Translations under genes and position numbers: made by a program
Notes under the pieces: model-generated
The model's input: the letters and a program-made list of their open reading frames with translations, nothing else
What the model was told of the DNA's origin: nothing
Databases searched by the model: none
NCBI RefSeq assembly: GCF_024502345.1
Contig: NZ_JALDNN010000001.1
Reading direction: 5' to 3' (one strand)
Length of the DNA: 64,000 nucleotides
From: Escherichia coli
GTDB taxonomy: Bacteria; Pseudomonadota; Gammaproteobacteria; Enterobacterales; Enterobacteriaceae
Shown here: positions 1 through 64,000 of the stretch, in pieces
How the letters are laid out: each line of letters starts with the position of its first letter
Position numbering within the stretch: the first letter of the stretch is position 1

Positions 1-624
1 CGTCTGCATCGCATCCAGACCACCACACATTAATACTGTCGGGAACGGGCCATCGCCTTTCGGCATATGCAAAAAGCCGGTGATGGGCGCACCGCCGGGT
101 ACGGTAAACTCCATCTGCCGCATCGTGCCCGGCAGACGCTGGGCGGCCTCTTCATAGGCGCGGTTTGATAAAGCCTGCGCTTGCTCGGCCAGGTCATCTC
201 CTTTCAGATGAGGATAGGCGGCAATGTTGTACAACGTAGCCGCATGCAGCCAGTGTCGACCACTGAGTTGCGGATCTTCTTCCGCACAGGCTTTTTGTTG
301 CCACACCATCGCCTGGGTGGCCCACTCATAAATCCAGTTGCCACCACGGTAGCCAATCACGGTATCGTATAAATCATCATCGGTACGTTCAGCATCGCTC
401 ATCACAATACGTGCCTGGACGTCGAGGATTTCACGTGGGTCAATGCCGCGCCAGATCCACATCAGACGGTTAATCATGCGATACCAGTGAGGGATGGTTT
501 TACCATCAAGGGCCGACTGCACAGGCGGTTGTGCGCCGTGATTAAAGCGGCGGACTAGCGTCGAGGTTTCAGGATGTTTAAAGCGGGGTTTGAACAGGGT
601 TTCGCTCAGGTTTGCCTGTGTCAT
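1..624 (-). CDS. frsA: FrsA esterase (fermentation/respiration switch protein), 5' portion; gene runs off the window start
   Basis: Reverse strand from ATG (cat at 622-624) reads MTQANLSE...; rc of bases 1-60 encodes [20 protein letters not shown]; absent from ORF track because no stop lies inside the window. Confidence 0.85.
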
Positions 625-715
625 GGATGCAGCCTCCAGAATACTTACTGGAAACTATTGTAACCCGCCTGAAGTTAAAAAGAACAACGCCCGGCAGTGC
701 CAGGCGTTGAAAAGA

Positions 716-1174
716 TTAGCGACCGGAGATTGGCGGGACGAATACGACGCCCATATCCCACGGCTGTTCGATCCAGGTATCTTGCGGGATATCAACAACA
801 TAATCATCAACCAGCGGACGACCAGCCGGTTTTGCGAAGATAGTCACAAAATGTGCTTTTGGATACATTTCACGAATCGCAACCGCAGTACCACCGGTAT
901 CCACCAGGTCATCAATAACGATGAAGCCTTCGCCATCGCCTTCTGCGCGTTTTAGCACTTTAAGCTCGCGCTGGTTGTCGTGATCGTAGCTGGAAATACA
1001 AACGGTATCGACATGACGAATACCCAGTTCACGCGCCAGTAACGCACCCGGTACCAGACCGCCACGGCTTACGGCAATAATGCCTTTCCATTGTTCAGAA
1101 GGCATCAGTCGGCTTGCGAGTTTACGTGCATGGATCTGCAACATGTCCCAGGTGACGATGTATTTTTCGCTCAT
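716..1174 (-). CDS. gpt: Xanthine-guanine phosphoribosyltransferase
   Basis: 152-aa [22 protein letters not shown]... with PRTase motif [11 protein letters not shown]. Confidence 0.95.
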
Positions 1175-1434
1175 GTGAAGTGTCCCAGCCTGTTTATCTA
1201 CGGCTTAAAAAGTGTTCGAGGGGAAAATAGGTTGCGCGAGATTATAGAGATCTGGCGCACTAAAAACCAGTATTTCACATGAGTCCGCGTCTTTTTACGC
1301 ACTGCCTCTCCCTGACGCGGGATAAAGTGGTATTCTCAAACATATCTCGCAAGCCTGTCTTGTGTTGACAACATTTTCTGCTAACCCTGTGACCTGCAAT
1401 ACTGTTTTGCGGGTGATCGACAAGGAGACTTAAC

Positions 1435-2892
1435 GTGTCTGAACTGTCTCAATTATCTCCACAGCCGCTGTGGGATATTTTTGCCAAAATCTGTTCTATT
1501 CCTCACCCGTCCTATCATGAAGAGCAACTCGCTGAATACATTGTTGGTTGGGCAAAAGAGAAAGGTTTCCATGTCGAACGCGATCAGGTAGGTAATATCC
1601 TGATTCGTAAACCTGCTACCGCAGGTATGGAAAATCGTAAACCGGTCGTCTTACAGGCCCACCTCGATATGGTGCCGCAGAAAAATAACGACACCGTGCA
1701 TGACTTCACGAAAGATCCTATCCAGCCTTATATTGATGGCGAATGGGTTAAAGCGCGCGGCACCACGCTGGGTGCAGATAACGGCATTGGTATGGCGTCT
1801 GCGCTGGCGGTTCTGGCTGACGAAAACGTGGTTCACGGCCCGCTGGAAGTGCTGCTGACCATGACCGAAGAAGCCGGTATGGACGGTGCGTTCGGCTTAC
1901 AGAGCAACTGGTTGCAGGCTGATATTCTGATTAACACCGACTCCGAAGAAGAAGGTGAAATCTACATGGGTTGTGCGGGGGGTATCGACTTCACCTCCAA
2001 CCTGCATTTAGATCGTGAAGCGGTTCCAGCTGGTTTTGAAACCTTCAAGTTAACCTTAAAAGGTCTGAAAGGGGGTCACTCCGGCGGGGAAATCCACGTT
2101 GGCCTGGGTAATGCCAACAAACTGCTGGTGCGCTTCCTGGCGGGTCATGCAGAAGAACTGGATCTGCGCCTTATCGATTTCAACGGCGGCACACTGCGTA
2201 ACGCCATCCCGCGTGAAGCCTTTGCGACCATTGCTGTCGCAGCTGATAAAGTCGACGTCCTGAAATCTCTGGTGAATACCTATCAGGAGATCCTGAAAAA
2301 CGAGCTGGCAGAGAAAGAGAAAAATCTGGCCTTGTTGCTGGACTCTGTAGCGAACGATAAAGCTGCCCTGATTGCGAAATCTCGCGATACCTTTATTCGT
2401 CTGCTGAACGCCACCCCGAACGGTGTGATCCGCAACTCAGACGTGGCAAAAGGTGTGGTCGAAACCTCCCTGAACGTCGGTGTGGTGACCATGACTGATA
2501 ATAACGTAGAAATTCACTGTCTGATCCGTTCACTGATCGACAGCGGTAAAGACTACGTGGTGAGCATGCTGGATTCGCTGGGTAAACTGGCTGGCGCGAA
2601 AACCGAAGCGAAAGGCGCATATCCTGGCTGGCAGCCGGACGCTAATTCTCCGGTGATGCATCTGGTACGTGAAACCTATCAGCGTCTGTTCAACAAAACG
2701 CCGAACATCCAGATTATCCACGCGGGTCTGGAATGTGGTCTGTTCAAAAAACCGTATCCGGAAATGGACATGGTTTCTATCGGGCCAACTATCACCGGTC
2801 CACACTCTCCGGATGAGCAAGTTCACATCGAAAGCGTAGGTCATTACTGGACACTGCTGACTGAACTGCTGAAAGAAATTCCGGCGAAGTAA
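1435..2892 (+). CDS. pepD: Cytosol non-specific dipeptidase (aminoacyl-histidine dipeptidase) PepD
   Basis: 485-aa ORF, GTG start, MSELSQLSPQPLWDIFAKICSIPHPSYHEE...; M20-family metallopeptidase. Confidence 0.95.
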   Translation: MSELSQLSPQPLWDIFAKICSIPHPSYHEEQLAEYIVGWAKEKGFHVERDQVGNILIRKPATAGMENRKPVVLQAHLDMVPQKNNDTVHDFTKDPIQPYIDGEWVKARGTTLGADNGIGMASALAVLADENVVHGPLEVLLTMTEEAGMDGAFGLQSNWLQADILINTDSEEEGEIYMGCAGGIDFTSNLHLDREAVPAGFETFKLTLKGLKGGHSGGEIHVGLGNANKLLVRFLAGHAEELDLRLIDFNGGTLRNAIPREAFATIAVAADKVDVLKSLVNTYQEILKNELAEKEKNLALLLDSVANDKAALIAKSRDTFIRLLNATPNGVIRNSDVAKGVVETSLNVGVVTMTDNNVEIHCLIRSLIDSGKDYVVSMLDSLGKLAGAKTEAKGAYPGWQPDANSPVMHLVRETYQRLFNKTPNIQIIHAGLECGLFKKPYPEMDMVSIGPTITGPHSPDEQVHIESVGHYWTLLTELLKEIPAK

Positions 2893-2905
2893 TTATTTGA
2901 TTTGC

Positions 2906-2940
2906 TGCCGGATGGCGTTTAATCGCCTTCCGGCAGTTTC
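2906..2940 (+). terminator. Putative rho-independent terminator after pepD
   Basis: GC hairpin tgccggatggcg/tcgccttccggca followed by a T-rich run just after the pepD stop. Confidence 0.4.
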
Positions 2941-2948
2941 ATCCTTCA

Positions 2949-3506
2949 TTATCCTTCGATAAAAGCCATCCCTGTAAATGTCCGTCTCGGGTTGCCACGT
3001 TCAATCTGGTGATGGAACATTCGCCGCTGCGATTTCAGCACCGCGCTATTTTCCTGTTGCTGCTGCTCCAGCTTCCAGGCAATCAGCAATCGTGCCAGCC
3101 GCTTGTTAGCATGCTGACTACGCTCTGACTGAACCTTCACGCTAATACCGGATGCCAAATGCGTGGCGCGTACCGCCGAGTCGGTTTTATTGACATGTTG
3201 ACCGCCCGGCCCCGACGAACGCAACGTCTCATAACGGATTGCATCCGATTGTTCCTGCTCATCAGCGGTAAAACGCCCAATGCCCAGAAACCAGTTTTTG
3301 CGCCCATGATGAGGCCGATACGGACTCGGACAAATCCACTGAATAGTGCCGCACCAGCTTTCGCTTAATGCCCATGCGTTATCGCCATCCAGAGAAACCA
3401 GCGCCGAACGCAGCGTGTCAGAGTAGCGGCCTGTTTCTGTTTCCAGCACCGTTACCGCGACGTCTTGTCGGGTAAAAACGACCAACAGAGAAGAACGCTG
3501 CGCCAA
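2949..3506 (-). pseudogene. prfH: Peptide chain release factor homologue PrfH, N-terminally truncated
   Basis: 185-aa ORF with GGQ motif ([16 protein letters not shown]); first residues do not match a PrfH N-terminus and the ORF overlaps the ykfJ fragment. Confidence 0.75.
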
Positions 3507-3684
3507 TCGGGTAGCCGCGTCCGGGGTGTAAATCTGGCATCCCCACTACGCGCTGCATGTTGGGTAAATTTGCCGTGGTGTGTAATTGTTGGATCGCTAA
3601 ACTCTCGATCCACAGGTCATCAGATGCGATGGTAAATACCGCATCGGATAAGGGAAGAATATATTTGCCCATGTACCATTCCAT
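3418..3684 (-). pseudogene. ykfJ: RtcB-like RNA ligase N-terminal fragment
   Basis: 88-aa ORF MGKYILPLSDAVFTIASDDLW...[17 protein letters not shown] (RtcB N-terminal motif), then runs into the prfH frame. Confidence 0.75.
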
Positions 3685-3989
3685 TTATACTCGTCATACT
3701 TCAAGTTGCATTTACTGCGACTGCGTTCGTTCACCCCAGTCACTTACTTATGTAAGCTCCTGGCGATTCACTCGCTTGTCGCCTTCCTGCAACTCGAATT
3801 ATTTAGAGTATATAAATATAAAAATCAGGAAATGGCAGACGAATCCAGGGCAAGAAAAAAAGAATTAATCCTGGAAAGGTCTGCAAAGAGTCATTGATAA
3901 AGGATTTGTCATGATTTACCTCCTTGCAGTTTGTGGAATAAGAAAACGCGCACATACCAAGCGGGCGTTATTTTCATTGCAAGCTGGAT

Positions 3990-4442
3990 TTAATGTTGCG
4001 GTTTATATCGCATATAAAAATTAGTAAACCACGCTCCCCGGCATTCAACGCGCTGCTGCTTAACTGTCTGAAAACCATAACGTTCAAAAAAGGGTTTTGC
4101 GGTTATGCTGGCATCTACCGTAAGTTCGGATTCAGACTTAATCAATGGTTTTAACAAGGCGCTGGCAACCCCGCGGCGGGTGTATTCAGGGTCAACAAAT
4201 AACATATCGATATAACGTTCAATGCGGGAAATAAAACCAACCGGTTGTGCATTAATGACGGCAACCCGCACTTGTGATTTCGCGAGTTTCTCCTTCCAGC
4301 GAGATTCGTCAATCTGCGCCCAGGCGGCAATTTGTTGTGGAGAATAGTGCTGACTGGAGGTCATCGTAACCGCTCTAATGAAAATAGCGCATAGTTGCTG
4401 AAAATCGCCAGGCTGATAGTTTCTTATTTGTATGTTATTCAT
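3990..4442 (-). CDS. yafP: GNAT-family acetyltransferase YafP
   Basis: 150-aa [24 protein letters not shown]...; start overlaps the dinB stop (ATGA). Confidence 0.9.
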
Positions 4443-5494
4443 AATCCCAGCACCAGTTGTCTTTCCATTTGCGGATCCAGCAACGTCACATGCAGCCCCA
4501 CCAGTCGCACACCTCGCCCGCCGCGGCGTTCATCCCAGGTTTTACGCGCGGTGGCGATTAAGTCAGCTTTATTCAGCCTCGGCCAGACGTGCTCCTGGGT
4601 GGTTTGCTGAAAATCGTCGAACTTTAATTTCACCCCCTGGCGAGCAATCAGTAAATCAGGTTTTACCTTTGCCAGACGGCGTTCAAGTTCCGGATACAGC
4701 CGCTCGATAATCGCTTCACATTCAGACCAGTGATGAATATCTTCCGCCATCGTGCGTTCCACGCCGACGGATTTTCGCAACCGTTCGCTGTTAACATCGC
4801 GTTCGTCAATCCCCTGACTACGCTCCCACAAAATGCGGCCAAATTTGCCAAAGCGTTTAAGCAGCATCACCAGATCACACTTTTGTACATCACCGCAGGT
4901 CCGCAGCCCCATCGCTTCCAGTTTTGCCGCCGAGACTTTGCCGACGCCGGGGATTTTTGCCAGTGGTAAGGTTTGTAAAAATGCCGGAACTTCTGCCGGC
5001 GTAATCACAAACTGGCCGTTGGGTTTATTCATGTCGGAGGCGATTTTGGCGAGAAACTTTACTGGTGCCACGCCCGCAGACGCCGTCAGTTGCAGCTCGC
5101 TGAAAATCGTCTGGCGGATTTCCTGGGCGATGAGGGTCGCAGAACCGTGGCAATGGACGCTATCGGTGACATCGAGATAAGCCTCATCCAGTGACAACGG
5201 TTCAATGCGCGAAGTGTAGCGCGAGAAGATTTCACGGATATGATTTGAGGCTTCTTTGTAGGCGTCAAAGCGCCCCGGAAGCAAGGTGAGATGTGGGCAT
5301 AATTTGAGCGCCATCCCAGTAGGCATAGCGCTACGTACGCCAAATTTACGCGCGGGATAATTGGCGGTGCTGATCACCCCCCGACGTTCGCGGCTGCCGC
5401 CAATAGCAATAGGGATATCGCGCAGGGCGGGATTGTCGCGCATCTCCACCGCTGCGAAAAAGCAGTCCATATCCACATGAATGATTTTACGCAT
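4439..5494 (-). CDS. dinB: DNA polymerase IV (Y-family translesion polymerase)
   Basis: 351-aa [36 protein letters not shown]... Confidence 0.95.
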
Positions 5495-5508
5495 TGCTCA
5501 CCTCTCAA

Positions 5509-5528
5509 CACTGGTAAAGTATACAGTG
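5509..5528. promoter_or_regulatory. LexA (SOS) box upstream of dinB
   Basis: CACTGGTAAAGTATACAGTG, i.e. CTGT-N8-ACAG on the reverse strand, 15 bp upstream of the dinB start. Confidence 0.8.
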
Positions 5529-5564
5529 ATTTCAGGGTTTGAGAAATGCGTAAAGATTCAGCAT

Positions 5565-6455
5565 TTAGCGCGTTCGTTGTGAAAGCACCTGCTGCTTATC
5601 CAGCTTTTGCACCAGCGGCTGCACCACTTTATCCCCATGCTGACCAAAGTATTGATACAGCGTATCGGACGCGCTTTTAGTCAGCACCATAATCTCAATG
5701 CGCCGATTGCCCGCGCTTTGCGGATTTTTGGCATCCAGCAGCATCTGGTCCGCCATTGCGCTTACCTGCATCACTTTATCTTCCGGCATTCCGGCCTCTT
5801 CCAGCACCCGACGAGCCGAAAGCGCGCGGTCACCCGAAAGGTTCCAGTTGTTGTAGATATTGTTTTTGTAGGCCATCGCATCGGTATGCCCGGTAATAAT
5901 AATTTTATTATCGAGCGAGTCGAACACTGGCGCTAACTCCACCAACAGCGTTTTAAAGAACGGCATAATCTGCGCGCTGCCGCGTTCGAACATATTGCGA
6001 TTCTGGTCGTCTTTAATCAGCACGCGTAATCCCTGCGGGACAATCTCCATCTCCAGATTCGCTTCCATATGCGCATCACGGGCAATGGTGTTGATACTGG
6101 TTGCCAGCTCACCAAGCTCGGTGGCGGATTTCTTCTTCAGCAGCGCCGTTTTCTCGTTGACGTCGCGCGCTTTTTTCTCCGTCTCTTCCGGCACCGCCAC
6201 GGTGGCAGGTTTTGGCGGATGAGACGGGCTGATTTTATTTAACGGCGACAGCCCACCACCGTTAAAAATCGACTGCCCGTGCAGCGCGGCGATAATGCTT
6301 TCACGCTCGGATTTACTGACGCTGTTGACAATCAACTTTATCGTCGTCACCAAAGGGGCCGAGCGTATTTCCGAGGTTTCTGCCCGCTTCACCCTGGACG
6401 CGATGCCCGGCAAGCAGATGGCGATTGACGCCGATCTTAACGCCGGGTTGATCAA
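5565..6455 (-). pseudogene. lafU: Lateral-flagellar MotB-like protein LafU, fragment
   Basis: OmpA/MotB C-terminal domain (ITGHTD...NWNLSGDRALSARRV...RRIEIMV); the 5' end of the ORF overlaps the divergent lfhA fragment. Confidence 0.7.
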
Positions 6456-8034
6456 CCAGGCGCAGGCGCAAACCCGGCGTAAAGATGTCGCCAGCGAGGC
6501 CGATTTCTACGGCGCGATGGACGGGGCATCGAAGTTTGTGCGCGGGGATGCCATCGCCGGGATGATGATTCTGGCGATCAACCTGATCGGCGGCGTCTGT
6601 ATCGGGATCTTCAAATACAACCTGAGCGCCGATGCCGCCTTCCAGCAATATGTGCTGATGACCATCGGCGACGGCCTGGTGGCGCAGATCCCTTCCCTGC
6701 TGCTCTCCACGGCGGCGGCGATAATCGTCACCCACGTCAGCGACAACGGCGATATCGCCCATGACGTGCGCCACCAGTTGCTGGCAAGCCCGTCGGTGCT
6801 CTACACCGCTACCGGGATTATGTTTGTGCTGGCGGTGGTGCCGGGAATGCCGCATCTGCCGTTTTTGCTGTTCAGCGCCCTGCTTGGCTTTACCGGCTGG
6901 CGAATGAGCAAACGCCCGCAGGCAGCGCAGGCGGAAGAGAAAAGCCTCGAAACGCTGACCCGCACCATCACTGAAACCAGCGAGCAACAGGTCAGTTGGG
7001 AAACCATTCCGCTGATCGAGCCCATCAGCTTAAGCCTCGGCTACAAACTGGTGGCGCTGGTGGACAAAGCGCAGGGCAACCCGCTCACCCAGCGGATTCG
7101 CGGCGTGCGGCAGGTGATTTCTGACGGCAACGGCGTGCTGCTGCCGGAGATCCGCATTCGGGAAAACTTCCGCCTTAAGCCCAGCCAGTACGCTATTTTC
7201 ATCAACGGCATTAAGGCTGATGAAGCGGATATTCCGACGGATAAACTGATGGCCCTGCCCTCCAGCGAAACCTACGGCGAGATTGACGGCGTGCTGGGGA
7301 ACGACCCGGCGTACGGGATGCCGGTGACCTGGATCCAGCCTGCGCAGAAAGCGAAGGCGCTGAATATGGGGTATCAGGTGATCGACAGCGCCAGCGTGAT
7401 TGCCACCCATGTGAATAAGATTGTACGCAGCTATATTCCTGATTTGTTTAACTATGACGACATCACACAGTTGCATAACCGTTTGTCGTCGATGGCACCG
7501 CGCCTGGCAGAAGACTTAAGCGCGGCGCTGAATTACAGCCAGTTGCTGAAAGTGTACCGCACACTACTGACCGAAGGCGTTTCCCTGCGCGATATCGTCA
7601 CCATCGCCACCGTGCTGGTCGCCAGTAGCGCGGTGACTAAAGATCATATTCTGCTGGCGGCCGATGTACGCCTGGCGCTGCGGCGCAGCATTACCCATCC
7701 GTTCGTTCGCAAGCAGGAGCTGACGGTGTATACGCTGAATAATGAGCTGGAAAATCTGCTGACCAACGTGGTGAATCAGGCGCAACAGGGCGGTAAAGTG
7801 ATGCTCGACAGCGTGCCAGTGGACCCGAATATGCTCAACCAGTTCCAGAGCACGATGCCACGGGTGAAAGAGCAGATGAAAGCGGCGGGGAAAGATCCGG
7901 TGCTGCTGGTGCCGCCGCAGCTGCGTCCTTTGCTGGCGCGCTACGCAAGGTTGTTTGCGCCGGGGCTGCATGTGCTGTCGTATAACGAAGTGCCGGACGA
8001 GCTGGAGTTGAAGATTATGGGGGCCTTGATGTAG
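6295..8034 (+). pseudogene. lfhA: FlhA-like flagellar export protein, N-terminally truncated (Flag-2 remnant)
   Basis: 579-aa ORF begins mid-protein in an FlhA-conserved region (FTLDAMPGKQMAIDADL); about 110 N-terminal residues are missing. Confidence 0.75.
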
Positions 8035-8039
8035 GTATT

Positions 8040-8215
<176 letters not shown>

Positions 8216-8219
8216 ACAA

Positions 8220-8717
8220 TTATGAAATGATACGCTCCCCGGCACTAAAATCCGTTATGTCTCCCGCCCAATCAATGGGATATAACCCTCGCGCCACATC
8301 GCGATGGAACGTTGAGAATGGCCAATCTCTCACCTGCTTTACCCAGCCATGTTTCACTGGATTTATATAAATATAATCAACATGATGTCGGTAATCTGTG
8401 GTATTGCGAATGGCATGCTCCCAAAAACGCGGTTGCCAGATATTATTCAATCCGCAAGCATGGGTGAACTGCTTTTTAATCTCCCGCCAGCGGGAGGAAA
8501 AATCATCATCGCTTTCGGGTAATGTCCATATGCAATGCATATGCTCCGGCAAAACTACCCAGGCATTAATTTCAAAAGGTCTGGCTCGCTTAACTTTAAT
8601 AATGGCGTTACGGAGCGTCTGGTACTGGGTAGTCAAAAGTTGGCTTCGACGATTCCGTAAATTCACCGTGAAAAACCAGCTTCCCCCCTTGAGGTAATAA
8701 CGACGATATTCAGACAT
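8220..8717 (-). CDS. rayT: REP-associated tyrosine transposase RayT (TnpA-REP)
   Basis: 165-aa ORF MSEYRRYYLKGGSWFFTVNLRNRR...; flanked on both sides by REP clusters. Confidence 0.9.
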   Translation of the reverse strand: MSEYRRYYLKGGSWFFTVNLRNRRSQLLTTQYQTLRNAIIKVKRARPFEINAWVVLPEHMHCIWTLPESDDDFSSRWREIKKQFTHACGLNNIWQPRFWEHAIRNTTDYRHHVDYIYINPVKHGWVKQVRDWPFSTFHRDVARGLYPIDWAGDITDFSAGERIIS

Positions 8718-8807
8718 AGCGACTCCTTTTTCTCAACGGTAAGAGGAAAAGGAAAGGTCGGCAATGAGGTGATGGAATAACGGGAAAGCAGCTCGCAAAA
8801 ACGCACA

Positions 8808-8895
8808 AATTTGTAGGCATGATAAGACGCGCCAGCGTCGCATCAGGCATCGGTGCACAACTGCCGGATGCGGCGTAAACGCCTTATCCGTCCTA
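8808..8895. repeat. REP/BIME cluster
   Basis: Same REP units as at 8040-8215, on the other side of rayT. Confidence 0.8.
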
Positions 8896-9642
8896 CAAAA
8901 TCGTCTCCTCCGTCAAAATCCGGCGCGCGCCTAAAAAATGATCCTGCCAGAAAGGTTCAGCTAACCGACTTACCCGAATGGTTTCCCCGGTGCGCGGTGA
9001 CTCAATAAACTGACCGTCGCCCAGATACACCCCCATATGGTCGGCAATCTCACGACTGTGAATATGGAAAAACAGCAAATCTCCCCGGCGCAGGTCGTTA
9101 TTCGCCACAATCGTTGCCCGGCGGTAGTGATACATCTCATTGGCCGTGCGCGGGAGCTTCGCCTCGAGGATCTTGTTGTAGGCATAAAAAACCAACCCGC
9201 TACAGTCGAAGCCTTTATCAGGCCGCGTGCCGCCCCAGACGTAAGGCTTGCCAAGCTGCTGCTCCAGGCGGTGAATCGCCACTTCGGTGATGTTATGCAG
9301 GTGATCGCTGCTTAAAAAGTGGTTGTTTTCCGCCAGCGCCTGCCAGCGTCTGTCACTCGCCTTGAGCGGCGCAGGAAACCATTCTGGATGCTGTTTTATC
9401 TGTTCGCGGTTGTGCTGGCGCAGCGCCCTTCTGCTTTCGGCATTGCCTTCCACAATATAGCTGGCCTGCTTTTTCAGATGGGTTTGGTACTGTTTTAATA
9501 AACGCGCACGGTTTTGCATCCGCTGGCGGGCGGCGTAGCTGAAAGAGATATGTGATGTGGTGGCGCTGGCAAATGAAGAAAACGGCAAACAAATCAACAG
9601 TAATCCCGACAATACAAAGGATGGAATCGACGGCAAGGACAT
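8893..9642 (-). CDS. yafL: NlpC/P60-family lipoprotein peptidase YafL
   Basis: Start moved to MSLPSIPSF... (cat at 9640-9642); catalytic Cys context DCSGLVFYAY; the track ORF extends further upstream to 9702. Confidence 0.85.
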   Translation of the reverse strand: MSLPSIPSFVLSGLLLICLPFSSFASATTSHISFSYAARQRMQNRARLLKQYQTHLKKQASYIVEGNAESRRALRQHNREQIKQHPEWFPAPLKASDRRWQALAENNHFLSSDHLHNITEVAIHRLEQQLGKPYVWGGTRPDKGFDCSGLVFYAYNKILEAKLPRTANEMYHYRRATIVANNDLRRGDLLFFHIHSREIADHMGVYLGDGQFIESPRTGETIRVSRLAEPFWQDHFLGARRILTEETIL

Positions 9643-9819
9643 ACTCAATAATGGCTGGTCATGCTTTAATGTTGCAGTGTATCCCGGATCGTTTCTGAAC
9701 AAACTTAATAAACCATTATTATAAAATTAACATATATATTTCAGTGAATTATGTAAATACATCAGTTTATTGAATTGTTCATGAATTGCCGCTGTTGCTC
9801 ATTTGAGCTACAATTCAAG

Positions 9820-9835
9820 CTGAATAAATATACAG
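9820..9835. promoter_or_regulatory. LexA box upstream of dinJ-yafQ
   Basis: CTGAATAAATATACAG (CTG-N10-CAG) 17 bp upstream of dinJ. Confidence 0.6.
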
Positions 9836-9851
9836 CACAGGAGATACCCCA

Positions 9852-10112
9852 ATGGCTGCTAACGCGTTTGTTCGTGCCCGAATCGATGAAGATCTGAAGA
9901 ATCAGGCGGCGGACGTACTGGCCGGGATGGGGCTGACCATCTCTGACCTGGTTCGCATAACCCTCACAAAGGTCGCGCGTGAAAAGGCATTGCCGTTTGA
10001 TTTACGCGAGCCTAATCAATTAACCATTCAATCAATCAAAAACAGCGAAGCTGGCGTTGATGTTCATAAGGCCAAAGACGCCGATGATTTATTTGATAAA
10101 TTAGGAATTTAA
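9852..10112 (+). CDS. dinJ: Antitoxin DinJ (RelB/DinJ family)
   Basis: 86-aa ORF MAANAFVRARIDEDLKNQAADVLAGMGLTISDLVRI... Confidence 0.9.
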   Translation: MAANAFVRARIDEDLKNQAADVLAGMGLTISDLVRITLTKVAREKALPFDLREPNQLTIQSIKNSEAGVDVHKAKDADDLFDKLGI

Positions 10113-10114
10113 AT

Positions 10115-10393
10115 ATGATTCAAAGGGATATTGAATACTCGGGACAATTTTCAAAGGATGTAAAACTTGCACAAAAGCGTCATAAGGATATGAATAAATT
10201 GAAATATCTTATGACGCTTCTTATCAATAATGCTTTACCGCTTCCAGCTGTTTATAAAGACCACCCGCTGCAAGGTTCATGGAAAGGTTATCGCGATGCT
10301 CATGTCGAACCGGACTGGATCCTGATTTACAAACTTACCGATAAACTTTTACGATTTGAGAGAACTGGAACTCACGCGGCGCTCTTTGGGTAA
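10115..10393 (+). CDS. yafQ: mRNA interferase toxin YafQ
   Basis: 92-aa ORF 3 bp after dinJ; MIQRDIEYSGQFSKDVKLAQKRHKDMNKL... Confidence 0.9.
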   Translation: MIQRDIEYSGQFSKDVKLAQKRHKDMNKLKYLMTLLINNALPLPAVYKDHPLQGSWKGYRDAHVEPDWILIYKLTDKLLRFERTGTHAALFG

Positions 10394-10548
10394 AGCACGC
10401 TGCCGATGAAATTTGTAAACCCTGCGCCGACAGGCTTGCGTAAAACTCTTTTGGTGATAATGTGAGCCTTCCAAATCCAGACTATTCCGATTTGGGATCT
10501 ATTTTGCCGTCCTGGCGTGTGTAACCGTTTTATCAAGGAATAAGCAGT

Positions 10549-11289
10549 ATGCGTAAAATCGCATTAATTCTTGCGATGTTGTTGATCCCGTGCGTTTCGT
10601 TTGCCGGTTTGCTGGGCAGCAGTAGCTCGACCACGCCAGTGAGCAAAGAGTATAAGCAGCAGTTGATGGGATCCCCTGTCTACATCCAGATCTTCAAGGA
10701 AGAACGTACGCTCGATCTCTACGTCAAAATGGGCGAGCAATATCAGCTGCTCGACAGTTATAAAATCTGTAAATATTCCGGCGGCTTAGGGCCAAAACAG
10801 CGTCAGGGCGATTTCAAAAGCCCGGAAGGGTTTTATAGCGTCCAGCGTAATCAGTTAAAACCAGACAGCCGTTACTACAAAGCGATTAATATTGGTTTCC
10901 CCAATGCCTATGACCGTGCGCATGGTTATGAAGGGAAATACCTGATGATCCACGGCGATTGTGTTTCCATCGGCTGCTACGCAATGACCAATCAGGGTAT
11001 TGATGAGATCTTCCAGTTCGTTACTGGTGCGCTGGTGTTTGGTCAGCCGAGCGTGCAAGTGAGTATTTACCCGTTCCGCATGACCGACGCCAATATGAAG
11101 CGCCATAAATATTCCAACTTTAAGGACTTCTGGGAGCAACTGAAGCCGGGTTACGACTACTTTGAGCAAACCCGTAAGCCACCGACCGTTTCTGTGGTCA
11201 ATGGTCGTTACGTGGTCAGCAAGCCGTTAAGCCACGAAGTTGTGCAGCCACAACTGGCATCAAACTACACGCTCCCCGAGGCAAAATAA
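10549..11289 (+). CDS. yafK: L,D-transpeptidase-like periplasmic protein YafK
   Basis: 246-aa ORF with signal peptide [19 protein letters not shown] and YkuD-like core ([12 protein letters not shown]). Confidence 0.9.
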
Positions 11290-12027
11290 GCGCCATTCGC
11301 CTGGCATAATCTTTTGCCAGGTTTCATTGCCCGTCAGCGGCTGTGTTGCAATCACCGTGACCACATCATTCGGTGTGGTCTGCGAGCTGAAGTCGATTTC
11401 CACATCCTGATCCAGCAGCGTTGCCACGCCAAACGGCGCGCGGCGGGTGATCCAGTGTAAATTAGTCGAGCAATACGCCATCACATAGCGCCCGTCAGAA
11501 AGCAGCATGTTGAAAACGCCCTTCTGCCGCAGTTCATCCGCCAGTGAGGCGATATATTTAAACACTGCCGCCATGTTGCCCGGTGTGCGCGGGTAACGCT
11601 GCGTTAATTTATGCAGGAGCCAGCAGAAGGCTTTTTCGCTATCGGTTTCACCGACCGGGCGGAAGTTGCCGGTTTCCAGTGATTTGTAGCCCGTCAGTTG
11701 TCCGTTATGGGCATAAGTCCAGTTACGCCCCCATAACTCACGGGTAAACGGGTGAGTATTTTCCAGCGCCACCTCGCCCCGATTGGCCTGGCGAATATGA
11801 GCCACCACCGAACAGGATTTTATCGGGTAGTCCTGGACAAGTTTGGCGATGGGGGAATTAAAGCTGGGTTGTGGATCTTTAAATGTGCGACAGCCTTTAC
11901 CTTCGTAAAAGGTAATGCCCCAGCCATCTTTATGTGGCCCGGTTCCACCACCACGCTGCACCAGACCGGTGAAACTAAAGCAGATATCGGTAGGGACGTT
12001 GGCGCTCATCCCGAGCAATTCGCACAT
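11260..12027 (-). CDS. yafJ: Class II glutamine amidotransferase YafJ
   Basis: Start moved to [12 protein letters not shown]... (cat at 12025-12027), preceded by GGAGG; N-terminal Cys nucleophile. Confidence 0.9.
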
Positions 12028-12089
12028 GGGTAACCTCCACAACAGCGGGAGCGCATGGCCCCCGGCGAAGATTGATTTAAGAATTTTCA

Positions 12090-12228
<139 letters not shown>

Positions 12229-12232
12229 AGAC

Positions 12233-12811
12233 TTACTTAACCATCTCTTTTTCAATTAACTGGATCAGGATATGGATCACTTTAATGTGAATCTCCTGAA
12301 TGCGGTCGGCATAACCAAAGTGCGGAACGCGAATTTCGATATCCGCCGTGCCAGCCATTTTACCGCCGTCTTTACCGGTCAGGGTGATCACTTTCATCCC
12401 CTTCTCACGCGCCGCTGCGATCGCTTTGATCACGTTTGCAGAGTTACCGGAGGTGGAGATCCCCAGCAGTACATCGCCTTCGCGACCTACCGCTTCAACG
12501 TAGCGGGAGAAAATATCATTGAAACCGAAATCATTACCGACGCAGGAAATATGACTAACGTCAGAAATAGCAATCGCCGGGTAGCCCGGACGGTTTTCAC
12601 GGTAGCGACCGGTCAACTCTTCGGCAAAGTGCATAGCGTCGCAATGGGAACCGCCGTTGCCGCAGGAAAGCACTTTGCCACCGGCTTTAAAGCTGTCTGC
12701 TAACAGGACCGCCGCGCGCTGAATGGCGTGAATATTGGCGTCATCTTTTAAAAAGTTAGCCAGCGTTTCCGCCGCTTCGTTCAGTTCGTTACGAATAAGA
12801 TCCTGGTACAT
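12233..12811 (-). CDS. gmhA: Phosphoheptose isomerase (sedoheptulose-7-phosphate isomerase)
   Basis: Start moved to [17 protein letters not shown]... (cat at 12809-12811), giving 192 aa; SIS domain motifs; the track ORF has a 54-codon 5' extension. Confidence 0.95.
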
Positions 12812-13050
12812 GAGGATATCCTTCAGCATAAATGTAATAGACAAAATGCAGTGTACCGGATACCGCCAAAAGCGAGAAGTACGGGCAGGTGCTATGACCA
12901 GGACTTTTTGACCTGAAGTGCGGATAAAAACAGCAACAATGTGAGCTTTGTTGTAATTATATTGTAAACACATTGCTAAATGTTTTTACATCCACTACAA
13001 CCATATCATCACAAGTGGTCAGACCTCCTACAAGTAAGGGGCTTTTCGTT

Positions 13051-15495
13051 ATGATGATTTTGAGTATTCTCGCTACGGTTGTCCTGCTCGGCGCGTTGTT
13101 CTATCACCGCGTGAGCTTATTTATCAGCAGTCTGATTTTGCTCGCCTGGACAGCCGCCCTCGGCGTTGCTGGTCTGTGGTCGGCGTGGGTACTGGTGCCT
13201 CTGGCCATTATCCTCGTGCCATTTAACTTTGCGCCTATGCGTAAGTCGATGATTTCCGCGCCGGTATTTCGTGGTTTCCGTAAGGTGATGCCGCCGATGT
13301 CGCGCACTGAGAAAGAAGCGATTGATGCGGGCACCACCTGGTGGGAGGGCGACTTGTTCCAGGGCAAGCCGGACTGGAAAAAGCTGCATAACTATCCGCA
13401 GCCGCGCCTGACCGCCGAAGAGCAAGCGTTTCTCGACGGCCCGGTAGAAGAAGCCTGCCGGATGGCGAATGATTTCCAGATTACTCATGAGCTGGCGGAT
13501 CTGCCGCCGGAGTTGTGGGCGTACCTTAAAGAGCATCGCTTCTTCGCGATGATTATCAAAAAAGAGTACGGCGGACTGGAGTTCTCAGCTTATGCCCAGT
13601 CTCGCGTGCTGCAAAAACTCTCCGGCGTGAGCGGGATCCTGGCGATTACCGTCGGCGTGCCGAACTCATTAGGCCCGGGCGAGCTGCTGCAACATTACGG
13701 CACTGACGAGCAGAAAGATCACTATCTGCCGCGTCTGGCGCGTGGTCAGGAGATCCCTTGCTTTGCACTGACAAGCCCGGAAGCGGGTTCCGATGCGGGC
13801 GCGATTCCGGACACCGGGATTGTCTGCATGGGCGAATGGCAGGGCCAGCAGGTGCTGGGGATGCGTCTGACCTGGAACAAACGCTATATTACGCTGGCAC
13901 CGATTGCGACTGTGCTTGGGCTGGCGTTTAAACTCTCCGACCCGGAAAAGCTGCTGGGTGGCGCAGAAGATTTAGGTATTACCTGTGCGCTGATCCCGAC
14001 CACCACGCCGGGCGTGGAAATTGGTCGTCGCCACTTCCCGCTGAACGTACCGTTCCAGAACGGACCGACGCGCGGTAAAGATGTCTTCGTACCGATCGAT
14101 TACATCATCGGTGGGCCGAAAATGGCCGGGCAAGGCTGGCGGATGCTGGTGGAGTGCCTCTCGGTAGGCCGCGGCATCACCCTGCCTTCCAACTCAACCG
14201 GCGGCGTGAAATCGGTAGCGCTGGCAACGGGCGCGTATGCTCACATTCGCCGTCAGTTCAAAATCTCTATCGGTAAGATGGAAGGGATTGAAGAGCCGCT
14301 GGCGCGTATTGCCGGTAATGCCTACGTGATGGATGCTGCGGCATCGCTGATTACCTACGGCATTATGCTCGGCGAAAAACCTGCCGTGCTGTCGGCTATC
14401 GTTAAGTATCACTGTACCCACCGCGGGCAGCAGTCGATTATTGATGCGATGGATATCACTGGTGGCAAAGGCATTATGCTCGGGCAAAGCAACTTCCTGG
14501 CGCGTGCTTACCAGGGCGCACCGATTGCCATCACCGTTGAAGGGGCTAACATTCTGACCCGCAGCATGATGATCTTCGGACAAGGAGCGATTCGTTGCCA
14601 TCCGTACGTGCTGGAAGAGATGGAAGCGGCGAAGAACAATGACGTCAACGCGTTCGATAAACTGTTGTTCAAACATATCGGTCACGTCGGTAGCAACAAA
14701 GTTCGCAGCTTCTGGCTGGGCCTGACGCGCGGTTTAACCAGCAGCACGCCAACCGGCGATGCCACTAAACGCTACTATCAGCACCTGAACCGCCTGAGCG
14801 CCAACCTCGCCCTGCTTTCTGATGTCTCGATGGCAGTGCTGGGCGGCAGCCTGAAACGTCGCGAGCGCATCTCGGCCCGTCTGGGGGATATTTTAAGCCA
14901 GCTCTACCTCGCCTCTGCCGTGCTGAAGCGTTATGACGACGAAGGCCGTAATGAAGCCGACCTGCCGCTGGTGCACTGGGGCGTACAAGATGCGCTGTAT
15001 CAGGCTGAACAGGCGATGGATGATTTACTGCAAAACTTCCCGAACCGCGTGGTTGCCGGGCTGCTGAATGTGGTGATCTTCCCGACCGGACGTCATTATC
15101 TGGCACCTTCTGACAAGCTGGATCATAAAGTGGCGAAGATTTTACAAGTGCCGAACGCCACCCGTTCCCGCATTGGTCGCGGTCAGTACCTGACGCCGAG
15201 CGAGCATAATCCGGTTGGCTTGCTGGAAGAGGCGCTGGTGGATGTGATTGCCGCCGACCCAATTCATCAGCGGATCTGTAAAGAGCTGGGTAAAAACCTG
15301 CCGTTTACCCGTCTGGATGAACTGGCGCACAACGCGCTGGCGAAGGGGCTGATTGATAAAGATGAAGCCGCTATTCTGGTGAAAGCTGAAGAAAGCCGTC
15401 TGCGCAGTATTAACGTTGATGACTTTGATCCGGAAGAGCTGGCGACGAAGCCGGTAAAGTTGCCGGAGAAAGTGCGGAAAGTTGAAGCCGCGTAA
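13051..15495 (+). CDS. fadE: Acyl-CoA dehydrogenase FadE
   Basis: Start moved to [20 protein letters not shown]... (ATG 13051), giving 814 aa; the track ORF starts 26 codons upstream. Confidence 0.95.
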
Positions 15496-15503
15496 TTGAA
15501 TAA

Positions 15504-15530
15504 CGGAGCCGAAAGGCTCCGTTTCTTTAT
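15504..15530. terminator. Putative bidirectional terminator between fadE and ivy
   Basis: Hairpin acggagcc-gaaa-ggctccgt followed by ttctttat. Confidence 0.5.
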
Positions 15531-15537
15531 CCGCTAA

Positions 15538-16011
15538 TTATTTAAAATTAAAGCCATCCGGATGGTTTTCCAGGCTGCCGGTCAACGCCGCGAACAGCAC
15601 CGTTTTACCATCAATCGAAAGCGCATCGTTCACATTCAGCCAGGTGAGTTTCTCTTGCGACGTTTTCTCATCAATAGTCGAGAACAGCCCCGTCATCTGA
15701 TTAGATTTCTCGGACCACATCACAGCGATACGTTGCGAGCCACAGTCATGCGGTTTGCACGCGCTCATCACCTGATACGTCTCATCTCCCAACGTTACGG
15801 TTTGTGCGGGAGTATAAGTACCGCCTTTCATCACCCAGGCAGGCAGCTTATGCCCTTGTACCATCTGATTAAATGCAGCTTTGGTGGTTTCGCCCTTTGC
15901 AAGGCTGCTAATGGTTAAATCATCCTGCGCCATTGCACTGGTGGCGATGACCAGAGCGGCGACTGTCGTTATTGCCTTAAACATCATTCCTCCCGAGCTT
16001 ATCCTGCCCAT
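15538..16011 (-). CDS. ivy: Inhibitor of vertebrate lysozyme Ivy
   Basis: 157-aa ORF with signal peptide and CKPHDC motif. Confidence 0.95.
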   Translation of the reverse strand: MGRISSGGMMFKAITTVAALVIATSAMAQDDLTISSLAKGETTKAAFNQMVQGHKLPAWVMKGGTYTPAQTVTLGDETYQVMSACKPHDCGSQRIAVMWSEKSNQMTGLFSTIDEKTSQEKLTWLNVNDALSIDGKTVLFAALTGSLENHPDGFNFK

Positions 16012-16164
16012 GTTATTAACCTTCTAAAGCCTGGCGATAACACGATAATTTGCAAATCAGATATTTCCAATATCAGCATTTGTTATCAATTTATTCTGCG
16101 CTAAGGCAACTGCCTGATAAGGTGTTAAAGTTATAAAACCCTTCGCATAAAGGAGTTGTACACC

Positions 16165-16935
16165 GTGCCTGGTTTGAAGATTACGCTTTTGCAGCAACCA
16201 CTGGTGTGGATGGATGGCCCTGCCAACCTGCGTCATTTTGATCGTCAACTGGAAGGTATTACCGGGCGCGATGTGATCGTTCTACCGGAGATGTTTACCA
16301 GCGGCTTTGCCATGGAAGCGGCAGCTTCGTCGCTAGCACAAGATGACGTAGTGAACTGGATGACAGCTAAGGCGCAGCAGTGCAATGCGCTGATTGCAGG
16401 CAGTGTTGCATTACAAACGGAGTCTGGTTCGGTTAACCGCTTTTTGCTGGTTGAGCCGGGCGGCACGGTACATTTTTATGATAAGCGTCATCTGTTCCGC
16501 ATGGCAGATGAGCATCTACATTATAAAGCGGGCAATGCGCGAGTGATTGTGGAATGGCGCGGCTGGCGTATTTTGCCGTTGGTGTGCTACGACTTACGTT
16601 TTCCGGTGTGGTCGCGCAATCTCAACGATTATGACCTCGCCATCTACGTTGCCAACTGGCCTGCTCCGCGCTCTCTGCACTGGCAGGCATTGCTGACGGC
16701 CCGCGCGATTGAGAATCAGGCGTATGTGGCGGGATGCAATCGCGTCGGCAGCGATGGCAACGGCTGCCATTATCGCGGTGACAGCCGGGTGATTAATCCA
16801 CAAGGCGAGATTATCGCTACTGCCGACGCGCATCAGGCAACGCGCATTGATGCGGAGCTGTCGATGATGGCATTGCGGGAATATAGAGAAAAGTTTCCGG
16901 CATGGCAGGATGCGGATGAGTTTAGGTTGTGGTGA
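16165..16935 (+). CDS. yafV: Nitrilase-superfamily omega-amidase YafV
   Basis: C-N hydrolase ORF (...[19 protein letters not shown]...); GTG at 16165 chosen because AAGGAG sits 9 nt upstream; the track starts at TTG 16156. Confidence 0.85.
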
Positions 16936-17007
16936 GTGGGGGTTGTGTTTAAGGACGGGGAGAGTCGGGGTATTACTACGAAAGCCCGCTCTCCTGCGAC
17001 CACTTTT

Positions 17008-17175
17008 ATCATAGGAGTGTGGAAGCGCTTTTCCATCAATTGCGATGACGTCTTTATCATTTGATGAATGGCAGTCACGCATCCAGTTAATAAAGCATTC
17101 GTGAAATTATACTGAACGGATACAAGACATAACTCTAATTATGGTGTCGTGAACAGGATTACCATTTTCAAAATT
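17008..17175 (-). mobile_element. H-repeat (ISAs1-family transposase gene) internal fragment, copy 1
   Basis: Reverse strand encodes ...[25 protein letters not shown]...; a near-identical 168-bp copy lies at 18928-19095. Confidence 0.6.
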
Positions 17176-17206
17176 ACGATATTATTTGCAGTAATTATGT
17201 TATTAA

Positions 17207-17719
17207 TCATTGTGATATTTCCATCTCTGTGATTAATACCGGATAAGCATTTAATTGCAGAGTTTGCACGAAATTATCGCAGATAACTGGCAATAACAAT
17301 AACCCATCAGCCCGCTGCTGTAATACCTCCATTCGTTCTACTGATTCAACATTAACAACCAAACCAAGGGCATTTAGCGATTTAAGGATCTCCAGATGTT
17401 CACTCATCCAGCGCAGAGAAAAAGGATCATCCCCAATTATAAAAACAGCCCCCCAGCCGGTTAATAACTGGCGTTTCATTACAGAGCCAGGATGAAGTCG
17501 AGTACATATTACAGGAAATACCCCCTGTTGCGATGGTTCCGATGATGTGGATAATTCAGAAATATTTTCCATTGTTAGTGAAGAATTAACATCCATTAAT
17601 AATGGTGAAACAACCTCACTTTCCTTGCTAGTAATGGCTGCACTAATCTGAAAGGGAAATAACAATATTATTACGTATAAACTCATTTTTAACATAACAC
17701 ATTCAATCCGTTTATTCAT
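17207..17719 (-). CDS. Hypothetical secreted protein (signal peptide), unknown function
   Basis: 170-aa ORF in an AT-rich block; hydrophobic N-terminus MLKMSLYVIILLFPFQISAAITSK; no family recognised. Confidence 0.45.
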   Translation of the reverse strand: MNKRIECVMLKMSLYVIILLFPFQISAAITSKESEVVSPLLMDVNSSLTMENISELSTSSEPSQQGVFPVICTRLHPGSVMKRQLLTGWGAVFIIGDDPFSLRWMSEHLEILKSLNALGLVVNVESVERMEVLQQRADGLLLLPVICDNFVQTLQLNAYPVLITEMEISQ

Positions 17720-17785
17720 GTTATAGAATAATGATGCTATAAATCATCATTAATGTTCAATTATTTAATCACACAATTTGAAAAA

Positions 17786-18289
17786 TCATTGACCAATGTG
17801 AATTGGCAATGTACCACTCAAGTTAAAATCACTGAATATTTTATCAATTTCTCTTGCAGTTTCTATATATTTAACCTCTTTCGTACTTGCATTATAAATA
17901 GCCCAAGCCTCGGGATGGGATGTTCCACCAAACCTTACAAAAAAACTTGATTTCATATTATTATATAAATTAACATCAGGAAAAGGATCTTCTCCAAAAT
18001 TAGTAGTATTGAATAATGAAAGTTCGTATCGCTTAGAAAATTCTGTTGGTAGGATAGCTTCACTGCCATCAATAGCATTCATCCAGAGTTTGTTACCATT
18101 ATATTCCAACAATAATCTCTGTTTTGCATGTGTCTTATCTCGTTCTTTAACGACAGCGAATACCTTTTTAACAACTTGCTGTGCGGATGGTCCTATTGTA
18201 TTACCAAAAGCTGGCAACCCGATTTTGCCATAAACACTCTCCTGAATGAAATAAATATCCGTTTTATCGGCCTCGACAATATCTACCAT
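17786..18289 (-). CDS. Hypothetical protein, unknown function
   Basis: 167-aa ORF in an AT-rich block between the H-repeat fragments; no family recognised. Confidence 0.45.
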   Translation of the reverse strand: MVDIVEADKTDIYFIQESVYGKIGLPAFGNTIGPSAQQVVKKVFAVVKERDKTHAKQRLLLEYNGNKLWMNAIDGSEAILPTEFSKRYELSLFNTTNFGEDPFPDVNLYNNMKSSFFVRFGGTSHPEAWAIYNASTKEVKYIETAREIDKIFSDFNLSGTLPIHIGQ

Positions 18290-18612
18290 TTATCCCTCCA
18301 AACAAGACCTGACTCCAGTACAAGAGCATAGTGTGTAGTAAACACTTCATGCTCTTGCCTTGACCATTGAAATAACAACTTTCGTTTGTTTACTGTACGC
18401 TGTCTAAATAGCTGCGTGGAATAAAGTTGCACTTTTTATCATCCCTTGCAGAGCAAGATTACGAAAGCCCGCCCCCGAAAGGACTGACGCGAGGTAGTCT
18501 CTGTCCGCAGCTGCTTTCACATCTTACATCTTGCCCCTGCCTTGAGTATCTTATCTTTCTTTGAAATATTAATAGCGATGTTCCGTATCCCTGAAAATAA
18601 TTCTGTTGCATT

Positions 18613-19095
18613 TCATCTTCTTATTATAAAGTCGTCTTTATTCATTACCACGTCCAGATGCCAGTGCAATTTATTCTCCACTTGCCAGTGATTTCGGTTC
18701 GCTGTGGCGAACTTCTCTGCGGTTAAATCAGCAGAAATGCTATAATATCTGTCCGTCATTTCTGGCTCTTTCTTTTGTTCTGTTATTATTGAACGAAAGG
18801 AGACTGCCATGCATAATTTCTTCAGCCCTTTTCATTCAAACGTGAAATCAATAAGTTCATCAGGGACATCGCAAATAATATGAAGACGGATTTTAATGAC
18901 ATAAATCGCTCCCTTGCGGCGACTCTTGTCATAAGAGTGCCGAAGCGTTTTTCCATCAATTGCAATGACATCTTTATCATCTGAGGAATGGCAGTCACGC
19001 ATCCAGTTAATAAAGCACTCATGAAATTTTGCAGGACTGATACAGGATACAACTCTGGCAATGATATCGTGAACAGGAATACCATTTTCAAAATC
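18613..19095 (-). pseudogene. H-repeat-associated (ISAs1-family) transposase remnant with internal deletion
   Basis: C-terminal ...[21 protein letters not shown]... (65-aa ORF) plus an upstream copy of the [14 protein letters not shown]... fragment. Confidence 0.65.
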
Positions 19096-19440
19096 ACCAT
19101 ATCACTTCAAAAAATTGGGATGTGTTTCCCCAAATCATCTATATCTTCCCAGCCTTATGCACCAAAAATAACGGCGCAAATAGTTAACAGATAGAATATC
19201 TGGCAATTTATGTTCCACTTTCCAGGCTTGCCTGTAATCGGGGATAATAGAAATATGTTCCATCAATTTTTTAAGTTCCATTTTGTCCCCCTTAATTATG
19301 CAATGAGTATTTGATCATGTATAAGCAATGAAAAACAGCTTTAGGTAATAAGGAACACCTCAATTATTGAACATAAAATGCGAATTATTTAGTACAAAAA
19401 AAACAGCATTACGTGATTTTTCCCTGGGAGTACAGTGTGA

Positions 19441-19490
19441 AGTTTCCGGCATGGCGGGATGCGGATGGGTTTGAACTGGGGTGAATAGGC
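19441..19490. repeat. Imperfect direct repeat of the yafV 3' end
   Basis: agtttccggcatggcgggatgcggatgggtttgaactggggtga closely matches 16892-16940 (agtttccggcatggcaggatgcggatgagtttaggttgtggtga). Confidence 0.6.
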
Positions 19491-21246
19491 ACTACATGTC
19501 TACATTTTCCCGGTCACCAACCCCTCAATCTTATGAACTTAACCTCGGCTCACCGTTTTCGATTCCATCCAATAAATGACCCGGTTGGATGTGGGCTGAT
19601 CGCCAACAACTTTGCCATCTGCAGAGATTAGCTTCAGCTCTTTATTAGCCTCATCACCGAAGTAAATCATGCGGTAGCGAAAATAACCGCCCCAGGGTTC
19701 ACGTCCACCCAGCGAACTTTGCATAAACCAGGCGCGGGAGTCGTGAACCTGGTCATCATAGAGGGCCAGTAATTCAGCGCATGGCTGAGTACGCGTTCCC
19801 GTTCCCAGTGAATCAATAAAAAATTGTGGATAGAGTCCGTCTCCCATAGCCTTAATTTGCTGATATTCTTTTGCTTCATCATCGCCATTAATCAGATACA
19901 CCGGATATTTAGGAATGACATCCACAAGAATCTGAATGGCTTTCTCCATGACGCTGCCGTTAATATCGCGCGTCCATCCTTTATAATCGCTCTGAAATTC
20001 TCGGGCTGCCTCTCGCAACTGATACTGAGCATTGGTTGGGTCAAGGATAGGAATGCCCTGATTACTTTCATCAAGTGTGCCATTCCCTTTCTGCTTGTTC
20101 GCCCGCTCTTTTTCAATATTTTCCATTTGTTCTTTACGCGCTTTAGCCTCTTTATCAAGTCCATCTTTATCCAGCTGTGGCGCCTTAATATAAAAAGGTT
20201 GCACAAGAAGGCTGTTATTCGCATAGCGACCGATACGCCAGGCGGTGATCCAGCCGATCTGATCGCTAATTGCGCTTTCAAGAACCTGGGCAAGTTGATA
20301 GGAGTGATAACCTTCCCTCGTATCAATCATTTCTTCTGTACCCTGCAAGGTGGTGTTCAGCAGCGTTTGTCGCCAGATGTTGAAGCGTTTTGTTAATGAA
20401 TTAGCAATCGTAAATTCCTTTACGCTAGAAGGACTCATAATTCGCAGAGGCGACACACCTTTTATTAATGGAGTAACAAATTTAGAATAAACAGCAAGTG
20501 GTGCTCCTGAATCAAATGCAGCAAGATACATATCATGCAGTGCTATCTGAGAAAGAATTTCGCCTGAGTCACCACAGGACTTCCCCTGATCGCGAACGGG
20601 ATAGCCACCACCGACATCAGAGTGCATCCCCGGATAGATAATTTCCGTCTGGACGACGGATTGAATCCAGCGGAAAGCACAGCCGCTGCTCATGCGCGGC
20701 AACGAAGTGGCGGCAGCATTTAATCAGGCCGGGAAACTGCCTCTCATCAGGGAGTTGCTGAGTACTATCGGCCCATCCCATATGACCGGCAGCGCCCGGT
20801 AAAACATGCGCCGCCCCCACAGAAGCTACGGTATCCAGCAGCCCCAAAAACTCAATACTGACAGCTAACCCGGCCAGCATCACCTGTTGCTCCTGCGGGC
20901 AAGCTAACTGAGTCAACCAGTTAACAAAAGTTCGTGCTTCCGCTGCGCCACGGGAAAATCCGTAGATAAACAGCTTTACGTTTAGCAGGCGCGGACTGGC
21001 TTGCTCTAACAGTCCCTGTAATTTTTCCAGGTAGGGGTTAATCACATTGCGACGATTCACTTCACCAGTCATAGGCCAGGGAGCGCGCATAAGAGGAATG
21101 TGCTCTTTTGCCACATTATCATCCAGTCGCTTATGGGAAGGGTCAATGGAATAGTTCAGGGCATCCACGAGGCGTAATAATGCCCAATTAATTCGATCTT
21201 CACCACCAGTAGCGAACTCCAGCCCGCTGTTGCTGTAATCCATTTC

Positions 21247-22303
21247 GGCTTTGTTGAATAAATCGAACTTTTGCTGAGTTGAAGGATCAGATCACGTATC
21301 TTCCCGACAACGCAGACCGTTCCGTGGCAAAGCAAAAGTTCAAAATCACCAACTGGCCCACCTACAATAAAGCCCTCATCAACCGTGGCTCCATAACTTT
21401 CTGGCTGGATGATGAAGCTATTCAGGCCTGGTATGAGTCAGCAACACCTTCTTCACGAGGCAGACCTCAGCGCTATTCTGACCTTGCCATCACGACTGTG
21501 CTGGTCATTAAACGCGTATTCAGGCTGACCCTGCGCGCTGCGCAGGGCTTTATTGATTCCATTTTTTCTCTGATGAACGTTCCGCTACGCTGCCCGGATT
21601 ACAGCTGTGTCAGCAGGCGGGCAAAGTCGGTTAATGTCAGTTTCAAAACGCCCACCCGGGGTGAAATCGCACACCTGGTAATTGATTCCACCGGGCTGAA
21701 GGTCTTCGGTGAAGGCGAGTGGAAAGTCAAAAAGCATGGCCAGGAACGCCGCCGTATCTGGCGTAAGCTGCATCTCGCCGTTGACAGTAAAACACATGAA
21801 ATCATCTGCGCTGACCTGTCGCTGAACAACGTTACGGACTCAGAGGCCTTCCCCGGGTTAATCCGGCAAACCCACCGGAAAATCAGGTCAGCCGCCGCCG
21901 ATGGCGCTTACGATACCCGGCTATGTCACGATGAACTGCGGCGTAAGAAAATCAGCGCGCTTATCCCTCCCCGAAAAGGTGCGGGTTACTGGCCCGGTGA
22001 ATATGCAGACCGTAACCGTGCAGTGGCTAATCAGCGAATGACCGGGAGTAATGCGCGGTGGAAATGGACAACAGATTACAACCGTCGCTCGATAGCGGAA
22101 ACGGCGATGTACCGGGTAAAACAGCTGTTCGGGGGTTCACTGACACTGCGTGACTACGATGGTCAGGTTGCAGAGGCTATGGCCCTGGTACGAGCGCTGA
22201 ACAAAATGACGAAAGCAGGTATGCCTGAAAGCGTGCGTATTGCCTGAAAACACAACCCGCTACGGGGGAGACTTACCCGAAATCTGATTTATTCAACAAA
22301 GCC
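21247..22303 (+). mobile_element. IS903-like insertion sequence (IS5 family), 1057 bp
   Basis: Terminal inverted repeats GGCTTTGTTGAATAAATC at both ends; perfect 9-bp target duplication ATCCATTTC at 21238-21246 and 22304-22312. Confidence 0.9.
21279..22247 (+). CDS. IS903-family transposase
   Basis: ORF ...AKQKFKITNWPTYNKALINRGSITFWLDDEAIQAWYES...; true start may be a few codons downstream of the track ATG. Confidence 0.9.
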   Translation: MKDQITYLPDNADRSVAKQKFKITNWPTYNKALINRGSITFWLDDEAIQAWYESATPSSRGRPQRYSDLAITTVLVIKRVFRLTLRAAQGFIDSIFSLMNVPLRCPDYSCVSRRAKSVNVSFKTPTRGEIAHLVIDSTGLKVFGEGEWKVKKHGQERRRIWRKLHLAVDSKTHEIICADLSLNNVTDSEAFPGLIRQTHRKIRSAAADGAYDTRLCHDELRRKKISALIPPRKGAGYWPGEYADRNRAVANQRMTGSNARWKWTTDYNRRSIAETAMYRVKQLFGGSLTLRDYDGQVAEAMALVRALNKMTKAGMPESVRIA

Positions 22304-22659
22304 ATCCATTTCACCTATCTTGGGAAATGGTGTGCCTACACCCGGTATATAGTAGTTAAAATATCCCTGTTCTTCTGCGTTCTGATAGGTCGTATGAAAC
22401 AGTTTGGCAATATTGGTTGGGTGTCCAGGAGTGTCATTATATTCATTATTATTTGTACCATCAAAAAACAGACTAATATGCAGACTTTGATTACACGTAA
22501 AGCCAATTCTAAATCCAGCCTGTTTACTACAGTTGGTTTTGTGCTCTTCTGTTTTATTGATTTGTTTTAGGTAGTTCGCGTTTACCTGCGCTTCAGATAA
22601 TATTAATCGCCCATCTTCAGGGAACAACGGGGGGGCATAACACGGAAAAGCCAGACCAC

Positions 22660-23202
22660 TTATTTTGCTGGACATGTTGCAGGTTCCTTCATCTCGCGGG
22701 GTTCTTTGATAGGATAATTCGGTGTGCCATAGCCCTCGCAGACGGTTGTCACTTTAATCTGATTACACGGCAGAAAATGAACGGTCAGGCCACAACGTTC
22801 AGCGCCGTATTCCGGGATGTCAACAATTACTTTATATTTTTGATAATTTGCAGCATGTTTAGCATAAGCATCTTCTTCATAGCCAAAACCTTCTTTTTTC
22901 ATTGCAATAGGTTCAAGGGGGTTCGGGTCTACTTCCCACTCGATCCGGGCTTTTAATCCAGAATGCCACTTCTTTGGTAACATTATGCAGCAATATCCAC
23001 CGCCCAAACCATGGACCCGATAACCATTTACGGTGAACCAATTAATACTGATACCTTTAATATGATTTATTGCCCGGAGATCACCAGCAGTATAATCGTC
23101 GTAATTAGCTGCTGAGCAACCCGAAATCACCATCAAAATTAACACCAGACAGCCTTTAACTACTTTTGTTATATTCATTCCATTTCTTATTTTGCTGGAC
23201 AT
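22660..23202 (-). CDS. Lipoprotein next to the Tle1 effector gene (possible Tli-type immunity protein)
   Basis: 180-aa ORF with lipobox LILMVISGCSA; sits immediately upstream of the Tle1 fragment; the immunity role is inferred from position only. Confidence 0.5.
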   Translation of the reverse strand: MSSKIRNGMNITKVVKGCLVLILMVISGCSAANYDDYTAGDLRAINHIKGISINWFTVNGYRVHGLGGGYCCIMLPKKWHSGLKARIEWEVDPNPLEPIAMKKEGFGYEEDAYAKHAANYQKYKVIVDIPEYGAERCGLTVHFLPCNQIKVTTVCEGYGTPNYPIKEPREMKEPATCPAK

Positions 23203-23616
23203 GTTGCTGGTTCTTTTACTTTGAGAGATTTTAATTGATGGGTATTGTTTCTACGACAATAAAGTTTTGACAAAGAAGCAAATAAAATGCATATCTTTCG
23301 ATTGTCACACATTGGAATATCGACAGAGCATTGATGATATTACGCAAAATATATTGCAGCCAAGTGAACTGACATTACGATCGAACACAAATGCAACATG
23401 ATGGATACTACCATTACATGTCGAGCTTGATTTTCCGTTTATTTCACGATTATCTCTTGATATTAACAGCTACGGACTTTTAAACAGATAAATCTCCCCG
23501 TACATCACCACAATATTATCCTTCGAAGTCCCGCAAAGCTCCGAAATATTTCGCGTCATTGGCCCTGAAAGCAATATCAAGACAGTGGGCAAAATAGCTT
23601 TCCTGACTGAGTTCAC

Positions 23617-23845
23617 TGTGGGATGCAAATAAAGTTTCATCCTAACCCTAAAAACAGAGAGAAACGTCGCGCGCTCTCCTATTCATAAAAAATCCCTTTT
23701 ATATCAGTATGTTGTGAGCACTTACACCCGAGACTGGATCGTTTTGCCTTTCATGGGAGAATGATTAAGGGCGCTAAAGTATCATCCTAATTTTCGCCCA
23801 GGCTCGAAAAATACGGTAAATGGTGAAAATAAAGATTCATCCTTT
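23617..23845. repeat. Tn7-like left end with three spaced TnsB-binding-type repeats
   Basis: ATAAAGTTTCATCC (about 23626), TAAAGTATCATCC (about 23776), ATAAAGATTCATCC (about 23829). Confidence 0.7.
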
Positions 23846-24138
23846 TCCGATGTTGCCCGTTCCAACACGTAAGCAGTCAGTCAGAAAAAACACATAGATC
23901 CAATCCCTAGCGAGCATTGAGCTCTCTCATCCGTGCCAACTGCTCCAACCCTTGGACGCCCTAAATGCTTACCCAAAAAAATCAACACCTTCTTTTAAAA
24001 ACACAATCAAAAATGACACCCTTATATCCATTTAACCTAAACAGCCTTCCCCCCACTGCACTAGCTAGGGCTCGTAGTTCGGCGCAAGGCTGAAGTCGCT
24101 TGGCTGCTTCGCTGTGCAGATCCATGACCCACTTTCCA

Positions 24139-25302
24139 TCAAACTCCCGGTTGTAGTTCCACAAGCATCTCGCGAGTCTTGCCGGCCCGCTCCACTAACA
24201 AGACCACAACATCTCCAACGTTCTTGTCGTCTAGCCGGGCCTGTAATGTGGTGACGTCGTCGACGGCGATACCGTCGATGCTGATAACGCGATCGCCGGG
24301 CACGATGCCGCCTGCGGTGACCTCGACGCCGACGAGCCCGGCCCTGTGCGCCGCCGAGCCCGGCGTCACGCGCAATACGAATACGCCCTTACTGCCGGTC
24401 AGCGCCTGCAGACGCGCGTTGAGCTGCTCATCCACCTCGATGCCCAGCGCCGGACGGATGTACTTGCCGGTCTTTATGAGTTGCGGCACCACGCGCATGA
24501 CGGTATCGACCGGCACCGCAAAGCCGATGCCGGCCGAGGCGCCAGACGGACTGTAGATGGCGGTATTGATGCCGATCAGCCGCCCAGCCGAATCGAGCAG
24601 CGGGCCACCGGAATTGCCGGGGTTGATAGCGGCGTCGGTCTGGATCAGGTGGTCAATGGCCGGGCCACTGGCGTCGCCGGAAAGGGTGCGGTCAAGCGCC
24701 GAGACGATGCCGGTGGTGAGCGTCCAGTCGAGCCCGAAGGGATTGCCAATGGCAAAGACCTTTTGCCCCACCTTGAGATCGGCACTGGTGCCCACCGGCA
24801 CCGCCGGCGGGCGCTTGAAGCCGACGCCAATCTTGAGTACCGCGATGTCGTGCGCAGGACTAGCGCCAACGAGCGCAGCCTGATAATCGCGACCGTCGGC
24901 CAGTTTGACCGTGGCAGACGATGCCCCCTGGATCACGTGGAAGTTGGTCACCACGTGGCCGGCATCGTCCCAGATGAAGCCGGAGCCGGTGCCGCGCGGC
25001 ACGGAAAAGACATTGCGCGACCAGACGTGACGCACTAGTTGTGCCGTGGTGATGTAAACCACCGACCCGCGCGATTTCTCGAACAGCTCGATGGTGGTTT
25101 TTTCGTCGGCGGCCAGGTCGCCGCGCGGCGTCACCGTGCGCTCCTGCGTTTCGTGGGGACTGAACCAGGCTTCGATGGCGGGCAGGAACTGCCACAGCAG
25201 CATGAGTGCGGCGATGCAGCCAGTGATGACGAGCCAGCGCCGGATGAAGCGGTCCGGCGCCGGGCGGCTGTAGGGGTCGGGGTAGGTCACGTCATTCTCC
25301 AT
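24139..25302 (-). CDS. degP: DegP/HtrA-family periplasmic serine protease
   Basis: 387-aa ORF with trypsin-like catalytic motif GNSGGPLLD and a C-terminal PDZ-like region. Confidence 0.85.
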   Translation of the reverse strand: MENDVTYPDPYSRPAPDRFIRRWLVITGCIAALMLLWQFLPAIEAWFSPHETQERTVTPRGDLAADEKTTIELFEKSRGSVVYITTAQLVRHVWSRNVFSVPRGTGSGFIWDDAGHVVTNFHVIQGASSATVKLADGRDYQAALVGASPAHDIAVLKIGVGFKRPPAVPVGTSADLKVGQKVFAIGNPFGLDWTLTTGIVSALDRTLSGDASGPAIDHLIQTDAAINPGNSGGPLLDSAGRLIGINTAIYSPSGASAGIGFAVPVDTVMRVVPQLIKTGKYIRPALGIEVDEQLNARLQALTGSKGVFVLRVTPGSAAHRAGLVGVEVTAGGIVPGDRVISIDGIAVDDVTTLQARLDDKNVGDVVVLLVERAGKTREMLVELQPGV

Positions 25303-25309
25303 GTTGAAA

Positions 25310-26299
25310 TCAGCGCCAAAGGCCGCCGGTGCGCCAGCGTGGCGGACGTGGTGATACGGTCACCTCGGGGACGAAACGGGCCGATGGAAACGGCGGCATC
25401 GCGGGCGGCGGAGCAAGTTCCAGCAAGCGCTCAATGCGTTCAGCCGTCGCCGGATGCGTGCGCAACCAGGAGGGTTCCGGATTGCCCCATCCGGGCAGCA
25501 GCCAGGCGCGCCAGGAGCGGCTCACCCGCTCGATCTTGGCGAGCGCCGAGGCCAGCCCGTGCGGGTCGCCGGTCAATTCGGCAGCGAGCCGGTCGGCGTC
25601 GAATTCGCGCACCCTGGACAAGCCCAACTGAGCCAGCAAGGCCAGCTGTGGCGCGACCGCCAGTAGAAGCAACGCGGGCCAATTGACTTCCGCGACTCCA
25701 AGCAGCAGCGCTGGCAAGCTGAGCACGATCGCAAGCTGCCCCAGCAGGGCCAGCAGATGGGTCAGCCGGCTGATGGAATCGGCCAGGCCCATGACACGCA
25801 AATCCTCGTTCGCAATATGCGCGATTTCGTGGCCGAGCACGCCGGTCAACTCGCGGGGCGTGAGGCTACGCAGCAGGCCGTCGGTCAGCGCGATGGCCGC
25901 GTGATGCTTCGAACCGGTGGCGAAGGCGTTGACGACCCCGCTGGGCACGTAGTGCGGTACCGGCACGGCAGGCAGCCCGGCCCGCGCCGCCAGTTCGCGC
26001 AACACAGCCCAAAGATCGGGCGCTTCATCCGGGTACAGGGGGCGTGCGCCATACAGCCGCAAGGTCAGTCCGGAGGCGGCCGCCGGTTCGAGCAGCAGGG
26101 TGAACCCCGCGGCCGCAAGCGCCAGCCACAGCCCGCCGTCACCCAACAGCAGGCTGCCAGCGACGGCGGCAATCCCGAGCAGGGTCAGCACCAACAGCGC
26201 GGTTTGCAGGCGATTGAGCCAGCGATGCCGCGCGCCGACATCCTGCGCGTGGCGCAGATCACGACTGATCATCTGAGCGTTCCCCGGCGGTCCGGTCAT
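25310..26299 (-). CDS. M48-family zinc metalloprotease (HtpX-like)
   Basis: HEXXH motif in LGHEIAHIANEDL; hydrophobic N-terminal segments. Confidence 0.8.
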   Translation of the reverse strand: MTGPPGNAQMISRDLRHAQDVGARHRWLNRLQTALLVLTLLGIAAVAGSLLLGDGGLWLALAAAGFTLLLEPAAASGLTLRLYGARPLYPDEAPDLWAVLRELAARAGLPAVPVPHYVPSGVVNAFATGSKHHAAIALTDGLLRSLTPRELTGVLGHEIAHIANEDLRVMGLADSISRLTHLLALLGQLAIVLSLPALLLGVAEVNWPALLLLAVAPQLALLAQLGLSRVREFDADRLAAELTGDPHGLASALAKIERVSRSWRAWLLPGWGNPEPSWLRTHPATAERIERLLELAPPPAMPPFPSARFVPEVTVSPRPPRWRTGGLWR

Positions 26300-26762
26300 C
26301 GCGCTCGCGCAGCAGCCAGTAAGTCACCCCGAGCGCCAGCGTAGCACCTGCGAGCGCGGCGATCTTGCCGGGGCTCGCCTCGGGGTCGAGGATCACGAAC
26401 TTGCGCGCCAGCGCGATCAGGCCGATGAGGATCACCGTCTTGACCTGGATGATGCTGTCCCGACGCAGCGCCACGCGCACGATGGAATGCTTGAATTCCA
26501 TGGCGATGAGCAGCGTCATGATCATGGCGAACACGGTCTGGAAGACCTTGTGATCAAGCGGATTGAACGCGTCGAGGATCAGCAGCGTGAAGACAATGGA
26601 CATGAGCTGGAGCAGCGACACCACGATGATCACGGCGATCACCGCAGACAGCACGAGCGCGATGACCTGCTCGAAGCGCTCGTAGAACGTCATCACGGCC
26701 CATTGGGCGCGAAAAGTTTTCGTCAGCGTAGGTTGCTTTTCATTCATCGCCATTTCCCTCAA
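26259..26762 (-). CDS. psiE: PsiE-family inner-membrane protein (phosphate-starvation-inducible)
   Basis: 167-aa multi-pass membrane ORF with a PsiE-like hydrophobic pattern. Confidence 0.75.
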   Translation of the reverse strand: MREMAMNEKQPTLTKTFRAQWAVMTFYERFEQVIALVLSAVIAVIIVVSLLQLMSIVFTLLILDAFNPLDHKVFQTVFAMIMTLLIAMEFKHSIVRVALRRDSIIQVKTVILIGLIALARKFVILDPEASPGKIAALAGATLALGVTYWLLRERDDRTAGERSDDQS

Positions 26763-27610
26763 TTTACATTGGCAACCATAACTTGGTTGCGCCCTTGTCT
26801 TTTTGCCTGGTAGAGCGCGCTGTCCGCCTGCTGCATCACCTGCTCGGAAGAGTTTAAGCGGACGTCGAGGGGAGCCACCCCCATGCTGGCGCTATAGCTG
26901 ATCGACACCTCTCCACACACCAGCGCTGTCGCCGCAACGTCCTGACGAAATCGCTCCGCCCATACTTGGGCGTCTTCTATCGATGCCGCTTCCAACAACA
27001 CAGCGAATTCCTCCCCCCCCCCAATCCGTGCAGCCATGTCGGTTGCGCGAACATGTTCCCTCAACCGTGAAGCAAAGTGCTTGAGCACCTCATCGCCGCA
27101 TCCGTGCCCATAGGTATCATTGATGCGCTTGAAGTGATCGATATCGCAGAGCACAAGTGCTGCTTGTATCTCCGGGCTGCGTTTGAGGCGCGCCCATTCC
27201 AGCTGTAATCGTTCGTTAAAAGCCCGCCGGTTCGACAAGCCGGTCAAGGGGTCGGTGATCGCCATGCGCAGCAACCGCTGCTCCATTTCCTTGCGAGAAG
27301 AGATGTCGAGCAGAGTGCCCACCATCAATTGCCTGCCCGTGTCACCCAGCCAACGACCGCGATCCAGCACCCAAATCCAAACGCCGGATCGATGACGAAC
27401 GCGGTACTCGCACTCCAATCGCTCCGACGGATTTTCTTGGTAAGCGCGCACCTTTGCCAGAACGACCGGTAAATCCTCCGGATGAATACGCGCTTGCCAT
27501 GCGGCATGGGTGGCGCCAATCTCCTCGTCGGAGGTCAAGCCGAACATCGCCAGACTGCGGGCAGAAAGCCTGAAGCTGTCGGTGGCAAGATCCCACTCCC
27601 AGAATCCCAA
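26759..27610 (-). CDS. PAS-GGDEF protein, putative diguanylate cyclase
   Basis: 283-aa ORF with GGDEF-domain signatures (RIGGGEEF active-site motif, DHFKRIND) after an N-terminal PAS-like region. Confidence 0.75.
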   Translation of the reverse strand: MGFWEWDLATDSFRLSARSLAMFGLTSDEEIGATHAAWQARIHPEDLPVVLAKVRAYQENPSERLECEYRVRHRSGVWIWVLDRGRWLGDTGRQLMVGTLLDISSRKEMEQRLLRMAITDPLTGLSNRRAFNERLQLEWARLKRSPEIQAALVLCDIDHFKRINDTYGHGCGDEVLKHFASRLREHVRATDMAARIGGGEEFAVLLEAASIEDAQVWAERFRQDVAATALVCGEVSISYSASMGVAPLDVRLNSSEQVMQQADSALYQAKRQGRNQVMVANVN

Positions 27611-27779
27611 CTCTGCGCCTTCCAGGGCGATGGCGATCCGTTCGTTGTCGTCGATTTTCGCTTGTTGGCGATGCTTCAGCTCGTCACGCCTGTGGCGATT
27701 GGTACGAGCAAAACGCCATAACGCAACCCCATGCCAACATTGGCAAGTAGCGACACCATCAGCCAGATGGTCGGCCCGT

Positions 27780-29498
27780 TCATGGTCTATCCCCGCCTGA
27801 CTGACTGAGTGCCTGCCGTAATTCCTCGATCCGGTGGTCGACTTGGTCGGCGTTGATGCCCAACATCAACAGTACCTGCTCGGCCAGTCCCAGTCCCGCA
27901 GCCAGGTACAACGGGTACAGTCTGACATTGGGCAGATTACGCAAAAGCTGGGCATCCGTTACGCGCTCAGTGGCCACCACCACGGACAAGCTCAGGCGGC
28001 GGTCGAGAACCGCCTGAGCGATACGCAGGGCCGTCTGCGGACGGGCAAACGTCAGCACCACCAGGCGGGCATGGGCCAATCCGGCGGCGGCCAGGGTGTC
28101 GAGCCGACTGGCATCGCCATACGACACCGGCGCCCCCATAGCACGCCCCGCTTCGACCCGTTGGCGGTCCGATTCCAGCAGCAAATGCGGTATGCCTGCC
28201 AGGCGCAGCGTTCGGCTCAGCAGCAGCCCGACGTCATCCGCCCCACAGATGATCACATGGTCGCGCAACGACCGCGCCCGCTCGGCGACTTCGCCTTCTT
28301 CGGCCTGCGGTGGCTGACCGAGTGCGCCCGAGCGGCTGAAAGCCCGCGCCCATCGGTCATGGTGTCGGATCAGGAGCGGTGCCAACCCCATGCTCAACAC
28401 CAGCGCCACCAGCATCGGTTGCACCATGGTGGCGGCGATCAGGTGCTGCTGCATGACCATGCCCAGGAGCAGCAGCGCAAACTCGCCGCCATGACCCAGC
28501 ACGATGCCTGCGCGCCAGGCGTCGAGCGCCGACAGGCGGGTTGCGCGCAGCGCCAGAAAGTTCAGCCCCATCTTGAGAGGCACCAAGGCCAACAGCCAAC
28601 CCAGTACCGCCAGCGGTGCGGCCACGATCTGCGCGGTGTCCAGCTGCAGGCCAATGGTCACGAAGAACAGGCCCGACAGCACATCACGAAAGGGCTTGAG
28701 GTGGCTTTCCATGTGGTGCCGGAAGTCGCTCTCGCCCAGGACCATGCCGGCGAGAAAGGCCCCCAGGGCGGCGGATACGCCGACGGCGTGTGCAGCAGCG
28801 GCTGCCGCCACGACCACGCACAAGGAGACCAGCACGAAGGATTCTTCGTGGCCCTGCCGCGCCACCCAGCCCAGCAGGCCATGCAACAGACGACGCGAGG
28901 CAACCGCCGCTGCCGCGAACAACACCAGCACGCCCAACACTTCGAGCAGCACGCTCTCGATCTTCGGCGAGTCGCCGCGCGCCCAGATCGCCAGCAGGGC
29001 CAGCAGGGGCACGCTGGCCAGGTCCTGAAAGACCAGCACGGCGATGGCACTGCGGCCGTGGCGGGTGGTGAGCTCGCCTTGGTCGGCCAGCTGTCGGCTG
29101 ACCAGCGCCGTGGACGACATGGCCGCTGCGGCGCCGAGCAGTGCAGCGCTCTGAGCTGGCTGACCCAACCCGATCAGCACCAGGGTCAGTGGCGCGGCCA
29201 CGACGACCATCTGCAAGCTGCCGGACGCCAGTACGGTCTTGCGAGTGAGCCAGAAGTGCCCCAGCGAGAATTCCAGTCCGACCATGAACAGCAGCAGGGC
29301 CACACCCAGTTCGGATATGAAAGTCAACGCCTCTCCCGGCGCGATCACACCGCTGACCGAGGGGCCCAGCAAGGCGCCGACGGCGAGGTAACCCAGCAAG
29401 GCGGGTACTCTGAACGCCGCCGTCGCCACCACCGAGAGGCTGCACGCCGCCAGCAGGATCAGGGTAGTGCCGAGCAAATCCTGCGGATTCCACGCCAT
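27780..29498 (-). CDS. kefB: KefB-like cation/proton antiporter with C-terminal TrkA-N domain; first five codons derive from the IS21-family end
   Basis: 572-aa ORF with multiple TM helices and a Rossmann-like VIICGADDVG; start ATGGCGTGGAATCCGCAG lies inside the IS terminal repeat plus target duplication. Confidence 0.8.
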   Translation of the reverse strand: MAWNPQDLLGTTLILLAACSLSVVATAAFRVPALLGYLAVGALLGPSVSGVIAPGEALTFISELGVALLLFMVGLEFSLGHFWLTRKTVLASGSLQMVVVAAPLTLVLIGLGQPAQSAALLGAAAAMSSTALVSRQLADQGELTTRHGRSAIAVLVFQDLASVPLLALLAIWARGDSPKIESVLLEVLGVLVLFAAAAVASRRLLHGLLGWVARQGHEESFVLVSLCVVVAAAAAAHAVGVSAALGAFLAGMVLGESDFRHHMESHLKPFRDVLSGLFFVTIGLQLDTAQIVAAPLAVLGWLLALVPLKMGLNFLALRATRLSALDAWRAGIVLGHGGEFALLLLGMVMQQHLIAATMVQPMLVALVLSMGLAPLLIRHHDRWARAFSRSGALGQPPQAEEGEVAERARSLRDHVIICGADDVGLLLSRTLRLAGIPHLLLESDRQRVEAGRAMGAPVSYGDASRLDTLAAAGLAHARLVVLTFARPQTALRIAQAVLDRRLSLSVVVATERVTDAQLLRNLPNVRLYPLYLAAGLGLAEQVLLMLGINADQVDHRIEELRQALSQSGGDRP

Positions 29499-29586
29499 TC
29501 GGACACTCAGCCCACGCTGATCCGGACACCTGTTCCACGGCCATTCGGACAGGCAGTCGGAGCGCAGCGACGCAGGGGTTGCATTG

Positions 29587-30342
29587 TTAGTCTGAGGTGC
29601 CCGGTGTCGTCAATTTCTTCACCCGCTTTCTCATCGATTCGCCCTTGAGGTTGATCCGATAAGCGTTGTGCACCAGGCGGTCGAGGATGGCATCGGCCAG
29701 GGTTGGATCGCCGATCAGTTCGTGCCAGTTGTCCACGGGCATTTGGCTGGTCACGAGGGTCGAGCGCTGGCCGTAGCGGTCGTCCAGTAGCTCCAGCATG
29801 TCGCGGCGCTGTTCGGCGGTGAACGGCGCCAGGCCCCAGTCGTCGAGGATCAGCAGGTCGGTCTTGGCGTAGCTGCTCATCAGCTTGGCGAAGCGCCCGT
29901 CGCCGTGGGCTAGGCCCAACTCTTCCAACAGGCGCGGCAAGCGCAGGTAACGCACGCTGTAGCCCTCTCGGCAGGCCTGGTGTGCCAGGGCGCAGGCCAG
30001 CCAGGTTTTACCCACGCCAGTCGGACCGTTGATGATCAGGTTGAGTCCGTCGCGCAGCCACTGGCCGCTACCCAGTTGCAGGATCAAGCCCTTGTCCAGC
30101 CCGCGCGGGGCACGGTAGTCGATGTCTTCGAGGCAGGCGCTGTGCTTGAGCCGGGCCTGGCGCAGGCGGCTGCTGAGGCGCTTGTCGTCGCGTTCGGTCA
30201 GTTCGCGGTCGACCAGCAGGCCGAGGCGTTCCACGAAGCTCAAGCTGTCGATGTCCGGGGTTTTCAGTTGCTCGGCGAGTGCCTTGAGCATGCCGGTCAG
30301 GCGCAGGGTCTGGAGCTTGTCCAGGGTCGGATGGGGCAGCAT
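29587..30342 (-). CDS. istB: IS21-family helper ATPase IstB
   Basis: Start MLPHPTLDKLQTLRL... (cat at 30340-30342); Walker [12 protein letters not shown]. Confidence 0.85.
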   Translation of the reverse strand: MLPHPTLDKLQTLRLTGMLKALAEQLKTPDIDSLSFVERLGLLVDRELTERDDKRLSSRLRQARLKHSACLEDIDYRAPRGLDKGLILQLGSGQWLRDGLNLIINGPTGVGKTWLACALAHQACREGYSVRYLRLPRLLEELGLAHGDGRFAKLMSSYAKTDLLILDDWGLAPFTAEQRRDMLELLDDRYGQRSTLVTSQMPVDNWHELIGDPTLADAILDRLVHNAYRINLKGESMRKRVKKLTTPGTSD

Positions 30343-30359
30343 GGTGGGATTCCTTGTGT

Positions 30360-31874
30360 TTAGTGGTAGTAGCCGGGGCCGCGCAGGTTGGCGTGGTCGT
30401 CCGGCAGCAGGGGCAGGTGCTGCTGGGCCAGCGGCAGATTTTCCAGCCCCTGGCGCAGGATCGATTCGAGGCTCTTGTAGCTGCACGCACCGAGGCTGAG
30501 GGCGCGACGGCAGGCCAACTCCAAGCACACTTCGCCATGGGTCTTGCCCAGGCGCAGGATGCCCAGGCAGGCCCGGTAGCCTTGGGTTGGGTGGATGCGC
30601 CGTTCGAGGATGTGGCTGATCACGCCGGCCGTGTTCGGCCCGGTCTGCTCAGCCCAGCGGATCAGCCGTTGTGGCGTCCACTCGGCGTGCTCGCGATGGC
30701 TCTTGGGCATGTGCTCGGCCTGTGTGCTGTGCCGGCCCTTGTGCGGTGAGCGAAGGTGGCTGGCCACCCGCTGATTGGCGTGGAAGCACTCCACCGTGCG
30801 CGCTGTCAGGCGTACTTCCAGTTGTTTCTTCACCAGTTGGTACGGCACCGAGTAGTAGTGCCCATCGACCTCGACGTGGTAGTCGATGTGCACCCGCGCC
30901 TTCTTCCACTCGGCATAGACGTAGGGCTGCTCCGGCAGTGGGCGCAGCGCTGGACGATCCAGGGCTTCGAAGGCCGAGTGCCGGGAGCCCGGCAGCTTGC
31001 GAAACGGTCGTCGGTTGAGCCGCTCCAGCAATAAGGCGATGGCGCTGTTGAGTTCGTCCAGGGAGAAGAACTGGCGGTTCCTCAGCGCGGCGAGGATCCA
31101 GCGCTCGACCACCTGCACGCCGACCTCGGCCTTAGCCTTGTCGCGCGGCTTACGCGCCCGCGCCGGCACCACCGCCACGCCATAGTGCTCGGCCAGATCG
31201 CGGTAGCTCGGGTTGATGTCCGGCTCGTAGCGATGGCTCTTACTCACCGCGCTTCGCAGGTTGTCCGGCACCACGATCTCCGGCACACCGCCGAGAAAGG
31301 AGAAGCAGCGGGCATGTGAGCCCAGCCAGTCAGGTAACTGCTGCGACCAGGTGGCTTCGGCGAAGGTGTAGCTGGATGCACCAAGCACCGCGACGAACAC
31401 CTGCGCCTGGCGGATCTCGCCGCTGTGGCGGTCGATCACCGGCACCGTCTGCCCGGCGTAGTCGACGAACAACTTCTCGCCAACGCGATGTTCCTGGCGC
31501 ATCACCACGTCCAGCTTGCCCTGCCAGGCTCGGTAGTGCTCGCAGAACCAGCTGTACTGAAAGCCTTTCGGCTGGCTCAGGCGATACTCCTGCCAGAGCA
31601 GCGCCAAGGTCACGCCCGGCCGGCGTAGCTCGGCGTGGATCATGGCCCAATCGGGCAGCGGTCGTTGCTCGGAGGGTACCGCCGCCGGTGGCGGGAACAG
31701 CTGCTGCTCCAACTCCGCATCGGACAACGAACAGGGCCAACTGAGGCCGCTGGCGGCAAAGCGACAGAGGTAATCACCGGCACTGCTGTGGCCTATGCCC
31801 AGACTGCGGGAGATCTTACGGACAGACAGCCCGCAATCGAACTTGAGGCGCAACACCTCACGGATTTTACGCAT
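30360..31874 (-). CDS. istA: IS21-family transposase IstA
   Basis: Start MRKIREVLRLKFDCGLSVRKISRSLG... (cat at 31872-31874); HTH then DDE region; the track ORF extends upstream into trx. Confidence 0.85.
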   Translation of the reverse strand: MRKIREVLRLKFDCGLSVRKISRSLGIGHSSAGDYLCRFAASGLSWPCSLSDAELEQQLFPPPAAVPSEQRPLPDWAMIHAELRRPGVTLALLWQEYRLSQPKGFQYSWFCEHYRAWQGKLDVVMRQEHRVGEKLFVDYAGQTVPVIDRHSGEIRQAQVFVAVLGASSYTFAEATWSQQLPDWLGSHARCFSFLGGVPEIVVPDNLRSAVSKSHRYEPDINPSYRDLAEHYGVAVVPARARKPRDKAKAEVGVQVVERWILAALRNRQFFSLDELNSAIALLLERLNRRPFRKLPGSRHSAFEALDRPALRPLPEQPYVYAEWKKARVHIDYHVEVDGHYYSVPYQLVKKQLEVRLTARTVECFHANQRVASHLRSPHKGRHSTQAEHMPKSHREHAEWTPQRLIRWAEQTGPNTAGVISHILERRIHPTQGYRACLGILRLGKTHGEVCLELACRRALSLGACSYKSLESILRQGLENLPLAQQHLPLLPDDHANLRGPGYYH

Positions 31875-32046
31875 GGACAAACGCTCCACGACGACCTCTC
31901 TGCTTCGAAAAAGAGGTCGATGGTAGTGAATAAATCCTGCGTAGCTGCCTGCCTGGAAAGTGTCCGGATGGCCGTGGAATCGGTGTCCGGATGCTCGTGG
32001 AATAAGTGTCCGGATCAGCGTGGAATCCGCACAAATCCTGCATCGG

Positions 32047-32487
32047 TCAGCGTCCCACCTGTGCAGAGGCCCAGCGCACGATGTCCTGCGAGCCCATGGC
32101 GCCTGCCTGGCGGGCGATCTCACGTCCGCCCTGGAACAGGGCGAGCGTCGGAATGCTGCGGATACCGAACTGCGCGGCCAGGTGGGGCTCAGCCTCGGTG
32201 TTCACCTTTGCCAGCCTGATCCCGGGTTCGAGCTGGCGCGCGGCTTGTTGAAACTGCGGCGCCATCATCTTGCACGGCCCGCACCAGGGCGCCCAGAAAT
32301 CGACCAGCAGCGGCAGATCGCTGCGCTCCACGTGGCGCGAGAACGTCGCCGTCGTCAACTCGATGGGCTCGCCGGTGAACAAGGGCTGCTGGCAGCGGCC
32401 GCAGTTGGAACGATCCGCGAGCTTGGCGGCCGGCACGCTGTTGATGGACTGGCAATGTGGGCAGACGATGTGGAGTTCATTTTTCAT
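32047..32487 (-). CDS. Thioredoxin with N-terminal zinc-finger extension (Trx2-like)
   Basis: 146-aa ORF with CPHC...CGRC N-terminal cysteines and active site WAPWCGPCK. Confidence 0.85.
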   Translation of the reverse strand: MKNELHIVCPHCQSINSVPAAKLADRSNCGRCQQPLFTGEPIELTTATFSRHVERSDLPLLVDFWAPWCGPCKMMAPQFQQAARQLEPGIRLAKVNTEAEPHLAAQFGIRSIPTLALFQGGREIARQAGAMGSQDIVRWASAQVGR

Positions 32488-33628
32488 GGTTCGCTTGCTT
32501 GGACTGCGGTGAGGTTGCCTCGCTTCGGATCACCGACATCGCCGACCAATTTACGCCTTTGATCCAATCGTTCCCGTCTTCGCTCACGCCGGCATCTTCC
32601 ACGTGAGCCGCAATGAAGGCTTCGGCTTGAATGAGCCCCGCTCTGACAGCATCTATCTTATTAGGCATCCGCAGGATTTCAGCAGCGCAGCCTGCATCCA
32701 GCCCATCCACCCGGATAAGCAGAAAAATGCGGCGCCACAAGTGCGGCATACCCTTCATCAGGTCGAATGCAAATGCGAATTCGCTCGATCTGTCACCAAT
32801 TTCCTCCTGTTCGGCGATTGCTGCTGGGTCGGGAAGCCGACTATCAGCCATGACGTCGGCCAGGCTGAGTGCGTCATCAGGCTGATAAAACTCGTAGAAC
32901 TCTTCCTCTACCATGGCCTCCGCCATGTCCTGCGCATCCGCTTCGACCGGCGCATCCAGCGAAACGGCCTCGCCATATTGCCGGCTGTTTGCCACTTCGC
33001 GATCAATGACGGCAAAAAGATGCTTCAAAAGATCGAGGTAAGCGGCATTTTCTTCTGGAACGGATGTCCATACCGATTCAGCCAGAGCAATCGCTTCGTC
33101 CACCACGTCGTGCAGCGTCGGATAATCGCGAGGCAAATCACCGGCGGCATGCAGATAAGCCAACTCGCGTTGCGCAACGGCCTCAACCTTCGGCAGCAGC
33201 GTCTCGATTATCCCGCGTGCTTGCTGGACGACAGAGGCAGGTTGAGTGTCGATCCGCGCCTTGAGCTCGCGCAAGCGTTCACGACGCGCCTTACGCTTGA
33301 TTTGATCCTGAGCGCTCAGCCGATCAAAGTGCTTCTTGGCCTGCCGGAACAACGCCTGCGCTAGCATGTGCGCGAGAGGCGTCAGATCGTTATGCGATGC
33401 AGTGACGCTGACGATTTTTTTGCCCGGCAAGTGCATGTGGCCACTGGCCGTTAAGCGAGATCCTTTTTTCGCGCGTTCGAGGACGATTTGAAGACGTACC
33501 GAATCTTCGGAGCGCTTTTCGATCAGCGGCTTGAGAGCGGGTTCAACCGCTTTTTCTACAGACATTCGCCAAGGTTCATGAAATTCTTTTTCGACGAGTC
33601 GATAGCTATATTGTATACGCATGCTCAA
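32477..33628 (-). CDS. Hypothetical protein of the heat-resistance island
   Basis: 383-aa ORF MSMRIQYSYRLVEKEF...; acidic C-terminal half; no family recognised with confidence. Confidence 0.55.
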   Translation of the reverse strand: MSMRIQYSYRLVEKEFHEPWRMSVEKAVEPALKPLIEKRSEDSVRLQIVLERAKKGSRLTASGHMHLPGKKIVSVTASHNDLTPLAHMLAQALFRQAKKHFDRLSAQDQIKRKARRERLRELKARIDTQPASVVQQARGIIETLLPKVEAVAQRELAYLHAAGDLPRDYPTLHDVVDEAIALAESVWTSVPEENAAYLDLLKHLFAVIDREVANSRQYGEAVSLDAPVEADAQDMAEAMVEEEFYEFYQPDDALSLADVMADSRLPDPAAIAEQEEIGDRSSEFAFAFDLMKGMPHLWRRIFLLIRVDGLDAGCAAEILRMPNKIDAVRAGLIQAEAFIAAHVEDAGVSEDGNDWIKGVNWSAMSVIRSEATSPQSKQANHEK

Positions 33629-33720
33629 GTCCTTTAGGGTTGTCCGCCCAGGTGAGTGGACCCGGGTGATTGGATATGTTGATTTTCAAAGATGATCTTA
33701 CGGTTTGGTTTTTCACGCCC

Positions 33721-34332
33721 TTACCTCTGACGCGCTTTGCGCAAACGCCAACTAAGAAGCAAAAGAGTCATACCGAAGATCGCAGCATGGAAACCCAATA
33801 CCCAGCCCGCGGCCAGAAATGATTCGATCGGGCGGGTAAAAAACATCCATAGGATGATCGCACCGAGGAGCACGGAAAGCAGCCCGCTGAGGGCAAGCCA
33901 GATCTCGCCCTTGATTTCCCGGCGCAGACGAACGGCGGCGGATATCTCCAGCATACCGGTGAAAATTGCCCAGAATGCCACGCTTACCCACAAGAAATAG
34001 GCCAACGCCAAAGTGGCAGCCAGAGGGGCAACTACCACAACGACACCGGTGAGTATGCCGACGATGCCGCTGAACAACAGCCAGCCCCAGCGCTGCTTTT
34101 GCCGCATTTGCCGCACCGCTGCAACCAGGTTGAACGCACCATTGACCAAAGAAAATGCGCCGAACACTATCGTCATGGCGAACAAAGCCGAGTGTGGCAT
34201 CCAGAATGCGAGGACTGCAAAAATCAACGCGAATATGCCGCGCAGCGCAAACAACCACCAATTTTGGGTCAGTGAACACACGGCATCGGCAGGGTTATCC
34301 GCATTCGAATCGGCGATGGTATTTGCATTCAT
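33721..34332 (-). CDS. hdeD: HdeD-like acid-resistance membrane protein
   Basis: 203-aa ORF with six hydrophobic segments typical of the HdeD family. Confidence 0.7.
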   Translation of the reverse strand: MNANTIADSNADNPADAVCSLTQNWWLFALRGIFALIFAVLAFWMPHSALFAMTIVFGAFSLVNGAFNLVAAVRQMRQKQRWGWLLFSGIVGILTGVVVVVAPLAATLALAYFLWVSVAFWAIFTGMLEISAAVRLRREIKGEIWLALSGLLSVLLGAIILWMFFTRPIESFLAAGWVLGFHAAIFGMTLLLLSWRLRKARQR

Positions 34333-34417
34333 GCGATATCTCCTTGATGGATCATGAGATCAGGAAAATCAAGCCTTCATCGCGAAGAGAGGGGCTATTC
34401 GCCCCTCTCTTGCGGTT

Positions 34418-35305
34418 TTAGAACAGCTTTGACAGTCTCGCCTTGATTTCATCGAGCCAGCCTTTTCCGCTCCCGCCTCCGGCCGTCTTTTCCTTGACTT
34501 TCTTGAGTTCAGAGTACAGGGGCTCAAAGTCCTTCTTTTTGCCATAGCCCAGCAGTTCTGCCATTTCCAACTGCTGCCGGGCTTCGTTTAACAAGTCCTG
34601 CAGGCGTTCACCGGACGCCTCGCTGCGCTGGCCATCTTCTGTCAAGGTCTCGGCGCGCTTGACGAGCAGTTTGGCGCGCAGGATGGGCAGCGGGATGACG
34701 CTGAGTGTCTCGACGAGCGTGCCGAGCGCCAACTGCAGCGCGGCCTTGGCCTCTTCGATCTTGCCCTGATCGATCAGCGGCACGACGGATTTCACGGCTG
34801 CCGGGTAAGTCGCCAGAGGGATGTTGGTGACCGCAATCACGATTTCGCTGGCCAGCAATGCCAACACGCGACGAGCGCGTTGCACCTCGCCATGTTTGAG
34901 GGCATCCAGCGCCTCGTCAGTCATCGCCTCAACGGTTTCCGTGTTGGCGAACAAGTCGTGCACGATGGTGCGCACATCAACGGGGGCCAGGGCGAGCGTG
35001 GGTTCGCGTGCAACGATCAGCTCCAGCTTTCCCGTCACTTCGGCCAGCGTTGCCAGTGCTCGCGCGGATTCTTTTTCGTCCAGGGCCGCCAGCGCTGATT
35101 TGGTCAGCGCCAAGGCCGAGACGGCCTCATCGAGGACTTGTTTACGTTTGTCTGCCGCTTGCGAGTCCGTTTCCTTCTGAACCTCAGGCTGTACCTCCGT
35201 GACGACTTCAGGCTTGGGCTCTGGTCTGGCAGGAAGGCTGCTTACCGCGGCCTGTTCGTTCGTGCCTTCGTTGATCGCGTTGGGATTCGATGTTTGCTCA
35301 TTCAT
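34418..35305 (-). CDS. yfdX: YfdX-family periplasmic protein (copy 2)
   Basis: 295-aa ORF sharing blocks with the neighbouring YfdX copy (LAREP..ALAPVDV, LPLPILRAK, LLGYGKKKDF). Confidence 0.8.
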   Translation of the reverse strand: MNEQTSNPNAINEGTNEQAAVSSLPARPEPKPEVVTEVQPEVQKETDSQAADKRKQVLDEAVSALALTKSALAALDEKESARALATLAEVTGKLELIVAREPTLALAPVDVRTIVHDLFANTETVEAMTDEALDALKHGEVQRARRVLALLASEIVIAVTNIPLATYPAAVKSVVPLIDQGKIEEAKAALQLALGTLVETLSVIPLPILRAKLLVKRAETLTEDGQRSEASGERLQDLLNEARQQLEMAELLGYGKKKDFEPLYSELKKVKEKTAGGGSGKGWLDEIKARLSKLF

Positions 35306-35407
35306 GGTGATATGCCTCGTATGAGATAGTGAAAATAGGGGAATCTATTGGGGCCGACTGCGAATATCGCGAGACTGACCGATGGAGCAGTCGGCCCCTT
35401 CATCACC

Positions 35408-36322
35408 TCAAAACAGCTTTTGGATGCGCGTCTTCAACTCGTCGAACCATCCATTGCCGCTTTTGCCACCAGCCGACTTTTGCTCAATGGACTTCACCTG
35501 ATCGAAGATGGGTTTGAAGTCCTCCTTCTTGCCATAACCCAGGATTTGCGCCAGCTCGATCTCCGTGCGCACGGACGACAGCAAGGTGCTGAGCTCCTCG
35601 TTCTGCTTGGCATCGCGCTTGTCAGTCTCGGCCAGCTTTTCAGCTTTTGCCATCGCGGCTTCGGCCCGTAGCACGGGCAGAGGGAGTACAACTTGGGTGA
35701 CCACCAGCGTGTTCAGTGCTCGGGCGAGTTCCGCCTTGGCGTTGTCGATCTTGCCGCTGTCGATGAGCCGTGCGGCCGACTTGATCGCTGCCGGGTACGT
35801 TGCCATCGGCAGGTTGTCGGTTTCGATCACGATTTCGCTGGCAAGATTGGCAACAATGGGCCGTGCCTTTTGCACCTCGCCATCATCCAACAACTCCTGA
35901 GACAACTTGACCGCTTTCTTGACCGATTCCACGTCGGCGTGGATGTCATGGGTGATGACGCTTACATCGACGGGCGCCAAAGCAATTTTTGGCTCACGCG
36001 CCAATACCAGTTCCAGCTTTCCGCTGGCCAGTTCCAGCGCAGCGAGCGCCTCCTTGGTCTTCTTTGCATCAAGGAGGATCAATGCCTCATGGGTCTTGGC
36101 CAGCGCAGTGATTGCATCTTGGGCGAGTTCGGCGCGCTTCTTCGCGGCTTCCCGGGCGACCTTGTCATCTACCTGTGGCAGCGCCGCTTTGGATGCGGCA
36201 GAGGGTGCTGCAGCACCTGGGCTAGAACCTGCCGCCGATTGGGCCAGAGCCGGTCCGCTCAGTCCGACGACGACCGCCAGGGCAAGTGCGGAGAAGATGT
36301 ATTGTGGCTGTTTGATATTCAT
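35408..36322 (-). CDS. yfdX: YfdX-family periplasmic protein (copy 1)
   Basis: Start MNIKQPQYIFSALALAVVVG... (cat at 36320-36322) with signal peptide; paralogous to 34418-35305. Confidence 0.8.
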   Translation of the reverse strand: MNIKQPQYIFSALALAVVVGLSGPALAQSAAGSSPGAAAPSAASKAALPQVDDKVAREAAKKRAELAQDAITALAKTHEALILLDAKKTKEALAALELASGKLELVLAREPKIALAPVDVSVITHDIHADVESVKKAVKLSQELLDDGEVQKARPIVANLASEIVIETDNLPMATYPAAIKSAARLIDSGKIDNAKAELARALNTLVVTQVVLPLPVLRAEAAMAKAEKLAETDKRDAKQNEELSTLLSSVRTEIELAQILGYGKKEDFKPIFDQVKSIEQKSAGGKSGNGWFDELKTRIQKLF

Positions 36323-36343
36323 GATGTTGGACTCCAATTGAAG

Positions 36344-36802
36344 TTAATTGACTGAAATTTCAATCTGTTTCGGTTTGGCTTGCTCGGCCTTGACAAGCCG
36401 CACTTCCAGCACGCCGTCTTTCATGGAAGCCGTCACCTTGGTCGGATCAACGTTGTCAGGCAAGACAAAGCTGCGCACAAAGCGGCCATACGCACGTTCG
36501 ATGCGGTGGAACTTCTTGCCCTGCTCCTCTTTTTCCAGTTTGCGCTCGCCGCTGATGGTGAGCACACCGTTTTCCGCGCTGACGCGCACGGCATCCTTGG
36601 GGACCTCCGGCAGATCCAGCTTGAGGAGGAATGCGTTCTCATCCTCGCTGATGTCCACCATTGGTGCCCAGTCCGCCGTGGTCATGGCTTCGTTGCCGGT
36701 ACGGGCGCCCTGTCGCTGGGGTGTCCGTCCCAACATCGTCGCCAGGCGGTTTTGCAATTCATCCAGTTCCCGGAAGGGGTCCCACGGAGTCAATGCAGAC
36801 AT
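36344..36802 (-). CDS. Small heat shock protein (Hsp20/alpha-crystallin family)
   Basis: Start MSALTPWDPFRELDEL... (cat at 36800-36802) after AAGGAG; alpha-crystallin domain (GVLTISGERK..., GVLEVRL). Confidence 0.85.
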   Translation of the reverse strand: MSALTPWDPFRELDELQNRLATMLGRTPQRQGARTGNEAMTTADWAPMVDISEDENAFLLKLDLPEVPKDAVRVSAENGVLTISGERKLEKEEQGKKFHRIERAYGRFVRSFVLPDNVDPTKVTASMKDGVLEVRLVKAEQAKPKQIEISVN

Positions 36803-36896
36803 ATCGGTTCTCCTTGAACAATGCCGGTGAATTGGATGACGCACCGAACAGAGCCGCCGGCTCACTCTGAATAGCGCCTATTACTTTTCGTTTCTA

Positions 36897-38231
36897 TCAA
36901 GAACAGGCCATGAGCAAGAATAGTCCATGAAGCAATAGCGCATGTCCCATCTCGTGATAGGCCACGGTTTCCCGCTCCTTCGGATTGAGCACACGGTTCT
37001 TCCTTTCCAGGCCGGCCACGATGCGCTCGATGGCGGCGGTGAAGTCTTGCAGCTCCACAGCCTGCGCCTTGCGCCGCGTCGCGTTCAGCGCTGCTTCGTT
37101 CACGAGATTGGCCAGATCAGCGCCGGAAAAGCCGGTGGTCAACGCCGCCACCTGTTCCAGATCTACACCGTGGGCCAGGGTGATCTTCTTGACATGGACC
37201 TTCAGGATATCCAGGCGACCTTTCTTGTCGGGACGGTCCACCAGCACCTGACGGTCGAAGCGACCGGCACGAAGCAAGGCCTGATCGAGGATTTCGGGGC
37301 GGTTGGTGGCGGCGAGGATGATCAGCCCGACCGAGCTGTCGAAGCCATCCATTTCGGTGAGCAACTGGTTCAGCGTCTGCTCACGCTCGTCGTGTCCGCC
37401 GGTCGGTCCTCCGACACCGCGTGCGCGGCCCAAAGCATCCAGCTCATCAATGAAGATGATCGCCGGCGCCTGCCCGCGCGCCTGCTCGAACAGGTCGCGC
37501 ACGCGCGCCGCACCCACGCCGACGAACATCTCGACGAACTCCGAGCCTGAGATGGAAAAGAACGGTACCCCGGCCTCGCCCGCCACGGCCTTGGCCAGCA
37601 GGGTCTTGCCCGTGCCCGGCGGGCCAACCAGCAACACACCTTTCGGGATGCGCGCGCCGAGGCGGCCGTAATCCTGCGGGTTCTTCAGGAAGTCGACGAT
37701 TTCGACCAGCTCGGCCTTGGCCTCATCGACACCCGCGACATCGGCAAAGGTGACGCCGGTGTTCTTCTCCATGAACACCTTGGCGCGGCTCTTGCCGATG
37801 CTCAGGAAGCCGCCCATGCCCTGCTTCTCGGCGAAGCGGCGGAACAGGAAGAACCAGACGCCGAAGAAGGCCACCGCCGGCAGAATCCAGGAGAGCACAT
37901 CACGTAGCCAGGTGCTTTCCACCACCCGCGCGTAGGGCACCTCGTACTTGGACAGCCGCTCGGCCAGGTCGGGTTCGACGCGAGTGGCCACGATGGTGGT
38001 CTTGCCCCGGCTGTCCGGCGATTTCAGGCGCCCGGTGACCGTGCGGTCCGACACCAGCACTTCGGCGACGCGCCCCTCGGCCAGCGCCTTCTCGAATTCG
38101 CTGTAGGGCACGGGCTCGACGGTCTTGGCCGCCTGCCAGTAGTTCTGCAGCGTCAGCAGCAACAGGCCGGCGACGATCCAGTAGCCAATGTTCCATTGAT
38201 CTTTCTTTTCCATGGGCAATGTTCCTCGCAA
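36897..38231 (-). CDS. ftsH: FtsH-like AAA+ protease, C-terminally short (ends about 20 residues after HEXXH)
   Basis: 444-aa ORF with TM N-terminus, Walker A GPPGTGKT, Walker B IIFIDELD, then AYHEMGHAL and an early stop. Confidence 0.75.
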
Positions 38232-38240
38232 GTCGTGCCG

Positions 38241-39701
38241 CTAGAGAATGGGGGTGAACAGACGGGCCACCCCGTCGCGCAAGCGCATGGCCAGCGGGTG
38301 GGCGCGCAACGCCTTCGCCGATATCTCGCCCGACACATCACGAGCGGCATCAAAAAGGGATGACAGCCGCGTAGACAACGCGGTGTCGTACACCTCCACA
38401 TTGAACTCGAAGTTGAGGCGCAAACTGCGCGCATCCCAATTGGCCGAACCCAGGCAGCACCACGCTCCGTCTACCAGCATCAGCTTGCTGTGGTCGAACG
38501 GGCCAGGCCGTTCGAAGATGCGCACACCGTGCTCCAGCACCTGCCAGTAGTGGGCGCGCGCGGCCCATTGCACCGTGGGATGGTCGCCGTTTGCGGGCGT
38601 CAGCACGTCGATACGCACGCCGCGCAACGCGGCCGTGCTCAGCGCCGCGATCATCGGCTGATCGGGGACGAAGTAAGGTGTCCAGATGCGCACCGAATGC
38701 TTCGCCGCGCTCAAAGCGCCCATGAAGGTCCAGCGCATCCGGTCCAGGGCCTCGTCGGGACCGGCCTCGATGCCGCGCGCCCAACTGGTTCCCGGCTCAT
38801 CAGCCGTTACGGGCGGTTCGCCCCAGAAACCCTCGTTGAGCCGCTCGCCCGTGGTATCGCACCAATCATCGGTGAAGCTCCGCATCAGATGCTCCACCAC
38901 CGGCCCGCGCAGACGAAAGTGCAAATCGTGACAGGCCTGGTCCGGCGCATCGGGCCGCCAGTACGGGCTGAAGATGTTCAATCCGCCGGTGAAACCCGTC
39001 TCGCCATCGATCACCAGCAGCTTGCGGTGATTCCGCAGATGCGCGGCATGCAGGCGCGCGGGAATCAATGTCGGGTTGAACGTCGCCGCCGGAACGCCGG
39101 CGCGCTGCAAGGCGCGGTAGGCGCTGCGGGGCGTCCAGCGGGCATACACGTCGTCGATCAGCACCCGCACTTGCACGCCGCGCTCATGAGCCCGGCGCAG
39201 CGCATCGACGAACTGCGCCCCGATGCCTTGGCTGTCGAAGATGTACGAGGTCAAGGCGACGCTGTACCGCGCCGATTCGATGGCGGCGAGCATGGCCGGG
39301 TAGGCCTGCTCGCCATCGACAAGCGGCTCGATGCGGTTGCCGCCGGTCAGCGACTGGCCGGTGGCGCGTCCCACCAGGTGGGCCAGACCGGCAAGTGGCG
39401 GCGATACAGCCTCGGGTATCGTGGGCGAGAGATCCTGCCGAACAGCAGGATCTGCCCCCGGGAAGAGCCGCCGCGCCCGCCGCTGGTAACGGTTGATGCC
39501 GAACAGCCCATACAGCAGCGAACCGCCCAGCGGCAGCAAGGCGATCAGCAGTACCCACAGCGTGGCCGATCGAGGGTCACGCTTGTAGATGACCGCATGC
39601 CCCGCTGTGGGGATAGCGACCGCCAGCGACACGAGGGTGGCTGCCCATGTCAGCCCATTGGGGTCGGACACGACAGCCTCCCATCGCTCAAGATTCGCCA
39701 T
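38241..39701 (-). CDS. cls: Cardiolipin synthase / phospholipase D family
   Basis: Start [11 protein letters not shown]... (cat at 39699-39701); two HKD motifs (HRKLLVIDGE; HSKLMLVDGAWCCLGSANWD). Confidence 0.8.
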   Translation of the reverse strand: MANLERWEAVVSDPNGLTWAATLVSLAVAIPTAGHAVIYKRDPRSATLWVLLIALLPLGGSLLYGLFGINRYQRRARRLFPGADPAVRQDLSPTIPEAVSPPLAGLAHLVGRATGQSLTGGNRIEPLVDGEQAYPAMLAAIESARYSVALTSYIFDSQGIGAQFVDALRRAHERGVQVRVLIDDVYARWTPRSAYRALQRAGVPAATFNPTLIPARLHAAHLRNHRKLLVIDGETGFTGGLNIFSPYWRPDAPDQACHDLHFRLRGPVVEHLMRSFTDDWCDTTGERLNEGFWGEPPVTADEPGTSWARGIEAGPDEALDRMRWTFMGALSAAKHSVRIWTPYFVPDQPMIAALSTAALRGVRIDVLTPANGDHPTVQWAARAHYWQVLEHGVRIFERPGPFDHSKLMLVDGAWCCLGSANWDARSLRLNFEFNVEVYDTALSTRLSSLFDAARDVSGEISAKALRAHPLAMRLRDGVARLFTPIL

Positions 39702-42543
39702 CCGCTGACTTCTTCTTGCGCGCAGGCTTGCTCGCGTCGCCAGGCGGTGCCTCGGCCACGTCCGCGGCATCGGGCTTTTCAGGCTCAGCCGACTTCGCGG
39801 GTGGCTCCTGGCGCTCGAAGACCACCCGTTCGGCCTTGTCGTCCCAGCGGGCGTTGGCGTGATCACCCTTGCCGATACCGCCACCCAGCATCTCGCGCGC
39901 CAGCGCGGTTTCCAGCTCGCTGCGGATCAGCCGCTTGAGCTCACGCGCGCCGAACTCGGGCTTGTAGCCTTCCTCCGCGAAGTGGTCGATCAAGGTCTGA
40001 TCGAAGGTCAGCGTCACGCCCTGGCTGGCGGCGTTGCGGGCCACACGATCAAGCTGCAGGCCGACGATATGGCGGATTTCCTCCTTGCCCAGCGCATGGA
40101 AGACGATGATCTCGTCGATGCGGTTGATGAACTCGGGGCGGAAGTGTCCGCGCAGCACGTCCATCACCTCGGACTTGGTCTTCTCGTATTCCTCGCCGGC
40201 GGCGCCACCGGCCTTCAGCCGACGCTGGATGATGTCCGAGCCCAGGTTCGAGGTGGCGATGATGATGGTATTGGTGAAATCCACCACCCGGCCCTTGCCG
40301 TCGGTGAGCCGCCCGTCGTCGAACACCTGCAGCAGGATGTTGTAGACGTCGGGGTGCGCTTTTTCGATCTCATCGAGCAGCAACACGCTGTAGGGCTTGC
40401 GACGCACCTTCTCGGTGAGCTGGCCGCCCTCGTCATAGCCCACATAACCCGGAGGCGCGCCCACCAGGCGTGCCACGGCATGGCGTTCCCCGTACTCGGA
40501 CATGTCGATGCGCAGCAGCGCACCTTCATCGCCATAGATGGACTCGGCCAGCGCCTTGGCGAGCTCGGTCTTGCCCACGCCGGTCGGCCCAAGGAACAGG
40601 AAAGTCGCCACCGGCTTGTCGCCTTCGCGCAGGCCCGCGCGCGACAACCGCACGGCATCGGCCACCGCGCGCACCGCTTCGTCCTGGCCCACCAGGCGCT
40701 CATGCAGCCGCTGCTCCAGATGCAGCAGCTTCTCGCGTTCTTCCACCGTCAGCTCGTTGACCGGAATGCCGGTCAGGCGCGAGACGATCTGCGCGACATG
40801 CTCGGCCTTGACTTCGGCGCTGCCCGAGGCGCGCTCGCGTTCCCATTCCTCGACGAGCTGCTTGAGTTCAGTCTCCTTGGCCTCGATGCGCTTGCCCAGC
40901 TCGGCGGCCTTGTCGTACTGCTTGCGCGAGGCCATGTAGTCCTGCTCACGCCGCAACTGGTGCAGTTCGGACTCCAGCTCCTGCACCGCCACCGGGCGAG
41001 CCGTGGCCGACAGCTTCACGCGTGCGGCCGCCTGGTCAAGCAGGTCGATGGCCTTGTCAGGCAAAAAGCGCGCGGTGATGTAGCGGTCCGACAACTCGGC
41101 GGCGGCGATGATCGCATCCTCGGTGATGCTGACCTTGTGGTGCGCCTCGAAGGTGTCGCGCAGGCCGCGCAGGATCATCATGGTCTGCGCTACCGTCGGC
41201 TCGGGCACCATCACCGGCTGGAAACGACGCTCCAGCGCGGCGTCCTTCTCGATGTACTTCTGATACTCGTTGAGCGTGGTGGCGCCGATCAGGTTCAGTT
41301 CGCCGCGCGCCATCATCGGCTTGAACACGTTGGCCACGTCCAGCCCGCCTTCGCCGCCACCCTGGCCTGCACCGACGATGGTGTGCACTTCATCGATGAA
41401 GAGAATCATCTCGCCCTGGTGCTCGGTCACTTCCTTGAGCACCTTCTGCACGCGCTCCTCGAACTCGCCGCGATACTTGGCGCCTGCCACCATGGCGTTG
41501 ATGTTGAGCTCGACCAGACGCTTGTCGCGCAGCGTCTCGGGCACTTCACCGGCGACCATGCGCTGCGCCAGCCCTTCGACAATGGCGGTCTTGCCGACGC
41601 CGGGCTCACCGATCAACACCGGGTTGTTTTTCTTGCGCCGGGCCAGCACCTCGATGGTGGTCTCGATCTCCTGCGCACGGCCGATGACTGGATCGAGTTT
41701 GCCCTCGCGCGCCATCTTGGTGAGGTCGCGCGAGTATTTATCCAGCTCGGGCGTGTTGGTCGGCGTCTCGGCGCGGCCATCCTCGGCCCCTTTGCCGACC
41801 ACCTTGCTTACCTGCTGGCGCAGCGCTTGCGGCGTGAGGCCGTAACGGCGCAGCAGGTTGGCCGCCAAACCTTCGCCTTCCTCAGCGAGCCCGATCAGGA
41901 AATGCTCCGGCCCGACATAAGAGTGGCCGAGTTCGTTGGAGGCCACGAAAGCGCGGCTGAGCGCGTCCTTGACCCGGGGCGACACGCCGACTTCGCCCTC
42001 GAACGGCTTCTCGCCGCGCTTGGCTTCGGATTCGATCTGTCGCTTGAGGTCATCGACCTTGATCTTGAACTGTCCCAGGATGGTCTTCACCACGTCGCTG
42101 TCGGATAGCGCCAGCAGCAGGTGTTCGGTATCGACTTCGGCGCGCCCGAACTCTGCAGCGTGTCGGGCGGCCTCCTGCAATAGGGCCTCGGACTGTTCGC
42201 TGATACGGCTGGCGAGCCCACTGCCGCGACGGCGCGCAGTGCCCGTACCGGCCGGGGCGGGTTCGCCGAACGAGGCATCGACCACCTCGTCGGTATCGGC
42301 CGCCATGGACGGCGAATCGTCACCGATGCGGAAGAAGTCGCTGCCGAGGAAGTCTTCGAACAAGCCGCTGCGCGAGCCAAACAAGGCTTCCAGCGGCGAG
42401 ACGGTGCGCTTTTGCTGGCGCGCCAGTTGGCGATAGTGATCGTCACACAACAGCATGGTGCTGTGGCGACCATTGAGATTGGCTTCCACCCGCACCGTGG
42501 CGGGCTGGCCGCAGACCTGGCATTGTTTTCTGGCCATGCTCAT
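39688..42543 (-). CDS. clpK: ClpK/ClpG-type AAA+ disaggregase (ClpB-like with N-terminal zinc-binding domain)
   Basis: Start [17 protein letters not shown]... (cat at 42541-42543) after GGAG; two AAA+ modules (GEPGVGKT and GPTGVGKT). Confidence 0.9.
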
Positions 42544-42634
42544 GCTCCTTGAGAGGACTGATTTGACGAGGCGCCGAAGGTCACGGCGCCTCGCCATTCA
42601 CTTGGTTTTTCTGTAGAGAACAAGCCGATCGGCG

Positions 42635-43204
42635 TCAGCCGTTGATCGGGATCGAGCGGCCCTGCTTGGGCGCACTGGCCTCGCGCTTTTCCATTGTGAT
42701 CGTGAGTACGCCGTTCTTGAAAGCGGCCTTGATCGTGTCCTGGTTGGCATCGGTCGGCAGGTTCAGAGCGCGCTGAAAGCTGCCGTAGGAGCGCTCCACC
42801 CGGTGGAAACCGCCGTCTTTGCTTTCCTGCTCCTGACGCTTTTCACCGCGAACCAGCAGCACGTCGTTGTCGAGCGTGATATGGATGTCTTTTTCCTCGA
42901 CGCCGGGAACCTCCAAAGAAATCTTGTACTGCTTGTCGGTCTCCTGGATGTCCAGCGCCGGCTTCAGCAGGCCCGGCCAGTCCGACGGCCAGCGTGGCAT
43001 GGCCAGCGCCGGAAAGCCGAAGCCTCGAAACGTGTCGTCGAAGAGGCGGTCGATCTCGCGGTGCAATTGCAGGATGGGACTGACGGGCCCACCCGCTACC
43101 GGCAGGTCATTGCGCTGCACCGGCAGCGAGGCAGTGCTCTGTTGTTCTTCCTGCTCCTTCTTGAACCAGTTCCAGGGAGCCAACTTCTTGAAATCAATGT
43201 CCAT
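42635..43204 (-). CDS. Small heat shock protein (Hsp20 family)
   Basis: Start MDIDFKKLAPWNWF... (cat at 43202-43204) after GGAGGTG; alpha-crystallin domain. Confidence 0.85.
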   Translation of the reverse strand: MDIDFKKLAPWNWFKKEQEEQQSTASLPVQRNDLPVAGGPVSPILQLHREIDRLFDDTFRGFGFPALAMPRWPSDWPGLLKPALDIQETDKQYKISLEVPGVEEKDIHITLDNDVLLVRGEKRQEQESKDGGFHRVERSYGSFQRALNLPTDANQDTIKAAFKNGVLTITMEKREASAPKQGRSIPING

Positions 43205-43239
43205 GTCACACCTCCAGAACAAAAATTGAAGACTCTCGC

Positions 43240-43521
43240 TCACTCCGTTTGCCTGCGGCTATGGATAGCGCGCCCAGGCAACACGGGATGTTTCGCTGAC
43301 TTCGGCTGCTCATCTGTACGTATCACCTCCTTCTTTCTGCCTGCTTGGATCTGATCATTGATCCATCGATCGATTTCACTTTGACGAAACCGCCACGTCC
43401 CGCCGACCTTGAAGGCCGGAATCTCCCCGTGCGCGGCGAGCCGGTAGAGCGTCCGCTTGCCGACCTTTAAGTAGGTAGCCAACTCGTCGAGTGTGAAGAT
43501 CGCCTGCTGGCGCGCTGTCAT
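43240..43521 (-). CDS. Helix-turn-helix DNA-binding protein (MerR/excisionase-like), first gene of the heat-resistance island
   Basis: Start MTARQQAIFTLDELATYLKVGKRTLYRLAAHGEIPAFKVGGTWRF (cat at 43519-43521); HTH pattern. Confidence 0.65.
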   Translation of the reverse strand: MTARQQAIFTLDELATYLKVGKRTLYRLAAHGEIPAFKVGGTWRFRQSEIDRWINDQIQAGRKKEVIRTDEQPKSAKHPVLPGRAIHSRRQTE

Positions 43522-44026
43522 ACCACCCCCACAAGTTCCGTCGTCACGCGGCCTCGCCTGAGGAAGTTCTTGCAAGACTTTGCAAGATATTGCGCCTAAT
43601 ATGCCAAAAGTCAAGAGTCAACATCCAGCGATCTGCTGGCCGATTGATGTGACTCAAATCTTCAAGGACGGTATGCCAGGGCGGGCCGGTCCGGCGCAGG
43701 GGACGGTGGGTTGATCGGGACCTTGCGGGCGCCGCCCACGGCCGCAGATCAAACACCGATCCTCACGTTGTAACCGAGCGCCCGCAGCCCCTTGCTCGTG
43801 CGCATGTTCCTTGGCGGAAACTCGTCTGGGCGCGCCCAGCCGACGATTTCCCCGAGGCTGCTCAGGCCAATGTGCGGAATTGCCCAGTCGTCGCTGCGGA
43901 TCGCGTTCCAGAGTCGGGCCGAAAAACCTCCGTTGCCCCAGACAACGTAGTTCAACAGTATCCGTCCTGCCAACACACCTTCCCGACACCGCCGCCGAAG
44001 GCCATGGCCCATCAAGCGGATTTTCC

Positions 44027-44399
44027 ATGCCCCCTCAGCGCCGTACCTACAGCAAATCTTTCAAGGCCCAGGTCATTCAGGAGTGTTCTGAACCCGGTGC
44101 CTCCATCGCAAACATCGCCTTGGGCTACAGCCTCAATGCCAACCTCGTCCACAAATGGATTCGGCTGCATACCCAGAAAACCACGGCTATCCAGCCAGCG
44201 TTCATCCCGTTGCCTTCTCAAATGCTCGGCGCGGGATCGCATGCTCAAGTGCGCTGCTGCGATCATGAGTTTGATCCAGTCGGCCCGTAATAATGGGCAC
44301 GATCCGTATGCCTATCTCAAGGATGTGCTGACACGGTTGCCGACGCAGCGGGCGAGTGAGATTGCAGAGCTGCTGCCGCATAGGTGGCATCCGGCATAG
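44027..44399 (+). mobile_element. IS66-family remnant (TnpA-like N-terminus fused to the last residues of a TnpC-like transposase)
   Basis: MPPQRRTYSKSFKAQVIQECSEPGASIANIALGYSLNANLVHKWIRL... then ...NGHDPYAYLKDVLTRLPTQRASEIAELLPHRWHPA; internal deletion inferred. Confidence 0.5.
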
Positions 44400-44659
44400 T
44401 CGCGCAAGACGGTCTGCCCGCACGCTTACGTTCAACAGCTCAAGCACCGTCCGCCCTTCGCGGGATCGTTGCCGCCAGAGCCACACGCCGAACTTTTCCA
44501 CCTTGTCGTCGCCGGCCTGCGGTCAGTCAGGCAAGCCCAGGTGCTTGTTTTCCTGCTTGATCGCGTGGTCTCGGATCGCGTGCACCCGGGAAACGGCATC
44601 CACGAACTGCCACCATCTCTTAGCTTGGCGGGGTCAAGCCAGCCGGGATGCCCGGACGG

Positions 44660-46497
<1,838 letters not shown>

Positions 46498-46505
<8 letters not shown>

Positions 46506-48000
46506 TCCATCTTCCTATCAATCGAATGAACGCAGTGGTCAGTGGTGCCACCCTGCTTTTTTCCAATCCACAACGCTTTTCCAGCTCCCAGCGCCTAGAC
46601 GTTATGCCTGTCTGTACATCCTTCAGCATCGCTGCAGTCAGGCGACGGATCTGATACTCGCCGACGGACTCGGCATAGCGATCCAGGAAGGTGCAGCAAA
46701 GAGGCAATTGATCGAGACGGTGCTCGACTGATGCCCGATGGGGTAGCTGCTGCAGGAACCAGTTGCGACTCCTGCGCGGAAGGCCCAGGTCTTCTTCGCT
46801 ACCTCTACCAATCCGGATCAGCAGGCGCACCAACCTTATGTCACGCGCTCGCCAGTCGATGTGGCTGTTGTTGCCCTGTCGGCGCTGCCTGACCTGGTTC
46901 GCAACCATCAGCCAGTGTCGGTCATGACGATAGAGCCAGGCGTAACATGCCCCTGCTCCGTCTTGCCTGGCTGCCTTGGCTCCACCGTGATTAGCCAGTG
47001 CTTGCAGCCAAATGGCTCGGTACTGCTGCTTTTGCTCAAACTCAGCAGGGAGCAGCTGCACTGACCGCTCGGAGGCAAGGTCGACCTGGCGAGTCTTCGC
47101 CTCGCTGATCAGCTCGCCAGCATGCTGGCCAGGGCGCAGGCTGGTCCAGACGATCAGATGCTGCAGCGCACTGAATCCCTTGCGATGCTTCCTGAACATC
47201 GCCAACAGCCAAGGTGGAGGCTCTCCGGATGTCAGCAGACCGTTCGCAGCAAGCCAATCCCTTTGATGGGATGCCAGGATCTTCTCCCAGATGACTTCAG
47301 CCCTGACCTGCCGGCCTCGCCTGGCGCCGCACTCTGTAGCCAGGTACCGGTACAGGTTGGTCCAGCGTCCGTAGCCAGGCGATTGCACCTCTTCGAGCGC
47401 CAGCAGCTGCATAGCAGCCTTGGCGAGCCTGATAGCCTCTTCGCCCACGGGACTCACGCGAAGATCACGGGGCAGAAACAGTGGAGAGGCTGTATGAAAC
47501 TCGTGCCGCTGCGCTCGACGGAACGGGATAGGTGAGTTCAGGAGCTGACAGCCATGCTCGGGACAGGCATCTATCCCTTGAATCTGCCAGCTGCGCCGCC
47601 AGTAGGGTTCACCGTAGCGCGCAGCCATATCTTCAAAGCAGATCGGGCAGTAACGCAGCCAATCGGGCCACTTGACCAAGGCCGTCGAGGCCCCAGACAG
47701 ACCAATCGTCGGCCGGTCGGGAGCAAGCATGGCCTGAAAAAGATCGGTACGGCGCTCCGGCGGAATGAAAGGGGCATAGAGCGGGAACAGCGTGTGATTC
47801 AGGATCATGCCTTCCGCATCCAAGCCCGTGTTGTTCGCCAACGCAGTCAGGTGTGTGGGCAGATCGGTGATCGCGGCAACCTTGCTGTCACCGAAAAGCA
47901 TGTGCAGCAAGGTCTTGTGGCTGCCTATCCCCAGATGTACCCGGCACCGGGCAATACCGCTGTAAAGCAGTTCGTCCGGGTAGAGCCTGGGGAAGTACAT
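46498..48000 (-). CDS. tnsD: Tn7 TnsD/TniQ-like target-selection protein
   Basis: 500-aa ORF MYFPRLYPDELLYSGIARC...; zinc-finger-like RYCPICF...CPEHGC; FRKHRKGFSALQHLIVW and YAWLYRHDRHWL blocks. Confidence 0.8.
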
Positions 48001-48001
48001 G

Positions 48002-49612
48002 TCAGCTCGCTCTCAGCAGAGGCCGTAGATCGAGGATCAAGCCAGCCTGCTTGAATCTGTCATAGGCCTCGCTTTCAGGCCCATCGGCATAACGTCGGCG
48101 CAGATCCTCCTCGGATAGGCACCCCCACTCCGTCCGCTTAACTCTGGAAATGCCGGGCCTCTTGGGAGCGTCCTGCGCGAGGTAGGCCGTGGCCTTGTGA
48201 ATCAGGGCCGCCAGCGGGATGTCCGGATTCTCCGCCAACAATTCATCGGCCATGGGAATGGCGATGTCCCTCGGGATTTCCATACCTTCGAGCAGGGCGG
48301 CCAACCGCTTTGCCTTGTCATCAGCCGGAGGGGCCGGTGGTTTAGGTTGGGGGACGCTATCCAGAGAGCGAGTCAGGGTCAGCAACCGTCCCTCGATCTC
48401 TGGCATCAGCAGGTCGTCATATTTGGCGATCAGCTCGGGCCTACCGCTCCGCAAGGCCGCCAGCATCGGATGGACCGGTTTGAACTCGTCCTCGAAAACC
48501 CTGCGCAGCAACAGCGGCTTAATGCACTCGACACCTGTCACTATCGCCCGGATCTGCGCCAGCGCGAACAGCTTGATGACGATGTCCATGACCCCTTGGG
48601 TGAGGTCGTACATCGTAGCCTCCAGTTCATCATCCAGCGGCGCCGCATTTCGCAGCCACTGATACTTCCAAAGCCGCTTCAACAGACGCTTCCAATGCTC
48701 GTCCCGAGGCAACCTATCCCAGCGGATGCTGCCCAACCCGGAGACCCGCCGAGCAGCCCGGAACGTGCGCTGGAAGAACTTGCTGGCCCGGTGGGTGCCG
48801 ACCTGAATGATCGGAACACCGATGGTGTTCACCAGCGACACGAAGAAATTGTGCATTTTTTCGGCACCACCGGAGCGTGCCTCGTTGAGGTTCTGAACCT
48901 CGTCGATGATCAGCACTCCGAGCGTGTGCAGATTGGCCAGCTGGCACATGGATGCCAGCAGACGTTTGGTACCCAGCTTCTTGCGTCCGTGGCTACGGCT
49001 GTAGTGGGTACCCAGGATCTTGTCTACTTCGTTGAAGAAGCTCAGGCACAGCTCATCCAAGTCACCGTCAATTGGGCAGTCGATCTTCAGGTAGACCAGT
49101 TGGGTGATGTCGTAATCAGGGTGATGGAGAGCTTGGGGGTACATGCCCAGAATCCGCTCCAGCGTGCGCGTCTTGCCGCAACCGGAGCAGCCGAACAGCG
49201 ACAGGCTGTTGGCCGTAGAGGAGACACTCTGGTACACCGCCGCATCCAGATCCTCCTCCTCGACACGGCGATAGCCATTCTGCAGGTGCGCATACCAGGC
49301 ACCGCTGGCCGGATTCCGACCGATGTACCCTTGACGGATCATCAGGCTGATCTTGCTCTCCAGCTCCAAGTGATGGCTCAGCGGCTGGAAGAAGCCGTGC
49401 AACAGGCGGGCAATCGCATGTGCCCTGAGCCGACCATCCAGAAGCGCCTCCTGCGGCTCGAAACCGGGAAGCTGCTGCAATAGATCGACCACCTCCTGCA
49501 GATCAGGAATCGGAGGCAATGCGCTGATGAGCGGATTGTCCTGATACTCGGGAAGCTGCTGCTCCTGGTAACGCGCCAGGGGAATGACTCCGCGCTGGAA
49601 TTCTTCAGTCAT
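48002..49612 (-). CDS. tnsC: Tn7 TnsC-like AAA+ transposition regulator
   Basis: 536-aa ORF with Walker A GCSGCGKT and Walker B LIIDEVQNL. Confidence 0.85.
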   Translation of the reverse strand: MTEEFQRGVIPLARYQEQQLPEYQDNPLISALPPIPDLQEVVDLLQQLPGFEPQEALLDGRLRAHAIARLLHGFFQPLSHHLELESKISLMIRQGYIGRNPASGAWYAHLQNGYRRVEEEDLDAAVYQSVSSTANSLSLFGCSGCGKTRTLERILGMYPQALHHPDYDITQLVYLKIDCPIDGDLDELCLSFFNEVDKILGTHYSRSHGRKKLGTKRLLASMCQLANLHTLGVLIIDEVQNLNEARSGGAEKMHNFFVSLVNTIGVPIIQVGTHRASKFFQRTFRAARRVSGLGSIRWDRLPRDEHWKRLLKRLWKYQWLRNAAPLDDELEATMYDLTQGVMDIVIKLFALAQIRAIVTGVECIKPLLLRRVFEDEFKPVHPMLAALRSGRPELIAKYDDLLMPEIEGRLLTLTRSLDSVPQPKPPAPPADDKAKRLAALLEGMEIPRDIAIPMADELLAENPDIPLAALIHKATAYLAQDAPKRPGISRVKRTEWGCLSEEDLRRRYADGPESEAYDRFKQAGLILDLRPLLRAS

Positions 49613-51692
49613 CCTCTTCCTCCTTGAATATCAGGTCACTGAGATCTGGGAAGGCATAATCTTCCTGCTTCTCGCCCCGCAGTGGGATCACCTCGGCTGG
49701 CTTTTCCTGCTGTGCTTTATCCGGTTTGAATGCTGTTTTCTGGCGTTCCTGGCGCTTTTCCTGCTGCTTGTTCTCGCGGATCTGGGTTCCCAGATCCTTC
49801 GTGGTCATACCCGTTTTGAGCGGACTGGCATCCTCTGCCTGGGCAACGATGGACTCGATCTGCTTCAGAAGATTGCCTCTCTCTACCAAAGCTTCCGCCG
49901 CCGCGTTGGTATCGCTACGCCGTTCCTCTCTGGACAGCAGCCAGACATCCCAGAAGGTCATCCCCCTGAAGCGTCGACTGCGGTCGGCAAGATCGCAAAC
50001 CCAGTAGTCCTTGAGACTATTGGACGGCCGCAGGTAGATGTGGTCGGCGCTACGCGGATCGTATGCGACCGTTACCCCTGTCGGCCGGCGCCCCTGGCCT
50101 CGGTGAAACCAACCCTCCCTGATTGCTTCCTGGCAGGTGTAGAAGCAGCCGAACAGTCTGATTCCCAGCTCCGAAACCGTGGCCGACTCATGGGGCAAGA
50201 GATTTATCCGCACCAGCTCCTCGGGCGCAGTACGTAACCGGCCGGTCAAGTTGGCCAAGCCCCAGTTCCACAGCATGACCGGGATGGCTGGCAGATCGCC
50301 CGGCATACCAGAGGTTCTGTCGTATTTGCTCAAGGTATGAAAGTTGTTGTGGTAGAGGATGCCGGCAATGATGATCTGGGTGAACTCGGGCAAGGTCAGA
50401 CTGGCATCAAGTCTGTAGTCGTGGCCACCCCGCTTCCGGCTGGTGGTGTCCTCGACCACACCGCTGGCATAGGGCTTGAAACGCTCCTGCACCGTCCGGA
50501 AATAACGCTCGACGATCCCCTTGGCATCTCCTCGCCTGGCCGGTGCATTCTCGATGCGAACGCCGAAGGCTTGGGAAAATGCTTCCACCTTGGTGCCATT
50601 CAGTTCGCCCTTATCGGCCAGCACCACATCCGGCAAGCCTTTGACCGGCCAGTCGCTGGCATCGATCTCCACGCTATACTGGCGGCAATACTCAACCTTG
50701 TCGGCGACCGTGTTGGCCAATGCCACCATGGCACTGACCCAGGAAGGTCCCTCGAATCCGACGTACATACCAACGACCATGCGGCTGAACACGTCGATCA
50801 CCATGTAAACGACAGGCCTGCCGACGATAAGGCTGCGATCATGTTCTGAAACCAGATAGATATCGGCGATGGTGGCATCGATCTGGTAGCGGTATCCTGG
50901 CCCCAGTGCCTCGGTCGTCGATGTACTGCTGAGCGGTCGGAAGTCCTTGGCAAAATCCACTGCGGACACCCTGCATGGCAAGGTGTCGGTGAAGTGATAT
51001 TCGCGCCCATAGAAGTAACGGAACTGCCCCAATGTAGGCAGTTCGGAGGTCGGCAGCTCCGTCAGAACAGCACGGAGCAGATTCAGCCCGGCGGCGTAGG
51101 CATCAGGAATGGACGGATGTTTTTCCTTGAGCAAACGTTCCTCGATGACCCGGCGAAAAATGCGCTCGATGTCCGGCGTGACATTGCTCCCTTTCCCCTC
51201 CATCACCACTCTGGGCCTGCCCAGCTTGGCCTGGTTCGGCTTTCTGCGCTTGCCACGGGCGCCCGAGTTGACATAGTCCGGCAAGAGGGCATTCCTGCAC
51301 ATGCCTCGCTGCCAGTAGCGCCTCAGTAACCTATACACCGTCTGATTGGTGACACCATGGCGCTCCATGATGCCTCTGACAATGAGCCCTCTGGGGCGCC
51401 GCACGAAAAGCTGGGGGTTGTGCACAAAATCCGCCAGCATTCCCCAAGCTTCATCACGCTTCTGCTGATCAAGGGAACCTTCCTCAACCTCCCGTAGGAC
51501 TGTTTCCTCGAAGGGATCGGCAATGCTCTCCAGCTCCCGCTCCATGATCAGACGCTCCAGCTCTACAATCGATATCGGTTCGGGCAACGCCGTGTCCGAA
51601 TCGATATCGATCCAGATTGCCTGCTCGGTACCGGACCAAAGCAGGCGCTTTCGCAGTTCCCCCATCCGGAACACCTGATTAACGGGCAACAC
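49605..51692 (-). CDS. tnsB: Tn7 TnsB-like DDE transposase
   Basis: 695-aa ORF with YQIDATIADIYLV, VLADKGE and GIVERYFRT blocks matching the Tn7 TnsB catalytic region. Confidence 0.9.
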   Translation of the reverse strand: MLPVNQVFRMGELRKRLLWSGTEQAIWIDIDSDTALPEPISIVELERLIMERELESIADPFEETVLREVEEGSLDQQKRDEAWGMLADFVHNPQLFVRRPRGLIVRGIMERHGVTNQTVYRLLRRYWQRGMCRNALLPDYVNSGARGKRRKPNQAKLGRPRVVMEGKGSNVTPDIERIFRRVIEERLLKEKHPSIPDAYAAGLNLLRAVLTELPTSELPTLGQFRYFYGREYHFTDTLPCRVSAVDFAKDFRPLSSTSTTEALGPGYRYQIDATIADIYLVSEHDRSLIVGRPVVYMVIDVFSRMVVGMYVGFEGPSWVSAMVALANTVADKVEYCRQYSVEIDASDWPVKGLPDVVLADKGELNGTKVEAFSQAFGVRIENAPARRGDAKGIVERYFRTVQERFKPYASGVVEDTTSRKRGGHDYRLDASLTLPEFTQIIIAGILYHNNFHTLSKYDRTSGMPGDLPAIPVMLWNWGLANLTGRLRTAPEELVRINLLPHESATVSELGIRLFGCFYTCQEAIREGWFHRGQGRRPTGVTVAYDPRSADHIYLRPSNSLKDYWVCDLADRSRRFRGMTFWDVWLLSREERRSDTNAAAEALVERGNLLKQIESIVAQAEDASPLKTGMTTKDLGTQIRENKQQEKRQERQKTAFKPDKAQQEKPAEVIPLRGEKQEDYAFPDLSDLIFKEEEDD

Positions 51693-52506
51693 TGCTCAGC
51701 TCCTGATGCATTTGATGAGAGTTGGCAACCAGGTCTTTCGGCTTCAGCTCCCGGTAAGGAGTGTCAAGATCGAAAAGGAAACAGTGCCGGGCCAGCAACT
51801 GGCGTAGCCAATAGAGCGCCTGACCGGCCTCCAGCTGGCCGGAGGTATCCAGTCCTTGGGCAATAGCGGTCAGCTTCCGGTCTGGGTGACGCTGAAACTC
51901 GAGCAGAAACAGCTGCTGGTAATGGGCGAGATCGTCCTGAGCGATGTCGCCTTCAGCATGGGCAGGATAGAGCCATTGGATATTGGCAAATGCCACCTTG
52001 GATACCTCGCGCTCCGTAACGATGACCCAGGGAATACCTTTTTCCTGCCAGTAGCGCCTTTCAAGCTCAAGCCTCTCGATAACTTCAGGCTTCTGCAGGT
52101 CGGTACTGTACTTGGCCTGAATCGCGATGCTCGGGCGCTGAGGATCTTCGAAATCCACCAGAAAGTCGCTGGTCAGTACCTGCGGGGTACCCTTGTAACA
52201 ACCGTGGGGCAGGCCAAGCTCCTCGGCGATGCGCACCGTATCTTCGACCCGCATCGGAAACTGTTCACGGATATCGGTGACATGGGGAGACCGATCCAAG
52301 GTCAGGAAGATGGCCAGTTCAAGATCGGATAGAAGATGGTGTAAACGCCGGGTCTTGCTGCCAGGCAGGCGGTGGGAGCGACCCAGCGAGGACACGTCCC
52401 TTGTGTAGATGAACGGCTTGTAGTCTGATCCCTGGCCTTGACCACGCCCGTCCTTGAGCCTTCTATCGATCTGGGCCTGGGTCAGCCCCTTGAATGTTCC
52501 AGACAT
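51679..52506 (-). CDS. tnsA: Tn7 TnsA-like endonuclease
   Basis: 275-aa ORF MSGTFKGLTQAQIDRRLKDGRGQGQGSDYKPF...HHLLSDLELAIFL...TSDFLVDF...AIQAKYS; sits just inside the right transposon end. Confidence 0.9.
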   Translation of the reverse strand: MSGTFKGLTQAQIDRRLKDGRGQGQGSDYKPFIYTRDVSSLGRSHRLPGSKTRRLHHLLSDLELAIFLTLDRSPHVTDIREQFPMRVEDTVRIAEELGLPHGCYKGTPQVLTSDFLVDFEDPQRPSIAIQAKYSTDLQKPEVIERLELERRYWQEKGIPWVIVTEREVSKVAFANIQWLYPAHAEGDIAQDDLAHYQQLFLLEFQRHPDRKLTAIAQGLDTSGQLEAGQALYWLRQLLARHCFLFDLDTPYRELKPKDLVANSHQMHQELSSVAR

Positions 52507-52562
52507 GAGAAAGCCTGCCCCCGCTGTGTCGATGACCTCAACATAGCGGATGCAGGCTCAGA

Positions 52563-52626
52563 ATGAAACTTTATTTATACGGATGATACTTTATTTATAC
52601 GGATGAACCTTTATTTGCATCCCACA
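52563..52626. repeat. Tn7-like right end with three contiguous TnsB-binding-type repeats
   Basis: Reverse complement reads TGTGGGATGCAAATAAAGGTTCATCC-GTATAAATAAAGTATCATCC-GTATAAATAAAGTTTCATTC. Confidence 0.75.
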
Positions 52627-52703
52627 CATTTTACTTAAGGCATAAGCGGTAGAGTTGAGTGATAACCCTTCCATAATTTCATTTTCTAACACACTAATTT
52701 AAT

Positions 52704-53069
52704 TTAGTGTGAATTTCCACTTTTAGTCATTATCGCTATCGCTTCATCGATAGTCGGTATTGTAAAGAGAGAATTCTCTCTACAATCCTTGCGAATAACC
52801 TTCCTGTTTTTTTGAACAGAAATATTTTCGCACCAGGCTAATGTCCCGGTGAAATGCTTTTCTTCCATCCTCATATCTAGAAAAGCAAGTCGATCATTAA
52901 GGGATTGCATATCTTCAGTTACAGTAGAGGGACCTGATTCTAACAGTTCCAGACGGCTTTCCACATCAGCAACCTTGCCTTTAACCTGTGAGACGTCTTC
53001 TGCTAACTTTTCATGTCTGTGGATAGTATCAGCAAGTGCTCGTGAGTTTTGGGCGAATATCTCAGCCAT
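52704..53069 (-). CDS. Hypothetical protein, unknown function
   Basis: 121-aa ORF just outside the Tn7-like right end; coiled-coil-like N-terminus; may be a gene fragment. Confidence 0.3.
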   Translation of the reverse strand: MAEIFAQNSRALADTIHRHEKLAEDVSQVKGKVADVESRLELLESGPSTVTEDMQSLNDRLAFLDMRMEEKHFTGTLAWCENISVQKNRKVIRKDCRENSLFTIPTIDEAIAIMTKSGNSH

Positions 53070-53562
53070 TTGCGCTAAGGCAGATCCTTTCGCTTCTGGT
53101 GGAGGTGGGTATATATACCTAATGCTTAGTCAACGACAGTATGACCTCATGGAATAACCATTTTTGAAAGTGCTCACCAGCTGCGCTTCGGTCGCTCGAC
53201 ATGACTCAATACAAACCTAGTTGGAGCTATAACTTTCGCCGTAGGAATTAATGACCATTATTTGGCCAGCATCAACAGGCTGGCCATCTAAAGTAACAAG
53301 TCGTTTAGTTGCACGCTCTGGAAAGATAATATCCTTTGACTGCCTATCTTCTTCAATGTCCTTTAGTACCTTAGCCAAGGAGGTTTTCAATGTTCCATGG
53401 GGCGCATACAAAGAGCACACGCCGTCAATGCTATTAATTCTGGTAAAGTCTAACTACTCCACCAGTTTATTGATGCTGTAACAGTTCTCCAGATCCAGTC
53501 CAAGTTTCATTTCGACTTCTTTTTCAAATCGTTCATTTCAAAAAACTGTGAATTAACACAGC

Positions 53563-55216
53563 TCACGCATACCTGCTTGAAAACTCGTCCATCGAATTAG
53601 ATACCGTAAAATTCACCTCATCACCCAGTGCTTCAAAATGTGCATAACCACATTTTATTTTGGCATTTTCCTCCGGACGTCGTTCCACCGAGAAAAGCGT
53701 GCTTTTGGTTTCGACAACGAAATAGAGCTTTTCTTTTCCGTCCTTTTCGATCAGCACCGCCCAGTCGGGGTTGTAACCGCCTAATGGGGTATCGATTTTG
53801 AACCAACTAGGGAGTTTGGCGTAAAGTTTGATATCCTCGTTTCGCTCGAAGGCCGAGGCGAATTCCAATTCGATATCAGAGTCGTAAACCACGTGGTCGA
53901 AGACGGACTTCGTCATACCAGCGGTAGTTGGCGACCTTGTCGATAAAAAACAGGCTCAGCACCTTAATGCCCTGTGGGCGCAGGCGCATTTCTTTATCGA
54001 GATGCTCTTCAATGGTTTTGCGGATCTGCAGGCGTTTAAATTCATCCGGATCAACTTCTCCCAAGGCCTGACCCAGTTTCAGAATATCGGGCTTACTGGT
54101 AAAGCTGATGTATTCATTGCCCTGTTCGCAGTAGATGTCATCAATAATGTAGCCGTCATATACATCGCGGCCACCGCTGTACCTGGCATCCAGCAAATCC
54201 GCTCCGCTGGTCACCGTGACTTCCTTGCGCTTAATGCTGCCATTCTTCAGGCGAGCATCAATTTCGATTTTGGCACTGATCGGGCTTTTTTTATTGTTCA
54301 CACTGACCAGCTTGATAAAGGCCTTATTGTGGCCGTCCTTAACCTCAATGCCTGCCACTTCAATCTGCTTAACCAGTTTTTGCTCGTAGGCATCAACTGA
54401 ATCAAGCTTGTAGAGCATATGGTGCTTTTCCACATGGGTAGCTGAATAACGCAGTGTACACATGGGATTAAGCGAGGCGATGGCCTCTTTACTCTTATCT
54501 GTGGTGTCAACACTCTGCGGCTCATCGACAATCACAATTGGGTTGGTTTGCTGGATAAATTCGATCGGCTTGGCACCGGTCATCCGGTCGTGTGCCCGGT
54601 GAATGATGTTGGCTTTGTTCTCTTGCTCCGGGTCGCTAAAGCTTTTCCGGAAGGCATCGATATTGATGACCATGATCTGAATGTCAGGGCTGGTCGCAAA
54701 GTTACGCACATCCGACAGCTTACTGGAATCGTAGGTGAAATAGTCGAAGGCAACGTTTTCGTACAGCTCTTTAAAATGAGTCGCCGTAATTTCCAGTGAC
54801 TTCTGCACTCCTTCTTTAATGGCGATGGACGGCACCACGATAATAAACTTGGTAAAGCCATAGAGCCGGTTCATTTCGAAAACTGTACGCAGGTAAACAT
54901 AGGTTTTACCCGTTCCGGTTTCCATTTCCACGGTTAAGTGAATGCCGTATTTCGAGTCAAATGACTCTGACGGCGCGAGGCCATTTTTCAGCTGTATTTT
55001 GCGGATATTGGCATGGATGTCTTCATCCAGCAGGCGTAGGCGGTTACCAATACCCAGGGTATCTTCCTGAATACCATGAAACAGCGAGCCTTCTTCCCAG
55101 GAATGCAGCGGTGCTACCGTAAAGTTGGTCTGGCAGATTTCCTGGCCGGCGAATACGCCCGTTACTGACTCAATCGCATCACGCTGATAGCCAAGGTGAT
55201 AGCTGTAACTCTTCAA
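53563..55216 (-). pseudogene. Type III restriction Res-like helicase/endonuclease, frameshifted and internally deleted
   Basis: 446-aa ORF with helicase motif I (EMETGTGKTYVY), IVIVDEPQ and KVLSLFFIDKVANYR, overlapping a 117-aa ORF with a PD-(D/E)xK-like core (GGYNPDWAVLIEKDG...LYFVVETKS); the expected C-terminal helicase motifs are missing. Confidence 0.65.
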
Positions 55217-55700
55217 TGACCCACTTTGCTTGATCCGCTCTGTTTATGCGCTTGTCCGCCAGGCAGATAGCCAGTTGTTCTTTGTCGTGTTGTTTTTCGC
55301 GTACGTTTGAATCCGAATCGCCAGTGCCCTCTGTGCCTTTGTTTTCAGCGTGCACAAAGAAAATTACTAATGGGTAAGGTATCGCCCTGTTGATCAGCTG
55401 ACCAATTCGTTCTGCGCTTTTGGTATTGCTTAATTCCACGTGCAGAAAGGCCAGCTCACCATAGTCGCGCAGGTCGTCACTAAAAGGCGCGATATTGATG
55501 GTGCTGGGCTTTAGGGTGTAGAGCCAACGGATTTTATCAACATCGTCCTTCAGAGCCTTTTTGTCTTTAGCGTCCAGGTCGGCGTGCTCCTGAAACATCT
55601 TTTTGAACAGGGGCTTATTGAGCACACAGCTATTGGGCACGTTCAAGCCTTCCAGAAAGGCTTCGAATTGTGGCAAGCCTAACCTCATATCAGACATCAC
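55179..55700 (-). CDS. Hypothetical protein coupled upstream of the Res-like gene
   Basis: 173-aa ORF whose stop overlaps the Res-like start; no family recognised with confidence. Confidence 0.45.
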   Translation of the reverse strand: MMSDMRLGLPQFEAFLEGLNVPNSCVLNKPLFKKMFQEHADLDAKDKKALKDDVDKIRWLYTLKPSTINIAPFSDDLRDYGELAFLHVELSNTKSAERIGQLINRAIPYPLVIFFVHAENKGTEGTGDSDSNVREKQHDKEQLAICLADKRINRADQAKWVIEELQLSPWLSA

Positions 55701-56337
55701 GCTCTCCTTGACCTTCTGTTCCCTGAGTAACGGCTGTCAATATCAGGTAGGACACCACCATAAAGTCTTCAATGCCCTGACTGGAGGTGGCGGTAAGTAC
55801 AGTACCGCCTTTGGCAAACAGGCTTTCAATGCCTTTTTCTTCGCTCTTCCCGGCAATGCTATCTACAGCGACAGCTAATAGGTGCTGAAAGTGGCTCATA
55901 TCACACCCGTGGCGTGTCATGCGGTTAACTTCGGTGATGGCGGGTTGATCGGGCACTTTGTGCTTAAAGGCTTCACGCTTGAGCAGATCGAGTATCTTTT
56001 TACTTTGGGTGAAGTTCAGCTCAACTACAGTGCTGCCTTCGGCATCAGCGGTCACGTAGATCAGGAAGTAAGGTGCCAGCGGGTAATTATCATCTACCTG
56101 AACCGCTTCTTTACCGCTGCGGATATTCTTCAGGCAGAAGATGACGCCGGGTTTGATGCCATCGGCGACCATATCTTCGTCAATGCTGACGGCGGCATAC
56201 AGGCCTAGCGGTGTTTGCTCCAGCGTTGCGAGACGGGCCTTATCGTTCATGTAGCCTGACAGATCCATGCGGAAGTCATTGAGGGTAAGGTCGGTAATGG
56301 ATACCGGATGGGGCGTGGAGGATATGGTAGCAACCAT
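55690..56337 (-). CDS. Hypothetical protein, first gene of the Res-like module, possibly 5'-truncated
   Basis: ORF overlaps the start of the 173-aa gene; the upstream in-frame extension runs into unrelated GC-rich DNA and no convincing RBS precedes Met at 56337. Confidence 0.4.
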   Translation of the reverse strand: MVATISSTPHPVSITDLTLNDFRMDLSGYMNDKARLATLEQTPLGLYAAVSIDEDMVADGIKPGVIFCLKNIRSGKEAVQVDDNYPLAPYFLIYVTADAEGSTVVELNFTQSKKILDLLKREAFKHKVPDQPAITEVNRMTRHGCDMSHFQHLLAVAVDSIAGKSEEKGIESLFAKGGTVLTATSSQGIEDFMVVSYLILTAVTQGTEGQGERDV

Positions 56338-56835
56338 GATGCGCTGTCTGCCGGACCGCGCCACCAGCCCAGTAGCGACACAGTTGCACGGGAGGCTCTG
56401 CACGGAGCCGGTAAAGTCGCAGGCCCGTGACGGCTTCGGTGAGGCGGTGGGGCGGGTGTTCGATACGGCAGAGTCATCGTCATTCCTGCCTGCGCCGCTG
56501 AAGACGGTGATACGTACCGTGCGTGATGCGGTGGTGTCTGTAGCCCGCGCGGTCTGGGACTGGATCTTCTTCTGAATGAGTAAAAGGTCATCAGCGTTGT
56601 AGTGGATGGCTCTGTTTATTCACAGCCTGGTGGATGATTATTTTAAAGCAGACACAACCTGTCCTGACCAGCAAAAGATATCACCAGTCATAAGCGCGTC
56701 ACCACTGCCGACGTTGCATCCACGCAGTCTTCTCGCGCCAGGCGTTTCGCTACGTATCACGGACATAACCTGTCAGTCTCATCCTTTACAGTAATACCTT
56801 CTTAATTAATCAATTACCAAACACGGAGATAATAC

Positions 56836-57159
56836 ATGTCTCAGACTGAGCGTCGTTATGACCGCCTGTCTGTCCGGCTTTCTCTGATTATCAGCCGTCT
56901 GCTCGCGGGTGAAACGCTGAATATGCGCAAACTGGCCGCTGAGTTTGGCGTCTCGGAGCGTACCCGCCAGCAGTCAGCGGCTGTGGCGTCACAATACACC
57001 AACGTTGCTACAGAGGATGACCAGAACACACATTTTCGCCTGGTGGTCCGGGATACCGACGGCAGGATGCACTGGCGGGCCAGGAACTTTGAGCCGGAGG
57101 CGGGTTACTGGCTGAACCGCTATCTCACCAGCGATGGCATTCGCAGAGCCACAACGTAA
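56836..57159 (+). CDS. Hypothetical protein with a helix-turn-helix-like N-terminus
   Basis: 107-aa ORF ...[29 protein letters not shown]...; possibly a fragment. Confidence 0.35.
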
Positions 57160-57278
57160 TACATACTACCGTTACCTTCAGCATACCACCCGCAACGATG
57201 TTATAAACAGAGCTAGGCCACACCTCCTTCGGGAAGTGTGGCCTTTCGTATTTTTATCGAGAGAATAAGGAGTTATCC

Positions 57279-58097
57279 ATGCGACTCGCCAGCCGCTTTG
57301 GCCGTATCAATCAGATCCGCCGCGACCGCCCCTTAACCCATGAAGAATTAATGCAGGTTGTTCCCAGCGTCTTCGGGGAAGGTAAGCACGTGTCCCGTTC
57401 AGACCATTACAGCTACATACCGACCATTACCCTGCTGGAGAACCTGCAGCGTGAAGGATTCCAGCCATTCTTTGCCTGCCAGACCCGCGTCAGGGACCAG
57501 AGCCGCCGTGAGCATACGAAACATATGCTGCGCCTGCGTCGCTCCGGGCAGATAACCGGTCAGCAGGTGCCGGAAATTATCCTGCTCAATTCGCATGACG
57601 GTTCGTCCAGTTACCAGATGTTGCCGGGGTATTTCCGTGCCATCTGTACCAACGGTCTCGTCTACGGGCAGTCATTTGGCGAGGTGCGAGTGCCACACCG
57701 GGGAAATGTCGTGGAGAAAGTGATTGAAGGCGCTTACGAAGTCCTCGGTGTGTTCGACCGGGTGGAAGAGAAGCGTGATGCGATGCAGTCGCTTTTACTC
57801 CCGCCACCGGCACAACAGGCTTTTGCCAGAGCCGCGCTGACGTACCGCTTCGGGGAAGAGCACCAGCCGGTGACGGAAGCGCAGATACTGACACCCCGCC
57901 GCTATAAAGACCGTCAGGATGACCTGTGGTCAGTTTTTAATCGGTGCCAGGAGAACCTGCTCAAAGGGGGGCTGCCAGGACGTACTGCCAAAGGCAAACG
58001 CAGCCATACCCGCGCGGTGAAAGGCATCGACGGCGACGTTAAGCTCAACCGGGCACTCTGGGTGATGGCGGAAAAACTGCAGCAGGCGCTGAGCTGA
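57279..58097 (+). CDS. DUF932-family protein (YfjQ/YafZ-like) of a CP4-like prophage remnant
   Basis: 272-aa ORF at the position this family occupies in CP4-type elements; assignment from recalled family resemblance. Confidence 0.6.
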   Translation: MRLASRFGRINQIRRDRPLTHEELMQVVPSVFGEGKHVSRSDHYSYIPTITLLENLQREGFQPFFACQTRVRDQSRREHTKHMLRLRRSGQITGQQVPEIILLNSHDGSSSYQMLPGYFRAICTNGLVYGQSFGEVRVPHRGNVVEKVIEGAYEVLGVFDRVEEKRDAMQSLLLPPPAQQAFARAALTYRFGEEHQPVTEAQILTPRRYKDRQDDLWSVFNRCQENLLKGGLPGRTAKGKRSHTRAVKGIDGDVKLNRALWVMAEKLQQALS

Positions 58098-58364
58098 TGC
58101 CACCGCTGCCTGATAACGCCCACCCGGTCGCCATTTATCCTGCCCCCTGGAGAACAACCCCGGCAGCCGCTCCATCTCCGATGACGACCTGTGCGCCTAT
58201 GCTCACACCTTCTTTATCGTCCCGGTGAACTCAGTTTCTGCCGGTTAAGTCTCGCTGACGGCCACTGGCCCTCACACTGTGATGAAGACGGCTATGCGCA
58301 GTCATGTCCGTCACTCCGATTGAACCAGTATCCCCAACACAATGAATGAAAGAGGAAAAACAAC

Positions 58365-58835
58365 ATGACCGATAACACTCTGCCACTGTTCACACCCGCA
58401 GCAGATGCTCTTGCTGCGGCTCAGCATCAGATTATCGCTATACCGGTAACCGATGAGAACCGCATCAGCTTCTGGCCGCAGCACTTTGGCAGCATTCCGC
58501 AGTGGATAATCCTTGAGCCGACCATCTTCGCGTGGATGGACCGCTTCAGCACGGACTACAACGGCGGCATCTGGAATTTTTACACGCTGAGCAACGGCGG
58601 TGCGTTTATGGCCCCGGAAGTGGAGAACGATGAACTCTGGTCGCTGTTTAACACGATGAACGGCAACGGCGGTGACATGAGTGCTGAAGCTGCAGGGATT
58701 GCGGTCTGTCTGATGGCTTACAGCCACCATGCCTGCCGTACCGAATGCGACGCCATGACGGAGCACTACTACCGCCTGCGGGACTACGCGCTCAACCACG
58801 CGGAATGCAACGCCATCATGCACATCATCGACTGA
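58365..58835 (+). CDS. Antirestriction protein (KlcA/ArdB family; YfjX/YafX-like)
   Basis: 156-aa ORF with family-typical blocks ([25 protein letters not shown]). Confidence 0.7.
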
Positions 58836-58846
58836 GGTCAGCCGCT

Positions 58847-59326
58847 ATGGAGCAACAGTTACCGTTGTTTGCCCGTGAATTAGCCCCTGCCGACCTGCAG
58901 ACAGTCAGGAAAGCCTTATCTCTGTTGAAGTGCCAGCTACGTGAAACCGGGGCGTCATTTACTTCCAGCCATGCCGTCCGCGACTGGCTGCGCCTGCAGC
59001 TCGCGTCACTGGAGCGGGAAGAGTTTACCGCGCTCTTTCTCGATAACCAGCATCGCCTGATAGCCCACGAAACGCTATTTACCGGCACCATCAACCATAC
59101 GCAGGTCCATCCCCGCGAAGTGGTGAAGGCCGGTCTGAAGCATAACTGCGCCGCTGTCATTGTCGCCCATAGCCATCCCTCCGGGGAGGCTGAACCCAGC
59201 AAGGCAGACCGTCAGGTCACTACGCGTATTCAGCAGGCGCTGGACCTGGTTGATATCCGCCTGCTGGACCACCTGGTGGTCGGCGGCATGGAGATCACCT
59301 CGTTTGCAGATCGTGGCTGGCTGTAG
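58847..59326 (+). CDS. RadC-like JAB/MPN-domain protein (YeeS/YfjY/YkfG family)
   Basis: Start [12 protein letters not shown]... (ATG 58847); JAMM motif [19 protein letters not shown]. Confidence 0.85.
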
Positions 59327-59346
59327 CACAACAGGAGAATAACCCA

Positions 59347-59568
59347 ATGAAAATTATCAGTAAACGTCAGGCTATGGCGATATACCGCCAGCATCCGCAG
59401 TCCCGGTTGTTTCCCTTCTGCACGGGTAAATACAAATGGTCTGGCAGCATCTGCCACTACGCCGGGCAGGAGGTTCAGGATATCAGCGGTGTGCTCGCGG
59501 TCTTCGCTGAACGCCGTCAGAACCGCAACGGCCACTATGTCGTATTACGCAGCGTCACGCTGAATTAA
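59347..59568 (+). CDS. DUF987-family small protein (YeeT/YkfH-like)
   Basis: 73-aa ORF between the radC-like gene and the antitoxin gene, as in CP4-type elements. Confidence 0.65.
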   Translation: MKIISKRQAMAIYRQHPQSRLFPFCTGKYKWSGSICHYAGQEVQDISGVLAVFAERRQNRNGHYVVLRSVTLN

Positions 59569-59591
59569 CACACGTTTAAGGAAGGTTAAAA

Positions 59592-59951
59592 TTGTCGAAT
59601 AAAACACCGATAGTAAACCACGATGTCACTGAACCCTGGTGGGGGCTTAAACGCAGTATCACGCCCTGTTTTGGCGTACGGCTGGTGCAGGCGGGCAACT
59701 GTCTGCATTATCTCGCTGACCGGGCCAGCATCACCGGACAGTTCAGCGACGCGGATTTACGGCATCTCGACCAGGCATTTCCACTGCTGCTCAAACAGCT
59801 TGGACTGATGCTCACCAGCGGTGAACTCACTCCCCGCCATCAGCACTGTGTCACGCTCTATGCAAAAGGGCTGACCTGCGAGGCCGACTCCCTCGGCTCG
59901 CATGGTTACGTATACCTGGCGATTTATCCGACACCAGCGGCAACCGCGTAA
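59592..59951 (+). CDS. CbeA/YeeU-family antitoxin (type IV TA)
   Basis: TTG-start 119-aa ORF with PWWGL...[19 protein letters not shown]...[21 protein letters not shown] blocks. Confidence 0.8.
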
Positions 59952-60001
59952 AGCTTCTTACTACTTACCCTCGTTTTACCCATCAACAAAGAGATCCCAC
60001 T

Positions 60002-60379
60002 ATGCAAACCCAACCACTATCCTCAACGCAGGAGGCTACATCACGCCCGTCACCGGTGGAGATCTGGCAACAGCTTCTGAGCCACCTGTTGGATCGTCAC
60101 TACGGTCTGACGCTTAACGACACGCCGTTTGGCAACGACGGTGTGATTCAGGAGCATATCGACGCCGGTATATCACTGTGCGACGCCGTGAATTTTATTG
60201 TGGAGAAGTACGATCTGGTGCGCATCGATCGTCACGGTTTCAGTACAGAAACACAGTTGCCGCGTCTCACCAGTATCGATATTCTCCGCGCCCGCAAAGC
60301 CACCGGGTTGATGACTCGCAACGATTACAGAACGGTGACCGACATCACCACCGGTAAATACCGTGGGGGGCATCGATGA
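60002..60379 (+). CDS. CbtA/YeeV-family toxin (type IV TA, cytoskeleton-targeting)
   Basis: 125-aa ORF ...[30 protein letters not shown]...[17 protein letters not shown]...[18 protein letters not shown]. Confidence 0.8.
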
Positions 60380-60867
60380 AGTTATCCCTGACGGTAGAAG
60401 CCGACGCCATCAACGTTCTGGCCCTGAATGCGGGCCGAATCGCTGTGGATATTGACGGCATTGAACTGGCTGCGCTGATCGATGTGGTCTGTGATAACGG
60501 TTATTCCCTTCGCGTTGCTGACTCCCCCGGAAAGCTGGTCGTTGAAGATCCGCTTCCACCCGTCGCCCGCGTTAATGGCATCCAGTGCAGTACCGCGCAT
60601 ATTACGGAGGAAGACAACGCTCTGCTGTTTACTCTTTCACACCAGAATGAAGACTTTGGTGAGTCGGAATGGATTAGTTACACCGGGTCGGGTTATCTGC
60701 TCCACCTGGGTGCCTGGTCATTTCCGGTCTTACGCCTCAAACGTCTCGGTCTGTCGAAAGCCTGCCGTCGGTTAGTAGTGACGCTTATCCGTCGCTACGC
60801 CGTTGGCATTGTTCATCTGGATGCCTTTGGCGCAGTGCTGCCGGGCTTTGACATTTTCGACTGGTAA
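60376..60867 (+). CDS. Hypothetical protein translationally coupled to the CbtA-like toxin gene
   Basis: 163-aa ORF whose ATG overlaps the toxin stop (ATGA); family not recognised. Confidence 0.4.
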
Positions 60868-60898
60868 ATCTTCTCACCAATAAGCACAGGATATTCTC

Positions 60899-61102
60899 AT
60901 GGAGAAATTAACCACCGAAGTGGCTCTCAACGTTCTGATTGACTGGCTGCAGGACAACATCGATTGTGGGAACATGATTATTTTCGACAACGACGAAGAC
61001 AACACCGATTCAGCAGTGCTGTTGCCCTGGATTGAACGTGCGCGTCAGGACGTTCGCGATCTCCGTCATCTTCAACTTCTGCGACAGACCAGTACAAATT
61101 AA
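60899..61102 (+). CDS. Hypothetical small acidic protein
   Basis: 67-aa ORF MEKLTTEVALNVLIDWLQDNIDCGNMIIFDNDED... Confidence 0.35.
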   Translation: MEKLTTEVALNVLIDWLQDNIDCGNMIIFDNDEDNTDSAVLLPWIERARQDVRDLRHLQLLRQTSTN

Positions 61103-61182
61103 CCACCGAACAGTACTCATCACTTACTCATAATCGCCAGCCCTCACCGGCTGGCGCTTTGCTTTATATAAGGAACGAAATA

Positions 61183-62034
61183 ATGTCAGAGCTTACTCTC
61201 ACCAAACCCGAAGTATTAACCGGCCACACCGACGTGATTTGCTCCACCAGCATTGAGCGTATTGTCACCGGACGTAATGCCGCACTGGCGCAGATTGAAG
61301 CGCTGATACAACAACTTGACACTATTTCAACGCTGACCCGCAGTATCGGGGGAAAAACCGCGTTGGACTGGGCTATGAAGCAGGATTTCCGTTGTGGCTG
61401 CTGGCTGATGGAGAAACCAGAAGCAGCGCTGAAGGCCATTACCCGTAATCTCGATCGCAGCATATGGCGAGACCTGATGAAGAAGTCGGGCATGCTTTCG
61501 CTCATGGATGCTCAGGCTCGTGAGCAGTGGTACAACAGCCTGGAAAAGGACGATATTCCCGCTGTCAGTGAAGCCAATATCCTCAGTACGTTTGAGCAGT
61601 TGCACCAGAGCAAAGGCGAGGTGTTTGAGCGTGGGGCGATCAACGTGTTTAAAGGGCTGAGCTGGGATTTTAAGAGCAATAGCCCATGTAAGTTCGGGAA
61701 AAAGATCATCGTTACGGGACTGGTCAAATGTGATCGGTGGGGATTTGGGCTTAACTGGGGCTGGCAACGTGATCGGCTTGCAGACCTTGAACGCATGCTG
61801 ATGCTTCTTGATGGCAAACCGGTTCCCGACAACCGCGCTGACGTTACCCGTCGTCTCAGCGATCATATCCATGCTAATCGGCACAGCAATCGTTACGAGG
61901 ACGAGATGTTTGCGATCAAGTACTTTCAGAAGGGGACAGCGCATATCATCTTCAAACGACCAGAGCTGGTTGATAAGCTGAACGACATCATCGCCCGACA
62001 CTATCCGGGAGCACTGCCAGCGAGAAGAGAGTGA
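61183..62034 (+). CDS. DUF4942-like prophage protein
   Basis: Start MSELTLTKPEVLTGHTDVI... (ATG 61183); last gene before aspV. Confidence 0.55.
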   Translation: MSELTLTKPEVLTGHTDVICSTSIERIVTGRNAALAQIEALIQQLDTISTLTRSIGGKTALDWAMKQDFRCGCWLMEKPEAALKAITRNLDRSIWRDLMKKSGMLSLMDAQAREQWYNSLEKDDIPAVSEANILSTFEQLHQSKGEVFERGAINVFKGLSWDFKSNSPCKFGKKIIVTGLVKCDRWGFGLNWGWQRDRLADLERMLMLLDGKPVPDNRADVTRRLSDHIHANRHSNRYEDEMFAIKYFQKGTAHIIFKRPELVDKLNDIIARHYPGALPARRE

Positions 62035-62111
62035 GTTGTCCGATGCTATCTCAGGTAAGCCAGCGCAAGCCGGACGGTAATGGCATACTGGATGGCATAC
62101 CGAAAAAAACA

Positions 62112-62147
62112 GATATAAAAAAGGCCATGCTAATCAATAGCATGGCC
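62112..62147 (-). terminator. Rho-independent terminator of aspV
   Basis: Hairpin ggccatgc...gcatggcc followed on the reverse strand by a T-run (aaaaaa on the forward strand), 8 nt past the tRNA 3' end. Confidence 0.55.
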
Positions 62148-62155
62148 TAGAATAG

Positions 62156-62232
62156 TGGCGGAACGGACGGGACTCGAACCCGCGACCCCCTGCGTGACAG
62201 GCAGGTATTCTAACCGACTGAACTACCGCTCC
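62156..62232 (-). tRNA. aspV: tRNA-Asp (anticodon GUC)
   Basis: Reverse complement reads GGAGCGGTAGTTCAGTCGGTTAGAATACCTGCCTGTCACGCAGGGGGTCGCGGGTTCGAGTCCCGTCCGTTCCGCCA (77 nt with CCA). Confidence 0.97.
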
Positions 62233-62364
62233 GCGTTGTGTTCCGTTGGGAACGAGGCGAATATTACGGATTGCCTCACCCGTCGTCAATGGTTTTTCTC
62301 ATCTTTTGAATCGTTTGCTGCAAAAATCGCCCAAGTCGCTATTTTTAGCGCCTTTCACAGGTAT

Positions 62365-63096
62365 TTATGCTCGCCAGAGGCAGCTTCCGCCTTTCTTCTG
62401 CACCAGATCAAGACGGGCTTCATGTGCTGCAAGCTCTTCATCTGTCGCAAAAACAACGCGTAACTTACTTGCCTGACGTACAATGCGCTGAATTGTTGCT
62501 TCACCTTGTTGCTGTTGTGTCTCTCCTTCCATCGCAAAAGCCATCGACGTTTGACCACCGGTCATCGCCAGATAAACTTCCGCAAGGATCTGGGCATCGA
62601 GTAATGCCCCGTGTAGCGTTCGTTTACTGTTATCTATTTCGTAGCGGGCACATAACGCATCGAGGCTGTTGCGCTTACCAGGAAACATTTTCCTCGCCAC
62701 CGCAAGGCTATCGGTGACCTTACAGAAGGTATTGGTCTTCGGAATATCGCGCTTAAGCAACGAGAACTCGTAGTCCATAAAGCCGATATCGAACGCTGCG
62801 TTATGGATCACCAACTCCGCGCCGCGGATATAGTCCATGAACTCATCGGCTACTTCGGCAAACGTGGGCTTATCGAGCAAAAATTCATCGGCAATACCAT
62901 GTACGCCAAAGGCTTCCGGATCCACCAGCCGATCGGGTTTGAGATAAACATGGAAGTTATTGCCCGTCAGGCGACGGTTCACCACTTCAACGGCACCAAT
63001 CTCAATGATCTTGTGGCCTTCATAGTGCGCACCAATCTGGTTCATACCGGTGGTTTCGGTATCGAGAACGATCTGGCGTGTAATTGCAGTGCTCAT
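62365..63096 (-). CDS. dnaQ: DNA polymerase III epsilon subunit (3'-5' proofreading exonuclease)
   Basis: Start [20 protein letters not shown]... (cat at 63094-63096), giving 243 aa. Confidence 0.95.
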
Positions 63097-63160
63097 AGCG
63101 GTCATTTATGTCAGACTTGTCGTTTTACAGTTCGATTCAATTACAGGAAGTCTACCAGAG

Positions 63161-63628
63161 ATGCTTAAACAGGTAGAAATTTTCACCGATGGTTCGTGTC
63201 TGGGCAATCCCGGACCTGGGGGTTATGGCGCTATTTTACGCTATCGCGGACGCGAGAAAACTTTTAGCGCTGGCTACACCCGCACCACCAACAACCGCAT
63301 GGAGTTGATGGCCGCTATTGTCGCGCTGGAGGCGTTAAAAGAACATTGCGAAGTCATTTTGAGTACCGACAGCCAGTATGTCCGCCAGGGTATCACCCAG
63401 TGGATCCATAACTGGAAAAAACGTGGCTGGAAAACCGCAGACAAAAAACCAGTAAAAAATGTCGATCTCTGGCAACGTCTTGATGCTGCGCTGGGGCAGC
63501 ATCAAATCAAATGGGAATGGGTAAAAGGCCATGCCGGTCATCCAGAAAACGAACGTTGCGATGAACTGGCTCGTGCCGCGGCAATGAATCCCACACTGGA
63601 AGATACGGGCTACCAAGTCGAAGTTTAA
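63161..63628 (+). CDS. rnhA: Ribonuclease HI
   Basis: 155-aa [28 protein letters not shown]... inside the track ORF 63050..63628. Confidence 0.95.
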
Positions 63629-64000
63629 GCCTGTGGTTTACGAAATTGCCGGGTGGCGCCGACCGCCTGGCGAATTCGCGGTTTGTTTTTGCTCTGTTTC
63701 ATCGGGTTGAGCGTTAAAGGAATAGTCCGTTTCCGGGCAACGATAAGTTGTAAGCAACCAAGCGCAGGAATATGCGCGCTCAATAGTTTTCCACCATGTT
63801 TATTCCACGGGAGAACGTGGAAACGGCTGGCGTGTAGCACTTCAAAATTCAACAAAGAGAGCCAGTCCAGTTGCCGCATCAGAGTAAACATCCGGCTGTT
63901 ATAGGGCGAGGTTTTTCGCAATACCGGCACAAGTTTGCGTAATCCCATTAAACTAATGGGATTGAAGCCACTAATCACCAGCCAGCCATCATCAATCAAT
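63625..64000 (-). CDS. yafS: SAM-dependent methyltransferase YafS, 3' portion (gene starts beyond window end)
   Basis: Reverse-strand ORF ending ...[17 protein letters not shown] with stop at 63625; open to the window edge. Confidence 0.8.

Follow-up and report, generated by a model that had tools for sequence, protein, structure and literature searches.

The 64,000-nt stretch of Escherichia coli DNA analyzed here (the window) carries an insertion sequence (IS) where the thioredoxin gene trx meets the antiporter gene kefB, which raises the question of whether the antiporter can still be made and, if so, from which start codon and which transcript. Four complete E. coli genomes (G3/10, C 236-04A, ABWA45, and LR536430) are 99.6 to 99.95% identical to the window across the G3/10-aligned region, 23617-48000, and this match to the annotated G3/10 region identifies the locus as tLST/LHR, a heat- and chlorine-tolerance island whose identity went unrecognized in the first reading of the window. 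The tLST matters in practice, since it enables E. coli, Klebsiella, and Pseudomonas to survive heat and chlorine sanitation. We took its core set to be sHsp20, clpK, sHsp-GI, yfdX1/2 (pscA/B), hdeD-GI, orf11, trx-GI, kefB-GI, psiE, an htpX-like gene, and degP-GI, which are precisely the genes annotated in the matching G3/10 region; profile searches were also run on the island's own trx and kefB. trx-GI (32047..32487, minus strand) encodes a TrxC-type thioredoxin with a zinc ribbon (NF008229, 154 bits against a cutoff of 125), and orf11 (32477..33628, minus strand) overlaps the start of trx by 11 nt as the upstream member of a coupled orf11-trx-kefB unit. The kefB product carries Na_H_Exchanger and TrkA_N domains and is a CPA2-type antiporter; it scored below the cutoffs of the NCBIfam KefB/KefC equivalog models (276 to 311 bits against 752 to 804) and of the CPA2 subfamily model TIGR00932 (202.6 against 238.3). 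"KefB-GI" is the literature's name for it, and the work on its function in chlorine tolerance used the tLST1 homologue. Of the tLST genes, it alone has been shown to be specific to chlorine tolerance: removing kefB lowered resistance to chlorine but not heat resistance.

The IS occupies 29482..32031 on the minus strand (2,550 bp), is intact, and had been assigned to the IS21 family in the initial annotation, an assignment that holds. istA (30360..31874, minus strand) encodes an intact DDE transposase of 504 amino acids (NF033546, 311.6 bits against a cutoff of 160), the length found in relatives, and a gene identical to it carries the Pfam domains rve and Mu-transpos_C_2. Directly downstream, 17 nt from the istA stop, istB (29587..30342, minus strand) encodes an intact AAA+ helper ATPase of 251 amino acids (NF038214, 279 bits against a cutoff of 200). 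The ends have the form 5'-TG...CA-3' with a 14-nt, 100% complementary terminal inverted repeat and three subterminal direct repeats each, spaced by 23 bp; this spacing is characteristic of the family, in which at least two repeats are required (PMC10122671). The IRL end (31958..32031, minus strand) faces trx and begins with the terminal TG, its three repeats being of the IstA type. The IRR end (29482..29552, minus strand) faces kefB and contains an outward-reading ATG (29498..29496), followed by GCG TGG AAT CCG and the terminal CA.

These ends identify the element as ISPa85-like. The published 45-nt ISPa85 IRR (PMC8411920) matches the window copy exactly, and the published 45-nt IRL (PMC8411920) matches E. 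coli G3/10 exactly; the window copy matches the first 17 nt of the latter and then has a 46-bp deletion. Alignment to G3/10 showed that these missing 46 bp leave three IRL repeats where relatives have five. The common form of the element is 2,596 bp, and every other tLST2c locus examined (tLST2c being the variant defined below) retains the 46 bp. Elements of the ISPa85/ISPpu7/ISPpu23 group, found on Pseudomonas plasmids and chromosomes, share with the window IS the lengths of istA (504 amino acids) and istB (251 amino acids), the ends TGCGGATTCCACGC...GCGTGGAATCCGCA, the 23-bp repeats, and target-site duplications of 7 to 8 bp, and identity to the closest plasmid copies is 95.9% across the whole element. 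The prototype IS21 of R68.45 likewise has istA-istB, terminal repeats spaced by 23 bp, a terminal CA, and a weak promoter when present in single copy, but its duplications are 4 to 5 bp, with 5 bp given in PMC10122671, rather than 7 bp.

Where exactly did the element land? A 7-bp flanking duplication, CAAATCC, had been proposed, and it is present at 29475..29481 and again at 32032..32038. On the plus strand, one junction reads GAG CAAATCC followed by TGCGGATTCCACGC, with the repeat from 29475, and the other reads GCGTGGAATCCGCA, CAAATCC, and TGCATCGGTCA, with the repeat at 32032-32038. The probability that 7 bp adjoining the two IS ends would match by chance is ~6e-5, and four relatives have duplications of 7 to 8 bp. 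The first copy corresponds to kefB nt 6 to 12 (GGATTTG on the coding strand), and the second remains attached to the orphaned native kefB start. The insertion point lies inside kefB, after nt 12, rather than between the genes, with nt 6 to 12 duplicated.

The empty site is proven by IS-free loci. A KefB protein search of genome contigs yielded 13 IS-free reference loci in genomes of diverse genera, and among the species representatives in that search we found empty sites only, with no further IS-bearing locus. All 13 read from the trx stop, TGA, through 3 nt to ATG CAG/GAA and on to TTG/CTG CTx, such that the protein starts MQ or ME. The native junction predicted in the initial annotation, in which ATGCAGGATTTG (MQDLLG) follows the trx stop after 3 nt, is thus borne out by these loci and by 12 E. 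coli records, in which two 200-nt flanks span 393 nt instead of 400, i.e., 400 minus the 7-bp duplication. In the Pseudomonas lundensis locus, positions 1-4009 correspond to window 36040-32032 and positions 4000-6376 to window 29484-27109; the 10-nt overlap of these alignments is the 7-bp duplication plus three coincidental nucleotides (TGC). The native MQDLLG start is also the one annotated by PGAP in the tLST2 reference and the one used by a published kefB deletion primer.

With the IS in place, the open reading frame at 27780..29498 (minus strand) opens ATGGCGTGGAATCCGCAGGATTTG and encodes 572 amino acids (MAWNP+QDLLG...), of which residues 6 to 572 are identical to the native 568-aa protein. 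The full antiporter reading frame thus survives with M replaced by MAWNP. The new ATG lies 17 nt from the tip of the IS, reads outward, and is in frame with kefB; the terminal CA of the IS and the first duplicated G rebuild the Gln codon (native Gln-2). The proposed origin of MAWNP in the terminal repeat was confirmed by the published ISPa85 IRR and by the last 27 nt of the right end, which are identical in relatives that sit in unrelated contexts: at 103 unrelated insertion sites, copies of the ISPa85 group have the same ATG and four following codons. Conversely, an IS-free locus encoding MAWNP would place the IS boundary elsewhere; there was none among the 13 loci (0/13) or the 12 E. coli records. 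The orphaned native ATG (32043..32041) now opens a 58-codon frame across the IRL (31867..32043, minus strand) that stops at TAA (31869..31867), overlapping istA codons 2 to 3.

PGAP and a second gene caller agree on the IS ATG as the kefB start. Pairing of its leader with the anti-Shine-Dalgarno (anti-SD) sequence is irregular and amounts to -5.2 kcal/mol, versus -7.3 for the native leader. Starts farther downstream are all worse: the TTG at codon 8 has an AGGA merely 2 to 3 nt upstream, and the GTG at codons 23 to 24 would cut into the first hydrophobic segment. We also asked if the IRR ATG serves generally to rescue genes and rejected this as a general trend: across 103 distinct metagenomic insertion sites, reading frames of at least 200 codons numbered 5 in the ATG frame and 5 and 6 in the other frames.

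The initial annotation had further proposed that kefB might now depend on a promoter reading outward from the IS. That proposal was not supported: a consensus scan of 27500-34000 revealed no sigma-70-like site; specifically, no site in this interval combined at least 9 of 12 matches with a 16- to 18-nt spacer. A relaxed scan returned a single poor candidate upstream of the IS ATG, TTGACG-N19-AACAAT (29583..29613, minus strand), which lies ~85 to 115 nt upstream of that codon and is conserved in relatives but has a spacer, 19 nt, that is too long. Precedent does lend some weight to a promoter in the kefB-side end that drives kefB and downstream genes: many IS ends carry promoters, and in the prototype IS21 the right terminal repeat contains a -35 box (PMC10122671). 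In IS21, however, this -35 box pairs with a -10 box in the IRL of an abutting tandem copy, and the promoter of a single copy is weak, with IstA binding occluding the ends (PMC10122671). The window has no tandem copy (a search returned only the two ends and one chance match with two mismatches), which disposes of a tandem-junction promoter, and our scans found no equivalent hybrid promoter able to serve the IS ATG. Moreover, an IS21-type -35 at the tip would place the transcription start downstream of that ATG. We therefore regard an outward promoter as improbable.

In well-known cases, such as ISEcp1 or ISAba1 upstream of bla genes and IS26-type -35 boxes, outward or hybrid promoters activate neighboring genes. 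There, a defined outward promoter boosts a gene that is intact and still begins at its own start. The window IS resembles these in lying immediately 5' of the gene and in being oriented such that transcription could run from the IS into the gene; unlike them, it removes the kefB start and ribosome site, supplies an ATG, and has no recognizable outward promoter.

The IS has the same orientation as trx and kefB and so lies in the direction of the operon. A scan of its minus strand found no convincing terminator, the one candidate, within istA, having a stem of 6 bp and a poor T-tail. Neither feature was noted in the initial annotation. Since the IS is co-oriented and lacks a convincing terminator, read-through from upstream is at least as likely as an outward promoter, and, judged from these features, it would be the likelier source of kefB transcript.

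Taken together, these data favor, at a probability of roughly 80%, a joint reading in which an ISPa85 insertion, known as tLST2c, rescued kefB in frame, with transcription by read-through and weak translation from the IS ATG. ISPa85, a Pseudomonas-type IS21-family element, transposed into the tLST2 stress-tolerance island, inserting after nt 12 of kefB-GI in the orientation of the orf11-trx-kefB unit. The trx-GI stop lies 3 nt before the native kefB ATG; the two genes were formerly translationally coupled, and this coupling was presumably lost. Read-through would supply most of the kefB transcription, crossing the terminator-less IS both from the upstream tLST promoter(s) and from the weak istAB promoter. 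Translation would begin at the IS-supplied ATG behind a weak SD sequence and would probably be reduced. Chance, rather than a general property of the element, seems to account for the in-frame rescue, although selection may have retained this outcome. Several points weigh against this account: the poor SD sequence before the IS ATG; IstA binding to the terminal repeats, which could occlude that SD sequence; and the 2.5 kb of foreign coding sequence, which may be polar, e.g., through Rho, even without an intrinsic terminator.

The same points feed the main competing explanation, that the insertion is a knockout or strong knockdown, with KefB essentially unmade owing to polarity and lost coupling and the 572-aa frame being just the gene callers' pick. 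The irregular pairing of the leader at -5.2 kcal/mol, the loss of trx coupling, and the lack of a promoter in our scans all fit. The allele would then persist because kefB is unneeded for heat, consistent with the deletion phenotype being limited to chlorine, or because a second tLST supplies it. According to published passages on the variant, many tLST2c strains also carry a tLST1 with an intact kefB, so the tLST2c copy could be dispensable, and the repeated decay of a neighboring GGDEF gene in tLST2c loci indicates that this part of the island is under relaxed constraint. Against a knockout, kefB is intact in all IS-bearing loci seen. It is open in all contigs selected by the junction, including one with an in-frame 3-codon insertion; that set is small but was not picked by protein identity, whereas look-ups of the exact protein are biased toward intact copies. 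A kefB insertion would be co-oriented and in frame with a chance of ~1 in 6, and would fall within the first four codons less often still, and a co-oriented, in-frame, full-length outcome is what surviving function predicts. The IS also lacks a convincing terminator. Divergence since the insertion, 4 nt in 2.4 kb versus P. lundensis, is too small to show purifying selection. We consider a knockout unlikely, though a serious contender.

The insertion is real, ordinary, and already catalogued. In the passages of PMC12603250 that define tLST2c, its defining feature is ISPa85 between trx and kefB, with a lack of orfC and orfD and a duplication between kefB and orfE as further criteria; the window has ISPa85 in this position, and we assign it to tLST2c by the IS alone. 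Our findings refine this variant and do not describe a new kind of system. Within the tLST literature examined, the insertion appears in one sentence, in PMC12603250, and no paper treating IS21 together with kefB and the locus of heat resistance turned up in a literature search. The passages of PMC12603250 on the insertion describe it as intergenic and mention no 7-bp duplication, position in codons 2 to 4, or start-codon swap; relative to them, what is added is that the insertion lies inside kefB (nt 6 to 12 duplicated) and that the start codon is swapped.

Four complete E. coli genomes, nine further assemblies, and four to five metagenome contigs carry the same IS in this position, and the exact 572-aa MAWNP protein is encoded on 332 public contigs. 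The tLST2c allele passes on as a unit and has become widespread in Enterobacteriaceae. An assembly artifact, or a native MAWNP with a misassigned IS boundary, is accordingly close to inconceivable: the junctions recur in these genomes, assemblies, and metagenomes, all 13 IS-free loci start MQ or ME, and the IRR string is that of ISPa85. The one exception is the 46-bp IRL deletion, unique to the window, which could reflect tandem 23-bp repeats collapsed during assembly.

Should the insertion in tLST2c reduce or eliminate KefB, chlorine tolerance would vary among strains scored simply as tLST positive, and tLST2c should be told apart from tLST2 in genome-based risk calls. Should the IS-supplied ATG still yield KefB, the locus would show, in nature, how an IS end can rescue the gene that it disrupts. 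A bolder version, which we hold to be quite doubtful, is that the right-end ATG of the ISPa85 group and its weak ribosome site form a portable translation start, from which functional KefB-GI is made uncoupled from trx, as a selected rewiring (e.g., in the chlorinated-wastewater lineages ST635 and ST399) and not a tolerated lesion. The 46-bp IRL deletion could then couple transposase translation to the stress operon through the frame in which it places the orphaned kefB start, which ends on the istA start.

The first gene downstream of kefB, across a gap of 169 nt, encodes a PAS-GGDEF diguanylate cyclase (26759..27610, minus strand), and this gene has decayed repeatedly in tLST2c loci.

The trx-kefB junction in the window is interrupted by an ISPa85-like element of the IS21 family, and the genes concerned are all on the minus strand of the window. 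orf11 (33628..32477) overlaps trx (32487..32047) by 11 nt; downstream of trx come 3 nt and the bases ATGCAGGATTTG, followed by the 2550-bp element itself, whose extent (32031..29482, minus strand) was read from the sequence, and then by the kefB reading frame, which opens GGATTTGCTCGGC and continues as a 572-codon open reading frame (ORF) to 27780. The element begins with TGCGGATTCCACGC and finishes with GCGTGGAATCCGCA, a 14-nt perfect inverted repeat, and inside each end of this copy a unit of ~23 bp is present three times at a 23-nt spacing. It encodes IstA (504 amino acids [aa]; NF033546, 311.6 bits versus a cutoff of 160) and IstB (251 aa; NF038214, 279 bits versus a cutoff of 200) and is single copy within the 64-kb window. 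The heptamer CAAATCC directly flanks the element on both sides, at 29475-29481 and 32032-32038. Three more bases match beyond it, as the IS starts with TGC and the flank past the trx-side duplication also reads TGC; this extra match is a coincidence. A 10-mer, AAATCCTGCG (CGCAGGATTT on the coding strand), occurs at 29476-29485, 31932-31941, and 32033-32042. It arises where the duplication meets the kefB-side end of the IS (IRR), and a second occurrence, conserved in relatives, lies within the IS just interior to the repeats of the trx-side end (IRL). Because this junction 10-mer recurs inside the IS, the preinsertion target, GCAGGATTT, resembled internal IS sequence, a likeness that is probably due to chance (about 0.02 a posteriori).

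A protein scan with KefB, taking one genome per species, returned 15 loci, and the region upstream of kefB was readable in 13 of them. The junction reads CAGGTGGGACGCTGACCGATGCAGGATTTGCTCGGCACTACC in P. lundensis, P. saxonica, two Pantoea, and one Burkholderiaceae bacterium, which is the window sequence minus the IS and minus one copy of CAAATCC. More distant loci (70 to 80% protein identity; Rhodocyclaceae, Rubrivivax, Sphingopyxis, Pseudoxanthomonas, Marinobacter, Fontimonas, and Thermomonas) start kefB with MQDLL, MQGLL, MQNLL, or MEDLL, and most of them also keep the thioredoxin stop codon 3 nt before kefB. BLAST alignment of the IS-free P. lundensis locus with the window was split into two segments, 2.55 kb apart in the window and overlapping by 10 nt in P. 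lundensis. Two 200-nt query flanks spanned 393 nt rather than 400 nt in 12 complete E. coli records of the same island variant, i.e., 400 minus the 7-bp duplication. The empty site predicted in the initial annotation was therefore borne out by the IS-free junctions, the P. lundensis alignment, and the E. coli spans. In the tLST2 reference CP061749, the uninterrupted kefB is annotated by PGAP as 568 aa with a start 3 nt after trx-GI, and a published kefB-GI deletion primer ends with GGGACGCTGACCGATG. Together with the empty sites, this annotation and primer place the IS inside kefB, after nt 12, with kefB nt 6-12 duplicated.

Read outward, IRR, which lies next to kefB and downstream of istB, runs GAGTGTCCGA ATG GCG TGG AAT CCG CA/G GAT TTG, where the slash marks the end of the IS. 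Its 27 terminal nucleotides recur without a change in copies of the ISPpu7, ISPpu23, and ISPa85 types from four Pseudomonas plasmids; these copies sit in unrelated contexts with their own duplications of 7 to 8 bp. The same 27 nt are found at >100 distinct metagenome sites. In addition, the 45 window nucleotides that start at 29482 match the published ISPa85 IRR string exactly (PMC8411920). An MAWNP N terminus was found in none of the 13 readable IS-free kefB loci. Recurrence of the terminal nucleotides in relatives elsewhere, and the lack of MAWNP in IS-free loci, confirm the earlier proposal that MAWNP is IS sequence. The terminal CA of the IS and the first duplicated G rebuild the Gln-2 codon of kefB, so the protein is native KefB-GI in which MAWNP takes the place of M; from residue 6 to residue 572 it matches the P. 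lundensis protein at 100% identity.

The observation as a whole, that is, an IS at trx-kefB with a target duplication and an IS-encoded start, is confirmed from the sequence and the IS-free loci. This arrangement is a catalogued variant, tLST2c, of the well-studied heat- and chlorine-tolerance island tLST, and its origin is ordinary IS21-family transposition. The available part of the paper describing tLST2c (PMC12603250) assigns this variant to 6.3% of tLST-positive complete E. coli genomes and to 89 ST635 and 19 ST399 isolates; that part does not mention where exactly the IS inserted, that 7 bp were duplicated, or that the start codon was replaced, the last being a small detail worth one annotation line. 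The IS occupies the kefB site in 4 of 5,426 complete E. coli genomes, and no full-length copy was found elsewhere in those four. The exact 572-aa KefB protein is present on 332 contigs under the name "MULTISPECIES ... [Enterobacteriaceae]," the native 568-aa protein is present on 254 contigs, mostly Pseudomonas, and nine further assemblies have the order trx-istA-istB-kefB. These counts agree with a single insertion event that has been widely inherited. Because the IS group is overwhelmingly Pseudomonas (78 of 90 plasmid records), the insertion probably took place in a Pseudomonas-like host and predates the arrival of the island in Enterobacteriaceae.

The IS runs in the same direction as the orf11-trx-kefB unit. 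Through it the tight trx-kefB coupling (stop, 3 nt, ATG) is lost, and the new kefB ATG lies 88 nt downstream of the istB stop. The suggestion in the initial annotation that an IS-borne outward promoter might now serve kefB is not supported: a consensus scan of 27500-34000 found no sigma-70-like site on either strand, and a less strict search in the final 400 nt of the IS gave a sole candidate, TTGACG-N19-AACAAT (29613..29583). In prototype IS21, a −35 box in the right repeat pairs with a −10 in the abutting left end of a tandem copy; the promoter is weak in single copy, and the IS ends are masked by IstA binding (PMC10122671). An mRNA from a −35 at the very tip of the IS could not include the IS ATG. 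We consider it improbable that a dominant outward promoter in the IS drives kefB. A terminator search of the minus strand inside the IS found only a 6-bp stem, located in istA and followed by a poor T tail. Transcription of kefB would come mainly from read-through from upstream tLST promoters and the weak istAB promoter. The leader of the IS ATG pairs irregularly with the 16S 3′ end at −5.2 kcal/mol, versus −7.3 kcal/mol for the native leader, which in addition is coupled to trx. Translation would begin at the IS ATG and would probably be less efficient than that in tLST2. Alternative kefB starts downstream of the junction were worse than the IS ATG. With the weaker leader and the lost coupling, the insertion could amount to an effective kefB knockout, which we regard as less likely; we favor production of KefB at a useful level (probability of about 0.5 to 0.6). 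In published deletions, loss of kefB reduces chlorine tolerance without lowering heat tolerance, and thus chlorine tolerance is the phenotype at stake; the functional question raised is whether tLST2c still confers KefB-dependent chlorine tolerance. For published deletions of orf14, orf15, or degP, no effect on membrane-lipid oxidation was measured.

Among 103 distinct insertion sites with exactly the same IRR and at least 900 nt of flank, ORFs continuing from the junction for 200 codons or more were counted 5 times in the ATG frame versus 5 and 6 times in the other two, and no general tendency of IRR toward in-frame fusions was seen. kefB is open in all full-length cases in a set of contigs selected by the junction, independently of protein identity (572, 572, 572, and 575 aa). 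This is compatible with retained function, the sample being too small and too recent for proof. The 575-aa kefB, on the tLST2c-type metagenome contig OLNK01002532.1, has an in-frame 3-codon insertion near residue 171. On TARA_R100001244_G_scaffold24895_1, from positions 15-41, an ISPa85-type right end lies just 5′ of another gene, which keeps its own AAGGAGGAGG...GTG start, and the IS ATG frame is open for 538 codons; this is the sole other long in-frame case resembling a 5′-proximal insertion.

The IS copy in the window lacks 46 bp at IRL (31958-32031), lost between direct repeats GATTCCACGCTGA and corresponding to exactly two 23-bp IstA-type repeats, which leaves three. By contrast, five 23-bp IRL repeats and a 2596-bp IS were present in every other IS-bearing locus examined, namely, all 13 further tLST2c loci with a readable IRL (G3/10, a complete E. 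coli genome with the same IS at the same site; nine assemblies; and three metagenome contigs) and the four relatives on plasmids, as well as in the IRL published for ISPa85. The loss could reflect recombination between the repeats, or it could be an assembly collapse of tandem repeats. As IstA needs two complete repeats per end (PMC10122671), the window copy may have kept its mobility. The orphaned native kefB ATG, 3 nt past the trx stop, is still coupled to trx. A 58-codon ORF runs from it across IRL (31867-32043, minus strand) to a TAA that overlaps istA codons 2 and 3, whereas in the 2596-bp form the same ORF stops after 24 codons. Such an overlap could tie translation of istA to the stress operon.

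A Tn7-like element, with tnsABCDE-like ORFs at 52506..44883, carries tLST as cargo; the G3/10 annotation names TnsD and TnsE. The window is 99.6 to 99.95% identical to G3/10 over 24 kb. The annotated island order in G3/10 is Hsp20, clpK, a PLD-like gene, and truncated ftsH; hsp20-GI, yfdX1, a YfdX-family gene, hdeD, and a hypothetical gene; trx-GI, istA, istB, and a cation:proton antiporter; and GGDEF, psiE, htpX, and an S1C protease. The GC content of the foreign block is 57 to 67%, versus about 50% in the flanks, which are Escherichia chromosome (fadE, dinB, pepD, and a lateral-flagella remnant). The best match among 5,426 complete E. coli genomes shares only 97.5% identity with these flanks, and the host may be a divergent Escherichia lineage. 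Just past the degP end of the island, an IS5-family transposase gene (21279-22247, plus strand) and a Tli1a-family immunity gene (22660-23202, minus strand) occupy a 42%-GC segment between tLST and the chromosomal flank. The PAS-GGDEF diguanylate cyclase gene that follows kefB (26759-27610; 283 aa) is intact in the window and in G3/10. In five other tLST2c loci (L021, L023, L025, L026, and L027) this gene is variously broken, the lesions being an IS with a DDE_Tnp_1 transposase, a split into 210 and 80 aa, and a deletion.

Follow-up and report, generated by a model that had tools for sequence, protein, structure and literature searches.

A truncated ftsH-GI in an Escherichia coli tLST island is probably a pseudogene remnant left by an internal deletion of its protease domain

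The FtsH-GI protein (PaFtsH2) of the tLST / TLPQC heat-resistance island was reportedly described by Kamal and colleagues in 2019. This xenologous FtsH2 has been studied in Pseudomonas aeruginosa clone C (PMC8290217; PMC10850787). In E. coli, FtsH-GI is not known to add to stress tolerance, and strains with a truncated ftsH-GI resisted heat about as well as those with an intact one (PMC8290217). Damaged copies of the gene are on record from several islands. Truncated ORFs of both cls and ftsH are conserved in one island lineage (PMC5347186), E. coli AW1.7 carries a 901-bp internal deletion in ftsH (PMC5514686), and the AW1.7-type remnants, annotated as orf5 and orf6, are regarded as dysfunctional (PMC8407380). 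A 2025 survey (PMC12603250) lists 'minor deletions in ftsH' for tLST2a-c, an insertion sequence named ISPa85 between trx and kefB for tLST2c, and the loss of the whole of ftsH for tLST2d; tLST2c is further marked by a lack of orfC and orfD and by a duplication between kefB and orfE. Together, tLST2b and tLST2c made up about 9% of its 111 tLST-positive E. coli, and several hundred genomes of ST399 and ST635 are cited there as carriers of these two variants.

The window analyzed here is a stretch of 64,000 nucleotides from E. coli. By its sequence and position, the truncated gene in this window is ftsH-GI, which in its complete form encodes the xenologous protease PaFtsH2 of this island. The gene order is a helix-turn-helix regulator, sHSP20, clpK, cls, ftsH-GI, hsp20-GI, yfdX1, yfdX2, hdeD, orf11, and trx-GI, followed by an IS21 element and then by kefB, GGDEF, psiE, htpX-like, and degP-like genes. 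The slot of ftsH-GI between cls and hsp20-GI within the clpK to degP row matches the RefSeq-annotated window-type locus (L001), the locus on plasmid pECO-6357 (L002), and a locus with an Achromobacter-type allele (L005). Like full-length FtsH-GI, the window copy combines membrane, periplasmic, and AAA+ parts, with residues 1-426 being 97% identical to the 609-aa alleles. In contrast to them it lacks residues 427-609, and with these the M41 chamber and the third zinc ligand. With its ftsH deletion and an IS21-family insertion separating trx-GI from kefB-GI, the window island fits tLST2c, an assignment made from the published description only. Truncation of ftsH is thus already on record, both in annotation and in print; the present analysis adds the precise junction and the mosaic origin of the gene. 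Junction, filler, frameshift, and mosaic structure are not given in the main text of PMC12603250. Coordinates of all features are collected in Table 1.

Table 1. Features of the truncated ftsH-GI and its surroundings, in window positions
Feature	Position	Strand	Remarks
IS21-family element	~29587-32123		istA and istB above NCBIfam cut-offs; between trx-GI and kefB-GI
hsp20-GI (small heat shock protein), downstream neighbor	36344..36802	-	RefSeq annotation; same orientation
Spacer of 94 bp, ftsH stop to hsp20-GI	36803..36896	-	Native ftsH 3' end and native intergenic sequence
Last 25 nt of native ftsH-GI, kept out of frame, with new TGA	36881..36905	-	Alignment to L002 9582-9606
Longest ORF of truncated ftsH-GI	36897..38231	-	444 aa from TTG
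Truncated ftsH-GI ORF, probable pseudogene remnant of the tLST FtsH protease	36897..38213	-	438 codons and TGA at 36897-36899
Filler of 31 nt at the deletion junction	36906..36936	-	ATTGCTTCATGGACTATTCTTGCTCATGGCC on the gene strand; identical in L001, L003, L004
'Old' block linked to the deletion, gene nt 961-1281	36933..37253	-	98% to L003 and L004; 81-87% to sampled full-length alleles
Native ftsH-GI nt 1-1277 (codons 1-426)	36937..38213	-	97% aa identity to 609-aa allele residues 1-427
5' mosaic block, gene nt 1-640	37574..38213	-	99-100% identical to full-length L005 (Achromobacter-type P0001), by sliding identity
In-frame upstream extension to TTG (longest-ORF start)	38214..38231	-	Unlikely to be the true start
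cls (phospholipase D-type cardiolipin synthase), intact upstream neighbor	38241..39671	-	RefSeq; TIGR04265 289.2 bits

The ATG at 38213 is the likely start of ftsH-GI, giving a product of 438 aa. It is preceded by a GAGGAA at a distance of 8-13 nt, and the RefSeq feature begins at this codon, as do the full-length alleles. Pfam searches with the 438-aa product identified FtsH_ext (PF06480) at residues 16-101 (E = 9e-10), AAA (PF00004) at residues 199-332 (E = 6e-45), and AAA_lid_3 (PF17862) at residues 356-398 (E = 2e-15), and a hydrophobic segment lies at residues 105-128, in line with an N-terminal membrane anchor. The AAA+ module is complete, with an undamaged Walker A motif (197-204), MFVG pore loop (229-232), Walker B motif (252-257), and second region of homology (303-320). 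The HEXXH motif is present as HEMGH at residues 420-424 (window 36942-36956). A complete M41 domain with its third zinc ligand is absent; Peptidase_M41 (PF01434) was matched over positions 1-21 of 191 only. The original prediction, made from the letters of the window and their ORFs, had described a TM region, a full AAA+ module, and HEMGH followed by an early stop, and both the Pfam domains and the motifs bear this out. On the NCBIfam FtsH equivalog profile TIGR01241, the truncated product scored 595.5 bits over profile positions 8-432 of 598 and so falls just below the cut-off of 600 bits, compared to 779.2 bits over positions 8-598 for the full-length 609-aa allele. For the identical ftsH-GI of E. 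coli ABWA45, RefSeq gives the tag 'incomplete; missing C-terminus', which is a pseudogene label. The predicted product cannot be a zinc protease.

To locate the lesion, we mapped the gene against the full-length 609-aa allele on plasmid pECO-6357 (L002). In this alignment, window 36200-36905 pairs with L002 8907-9606 and window 36937-38400 with L002 10135-11598; 528 bp (gene nt 1278-1805, codons 427-602) are exchanged for the 31-nt filler. The retained native codons 1-426 encode the two membrane segments and the periplasmic domain, followed by the AAA+ module and its lid and by the initial M41 helix with HEMGH. The net loss of 497 bp shifts the reading frame, so that truncated ftsH-GI combines a deletion with a frameshifted end, with 12 foreign residues after L426 and then a stop inside the retained native 3' end. 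The view that the 3' part is absent rather than frameshifted was accordingly correct as to the absence (528 bp reduced to 31 nt), with the refinement that the frame is shifted as well. Similarly, the end of the product comes early after HEMGH, as had been noted, but after 14 residues and not about 20, the first two of which (A and L) are native and the last 12 foreign. The foreign tail is strongly hydrophobic. The product falls 183 native residues short of the 609-aa allele, where roughly 200 including the third zinc ligand had been estimated. The lost part contains D497 of the full-length allele, which aligns with D500, the third zinc ligand, of Thermotoga maritima FtsH. The full-length allele itself aligns end to end with solved FtsH structures. 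A protease domain could still have been encoded further downstream in another frame, but no remnant of the missing 182 residues (428-609; tblastn) or of the missing 528 bp (blastn) was found in any frame across the whole window, the sole match to the missing part being the final seven native codons at 36884..36904, which are not in the reading frame of the ORF.

The filler has a GC content of 45%, compared to 64% for the ftsH-GI gene. Its nt 7-22 (16 nt) are repeated 23 nt downstream, across the boundary between filler and native sequence. Apart from this internal 16-nt repeat, no second copy of the filler was found in the window or in any locus fetched. We considered the filler as the scar of an insertion sequence and found no support for this origin; the repeat pattern instead suggests slippage or template switching during repair.

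The junction is shared by many genomes. Four complete E. coli genomes (ABWA45, C 236-04A, LR536430, and G3/10) match the window at 100% identity over a 2-kb region around it, and the exact 438-aa protein occurs on 188 contigs, where it is deposited under names such as 'FtsH-2 peptidase'. A 171-nt junction probe, counted when it was matched whole, in one piece, and at 99% identity or more, was found in 10 E. coli genome records and in 20 plasmid records, the plasmids being mainly from Klebsiella. The junction was also present on a metagenome contig (L004). About 28 E. coli records carry the full-length form at the probe site. Most other records match the native half of the probe only, and the majority of these are tLST1. 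The comparison with reference heat-resistance loci, proposed alongside the original prediction, showed that ftsH is full-length in tLST2 (CP061749), tLST3a (CP010237), and tLST3b (CP061755) and truncated differently in tLST1 and AW1.7. For example, tLST1 keeps the 528-bp segment that is missing in the window, at 92% identity, and its ftsH encodes a 528-aa form (P0022) in which only the last ~80 residues are lost. The tLST1 and AW1.7 copies represent the same gene in the same island family, also inactivated by deletion in Enterobacteriaceae, but by lesions other than that of the window. The closest full-length relatives, of 601-625 aa, all contain PF01434.

Junction and filler are identical in three haplotypes, namely the window type (L001), L003, and L004. 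L003 is carried by E. coli TC24 and by many Klebsiella and Enterobacter plasmids, where it is the common form. Its ftsH is interrupted by a TAG at codon 23 and has lost 11 bp, its ribosome-binding site is weakened, and at six columns it departs from a residue shared by all of 116 full-length homologs; RefSeq labels it 'frameshifted; internal stop'. In L004, whose truncated protein (P0007) has 435 aa, there is an in-frame deletion in the AAA+ core, and two of the six invariant-column changes of L003 are common to both. The window haplotype has no added damage, with no departure at any of 182 columns invariant in full-length homologs. L004 (metagenome contig ERZ27295936 k141_4225, 2241-3800) is also a third backbone with the same junction. 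It is without cls, its order being clpK, then a 63-aa ORF, then truncated ftsH, which suggests either that the junction was transferred from one island variant to another or that cls disappeared afterwards.

The window ftsH-GI is a mosaic. Its 5' block follows a full-length allele and its 3' block, next to the deletion, follows the other two junction haplotypes (Table 1). The undamaged look of the AAA+ module is explained by this, because the 5' 640 nt are a recent block that evolved under selection within a complete gene and came in by recombination. The intactness of the window copy is therefore not evidence of constraint on the predicted stub. Branch-wise counts among the window, L003, and L002 gave 12 synonymous and 3 non-synonymous changes on the window branch and 21 and 13, respectively, on the L003 branch. 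We rejected purifying selection on the truncated gene as the meaning of the 12:3 ratio after sliding identity had exposed the mosaic. The carriage of two tLST variants in one strain is described as common in PMC12603250, and two island places per record were seen in matching genomes. Such co-carriage gives intragenic exchange its opportunity. The mosaic shows that co-resident tLST copies recombine inside genes, and for this reason an intact-looking ORF in the island is weak evidence of function. The block from clpK to cls is ~100% identical to L002. The island as a whole (~33700-41200) is a fine-scale recombination patchwork, and hdeD in the window is only 76-82% identical to all loci compared.

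Taken together, we consider truncated ftsH-GI to be a pseudogene remnant without selected function, with a probability of roughly 0.8. This rests on the decay of the sister haplotypes and on repeated, independent losses of ftsH-GI in enterobacterial tLSTs, namely the 528-aa form of tLST1, the 901-bp deletion of AW1.7, and the complete loss in tLST2d. The original prediction had left the choice between an ATPase lacking protease activity and a pseudogene, and the RefSeq label along with the further decay of the sister haplotypes favors the latter. One old deletion took out 528 bp, nearly the whole M41 domain (residues 427-602), and left the 31-nt filler, and recombination has since carried the deletion to several tLST backbones. 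Transcription of the remnant together with its neighbors is probable, and translation may yield a membrane-bound AAA+ stub of 48 kDa that ends in a hydrophobic tail. Most likely it has no selected function, and the island would act through sHSP20, ClpK, sHSP-GI, YfdX1/2, HdeD, KefB, and others. Decay of the sister haplotypes indicates that the remnant is dispensable; it does not follow that it is inert in the window lineage. The repeated loss of ftsH-GI in Enterobacteriaceae suggests that, unlike in Pseudomonas, the gene brings no benefit or carries a cost in these hosts. In practical terms, the correct entry would be 'ftsH-GI pseudogene (C-terminal deletion)' and not 'FtsH protease', and no FtsH should be counted in the protein-quality-control capacity of this island. 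Furthermore, the tLST2a-c lineage can be traced cleanly by the junction with its 31-nt filler and frameshift.

An alternative is that the truncated gene yields a selected, membrane-anchored AAA+ ATPase, acting as an unfoldase or holdase, or as a modulator that tunes the host's essential FtsH, or acts on it in a dominant-negative way, through mixed oligomers. In its favor, the ORF is undamaged in all its AAA+ motifs and preceded by a good ribosome-binding site, the gene stands in an operon-like row without a terminator, and the exact protein recurs on 188 contigs. These contigs carry one identical sequence, however, which looks like clonal spread and is silent on constraint. The excess of synonymous over non-synonymous changes on the window branch (12 versus 3), which would also point to a selected product, is explained by mosaicism, the 5' 640 nt being ~100% identical to a full-length allele. 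In addition, two of the three junction haplotypes are broken further, and the broken L003 is common on Klebsiella and Enterobacter plasmids.

The structure of the predicted stub bears on the same alternative. Oligomerization of E. coli FtsH depends in part on its membrane region, and a form without the C-terminal part might therefore still assemble. The M41 domains, however, form a stable hexameric base in solved FtsH structures, and this base is missing in the stub. Assembly of the stub is therefore uncertain, with the M41 base lost although the membrane region also helps oligomerization. Strongly hydrophobic C-terminal tails tend to mark proteins for degradation, and the new tail is of this kind. 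FtsH-type AAA+ ATPases without protease activity are otherwise known from plants, where the FtsHi proteins are inactive FtsH homologs of the chloroplast import motor. These have kept the M41 fold and lost the zinc motif, and they are conserved and hexameric. The window copy resembles them in being an FtsH-type AAA+ ATPase without protease activity, but it is unlike them in that its zinc motif is kept, its fold is deleted, and it shows no conservation. Overall, we regard a selected ATPase as unlikely. The more specific proposal, that the stub is made and kept in tLST2c E. coli of wastewater and commensal lineages, where it would work as an unfoldase or holdase or mix or compete with host FtsH, seems to us still harder to credit and very improbable. 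By mixing or competing with host FtsH, the stub would retune the turnover of sigma-32 or LpxC under stress, and on this proposal the repair of the 5' half by recombination would be a sign of selection rather than chance.

Compared to the selected ATPase, the two readings that dispute the truncation itself have next to no likelihood, and we reject both in favor of a pseudogene remnant. That the early end stems from an error in sequencing or assembly, or from a mere frameshift with the protease domain still encoded downstream, is refuted by the identical sequence in four independent complete genomes, by the same junction in 30 records and the metagenome contig, by the tblastn and blastn searches, which found no M41 sequence in the window, and by the 94 bp past the stop, which lead straight into hsp20-GI. 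A natural short FtsH-like family ending after HEXXH could call on one other protein of such form, P0007, but this has the same junction and foreign tail and is thus a descendant of the same deletion; all other close homologs have 595-630 aa (~600-625 aa for the closest) with PF01434, and the deletion is marked as internal by the survival of the final 25 nt of the full-length gene in a shifted frame.

The row of genes around ftsH-GI is operon-like. The stop of cls lies 27 bp ahead of the ftsH ATG, and on the other side hsp20-GI begins 94 bp past the ftsH stop, in agreement with the claim that the next gene starts within 100 bp. A scan of 36300-38400 revealed no promoter-like or terminator-like site between ftsH and hsp20-GI. 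Co-transcription of the remnant would follow from this place between cls and hsp20-GI with no terminator around. The cls product scored just under the TIGR04265 cut-off of 290 bits (Table 1). Elsewhere in the island, the ORF for a PAS-GGDEF diguanylate cyclase (26759-27610, minus strand) is intact with 283 aa, compared to two CDS in the near-identical island of ABWA45.

Adjoining the island is a Tn7-like set at 44883-52506 (minus strand) of TnsE-, TnsD-, presumably TnsC-, TnsB-, and TnsA-like ORFs. The names of these ORFs come from RefSeq annotation only, and no NCBIfam matches were found for the Tn7-like proteins beside the island. The same TnsD and TnsE neighbors stand beside the island on pECO-6357. 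The window differs from ABWA45 outside the island as well. For example, 1.56 kb at window 47413-48970 are absent from ABWA45, and the ORF of a type III restriction-modification endonuclease (53876-55216) has 446 aa, compared to a 3039-bp gene in ABWA45. The region at ~53900-57000 matches ABWA45 in patches, which indicates deletions or rearrangements in the cluster of helicase, methyltransferase, and restriction genes.

Follow-up and report, generated by a model that had tools for sequence, protein, structure and literature searches.

The segment 53563-56304 of the window (the whole 64,000-nt stretch of Escherichia coli DNA that was analyzed; contig NZ_JALDNN010000001.1, assembly GCF_024502345.1) is very probably the non-functional wreck of a five-gene type III restriction-modification (R-M) operon, which was cut by deletions. 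The deletions were mapped against three comparators with 99.9-100% identical flanks, and the junction sequences were read directly. A preliminary description of this DNA had listed four reverse-strand ORFs, all of which are present:

53563-53916, reverse strand: 117-aa ORF
53876-55216, reverse strand: 446-aa ORF
55179-55700, reverse strand: 173-aa ORF
55690-56403, reverse strand: 237-aa ORF

None of the four is an intact gene. The intact operon is found in the same island in E. coli ABWA45, LR536430 and NCTC9966, where it consists, in this order, of genes for an HTH_17 regulator, a 1088-aa SNF2-like helicase, a 284-aa DUF4391 protein, a 646-aa Mod and a 1012-aa Res. The helicase and DUF4391 genes share an 8-nt overlap, and res begins 2 nt past the end of mod. 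The retained DNA corresponds to the following parts of these genes:

53563-53911, reverse strand: Res C-terminal fragment, residues 898-1012 of 1012, which is the 117-aa ORF (blastn against L001 and L003; translation)
53908-55189, reverse strand: Res N-terminal fragment, residues 13-439, with motifs I-III, the bulk of the 446-aa ORF
55188-55697, reverse strand: DUF4391 N-terminal fragment, residues 1-170 of 284, which is the 173-aa ORF (residue mapping)
55690-56304, reverse strand: C-terminal 204 residues (885-1088) of the helicase, the bulk of the 237-aa ORF (residue mapping onto the intact protein)

For the two upstream ORFs the identities were taken from the DNA comparison: with the PADLOC and NCBIfam models, the 173-aa ORF had no match, and the 237-aa ORF matched only weakly, to a helicase tail (E=5e-4). 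The two upstream genes, which had been described as unknown and coupled, thus turned out to be truncated pieces of the helicase and of the DUF4391 protein. The helicase tail has no helicase motif left, as the SNF2/ResIII/Helicase_C domains of the intact protein lie at residues 229-806 (Pfam), and the first ~33 residues of the 237-aa ORF are junction read-through. The DUF4391 fragment comprises the whole alpha/beta N-domain of a protein that matches Pfam PF14335 when intact (E=3e-59), without the helical C-terminal part. For the two remaining ORFs, the assignment to Res is, judged by profile matches, far beyond chance. PADLOC REase_III matched the 446-aa ORF with E=9e-150 (profile positions 6-420 of 989) and the 117-aa ORF with E=1e-34 (positions 868-986), the NCBIfam type III endonuclease model matched both, and the N-terminal fragment is identical to intact Res at 427 of 433 residues. 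These pieces keep motifs I (GTGKT), II (DEPQ) and III (SAT), as well as the C-terminal PD...ExK motif (NPDW...VVETK), while residues 440-897, including motif VI (QEIGRGLR), are gone. As the preliminary description had proposed, the middle of Res is missing and its two pieces lie in different frames.

The losses are explained by three clean deletions within the cassette, with a microhomology of 2-4 bp at each:

53908-53911: junction a, 1373 bp lost (Res residues 440-897, helicase motifs IV-VI), frameshift, CTTC microhomology
55188-55189: junction b, 2373 bp lost, TA microhomology
56302-56304: junction c, 4476 bp lost, TAC microhomology

At junction b, Mod was lost completely, Res lost its first 12 codons and DUF4391 lost codons 171-284. 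On the operon side, junction c removed helicase residues 1-884, which is 81% of the helicase, together with the HTH_17 regulator and the DNA upstream of the operon; beyond the operon, it extended across an RT fragment of a group II intron and into a GTPase gene, of which the 5′ two-thirds are gone. The earlier view of the module as degraded and Res-like, with a deletion at its 5′ end, is in agreement with this map. The GC-rich forward-strand DNA at the module's 5′ end, previously called a prophage gene fragment, is indeed an island gene fragment that abuts the module through a deletion, and its identity is that of a GTPase-family gene:

56302-56575, forward strand: 3′ fragment of a GTPase-family island gene, last 91 codons (L001 positions 21033-21306 of the GTPase CDS 20431-21306)

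The ORFs had also been described as overlapping stop to start. This holds as a native feature only for the 237/173 overlap, which is the 8-nt overlap of the intact operons, while the overlaps 173/446 and 446/117 were created by the deletion junctions; the TTG start of the 446-aa ORF falls inside DUF4391-derived DNA. A fourth deletion lies 0.66 kb beyond the three in the cassette, and it created a fusion gene:

56961-56965: junction d, 2261 bp lost, TACCC microhomology
56836-57159, forward strand: chimeric 107-aa ORF, N-terminus of a WYL regulator fused by junction d to the C-terminus of a DUF905 protein

IS-mediated loss was rejected as the origin of the window allele, as IS sequence is present at none of its junctions, while it does apply to the copy in L023 and to some complete genomes.

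A search of 52627-56400 by ORF inspection, PADLOC and NCBIfam found no methyltransferase. From the lack of Mod motifs the preliminary description had concluded that this was not a classical type III pair, and had suggested a less common helicase-nuclease defence system. The former claim does not hold, because Mod was lost in the 2373-bp deletion and relatives carry a classical Mod-Res pair; the latter is kept in a weaker form, as the system was not Mod-less but its type III R-M parent had two extra conserved genes. A remnant of a naturally Mod-less helicase-nuclease system with two dedicated partner genes could explain why methyltransferase motifs are absent from the window, and why the partner ORFs were not assigned to any family in their own right by PADLOC or NCBIfam. 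However, near-identical relatives hold a 646-aa EcoP15I-like Mod exactly at the window's gap, an N6_N4 methyltransferase adjoins DUF4391 in every sampled context, and the supposed partner genes are truncated fragments. This explanation, which we consider to have next to no probability, is already refuted by the deletion map and the residue mapping.

The window copy of the type III R-M operon therefore has no Mod next to Res, nor does its Res form a complete SF2 ATPase fused in frame to a PD-(D/E)xK nuclease. Residues 1-12 and 440-897 are missing and the 1373-nt gap shifts the frame, so that motifs I-III and the nuclease motif remain while the second RecA lobe of the motor is deleted. We infer that the locus would be unable to restrict or modify DNA, because it has no methyltransferase or target-recognition subunit, because its Res is without a start codon, motifs IV-VI and a continuous frame, and because the upstream DNA that would hold the operon promoter is gone. 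Scans of the remnant for promoters and terminators gave nothing beyond chance, with promoter-like sites not enriched (3 found versus 5.8 expected), and an Rfam scan gave nothing beyond chance except tRNA-Asp at the island edge.

Transcripts reading through from neighboring genes could still allow the helicase tail or the 170-residue N-domain of DUF4391 to be made. The remnant might have been kept since a fragment still acts, for example as a decoy, a regulator or a dominant-negative against incoming copies. The DUF4391 piece stops where a domain ends and should fold alone according to the AF2 model of residues 1-175 (pLDDT 90.5), the helicase tail still overlaps the start of DUF4391 as in the native operon, and the identical four-junction allele persists in several assemblies, all of which would be compatible with such a role. 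On the other hand, junction c took the operon upstream region and the regulator, no promoter enrichment was seen, and persistence in close strains needs no selection. In addition, other lineages have lost different parts, in L018 and L020 including all of these fragments, which argues against selection for any single piece. Retention for function is therefore very unlikely in our view. The window copy is best regarded as a defence locus pseudogenized by ordinary gene decay and of little importance in itself, which annotators should not call a Mod-less nuclease system.

The preliminary description had proposed a search of other genomes for an intact version of the three-gene cassette. An intact version is present in the three E. 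coli genomes named above, and its neighborhood is conserved in non-E. coli contigs. The intact state is ancestral, as it is seen alike in near-identical (99.9-100%) and in diverged (96-97%) islands. By homology, the Mod and Res of the intact relatives are a classical EcoP15I-like type III pair: Mod matched PADLOC MTase_III with E=4e-216 and Res matched REase_III with E=0, the EcoP15I PDB chains 4zcf_A and 4zcf_C matched Mod (E=2e-79) and Res (E=4e-59), respectively, and the genes are in the mod-res order. The NCBIfam model PRK15483 scored 351 bits against the parent, below its equivalog cut-off of 564, by which the parent is classified as a family member but not as an equivalog of the Salmonella/E. 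coli reference enzyme. In seven of seven sampled non-E. coli contigs, DUF4391 was directly upstream of a type III Mod-Res (27-71% DUF4391 identity), and in six of them the SNF2 helicase was upstream. The DUF4391 family contains 943 clusters at 50% identity. In the parent arrangement, which is widespread and tightly conserved, DUF4391 always precedes a classical type III R-M, and an SNF2-like helicase nearly always does.

By analogy, the intact Mod-Res pair should act like EcoP15I. Mod2 would recognize an asymmetric site and methylate one strand, while Res would slide on DNA using ATP, and unmodified DNA would be cut near a site. The 8-nt overlap of the helicase and DUF4391 genes suggests their translational coupling, and the two proteins may serve as an accessory motor/adaptor module. 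No functional study of the arrangement of DUF4391 with type III Mod-Res was found in the literature, where DUF4391 appears in an enrichment table and in a mention that is probably a slip for DUF7941, neither of them functional. Nor was a description of this cassette found when the literature was searched for MADS and for type III R-M that includes an SNF2 accessory. The parent cassette would be well suited to studies of how additional motors contribute to restriction.

The parent resembles EcoP15I in its homologous Mod and Res, the mod-res order, and the SF2 motifs and C-terminal PD-(D/E)xK of Res, while it differs in the HTH_17 regulator, the helicase and DUF4391 upstream, which classical type III systems do not have; the window copy differs further in having no Mod and a broken Res. 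As in DISARM, an SNF2-family helicase lies beside a DNA methyltransferase in a defence island, and DrmD models are the best named matches of the helicase (PADLOC E=1e-40, NCBIfam E=1e-48). However, the helicase scored 166 bits versus the curated DrmD cut-off of 610, the methyltransferase and nuclease of the parent are type III Mod and Res, and DrmA, DrmB (DUF1998) and DrmC (PLD) were absent from all eight neighborhoods examined, so the set of DrmA helicase, DrmB and DrmC, with DrmD in class 1, is not present. The small HTH_17 gene that heads the intact operon matches MAD1 with 74 bits versus a cut-off of 80, and in some E. coli genomes its RefSeq annotation is mads1. In contrast, the other four parent proteins have no NCBIfam MADS match, the HTH gene is deleted in the window, and the cassette does not have the eight genes mad1-mad8 of MADS. 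The best PADLOC match of the intact helicase was to C3a139, the type III CRISPR-associated HKD+Snf2 family (Shah et al. 2018, PMC6546367), with E=2e-132 over residues 140-1040. The profile's first ~145 positions, in which the HKD domain would be expected, lie outside this match, the helicase has no Pfam PLD/HKD domain, and its context is type III R-M, not CRISPR. In Hma, the SNF2 helicase HmaA is fused to a PD-(D/E)xK nickase domain and has the partners HmaB and HmaC (PMC11232893). The parent is not an Hma system, as the HmaA profile covers only the helicase core (residues 581-809) and the partners are DUF4391, Mod and Res.

The window junctions recur in five other public assemblies. Junction a is shared with L004, L015, L016, L017 and L019, of which the last four carry all junctions a-d, while the ENA contig L004 crosses junctions a and b ungapped with 99.76% identity. 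A protein derived from junction b, which ends in ...SPWLSA, is in public databases (P0086, WP_249440331.1), and the chimeric 107-aa protein (WP_370464778.1) is present on 58 contigs, among which is an island with no more than 92-93% identity. The four-junction allele, which is carried for example by GCA_001484085.1, is natural, because its junctions recur in other assemblies and the exact truncated proteins are in NCBI. If the gaps were instead artefacts of assembly or sequencing, and the true genome had an intact cassette, this would account for the fact that 0 of 5426 complete RefSeq E. coli genomes contain the window junctions in one piece, and four deletions in about 3 kb of retained DNA do look suspicious. 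Yet the junctions recur across projects and assemblers (SPAdes NODE, MEGAHIT k141 and NCBI WGS contigs), one copy has diverged by 5 SNPs, and RefSeq lists the junction-derived proteins under separate WP accessions, on 12-58 contigs, which makes an artefact extremely improbable. At least three other, independent decay patterns of the cassette were found (in L013; in L018 and L020; and in the IS-truncated L023). Hence, near-identical islands show at least four different routes by which the cassette was destroyed, and since its loss is recurrent, it was probably costly or dispensable in these lineages.

The sequences at the junctions are biased. TA is the first dinucleotide at eight of 11 distinct deletion junctions in the island family (null 3.2%), and YGGNTA is favored in the retained DNA flanking them on either side. 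This strong TA bias is not what generic microhomology-mediated deletion predicts. It is conceivable, if rather unlikely, that a sequence-selective cut-and-rejoin activity, rather than random slippage, dismantled the cassette repeatedly; two staggered cuts at palindromic TA would then be religated. If true, such an activity on a defence cassette next to a Tn7-like element would represent a way of losing defence genes that has not been described in enterobacteria. Two other explanations were set aside. Chi matches of 7/8 or better were present in 4 of 20 junction flanks versus a 6% background, which is suggestive only, and Rpn nucleases were rejected as the cause of the bias, as RpnA was reported to have no sequence specificity (PMC5350276). 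A literature search for TA-flanked microhomology deletions in E. coli gave only papers on ciliates, transposons and eukaryotic end-joining. The junction set, with its mostly TA core and G-rich retained flanks, provides small but testable data on the shedding of defence systems.

The island is an aspV-associated, CP4-57-like integrative island of E. coli, and the right end of a Tn7-like element lies next to the module:

52609-52626: right terminal inverted repeat of the Tn7-like (tLST/clpK-carrying) element, ending ...CCCACA (direct sequence read)

The repeat is 18 nt long (CTTTATTTGCATCCCACA), has its last letter at 52626, and matches in inverted orientation the left end of the element at 23617 (TGTGGGATGCAAATAAAG). 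The region 40000-52626 of the window is 100% identical to many E. coli records, and this identity stops at 52626, while homology to Tn7-free islands starts at 52627. The earlier placement of the module just outside the Tn7-like right end is thus confirmed. The module is not cargo of the element, as it lies outside the terminal inverted repeats, and the same cassette is also found in islands without a Tn7-like element. Between the repeat and the Res remnant lies older debris:

52629-53420, reverse strand: C-terminal part of a BRO-N-domain gene and a 67-aa ORF

The BRO-N part is a 121-aa ORF (52704-53069), and other E. coli carry a 263-aa BRO-N gene whose 3′ part shares 84-89% identity with window positions 52629-53224. 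The 67-aa ORF (53217-53420) resembles the N-terminus of the PADLOC candidate PDC-S46 (E=2e-18, profile positions 29-93 of 719). This debris is also present in relatives with an intact cassette, and the same DNA is found in L001 and L002.

All four ORFs listed in the preliminary description were found in the window, on the minus strand, in a region (52.5-56 kb) where G+C is only 0.40-0.50, lower than that of the Tn7-like element (about 0.57-0.60). Their translations correspond to parts of intact proteins.

ORFs of the remnant
55690-56403, minus strand: 237-aa ORF, about 33 junction-derived residues, then helicase residues 885-1088
55179-55700, minus strand: 173-aa ORF, DUF4391 residues 1-170, then 'SA'
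53876-55216, minus strand: 446-aa ORF, Res residues 13-439 with motifs I-III
53563-53916, minus strand: 117-aa ORF, 'MT', then Res residues 898-1012 with PD...ExK

The N-terminal 420 positions of the PADLOC REase_III model matched the 446-aa ORF (E=9e-150), and its C-terminal 120 positions the 117-aa ORF (E=1e-34), while the NCBIfam type III endonuclease model also matched both. These matches are far beyond chance, and therefore the initial observation of Res fragments is real and confirmed. The absent Res residues 440-897 contain the second RecA lobe, including QEIGRGLR.

A megablast search of 5426 complete E. coli genomes with window positions 52500-56700 detected three genomes at 99.9% identity, in which the same DNA extends over 7.6 kb versus 3.8 kb in the window. 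Blastn alignment of the window to the intact loci showed four clean gaps between blocks that are 99.9-100% identical; positions 56961-64000 were collinear with E. coli LR536430.

Deletion junctions in the window
a, 53908-53911: gap of 1373 bp, within res; microhomology CTTC
b, 55188/55189: gap of 2373 bp, first 12 res codons, whole mod and DUF4391 codons 171-284; microhomology TA
c, 56302-56304: gap of 4476 bp, codons 1-884 of the helicase, the HTH gene, the region upstream of the operon, a group II intron RT fragment and the 5' portion of a GTPase gene; microhomology TAC
d, 56961-56965: gap of 2261 bp, WYL regulator gene start joined to DUF905 gene; microhomology TACCC

The intact operon of E. 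coli ABWA45 (L001) is located directly outside the same Tn7-like element as in the window.

Intact operon of ABWA45, on the strand equivalent to the window's minus strand
gene 1: small helix-turn-helix protein
gene 2: helicase-related protein, 1088 aa
gene 3: DUF4391 protein, 284 aa
gene 4: site-specific DNA methyltransferase, 646 aa
gene 5: type III R-M endonuclease, 1012 aa

LR536430 has the same operon, and NCTC9966 carries it at 96-97% identity in an island without the transposon. Parent Mod and Res were matched by PADLOC MTase_III (E=4e-216) and REase_III (E=0), and by the EcoP15I chains of PDB 4zcf (E=2e-79 and E=4e-59, respectively). The helicase contains SNF2-related, ResIII and Helicase_C domains in residues 229-806; its top PADLOC family match was the type III CRISPR-associated 'HKD+Snf2' cluster C3a139, while the DrmD models of DISARM scored far under their cut-off. 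The HTH protein resembles MAD1 of MADS (74 bits versus a cut-off of 80), but no other product of the operon is MADS-like. The DUF4391 protein belongs to PF14335 (E=3e-59), and no relatives of it were found in PADLOC, NCBIfam or PDB. The parent system is an uncharacterised type III R-M variant. The restriction behaviour of type III enzymes is established (e.g. PMC4490356), and by analogy the intact parent should restrict in the manner of EcoP15I.

The DUF4391 family is large, with 821 matches among 90%-identity clusters and 943 among 50%-identity representatives (E ≤ 0.001 for both). Gene order was compared on contigs encoding members 27-71% identical to the E. coli protein, seven of which were informative.

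Informative contigs, with extra genes in distant versions of the parent
L005: Acinetobacter
L006: Cellvibrio
L007, L009: metagenome-derived
L012: metagenome-derived; extra genes at 4672-6477 and 9480-10951
L029: metagenome-derived; extra gene at 6734-8143
L030: NCBI draft assembly GCA_041688415.1; extra genes at 11728-13202

In all seven, DUF4391 lies directly upstream of an N6_N4 methyltransferase gene followed by a ResIII/RE_endonuc gene, and in six an SNF2-like helicase (~1080-1120 aa) is encoded upstream. The helicase end and the DUF4391 start share 8 nt in L005, L006 and L007. A GmrSD_N gene is inserted between helicase and DUF4391 in L012, and Fic together with an unknown gene (~341 aa) between mod and res in L012 and L030. 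In L029, DUF4391 is part of a 469-aa fusion protein, and upstream a CBASS pair (SAVED-HNH and CD-NTase) takes the place of the helicase. With the DUF4391-Mod-Res order in seven of seven contigs, the possibility that the ORFs lack a conserved neighbourhood is therefore refuted. This neighbourhood includes Mod, and the earlier reading of the module is supported in part. Judging from how their order is conserved and their genes overlap, the helicase and DUF4391 would most likely serve as a physically associated accessory motor or adaptor. In the AF2 model of full-length DUF4391 (pLDDT 86.5), residues 1-170 form an alpha/beta N-domain and the C-terminal part is long and helical; a restriction-endonuclease-like fold is possible. 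The near-invariant residues Y79, E81, IPYP 106-109, A147, K149 and R150 form no canonical PD-(D/E)xK motif.

The window allele is real. The public protein P0086 (WP_249440331.1) ends in the junction-derived ...SPWLSA, and its ENA contig (L004) runs ungapped through junctions a and b when aligned to window 55755-53679 (99.76% identity). Exact NCBI look-ups placed the truncated 117-, 172- and 215-aa products on 14, 12 and 1 contigs, respectively, and all four junctions are present in L015, L016, L017 and L019. Judged from its sequence, the window copy cannot function: Res lacks its start and second motor lobe and is interrupted by a frameshift, the helicase retains none of its helicase domains, and neither the regulator nor the upstream part of the operon is left; the lack of Mod leaves neither target recognition nor methylation. 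Promoter-like sites were not enriched in the remnant, which is an ordinary pseudogenised locus.

The same exact-protein look-up retrieved other wrecks of this cassette, most of them adjoining the same transposon (coordinates on reverse-complemented L003). Two deletions, 15360>21188 and 23275>26450, are found in L013, and the right endpoint of the first junction (j1) coincides with that of junction b (context CCTAGC). The deletions of L018 and L020 (17063>23457 and 23525>25873) spare a 65-bp island of helicase DNA. L023 carries an IS as well as a group II intron within DUF4391, and a separate deletion (27845>30079) affects its WYL-DUF932 stretch. Deletion d, which is older, also occurs in L014, whose island is only 92-93% identical and has a different ResIII/YagJ-methyltransferase pair. 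At this deletion lies a chimeric gene.

56836-57159, plus strand: chimeric 107-aa ORF, WYL-regulator N-terminus joined to DUF905 C-terminus

Its product is the RefSeq 'DUF905 family protein' WP_370464778.1, found on 58 contigs, including the 92-93% identical island, and the chimera is an old, stable fusion allele. In ABWA45, where the cassette is intact, a separate 1556-bp deletion with a TA junction joins tnsD and tnsC (window 47414-48969 versus L001 5470/5471). The ABWA45 tnsA is annotated as split; window tnsA to tnsE all appear intact. In other complete E. coli genomes (H4, H5, H22, H23, H67, H69, H74) the cassette is broken by IS3/IS600, IS5/ISKpn26 or IS110, or only res is left, which is further evidence of frequent inactivation.

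The Tn7-like element extends from 23617 (TGTGGGATGC...) to 52626 (...GCATCCCACA) and its 18-bp terminal repeats are perfect. The window lacks a matching 5-bp target duplication (TTCAC left, CATTT right); in LR536430 CATTT flanks the element on both sides. The left flank in the window is a T6SS Tle1/DUF3304 region, and therefore the integrase-proximal half of the island (integrase, Gp2-like, YfjI, YagK/YfjJ) was lost right up to the left end of the transposon.

Other features of the island
within 52629-53420, minus strand: BRO-N-domain gene remnant (121-aa ORF)
within 52629-53420, minus strand: 67-aa ORF, N-terminus of PADLOC candidate PDC-S46 (E=2e-18)
62159-62232, minus strand: tRNA-Asp (aspV), Rfam 67.7 bits, island boundary beside dnaQ/rnhA

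The BRO-N/PDC-S46 debris is common to the relatives with intact cassettes, so it is older than the cassette's decay. It is the CbtA/CbeA-DUF4942 end of the island, rather than its integrase end, that lies nearest tRNA-Asp. Element and island (compared over 23617-64000) are 99.5-100% identical to LR536430 and the dnaQ side 98.6%, while the backbone at window 1-16994 (pepD-dinB-fadE side) reaches only 92-98.7%; this contrast suggests that recombination carried island and transposon from one lineage to another.

A signature of the deletion junctions, noted as a side observation, deserves testing. Beyond junctions a-d, the microhomologies were TA for L013 j1, L013 j2, L018 j1 and ABWA45 tnsC (L001 5470/5471), AA for L018 j2, TG for L018 j3 and TAACC for L023. 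TA came first in 8 of these 11 distinct junctions (window, L013, L018/L020, L023, ABWA45), a small sample from one island family, versus 3.2% of random endpoint pairs from that region that share 2 bp of microhomology or more (binomial tail ~2e-10). No IS was present at these junctions, and no published explanation of the signature was found in the literature. Among 15 distinct retained flanks of TA junctions, oriented towards the junction, G occupied -3 in 11 and -2 in 12, and GGnTA occurred in 8, compared with 9% for TA sites overall (p=1.6e-5), with YGGNTA as the preferred context; the deleted sides had no clear motif. Chi-like sequences were weakly enriched at junction flanks.

Follow-up and report, generated by a model that had tools for sequence, protein, structure and literature searches.

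Within the 64,000-nucleotide stretch of Escherichia coli DNA analysed here (the window), a group of genes typical of CP4-type islands ends beside the tRNA gene aspV, with its toxin side toward the tRNA and without an accompanying integrase. The question is how this arrangement arose. The initial annotation took it as a sign that the original element had decayed or been rearranged. We consider it very probable that the 56.3–62.2-kb region is the tRNA-proximal conserved end of an integrative island of the P4-like-integrase type, inserted in the 3' end of aspV with a CP4-6-like architecture, and that its integrase and distal att repeat were lost by deletion. The comparisons below demonstrate the gene identities, their intactness, the rule of orientation, the att sites and the deletions. 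It is an island end of a well-known E. coli kind in its normal orientation beside aspV, real but ordinary. The region is also already known, as all nine intact tail proteins carry RefSeq annotation and three public assemblies match it over 11–12.4 kb. "Prophage" is only a historical name for such CP4-type islands; no phage structural genes were found in the window or in the island relatives.

The conserved tail and its toxin–antitoxin pair

The DUF932, antirestriction, radC-like, DUF987, antitoxin, toxin, 60376–60867 and DUF4942 genes listed initially were all confirmed at full length by Pfam, with E-values across the tail genes of about 1e-17 to 1e-69. All lie on the plus strand without frameshifts. 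Moreover, the nine intact tail proteins are identical at every residue, over their full length, to PGAP-annotated proteins of strain ABWA45. The tail begins with a 272-residue DUF932 protein of the YafZ/YfjQ family (57279–58097; Pfam 2e-49), which shares 80–81% identity with YafZ and YfjQ. It is followed by a 156-residue antirestriction protein of the YafX/LfgA family (58365–58835; PF03230, 2e-38; PHROG anti-restriction family, 5e-53) and a RadC-like JAB protein of the YkfG/YeeS/LfgB family (58847–59326; PF04002, 2e-44; TIGR00608). The latter, with its start at 58847 chosen as in the annotation of relatives, is 59–60% identical to its K-12 paralogues, and its translation keeps the H-x-H-P-x6-S-x2-D motif. 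A DUF987 gene of the YeeT/YkfH family (59347–59568; Pfam 2e-34; 71% identity to YkfH) precedes the toxin–antitoxin pair.

The antitoxin, a 119-residue CbeA/YeeU-family type IV protein (59592–59951; PF06154, 2e-50), starts at a TTG codon with AAGGAAGG just ahead and has matches to the solved structures of YeeU and YfjZ (1e-41 to 1e-55). The 125-residue CbtA-family toxin (60002–60379; PF06755, 1e-50) shares 60% identity with YpjF and YkfI. It conserves F65 and R15, which are the determinants of CbtA for FtsZ and MreB, respectively (PMC5624674). The pair and the antirestriction gene had been described as apparently intact, and they are intact: no frameshift was found, and the corresponding ABWA45 proteins are 100% identical. 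By homology, the toxin would bind FtsZ and MreB and thereby block both cell division and elongation, and the antitoxin would counteract it through the same two targets without binding the toxin, as a type IV system. Both this mechanism and the fact that such pairs lie close to the attachment sites in P4-like cryptic prophages have been described (PMC5371832). Promoter and terminator scans performed no better than shuffled controls.

The toxin stop codon and the start of the next gene share ATGA at 60376–60379. This gene encodes a 163-residue DUF5983 (YeeW-family) protein (60376–60867; PF25638 and PF19419; N-terminal part 1e-29, C-terminal part 3e-17), which has no relative among solved structures. 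The closest alleles of the pair are those of the K-12 element CP4-44 (cbeA-cbtA-yeeW), with 69% identity for the toxin and 75% for the antitoxin and with the same 4-bp cbtA/yeeW overlap. However, yeeW is cut to 64 residues in K-12, and CP4-44 occupies another chromosomal site and carries flu and yeeR but neither an antirestriction nor a DUF932 gene in that segment. Further downstream are a small gene of 67 codons (60899–61102), without a match in the Pfam copy searched but identical in product to a protein annotated as DUF957 in ABWA45, and the last gene of the element, encoding a 283-residue DUF4942 protein (61183–62034; PF13708, 6e-69). The latter is also 100% identical to its ABWA45 counterpart and has a weak match to a PHROG DNA methyltransferase family (4e-16). 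The DUF957 gene had been overlooked initially, as had a GTPase gene fragment and an in-frame HTH::DUF905 fusion described below.

Orientation of the element at aspV

The integration target is aspV (62156–62232, minus strand), a tRNA-Asp with a GUC anticodon identified by ARAGORN (Rfam tRNA, 67.7 bits). Its 3' end points toward the island, and dnaQ and rnhA flank it as in K-12. The att core, GAATAGTGGCGGAACGGACG, occupies 62150–62169, comprising the last 14 nt of aspV and 6 nt downstream, and is present as a single copy in the window. This core is the true right boundary of the element. The originally assigned span of 56340–62112 therefore needs revision at both ends: its start falls inside the GTPase fragment, and the remnant reaches well past it, leftward as far as 23617. 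Immediately downstream of aspV, a terminator-like hairpin with a T-run (62122–62148, minus strand) is supplied by the element and takes the place of the terminator region native to K-12. The flank of K-12 is different here, and no copy of that native flank is present in the window.

The same element occupies the same site in strains VREC0761 (NZ_LR536430.1) and ABWA45 (NZ_CP022154.1), with 98.6–99.9% DNA identity in the tail, the same Tn7-like heat-resistance insertion and the same right flank. In both, the integrase WP_016239817.1 lies at the yafV-side end. A search for an integrase and for a direct repeat of the aspV 3' end found neither within the window, but both at the far end in VREC0761. 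There, the distal integrase is preceded, 176 bp upstream, by a second, direct 20-bp copy of the att core, and the flank beyond this copy is 99.2% identical over 251 bp to the K-12 sequence downstream of aspV, that is, the empty-site flank. The distal 20-bp repeat was demonstrated in VREC0761. Such a direct repeat, followed by the native flank, is the expected outcome of simple integration in this orientation. Among 5426 complete genomes, 41 contain this integrase and 81 have the tail joined to aspV–dnaQ; in the 12 genomes common to both sets of hits, the integrase is on the tail strand and the integrase-to-aspV span is 27–33 kb.

The conserved tail was correctly assigned to the CP4 type. In CP4-6, the toxin end (ykfI-yafW ...) directly follows thrW, and intF is located 34 kb away by a 60-bp thrW repeat. 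The strand opposite to the tRNA carries toxin, antitoxin, DUF987, RadC, antirestriction, DUF905, IrmA-like, lipoprotein, DUF932 and GTPase genes, whose products share 60–81% identity with those in the window. The two elements differ in target (thrW versus aspV) and in the length of the att repeat (60 versus 20 bp in the aspV family). IntF and the VREC0761 integrase are unrelated at a blastp threshold of E<1e-3, and only a pseudogene follows the toxin in CP4-6 at the place of DUF5983, DUF957 and DUF4942. Furthermore, CP4-6, which is reported to be excision-proficient (PMC5371832), retains its integrase and distal repeat, whereas the window copy has lost both. In the island relatives, the integrase shares the strand of the tail and sits at the far end of the element, and CP4-6 too has it at the far end. 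An integrase was therefore never to be expected next to aspV; an integrase adjoining aspV, which the initial annotation would have counted against itself, was thus sought in the wrong place.

An integrase originally beside aspV, with an inversion or other rearrangement bringing the toxin end to the tRNA, would be in keeping with the many tRNA-borne islands in which the integrase adjoins the tRNA or tmRNA gene, including K-12 CP4-57 at ssrA (ssrA-intA ... yfjZ-ypjF). CP4-57 and a CP4-57-type element of strain 873.10 have the same tail gene order as the window but the reverse polarity relative to the target gene, with the integrase proximal and the toxin distal; a near-identical tail segment does occur in the 873.10 element, and overall its tail is 93% identical to that of the window. 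Yet the toxin end lies at the tRNA naturally in CP4-6, with intF distal; the distal integrase of VREC0761 is flanked by a direct rather than an inverted aspV repeat and by native flank; and the 12 further genomes have the same layout. We thus regard such a rearrangement as highly improbable, and the toxin end at the tRNA 3' end, read initially as implying one, as the original orientation of an island integrated in the CP4-6 manner. In the direction of the element, the original order would be distal att repeat, integrase, regulators and cargo, GTPase, YfjR-like regulator through DUF905, DUF932, antirestriction, RadC, DUF987, antitoxin, toxin, DUF5983, DUF957 and DUF4942, followed by the tRNA on the opposite strand.

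Loss of the integrase end

As noted initially, an integrase is absent from the window; with three P4-type integrases as queries, the best tblastn hit had an E-value of 0.29. Nor did tblastn find in the window the Gp2-family, YfjI-family and AlpA-like genes, which VREC0761 and ABWA45 keep together with the integrase. The left part of the remnant consists of a Tn7-like transposon of about 29 kb (23617–52626, minus strand) with ends TGTGGGATGCAAATAAAG, tnsABCDE at 44883–52506 and a ClpK heat-resistance locus of 58–67% GC as cargo. In VREC0761, this transposon is bordered on both sides by the 5-bp target duplication CATTT, whereas the left flank in the window is TTCAC, so the duplication is missing. 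Here, the left end of the transposon, within the element, is joined exactly to the interior of a DUF4123 adaptor gene that belongs to a neighbouring T6SS remnant and lies outside the element (23616–23618). Deletion of the distal end up to this transposon end accounts for the missing integrase. Judged from relatives, the segment lost at 23616/23617 would have comprised the distal att repeat, the integrase, the Gp2-family, YfjI-family and AlpA-like genes and a YfjJ fragment. The deletion could have been mediated by the transposon end, could reflect recombination between two copies, or could end there by coincidence; this probable route of loss is drawn from this one assembly and its comparison with relatives. 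Because the integrase and the distal att repeat are deleted, the element is unable to excise by site-specific recombination. CP4-44 likewise lacks an integrase and cannot excise (PMC5371832), and two other relatives have none, namely C 236-04A, beside an IS1, and ATCC 8739, with different cargo.

Erosion of the cargo beside the tail

Between the transposon and the tail, VREC0761 and ABWA45 keep an intact type III restriction–modification system, DUF4391, helicase and GTPase genes and the segment from the WYL regulator through DUF905, all of which are reduced or fused in the window. The eroded cargo (52627–56304, minus strand) comprises a hypothetical gene, fragments of the type III restriction gene res, a DUF4391 fragment and a helicase fragment. 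Compared with VREC0761, deletions of 1376, 2375 and 4479 bp removed the mod methyltransferase gene, most of the helicase and a group II intron remnant. The 4479-bp deletion, with the junction TAC at 56302–56304, also took the P-loop half of a YfjP/YkfA-type GTPase gene, leaving a 3' fragment of about 90 codons (about 56302–56575, plus strand). A fourth deletion of 2266 bp, with the 5-bp microhomology TACCC at 56961–56965, joined residues 1–43 of a YfjR/WYL-type HTH regulator in frame to residues 13–77 of the DUF905 protein (56836–57159, plus strand); the WYL domain, a hypothetical gene, the YfjS/YafY lipoprotein gene and an IrmA-family gene were lost. The 873.10 element has the very same fusion junction, with 99.3% identity over 411 bp. 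As a result, the cargo adjoining the tail shrank from 13.5 to 3 kb relative to VREC0761/ABWA45, about 10.5 kb being lost in the four deletions. The decay suspected initially is thus confirmed as an integrase-end deletion plus four cargo-side deletions. The latter, at short microhomologies, wore away the restriction and helicase cargo and gave rise to the fusion; the nine-gene tail was left untouched.

Five deletion junctions in 33 kb are unusual, and the T6SS/Tn7-left junction has no match in complete genomes or JGI metagenome contigs, nor is its junction ORF on record. Both would suit an assembly artefact, in which the integrase and cargo are present in the real genome and the region was collapsed or mis-joined. 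Against this, the window is collinear over 11–12.4 kb with three independent public assemblies, at 99.97–99.99% identity and across all four right-hand junctions, and intermediate deletion states were seen in two other assemblies. The four-deletion configuration is real and not unique to one assembly. In addition, the 2–5-bp microhomologies at these junctions are too short for assembler mis-joins, the fusion protein is found unchanged in 100 indexed blocks of the public collection, and C 236-04A and ATCC 8739 likewise lack an integrase. An artefact is therefore very unlikely.

The most plausible role of the toxin–antitoxin pair, as with such pairs in other mobile elements, is to make losing the segment costly. 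We infer this segment-stabilising role, as well as toxicity and neutralisation; that chromosomal CbtA/CbeA pairs act in addiction is assumed, and the literature on such pairs gives stress and biofilm phenotypes instead (PMC5371832). It is possible, though we think it rather unlikely, that the tail is a module maintained by selection for functions of its own: acting against restriction or defence on entry into a new host, protease signalling of the RadC/LfgB type, or phage or stress responses mediated by the toxin–antitoxin pair. If true, this would account for the survival of the tail amid erosion, as a supplement to integration in the CP4-6 manner followed by deletion rather than a replacement for it. 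It would fit the nine genes staying intact beside the shrunken cargo, the same tail at aspV in ATCC 8739 despite quite different cargo (pco/sil), and the tail segments common to elements at different loci. It would also fit a report of LfgB, a K-12 RadC paralogue, as a protease cleaving MqsA (PMC10846083), and the altered oxidative-stress resistance and biofilm formation upon deletion of K-12 toxins or antitoxins (PMC5371832). However, a toxin–antitoxin pair alone can preserve its neighbours with no benefit to the host, simply because deletions that take away the antitoxin are penalised, and DUF4942 is frameshifted in ATCC 8739, so that the tail is not immune to decay.

Tail genes and polarity at aspV

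On its left side the window carries the core stretch that runs from dinB past fadE and ivy to yafV, ending at about 16994, and on its right side rnhA, dnaQ and aspV (tRNA-Asp, 62156-62232, minus strand). The interval between yafV and aspV consists throughout of accessory DNA, whereas in K-12 it holds yafT-yafF only. The tRNA-proximal junction of the element was located at 62150-62169, and the terminator hairpin of aspV (62122-62148) is new, contributed by the element at the aspV side. This hairpin was the only informative signal of a promoter and terminator scan whose counts were no better than those of shuffled controls. An Rfam scan of 52-64 kb (E<=0.1) returned tRNA only, with no isrC-type sRNA or other RNA element.

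Pfam searches confirmed each gene named in the initial annotation, in place and on the plus strand: DUF932 (57279-58097, 2e-49), antirestriction (58365-58835, 2e-38), RadC/JAB (58847-59326, 2e-44), DUF987 (59347-59568, 2e-34), the CbeA antitoxin (59592-59951, PF06154, 1.6e-50), the CbtA toxin (60002-60379, PF06755, 1.2e-50, spanning profile positions 1-112 of 112, hence full length), DUF5983 (60376-60867, 1e-29 and 3e-17) and DUF4942 (61183-62034, 6e-69). That list had overlooked DUF957 (60899-61102), a 3′ fragment of a YfjP/YkfA-type GTPase gene (about 56302-56575) and an in-frame HTH::DUF905 fusion ORF (56836-57159). The nine intact proteins of this tail, DUF932 through DUF4942, are full-length matches to PGAP-annotated proteins of ABWA45 and carry no frameshift, so that the toxin, antitoxin and antirestriction genes are intact, as had been claimed. 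The conserved order of GTPase, DUF932, antirestriction, RadC, DUF987, antitoxin and toxin is present, with the GTPase as a fragment only. In PHROG the tail matches no families other than those of unknown function, anti-restriction and DNA metabolism, and an NCBIfam search gave matches to RadC models only.

The position of the toxin end beside the tRNA gene had been taken to imply rearrangement, a reading that comparison with related islands does not support. In the K-12 cryptic prophage CP4-6, whose polarity the window island shares, the target thrW is directly followed by ykfI (toxin), yafW, ykfH, ykfG, yafX, ykfF, ykfB, yafY, yafZ and ykfA, all on the strand opposite thrW; intF lies at the far end, 34 kb away, and just past it the thrW 3′ end recurs as a 60-bp repeat. 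The same layout is seen in VREC0761 (NZ_LR536430.1) and ABWA45 (NZ_CP022154.1), two close relatives that carry the same aspV island with its integrase. In both, the end towards yafV encodes a 402-aa tyrosine integrase (WP_016239817.1), whose gene shares its strand with the tail. In VREC0761, the 20-mer GAATAGTGGCGGAACGGACG, made up of the last 14 nt of aspV and 6 nt downstream, forms a direct repeat 176 bp upstream of the integrase, and the DNA past this distal repeat is 99.2% identical to the native K-12 aspV-downstream flank over 251 bp. Together, the repeat and native flank are what a simple site-specific integration leaves behind when the element enters this way round. A survey of 5426 complete E. 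coli genomes found the tail joined to aspV-dnaQ in 81 and the integrase of the relatives in 41; in 12 genomes on both hit lists, the integrase lies on the same strand as the tail, with an integrase-to-aspV span of 27-33 kb. The proximal half of the CP4-6-type polarity is thus seen in the window, and the distal half in VREC0761, ABWA45 and 12 other genomes. By these comparisons, the toxin-at-tRNA orientation is not abnormal. Because the TA-bearing tail adjoins the tRNA gene and the far end holds the integrase, the absence of an integrase beside aspV is uninformative on rearrangement, and an integrase adjacent to aspV, which the initial annotation had named as refuting evidence, was expected in the wrong place. 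The orientation rule for this island family is that the TA-bearing tail, not the integrase, adjoins the tRNA gene.

Integrase loss and the Tn7-like transposon

No integrase was found in the window by tblastn with the relatives' integrase and K-12 IntA and IntF as queries (best E-value 0.29), in agreement with the earlier reading; the integrase-proximal Gp2-family, YfjI-family and AlpA-like genes of the relatives are likewise absent. A second copy of the aspV 3′ end was not found in the window with up to three mismatches allowed, nor did a direct-repeat search across the island reveal an att-like repeat. The search proposed earlier, for an integrase and a repeat of the aspV 3′ end, thus came out negative in the window and positive for both in VREC0761, where the distal repeat retains its native flank. 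The tyrosine integrase that marks a P4-like-integrase island is lacking in the window, and the locus is therefore a remnant rather than a complete element. Given that one att copy has been lost along with the integrase, the element is unable to excise by site-specific recombination.

The route of this loss is indicated by a 29-kb Tn7-like transposon at 23617-52626, whose ends read TGTGGGATGCAAATAAAG (TGT...ACA). It carries tnsABCDE (44883-52506, minus strand) and, as cargo, a heat-resistance locus of ClpK/sHsp20/FtsH/YfdX/Trx/HtpX/DegP type with 58-67% GC. In VREC0761 the transposon lies within the aspV island, and the 5-bp target duplication at its ends, CATTT, is perfect. The window shares the right flank with VREC0761 but not the left one, where the duplication is missing and the sequence (TTCAC) comes from inside a DUF4123 adaptor gene of the T6SS remnant that separates yafV from the island. 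Because of this shared right flank, the T6SS gene on the left and the missing duplication, a deletion probably spans the distal boundary of the element and ends exactly at the left terminus of the transposon. Such a deletion would have taken out what else there was of the T6SS remnant, as well as the distal att repeat and the integrase, together with the Gp2-family, YfjI-family and AlpA-like genes, one hypothetical gene and a fragment of YfjJ. Its mechanism may have been a transposon-end-mediated event or recombination between two copies, or the endpoint may be a matter of chance. The junction between the T6SS gene and the transposon left end is covered by no complete E. coli genome, has no match in JGI metagenome contigs by an exact 42-mer scan, and its 56-aa ORF gave no exact-protein match. 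The integrase is also missing in two other relatives, C 236-04A (beside IS1) and ATCC 8739 (with pco/sil cargo).

The tnsA gene is one intact 275-aa ORF in the window (51679-52506) and is split, annotated as a pseudogene, in the VREC0761 locus (L002 16192-17020). TnsA-defective Tn7 transposes replicatively, and for this reason the tnsA difference could bear on a deletion that ends exactly at the transposon terminus. The transposon also contains an IS21, and the segment from clpK to tnsA, up to the right end (39500-52626), has 100% identical copies on other chromosomes and large plasmids. Literature searches found no link between aspV and the locus of heat resistance, and 'locus of stress tolerance' was not found among the matches listed for Tn7.

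To the left of the island, the T6SS-1 remnant occupies 16995-23616 between yafV and the transposon. It includes DUF2859, a DUF3304 immunity-type gene, the truncated DUF4123 adaptor gene and a tle1 phospholipase effector gene, which an inserted IS5 (21247-22303) has split. A 210-nt direct repeat (16987-17196 and 18907-19116) is 81% identical between its copies.

Probable stepwise decay beside the tail

Compared with VREC0761, the window lacks 10,496 bp in four deletions: 1376 bp (junction 53908-53911, microhomology CTTC), 2375 bp (55188-55189, TA), 4479 bp (56302-56304, TAC) and 2266 bp (56961-56965, TACCC). These deletions of 1.4-4.5 kb, with microhomologies of 2-5 bp, are packed into 3 kb (53908-56965). 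Together they destroyed the type III res gene, and the mod methyltransferase is gone, as are a group II intron remnant, the P-loop half of the GTPase and the stretch from the WYL domain up to the start of DUF905; a 1088-aa helicase has lost most of its length and DUF4391 a part. This inactivates a type III R-M system as well as a DUF4391/helicase gene pair. The best 25 complete-genome matches all align in two pieces. The deletions are nevertheless real, since three independent public assemblies (ENA ERZ27268145, GCA_001484085.1 and GCA_050022275.1) are collinear with the window across them, at 99.97-99.99% over 11-12.4 kb. The view that they are unique or artificial was rejected, as the exact fusion protein and the whole configuration occur in public assemblies. 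Intermediate deletion states in two other assemblies (L011 and L016) suggest stepwise decay within one lineage.

The fourth deletion junction lies within the HTH::DUF905 fusion, in which residues 1-43 come from a YfjR/WYL-type regulator and are followed by DUF905 residues 13-77. The fusion is widespread, with 100 blocks of the public collection indexing the exact 107-aa protein. Among complete RefSeq genomes, the fusion junction was found in strain 873.10 only, in a CP4-57-type element at another locus. The fusion therefore occupies two chromosomal loci, aspV (window 56836-57159) and the CP4-57-type tandem island of 873.10 (L017 16077-16400). Between the two, the junction region is 99.3% identical, yet the tails are only 93% identical overall; on this comparison, tail segments have evidently been exchanged as a mosaic between paralogous islands.

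Toxin-antitoxin pair and the CP4-type family

Of the K-12 toxins, CbtA shares 69% identity with the toxin of the window, and YpjF and YkfI share 60%; the antitoxin has 75% identity to CbeA and, among solved structures, matches those of YeeU and YfjZ. The antitoxin gene lies directly upstream of the toxin gene on the same strand, with a 50-bp spacer. Such pairs sit near attachment sites of P4-like cryptic prophages; their toxins inhibit polymerisation of FtsZ and MreB, and an antitoxin acting on these targets rather than on the toxin defines type IV (PMC5371832). In the alignment, the toxin conserves both F65, substitution of which abolishes FtsZ interaction in all three K-12 toxins, and R15, a CbtA determinant for MreB (PMC5624674). 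By analogy with the CbtA/CbeA family, the toxin would block FtsZ and MreB and the antitoxin would counteract it at these targets, from which we infer toxicity, neutralisation and any stabilising role of the pair.

The coupling proposed for the third gene agrees with an ATGA overlap of the toxin stop and the DUF5983 start. The same overlap is found in K-12 cbtA/yeeW, where yeeW is truncated, whereas DUF5983 in the window is full-length and translationally coupled to the toxin gene. It seems improbable that DUF5983 is a functional third component modulating CbtA/CbeA and that the HTH::DUF905 fusion is a working neo-protein and not mere debris. In the former case, the allele would be a three-gene system, missed by K-12 studies because yeeW is truncated there. 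A PDB sequence search gave no relatives of the toxin, DUF5983 or DUF4942, and essentially no literature was found on DUF4942 or DUF5983.

In its probable working the locus resembles the CP4-type island family, to which it belongs in decayed form, with TA alleles like those of CP4-44, which is likewise without an integrase (PMC5371832). The name CP4-like prophage remnant holds as a remnant of such an island and fails for a strictly defined prophage: the locus has no structural genes of a phage, genes for phage structure, packaging or lysis are lacking among the annotated genes of the relatives' elements, and 'prophage' is therefore a historical label only. In ATCC 8739 (NC_010468.1 3716000-3764000), the tail at aspV is 97% identical but the cargo is entirely different; the tail outlasts cargo in several lineages. 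The aspV locus here is thus a fixed, non-excisable composite of a T6SS remnant, a Tn7-like heat-resistance transposon, eroded restriction/helicase cargo and an intact TA tail. Near-identical DNA and identical proteins are already public with the same annotations. The finding is real but ordinary, and the initial description of it was right for the most part; what is usefully corrected is the polarity and the way in which the integrase was lost, and little is at stake beyond correct annotation. The stepwise deletion series, with an intact TA and antirestriction tail surviving beside decaying neighbours, illustrates from nature what such a pair might protect.

The ATCC 8739 cargo is a pco/sil cluster for resistance to copper and silver, with numerous IS elements and no integrase, and DUF4942 is frameshifted there. 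In the window, the RadC paralogue retains the JAB metal-binding motif; LfgB, a K-12 paralogue, is reported to be a protease (PMC10846083).
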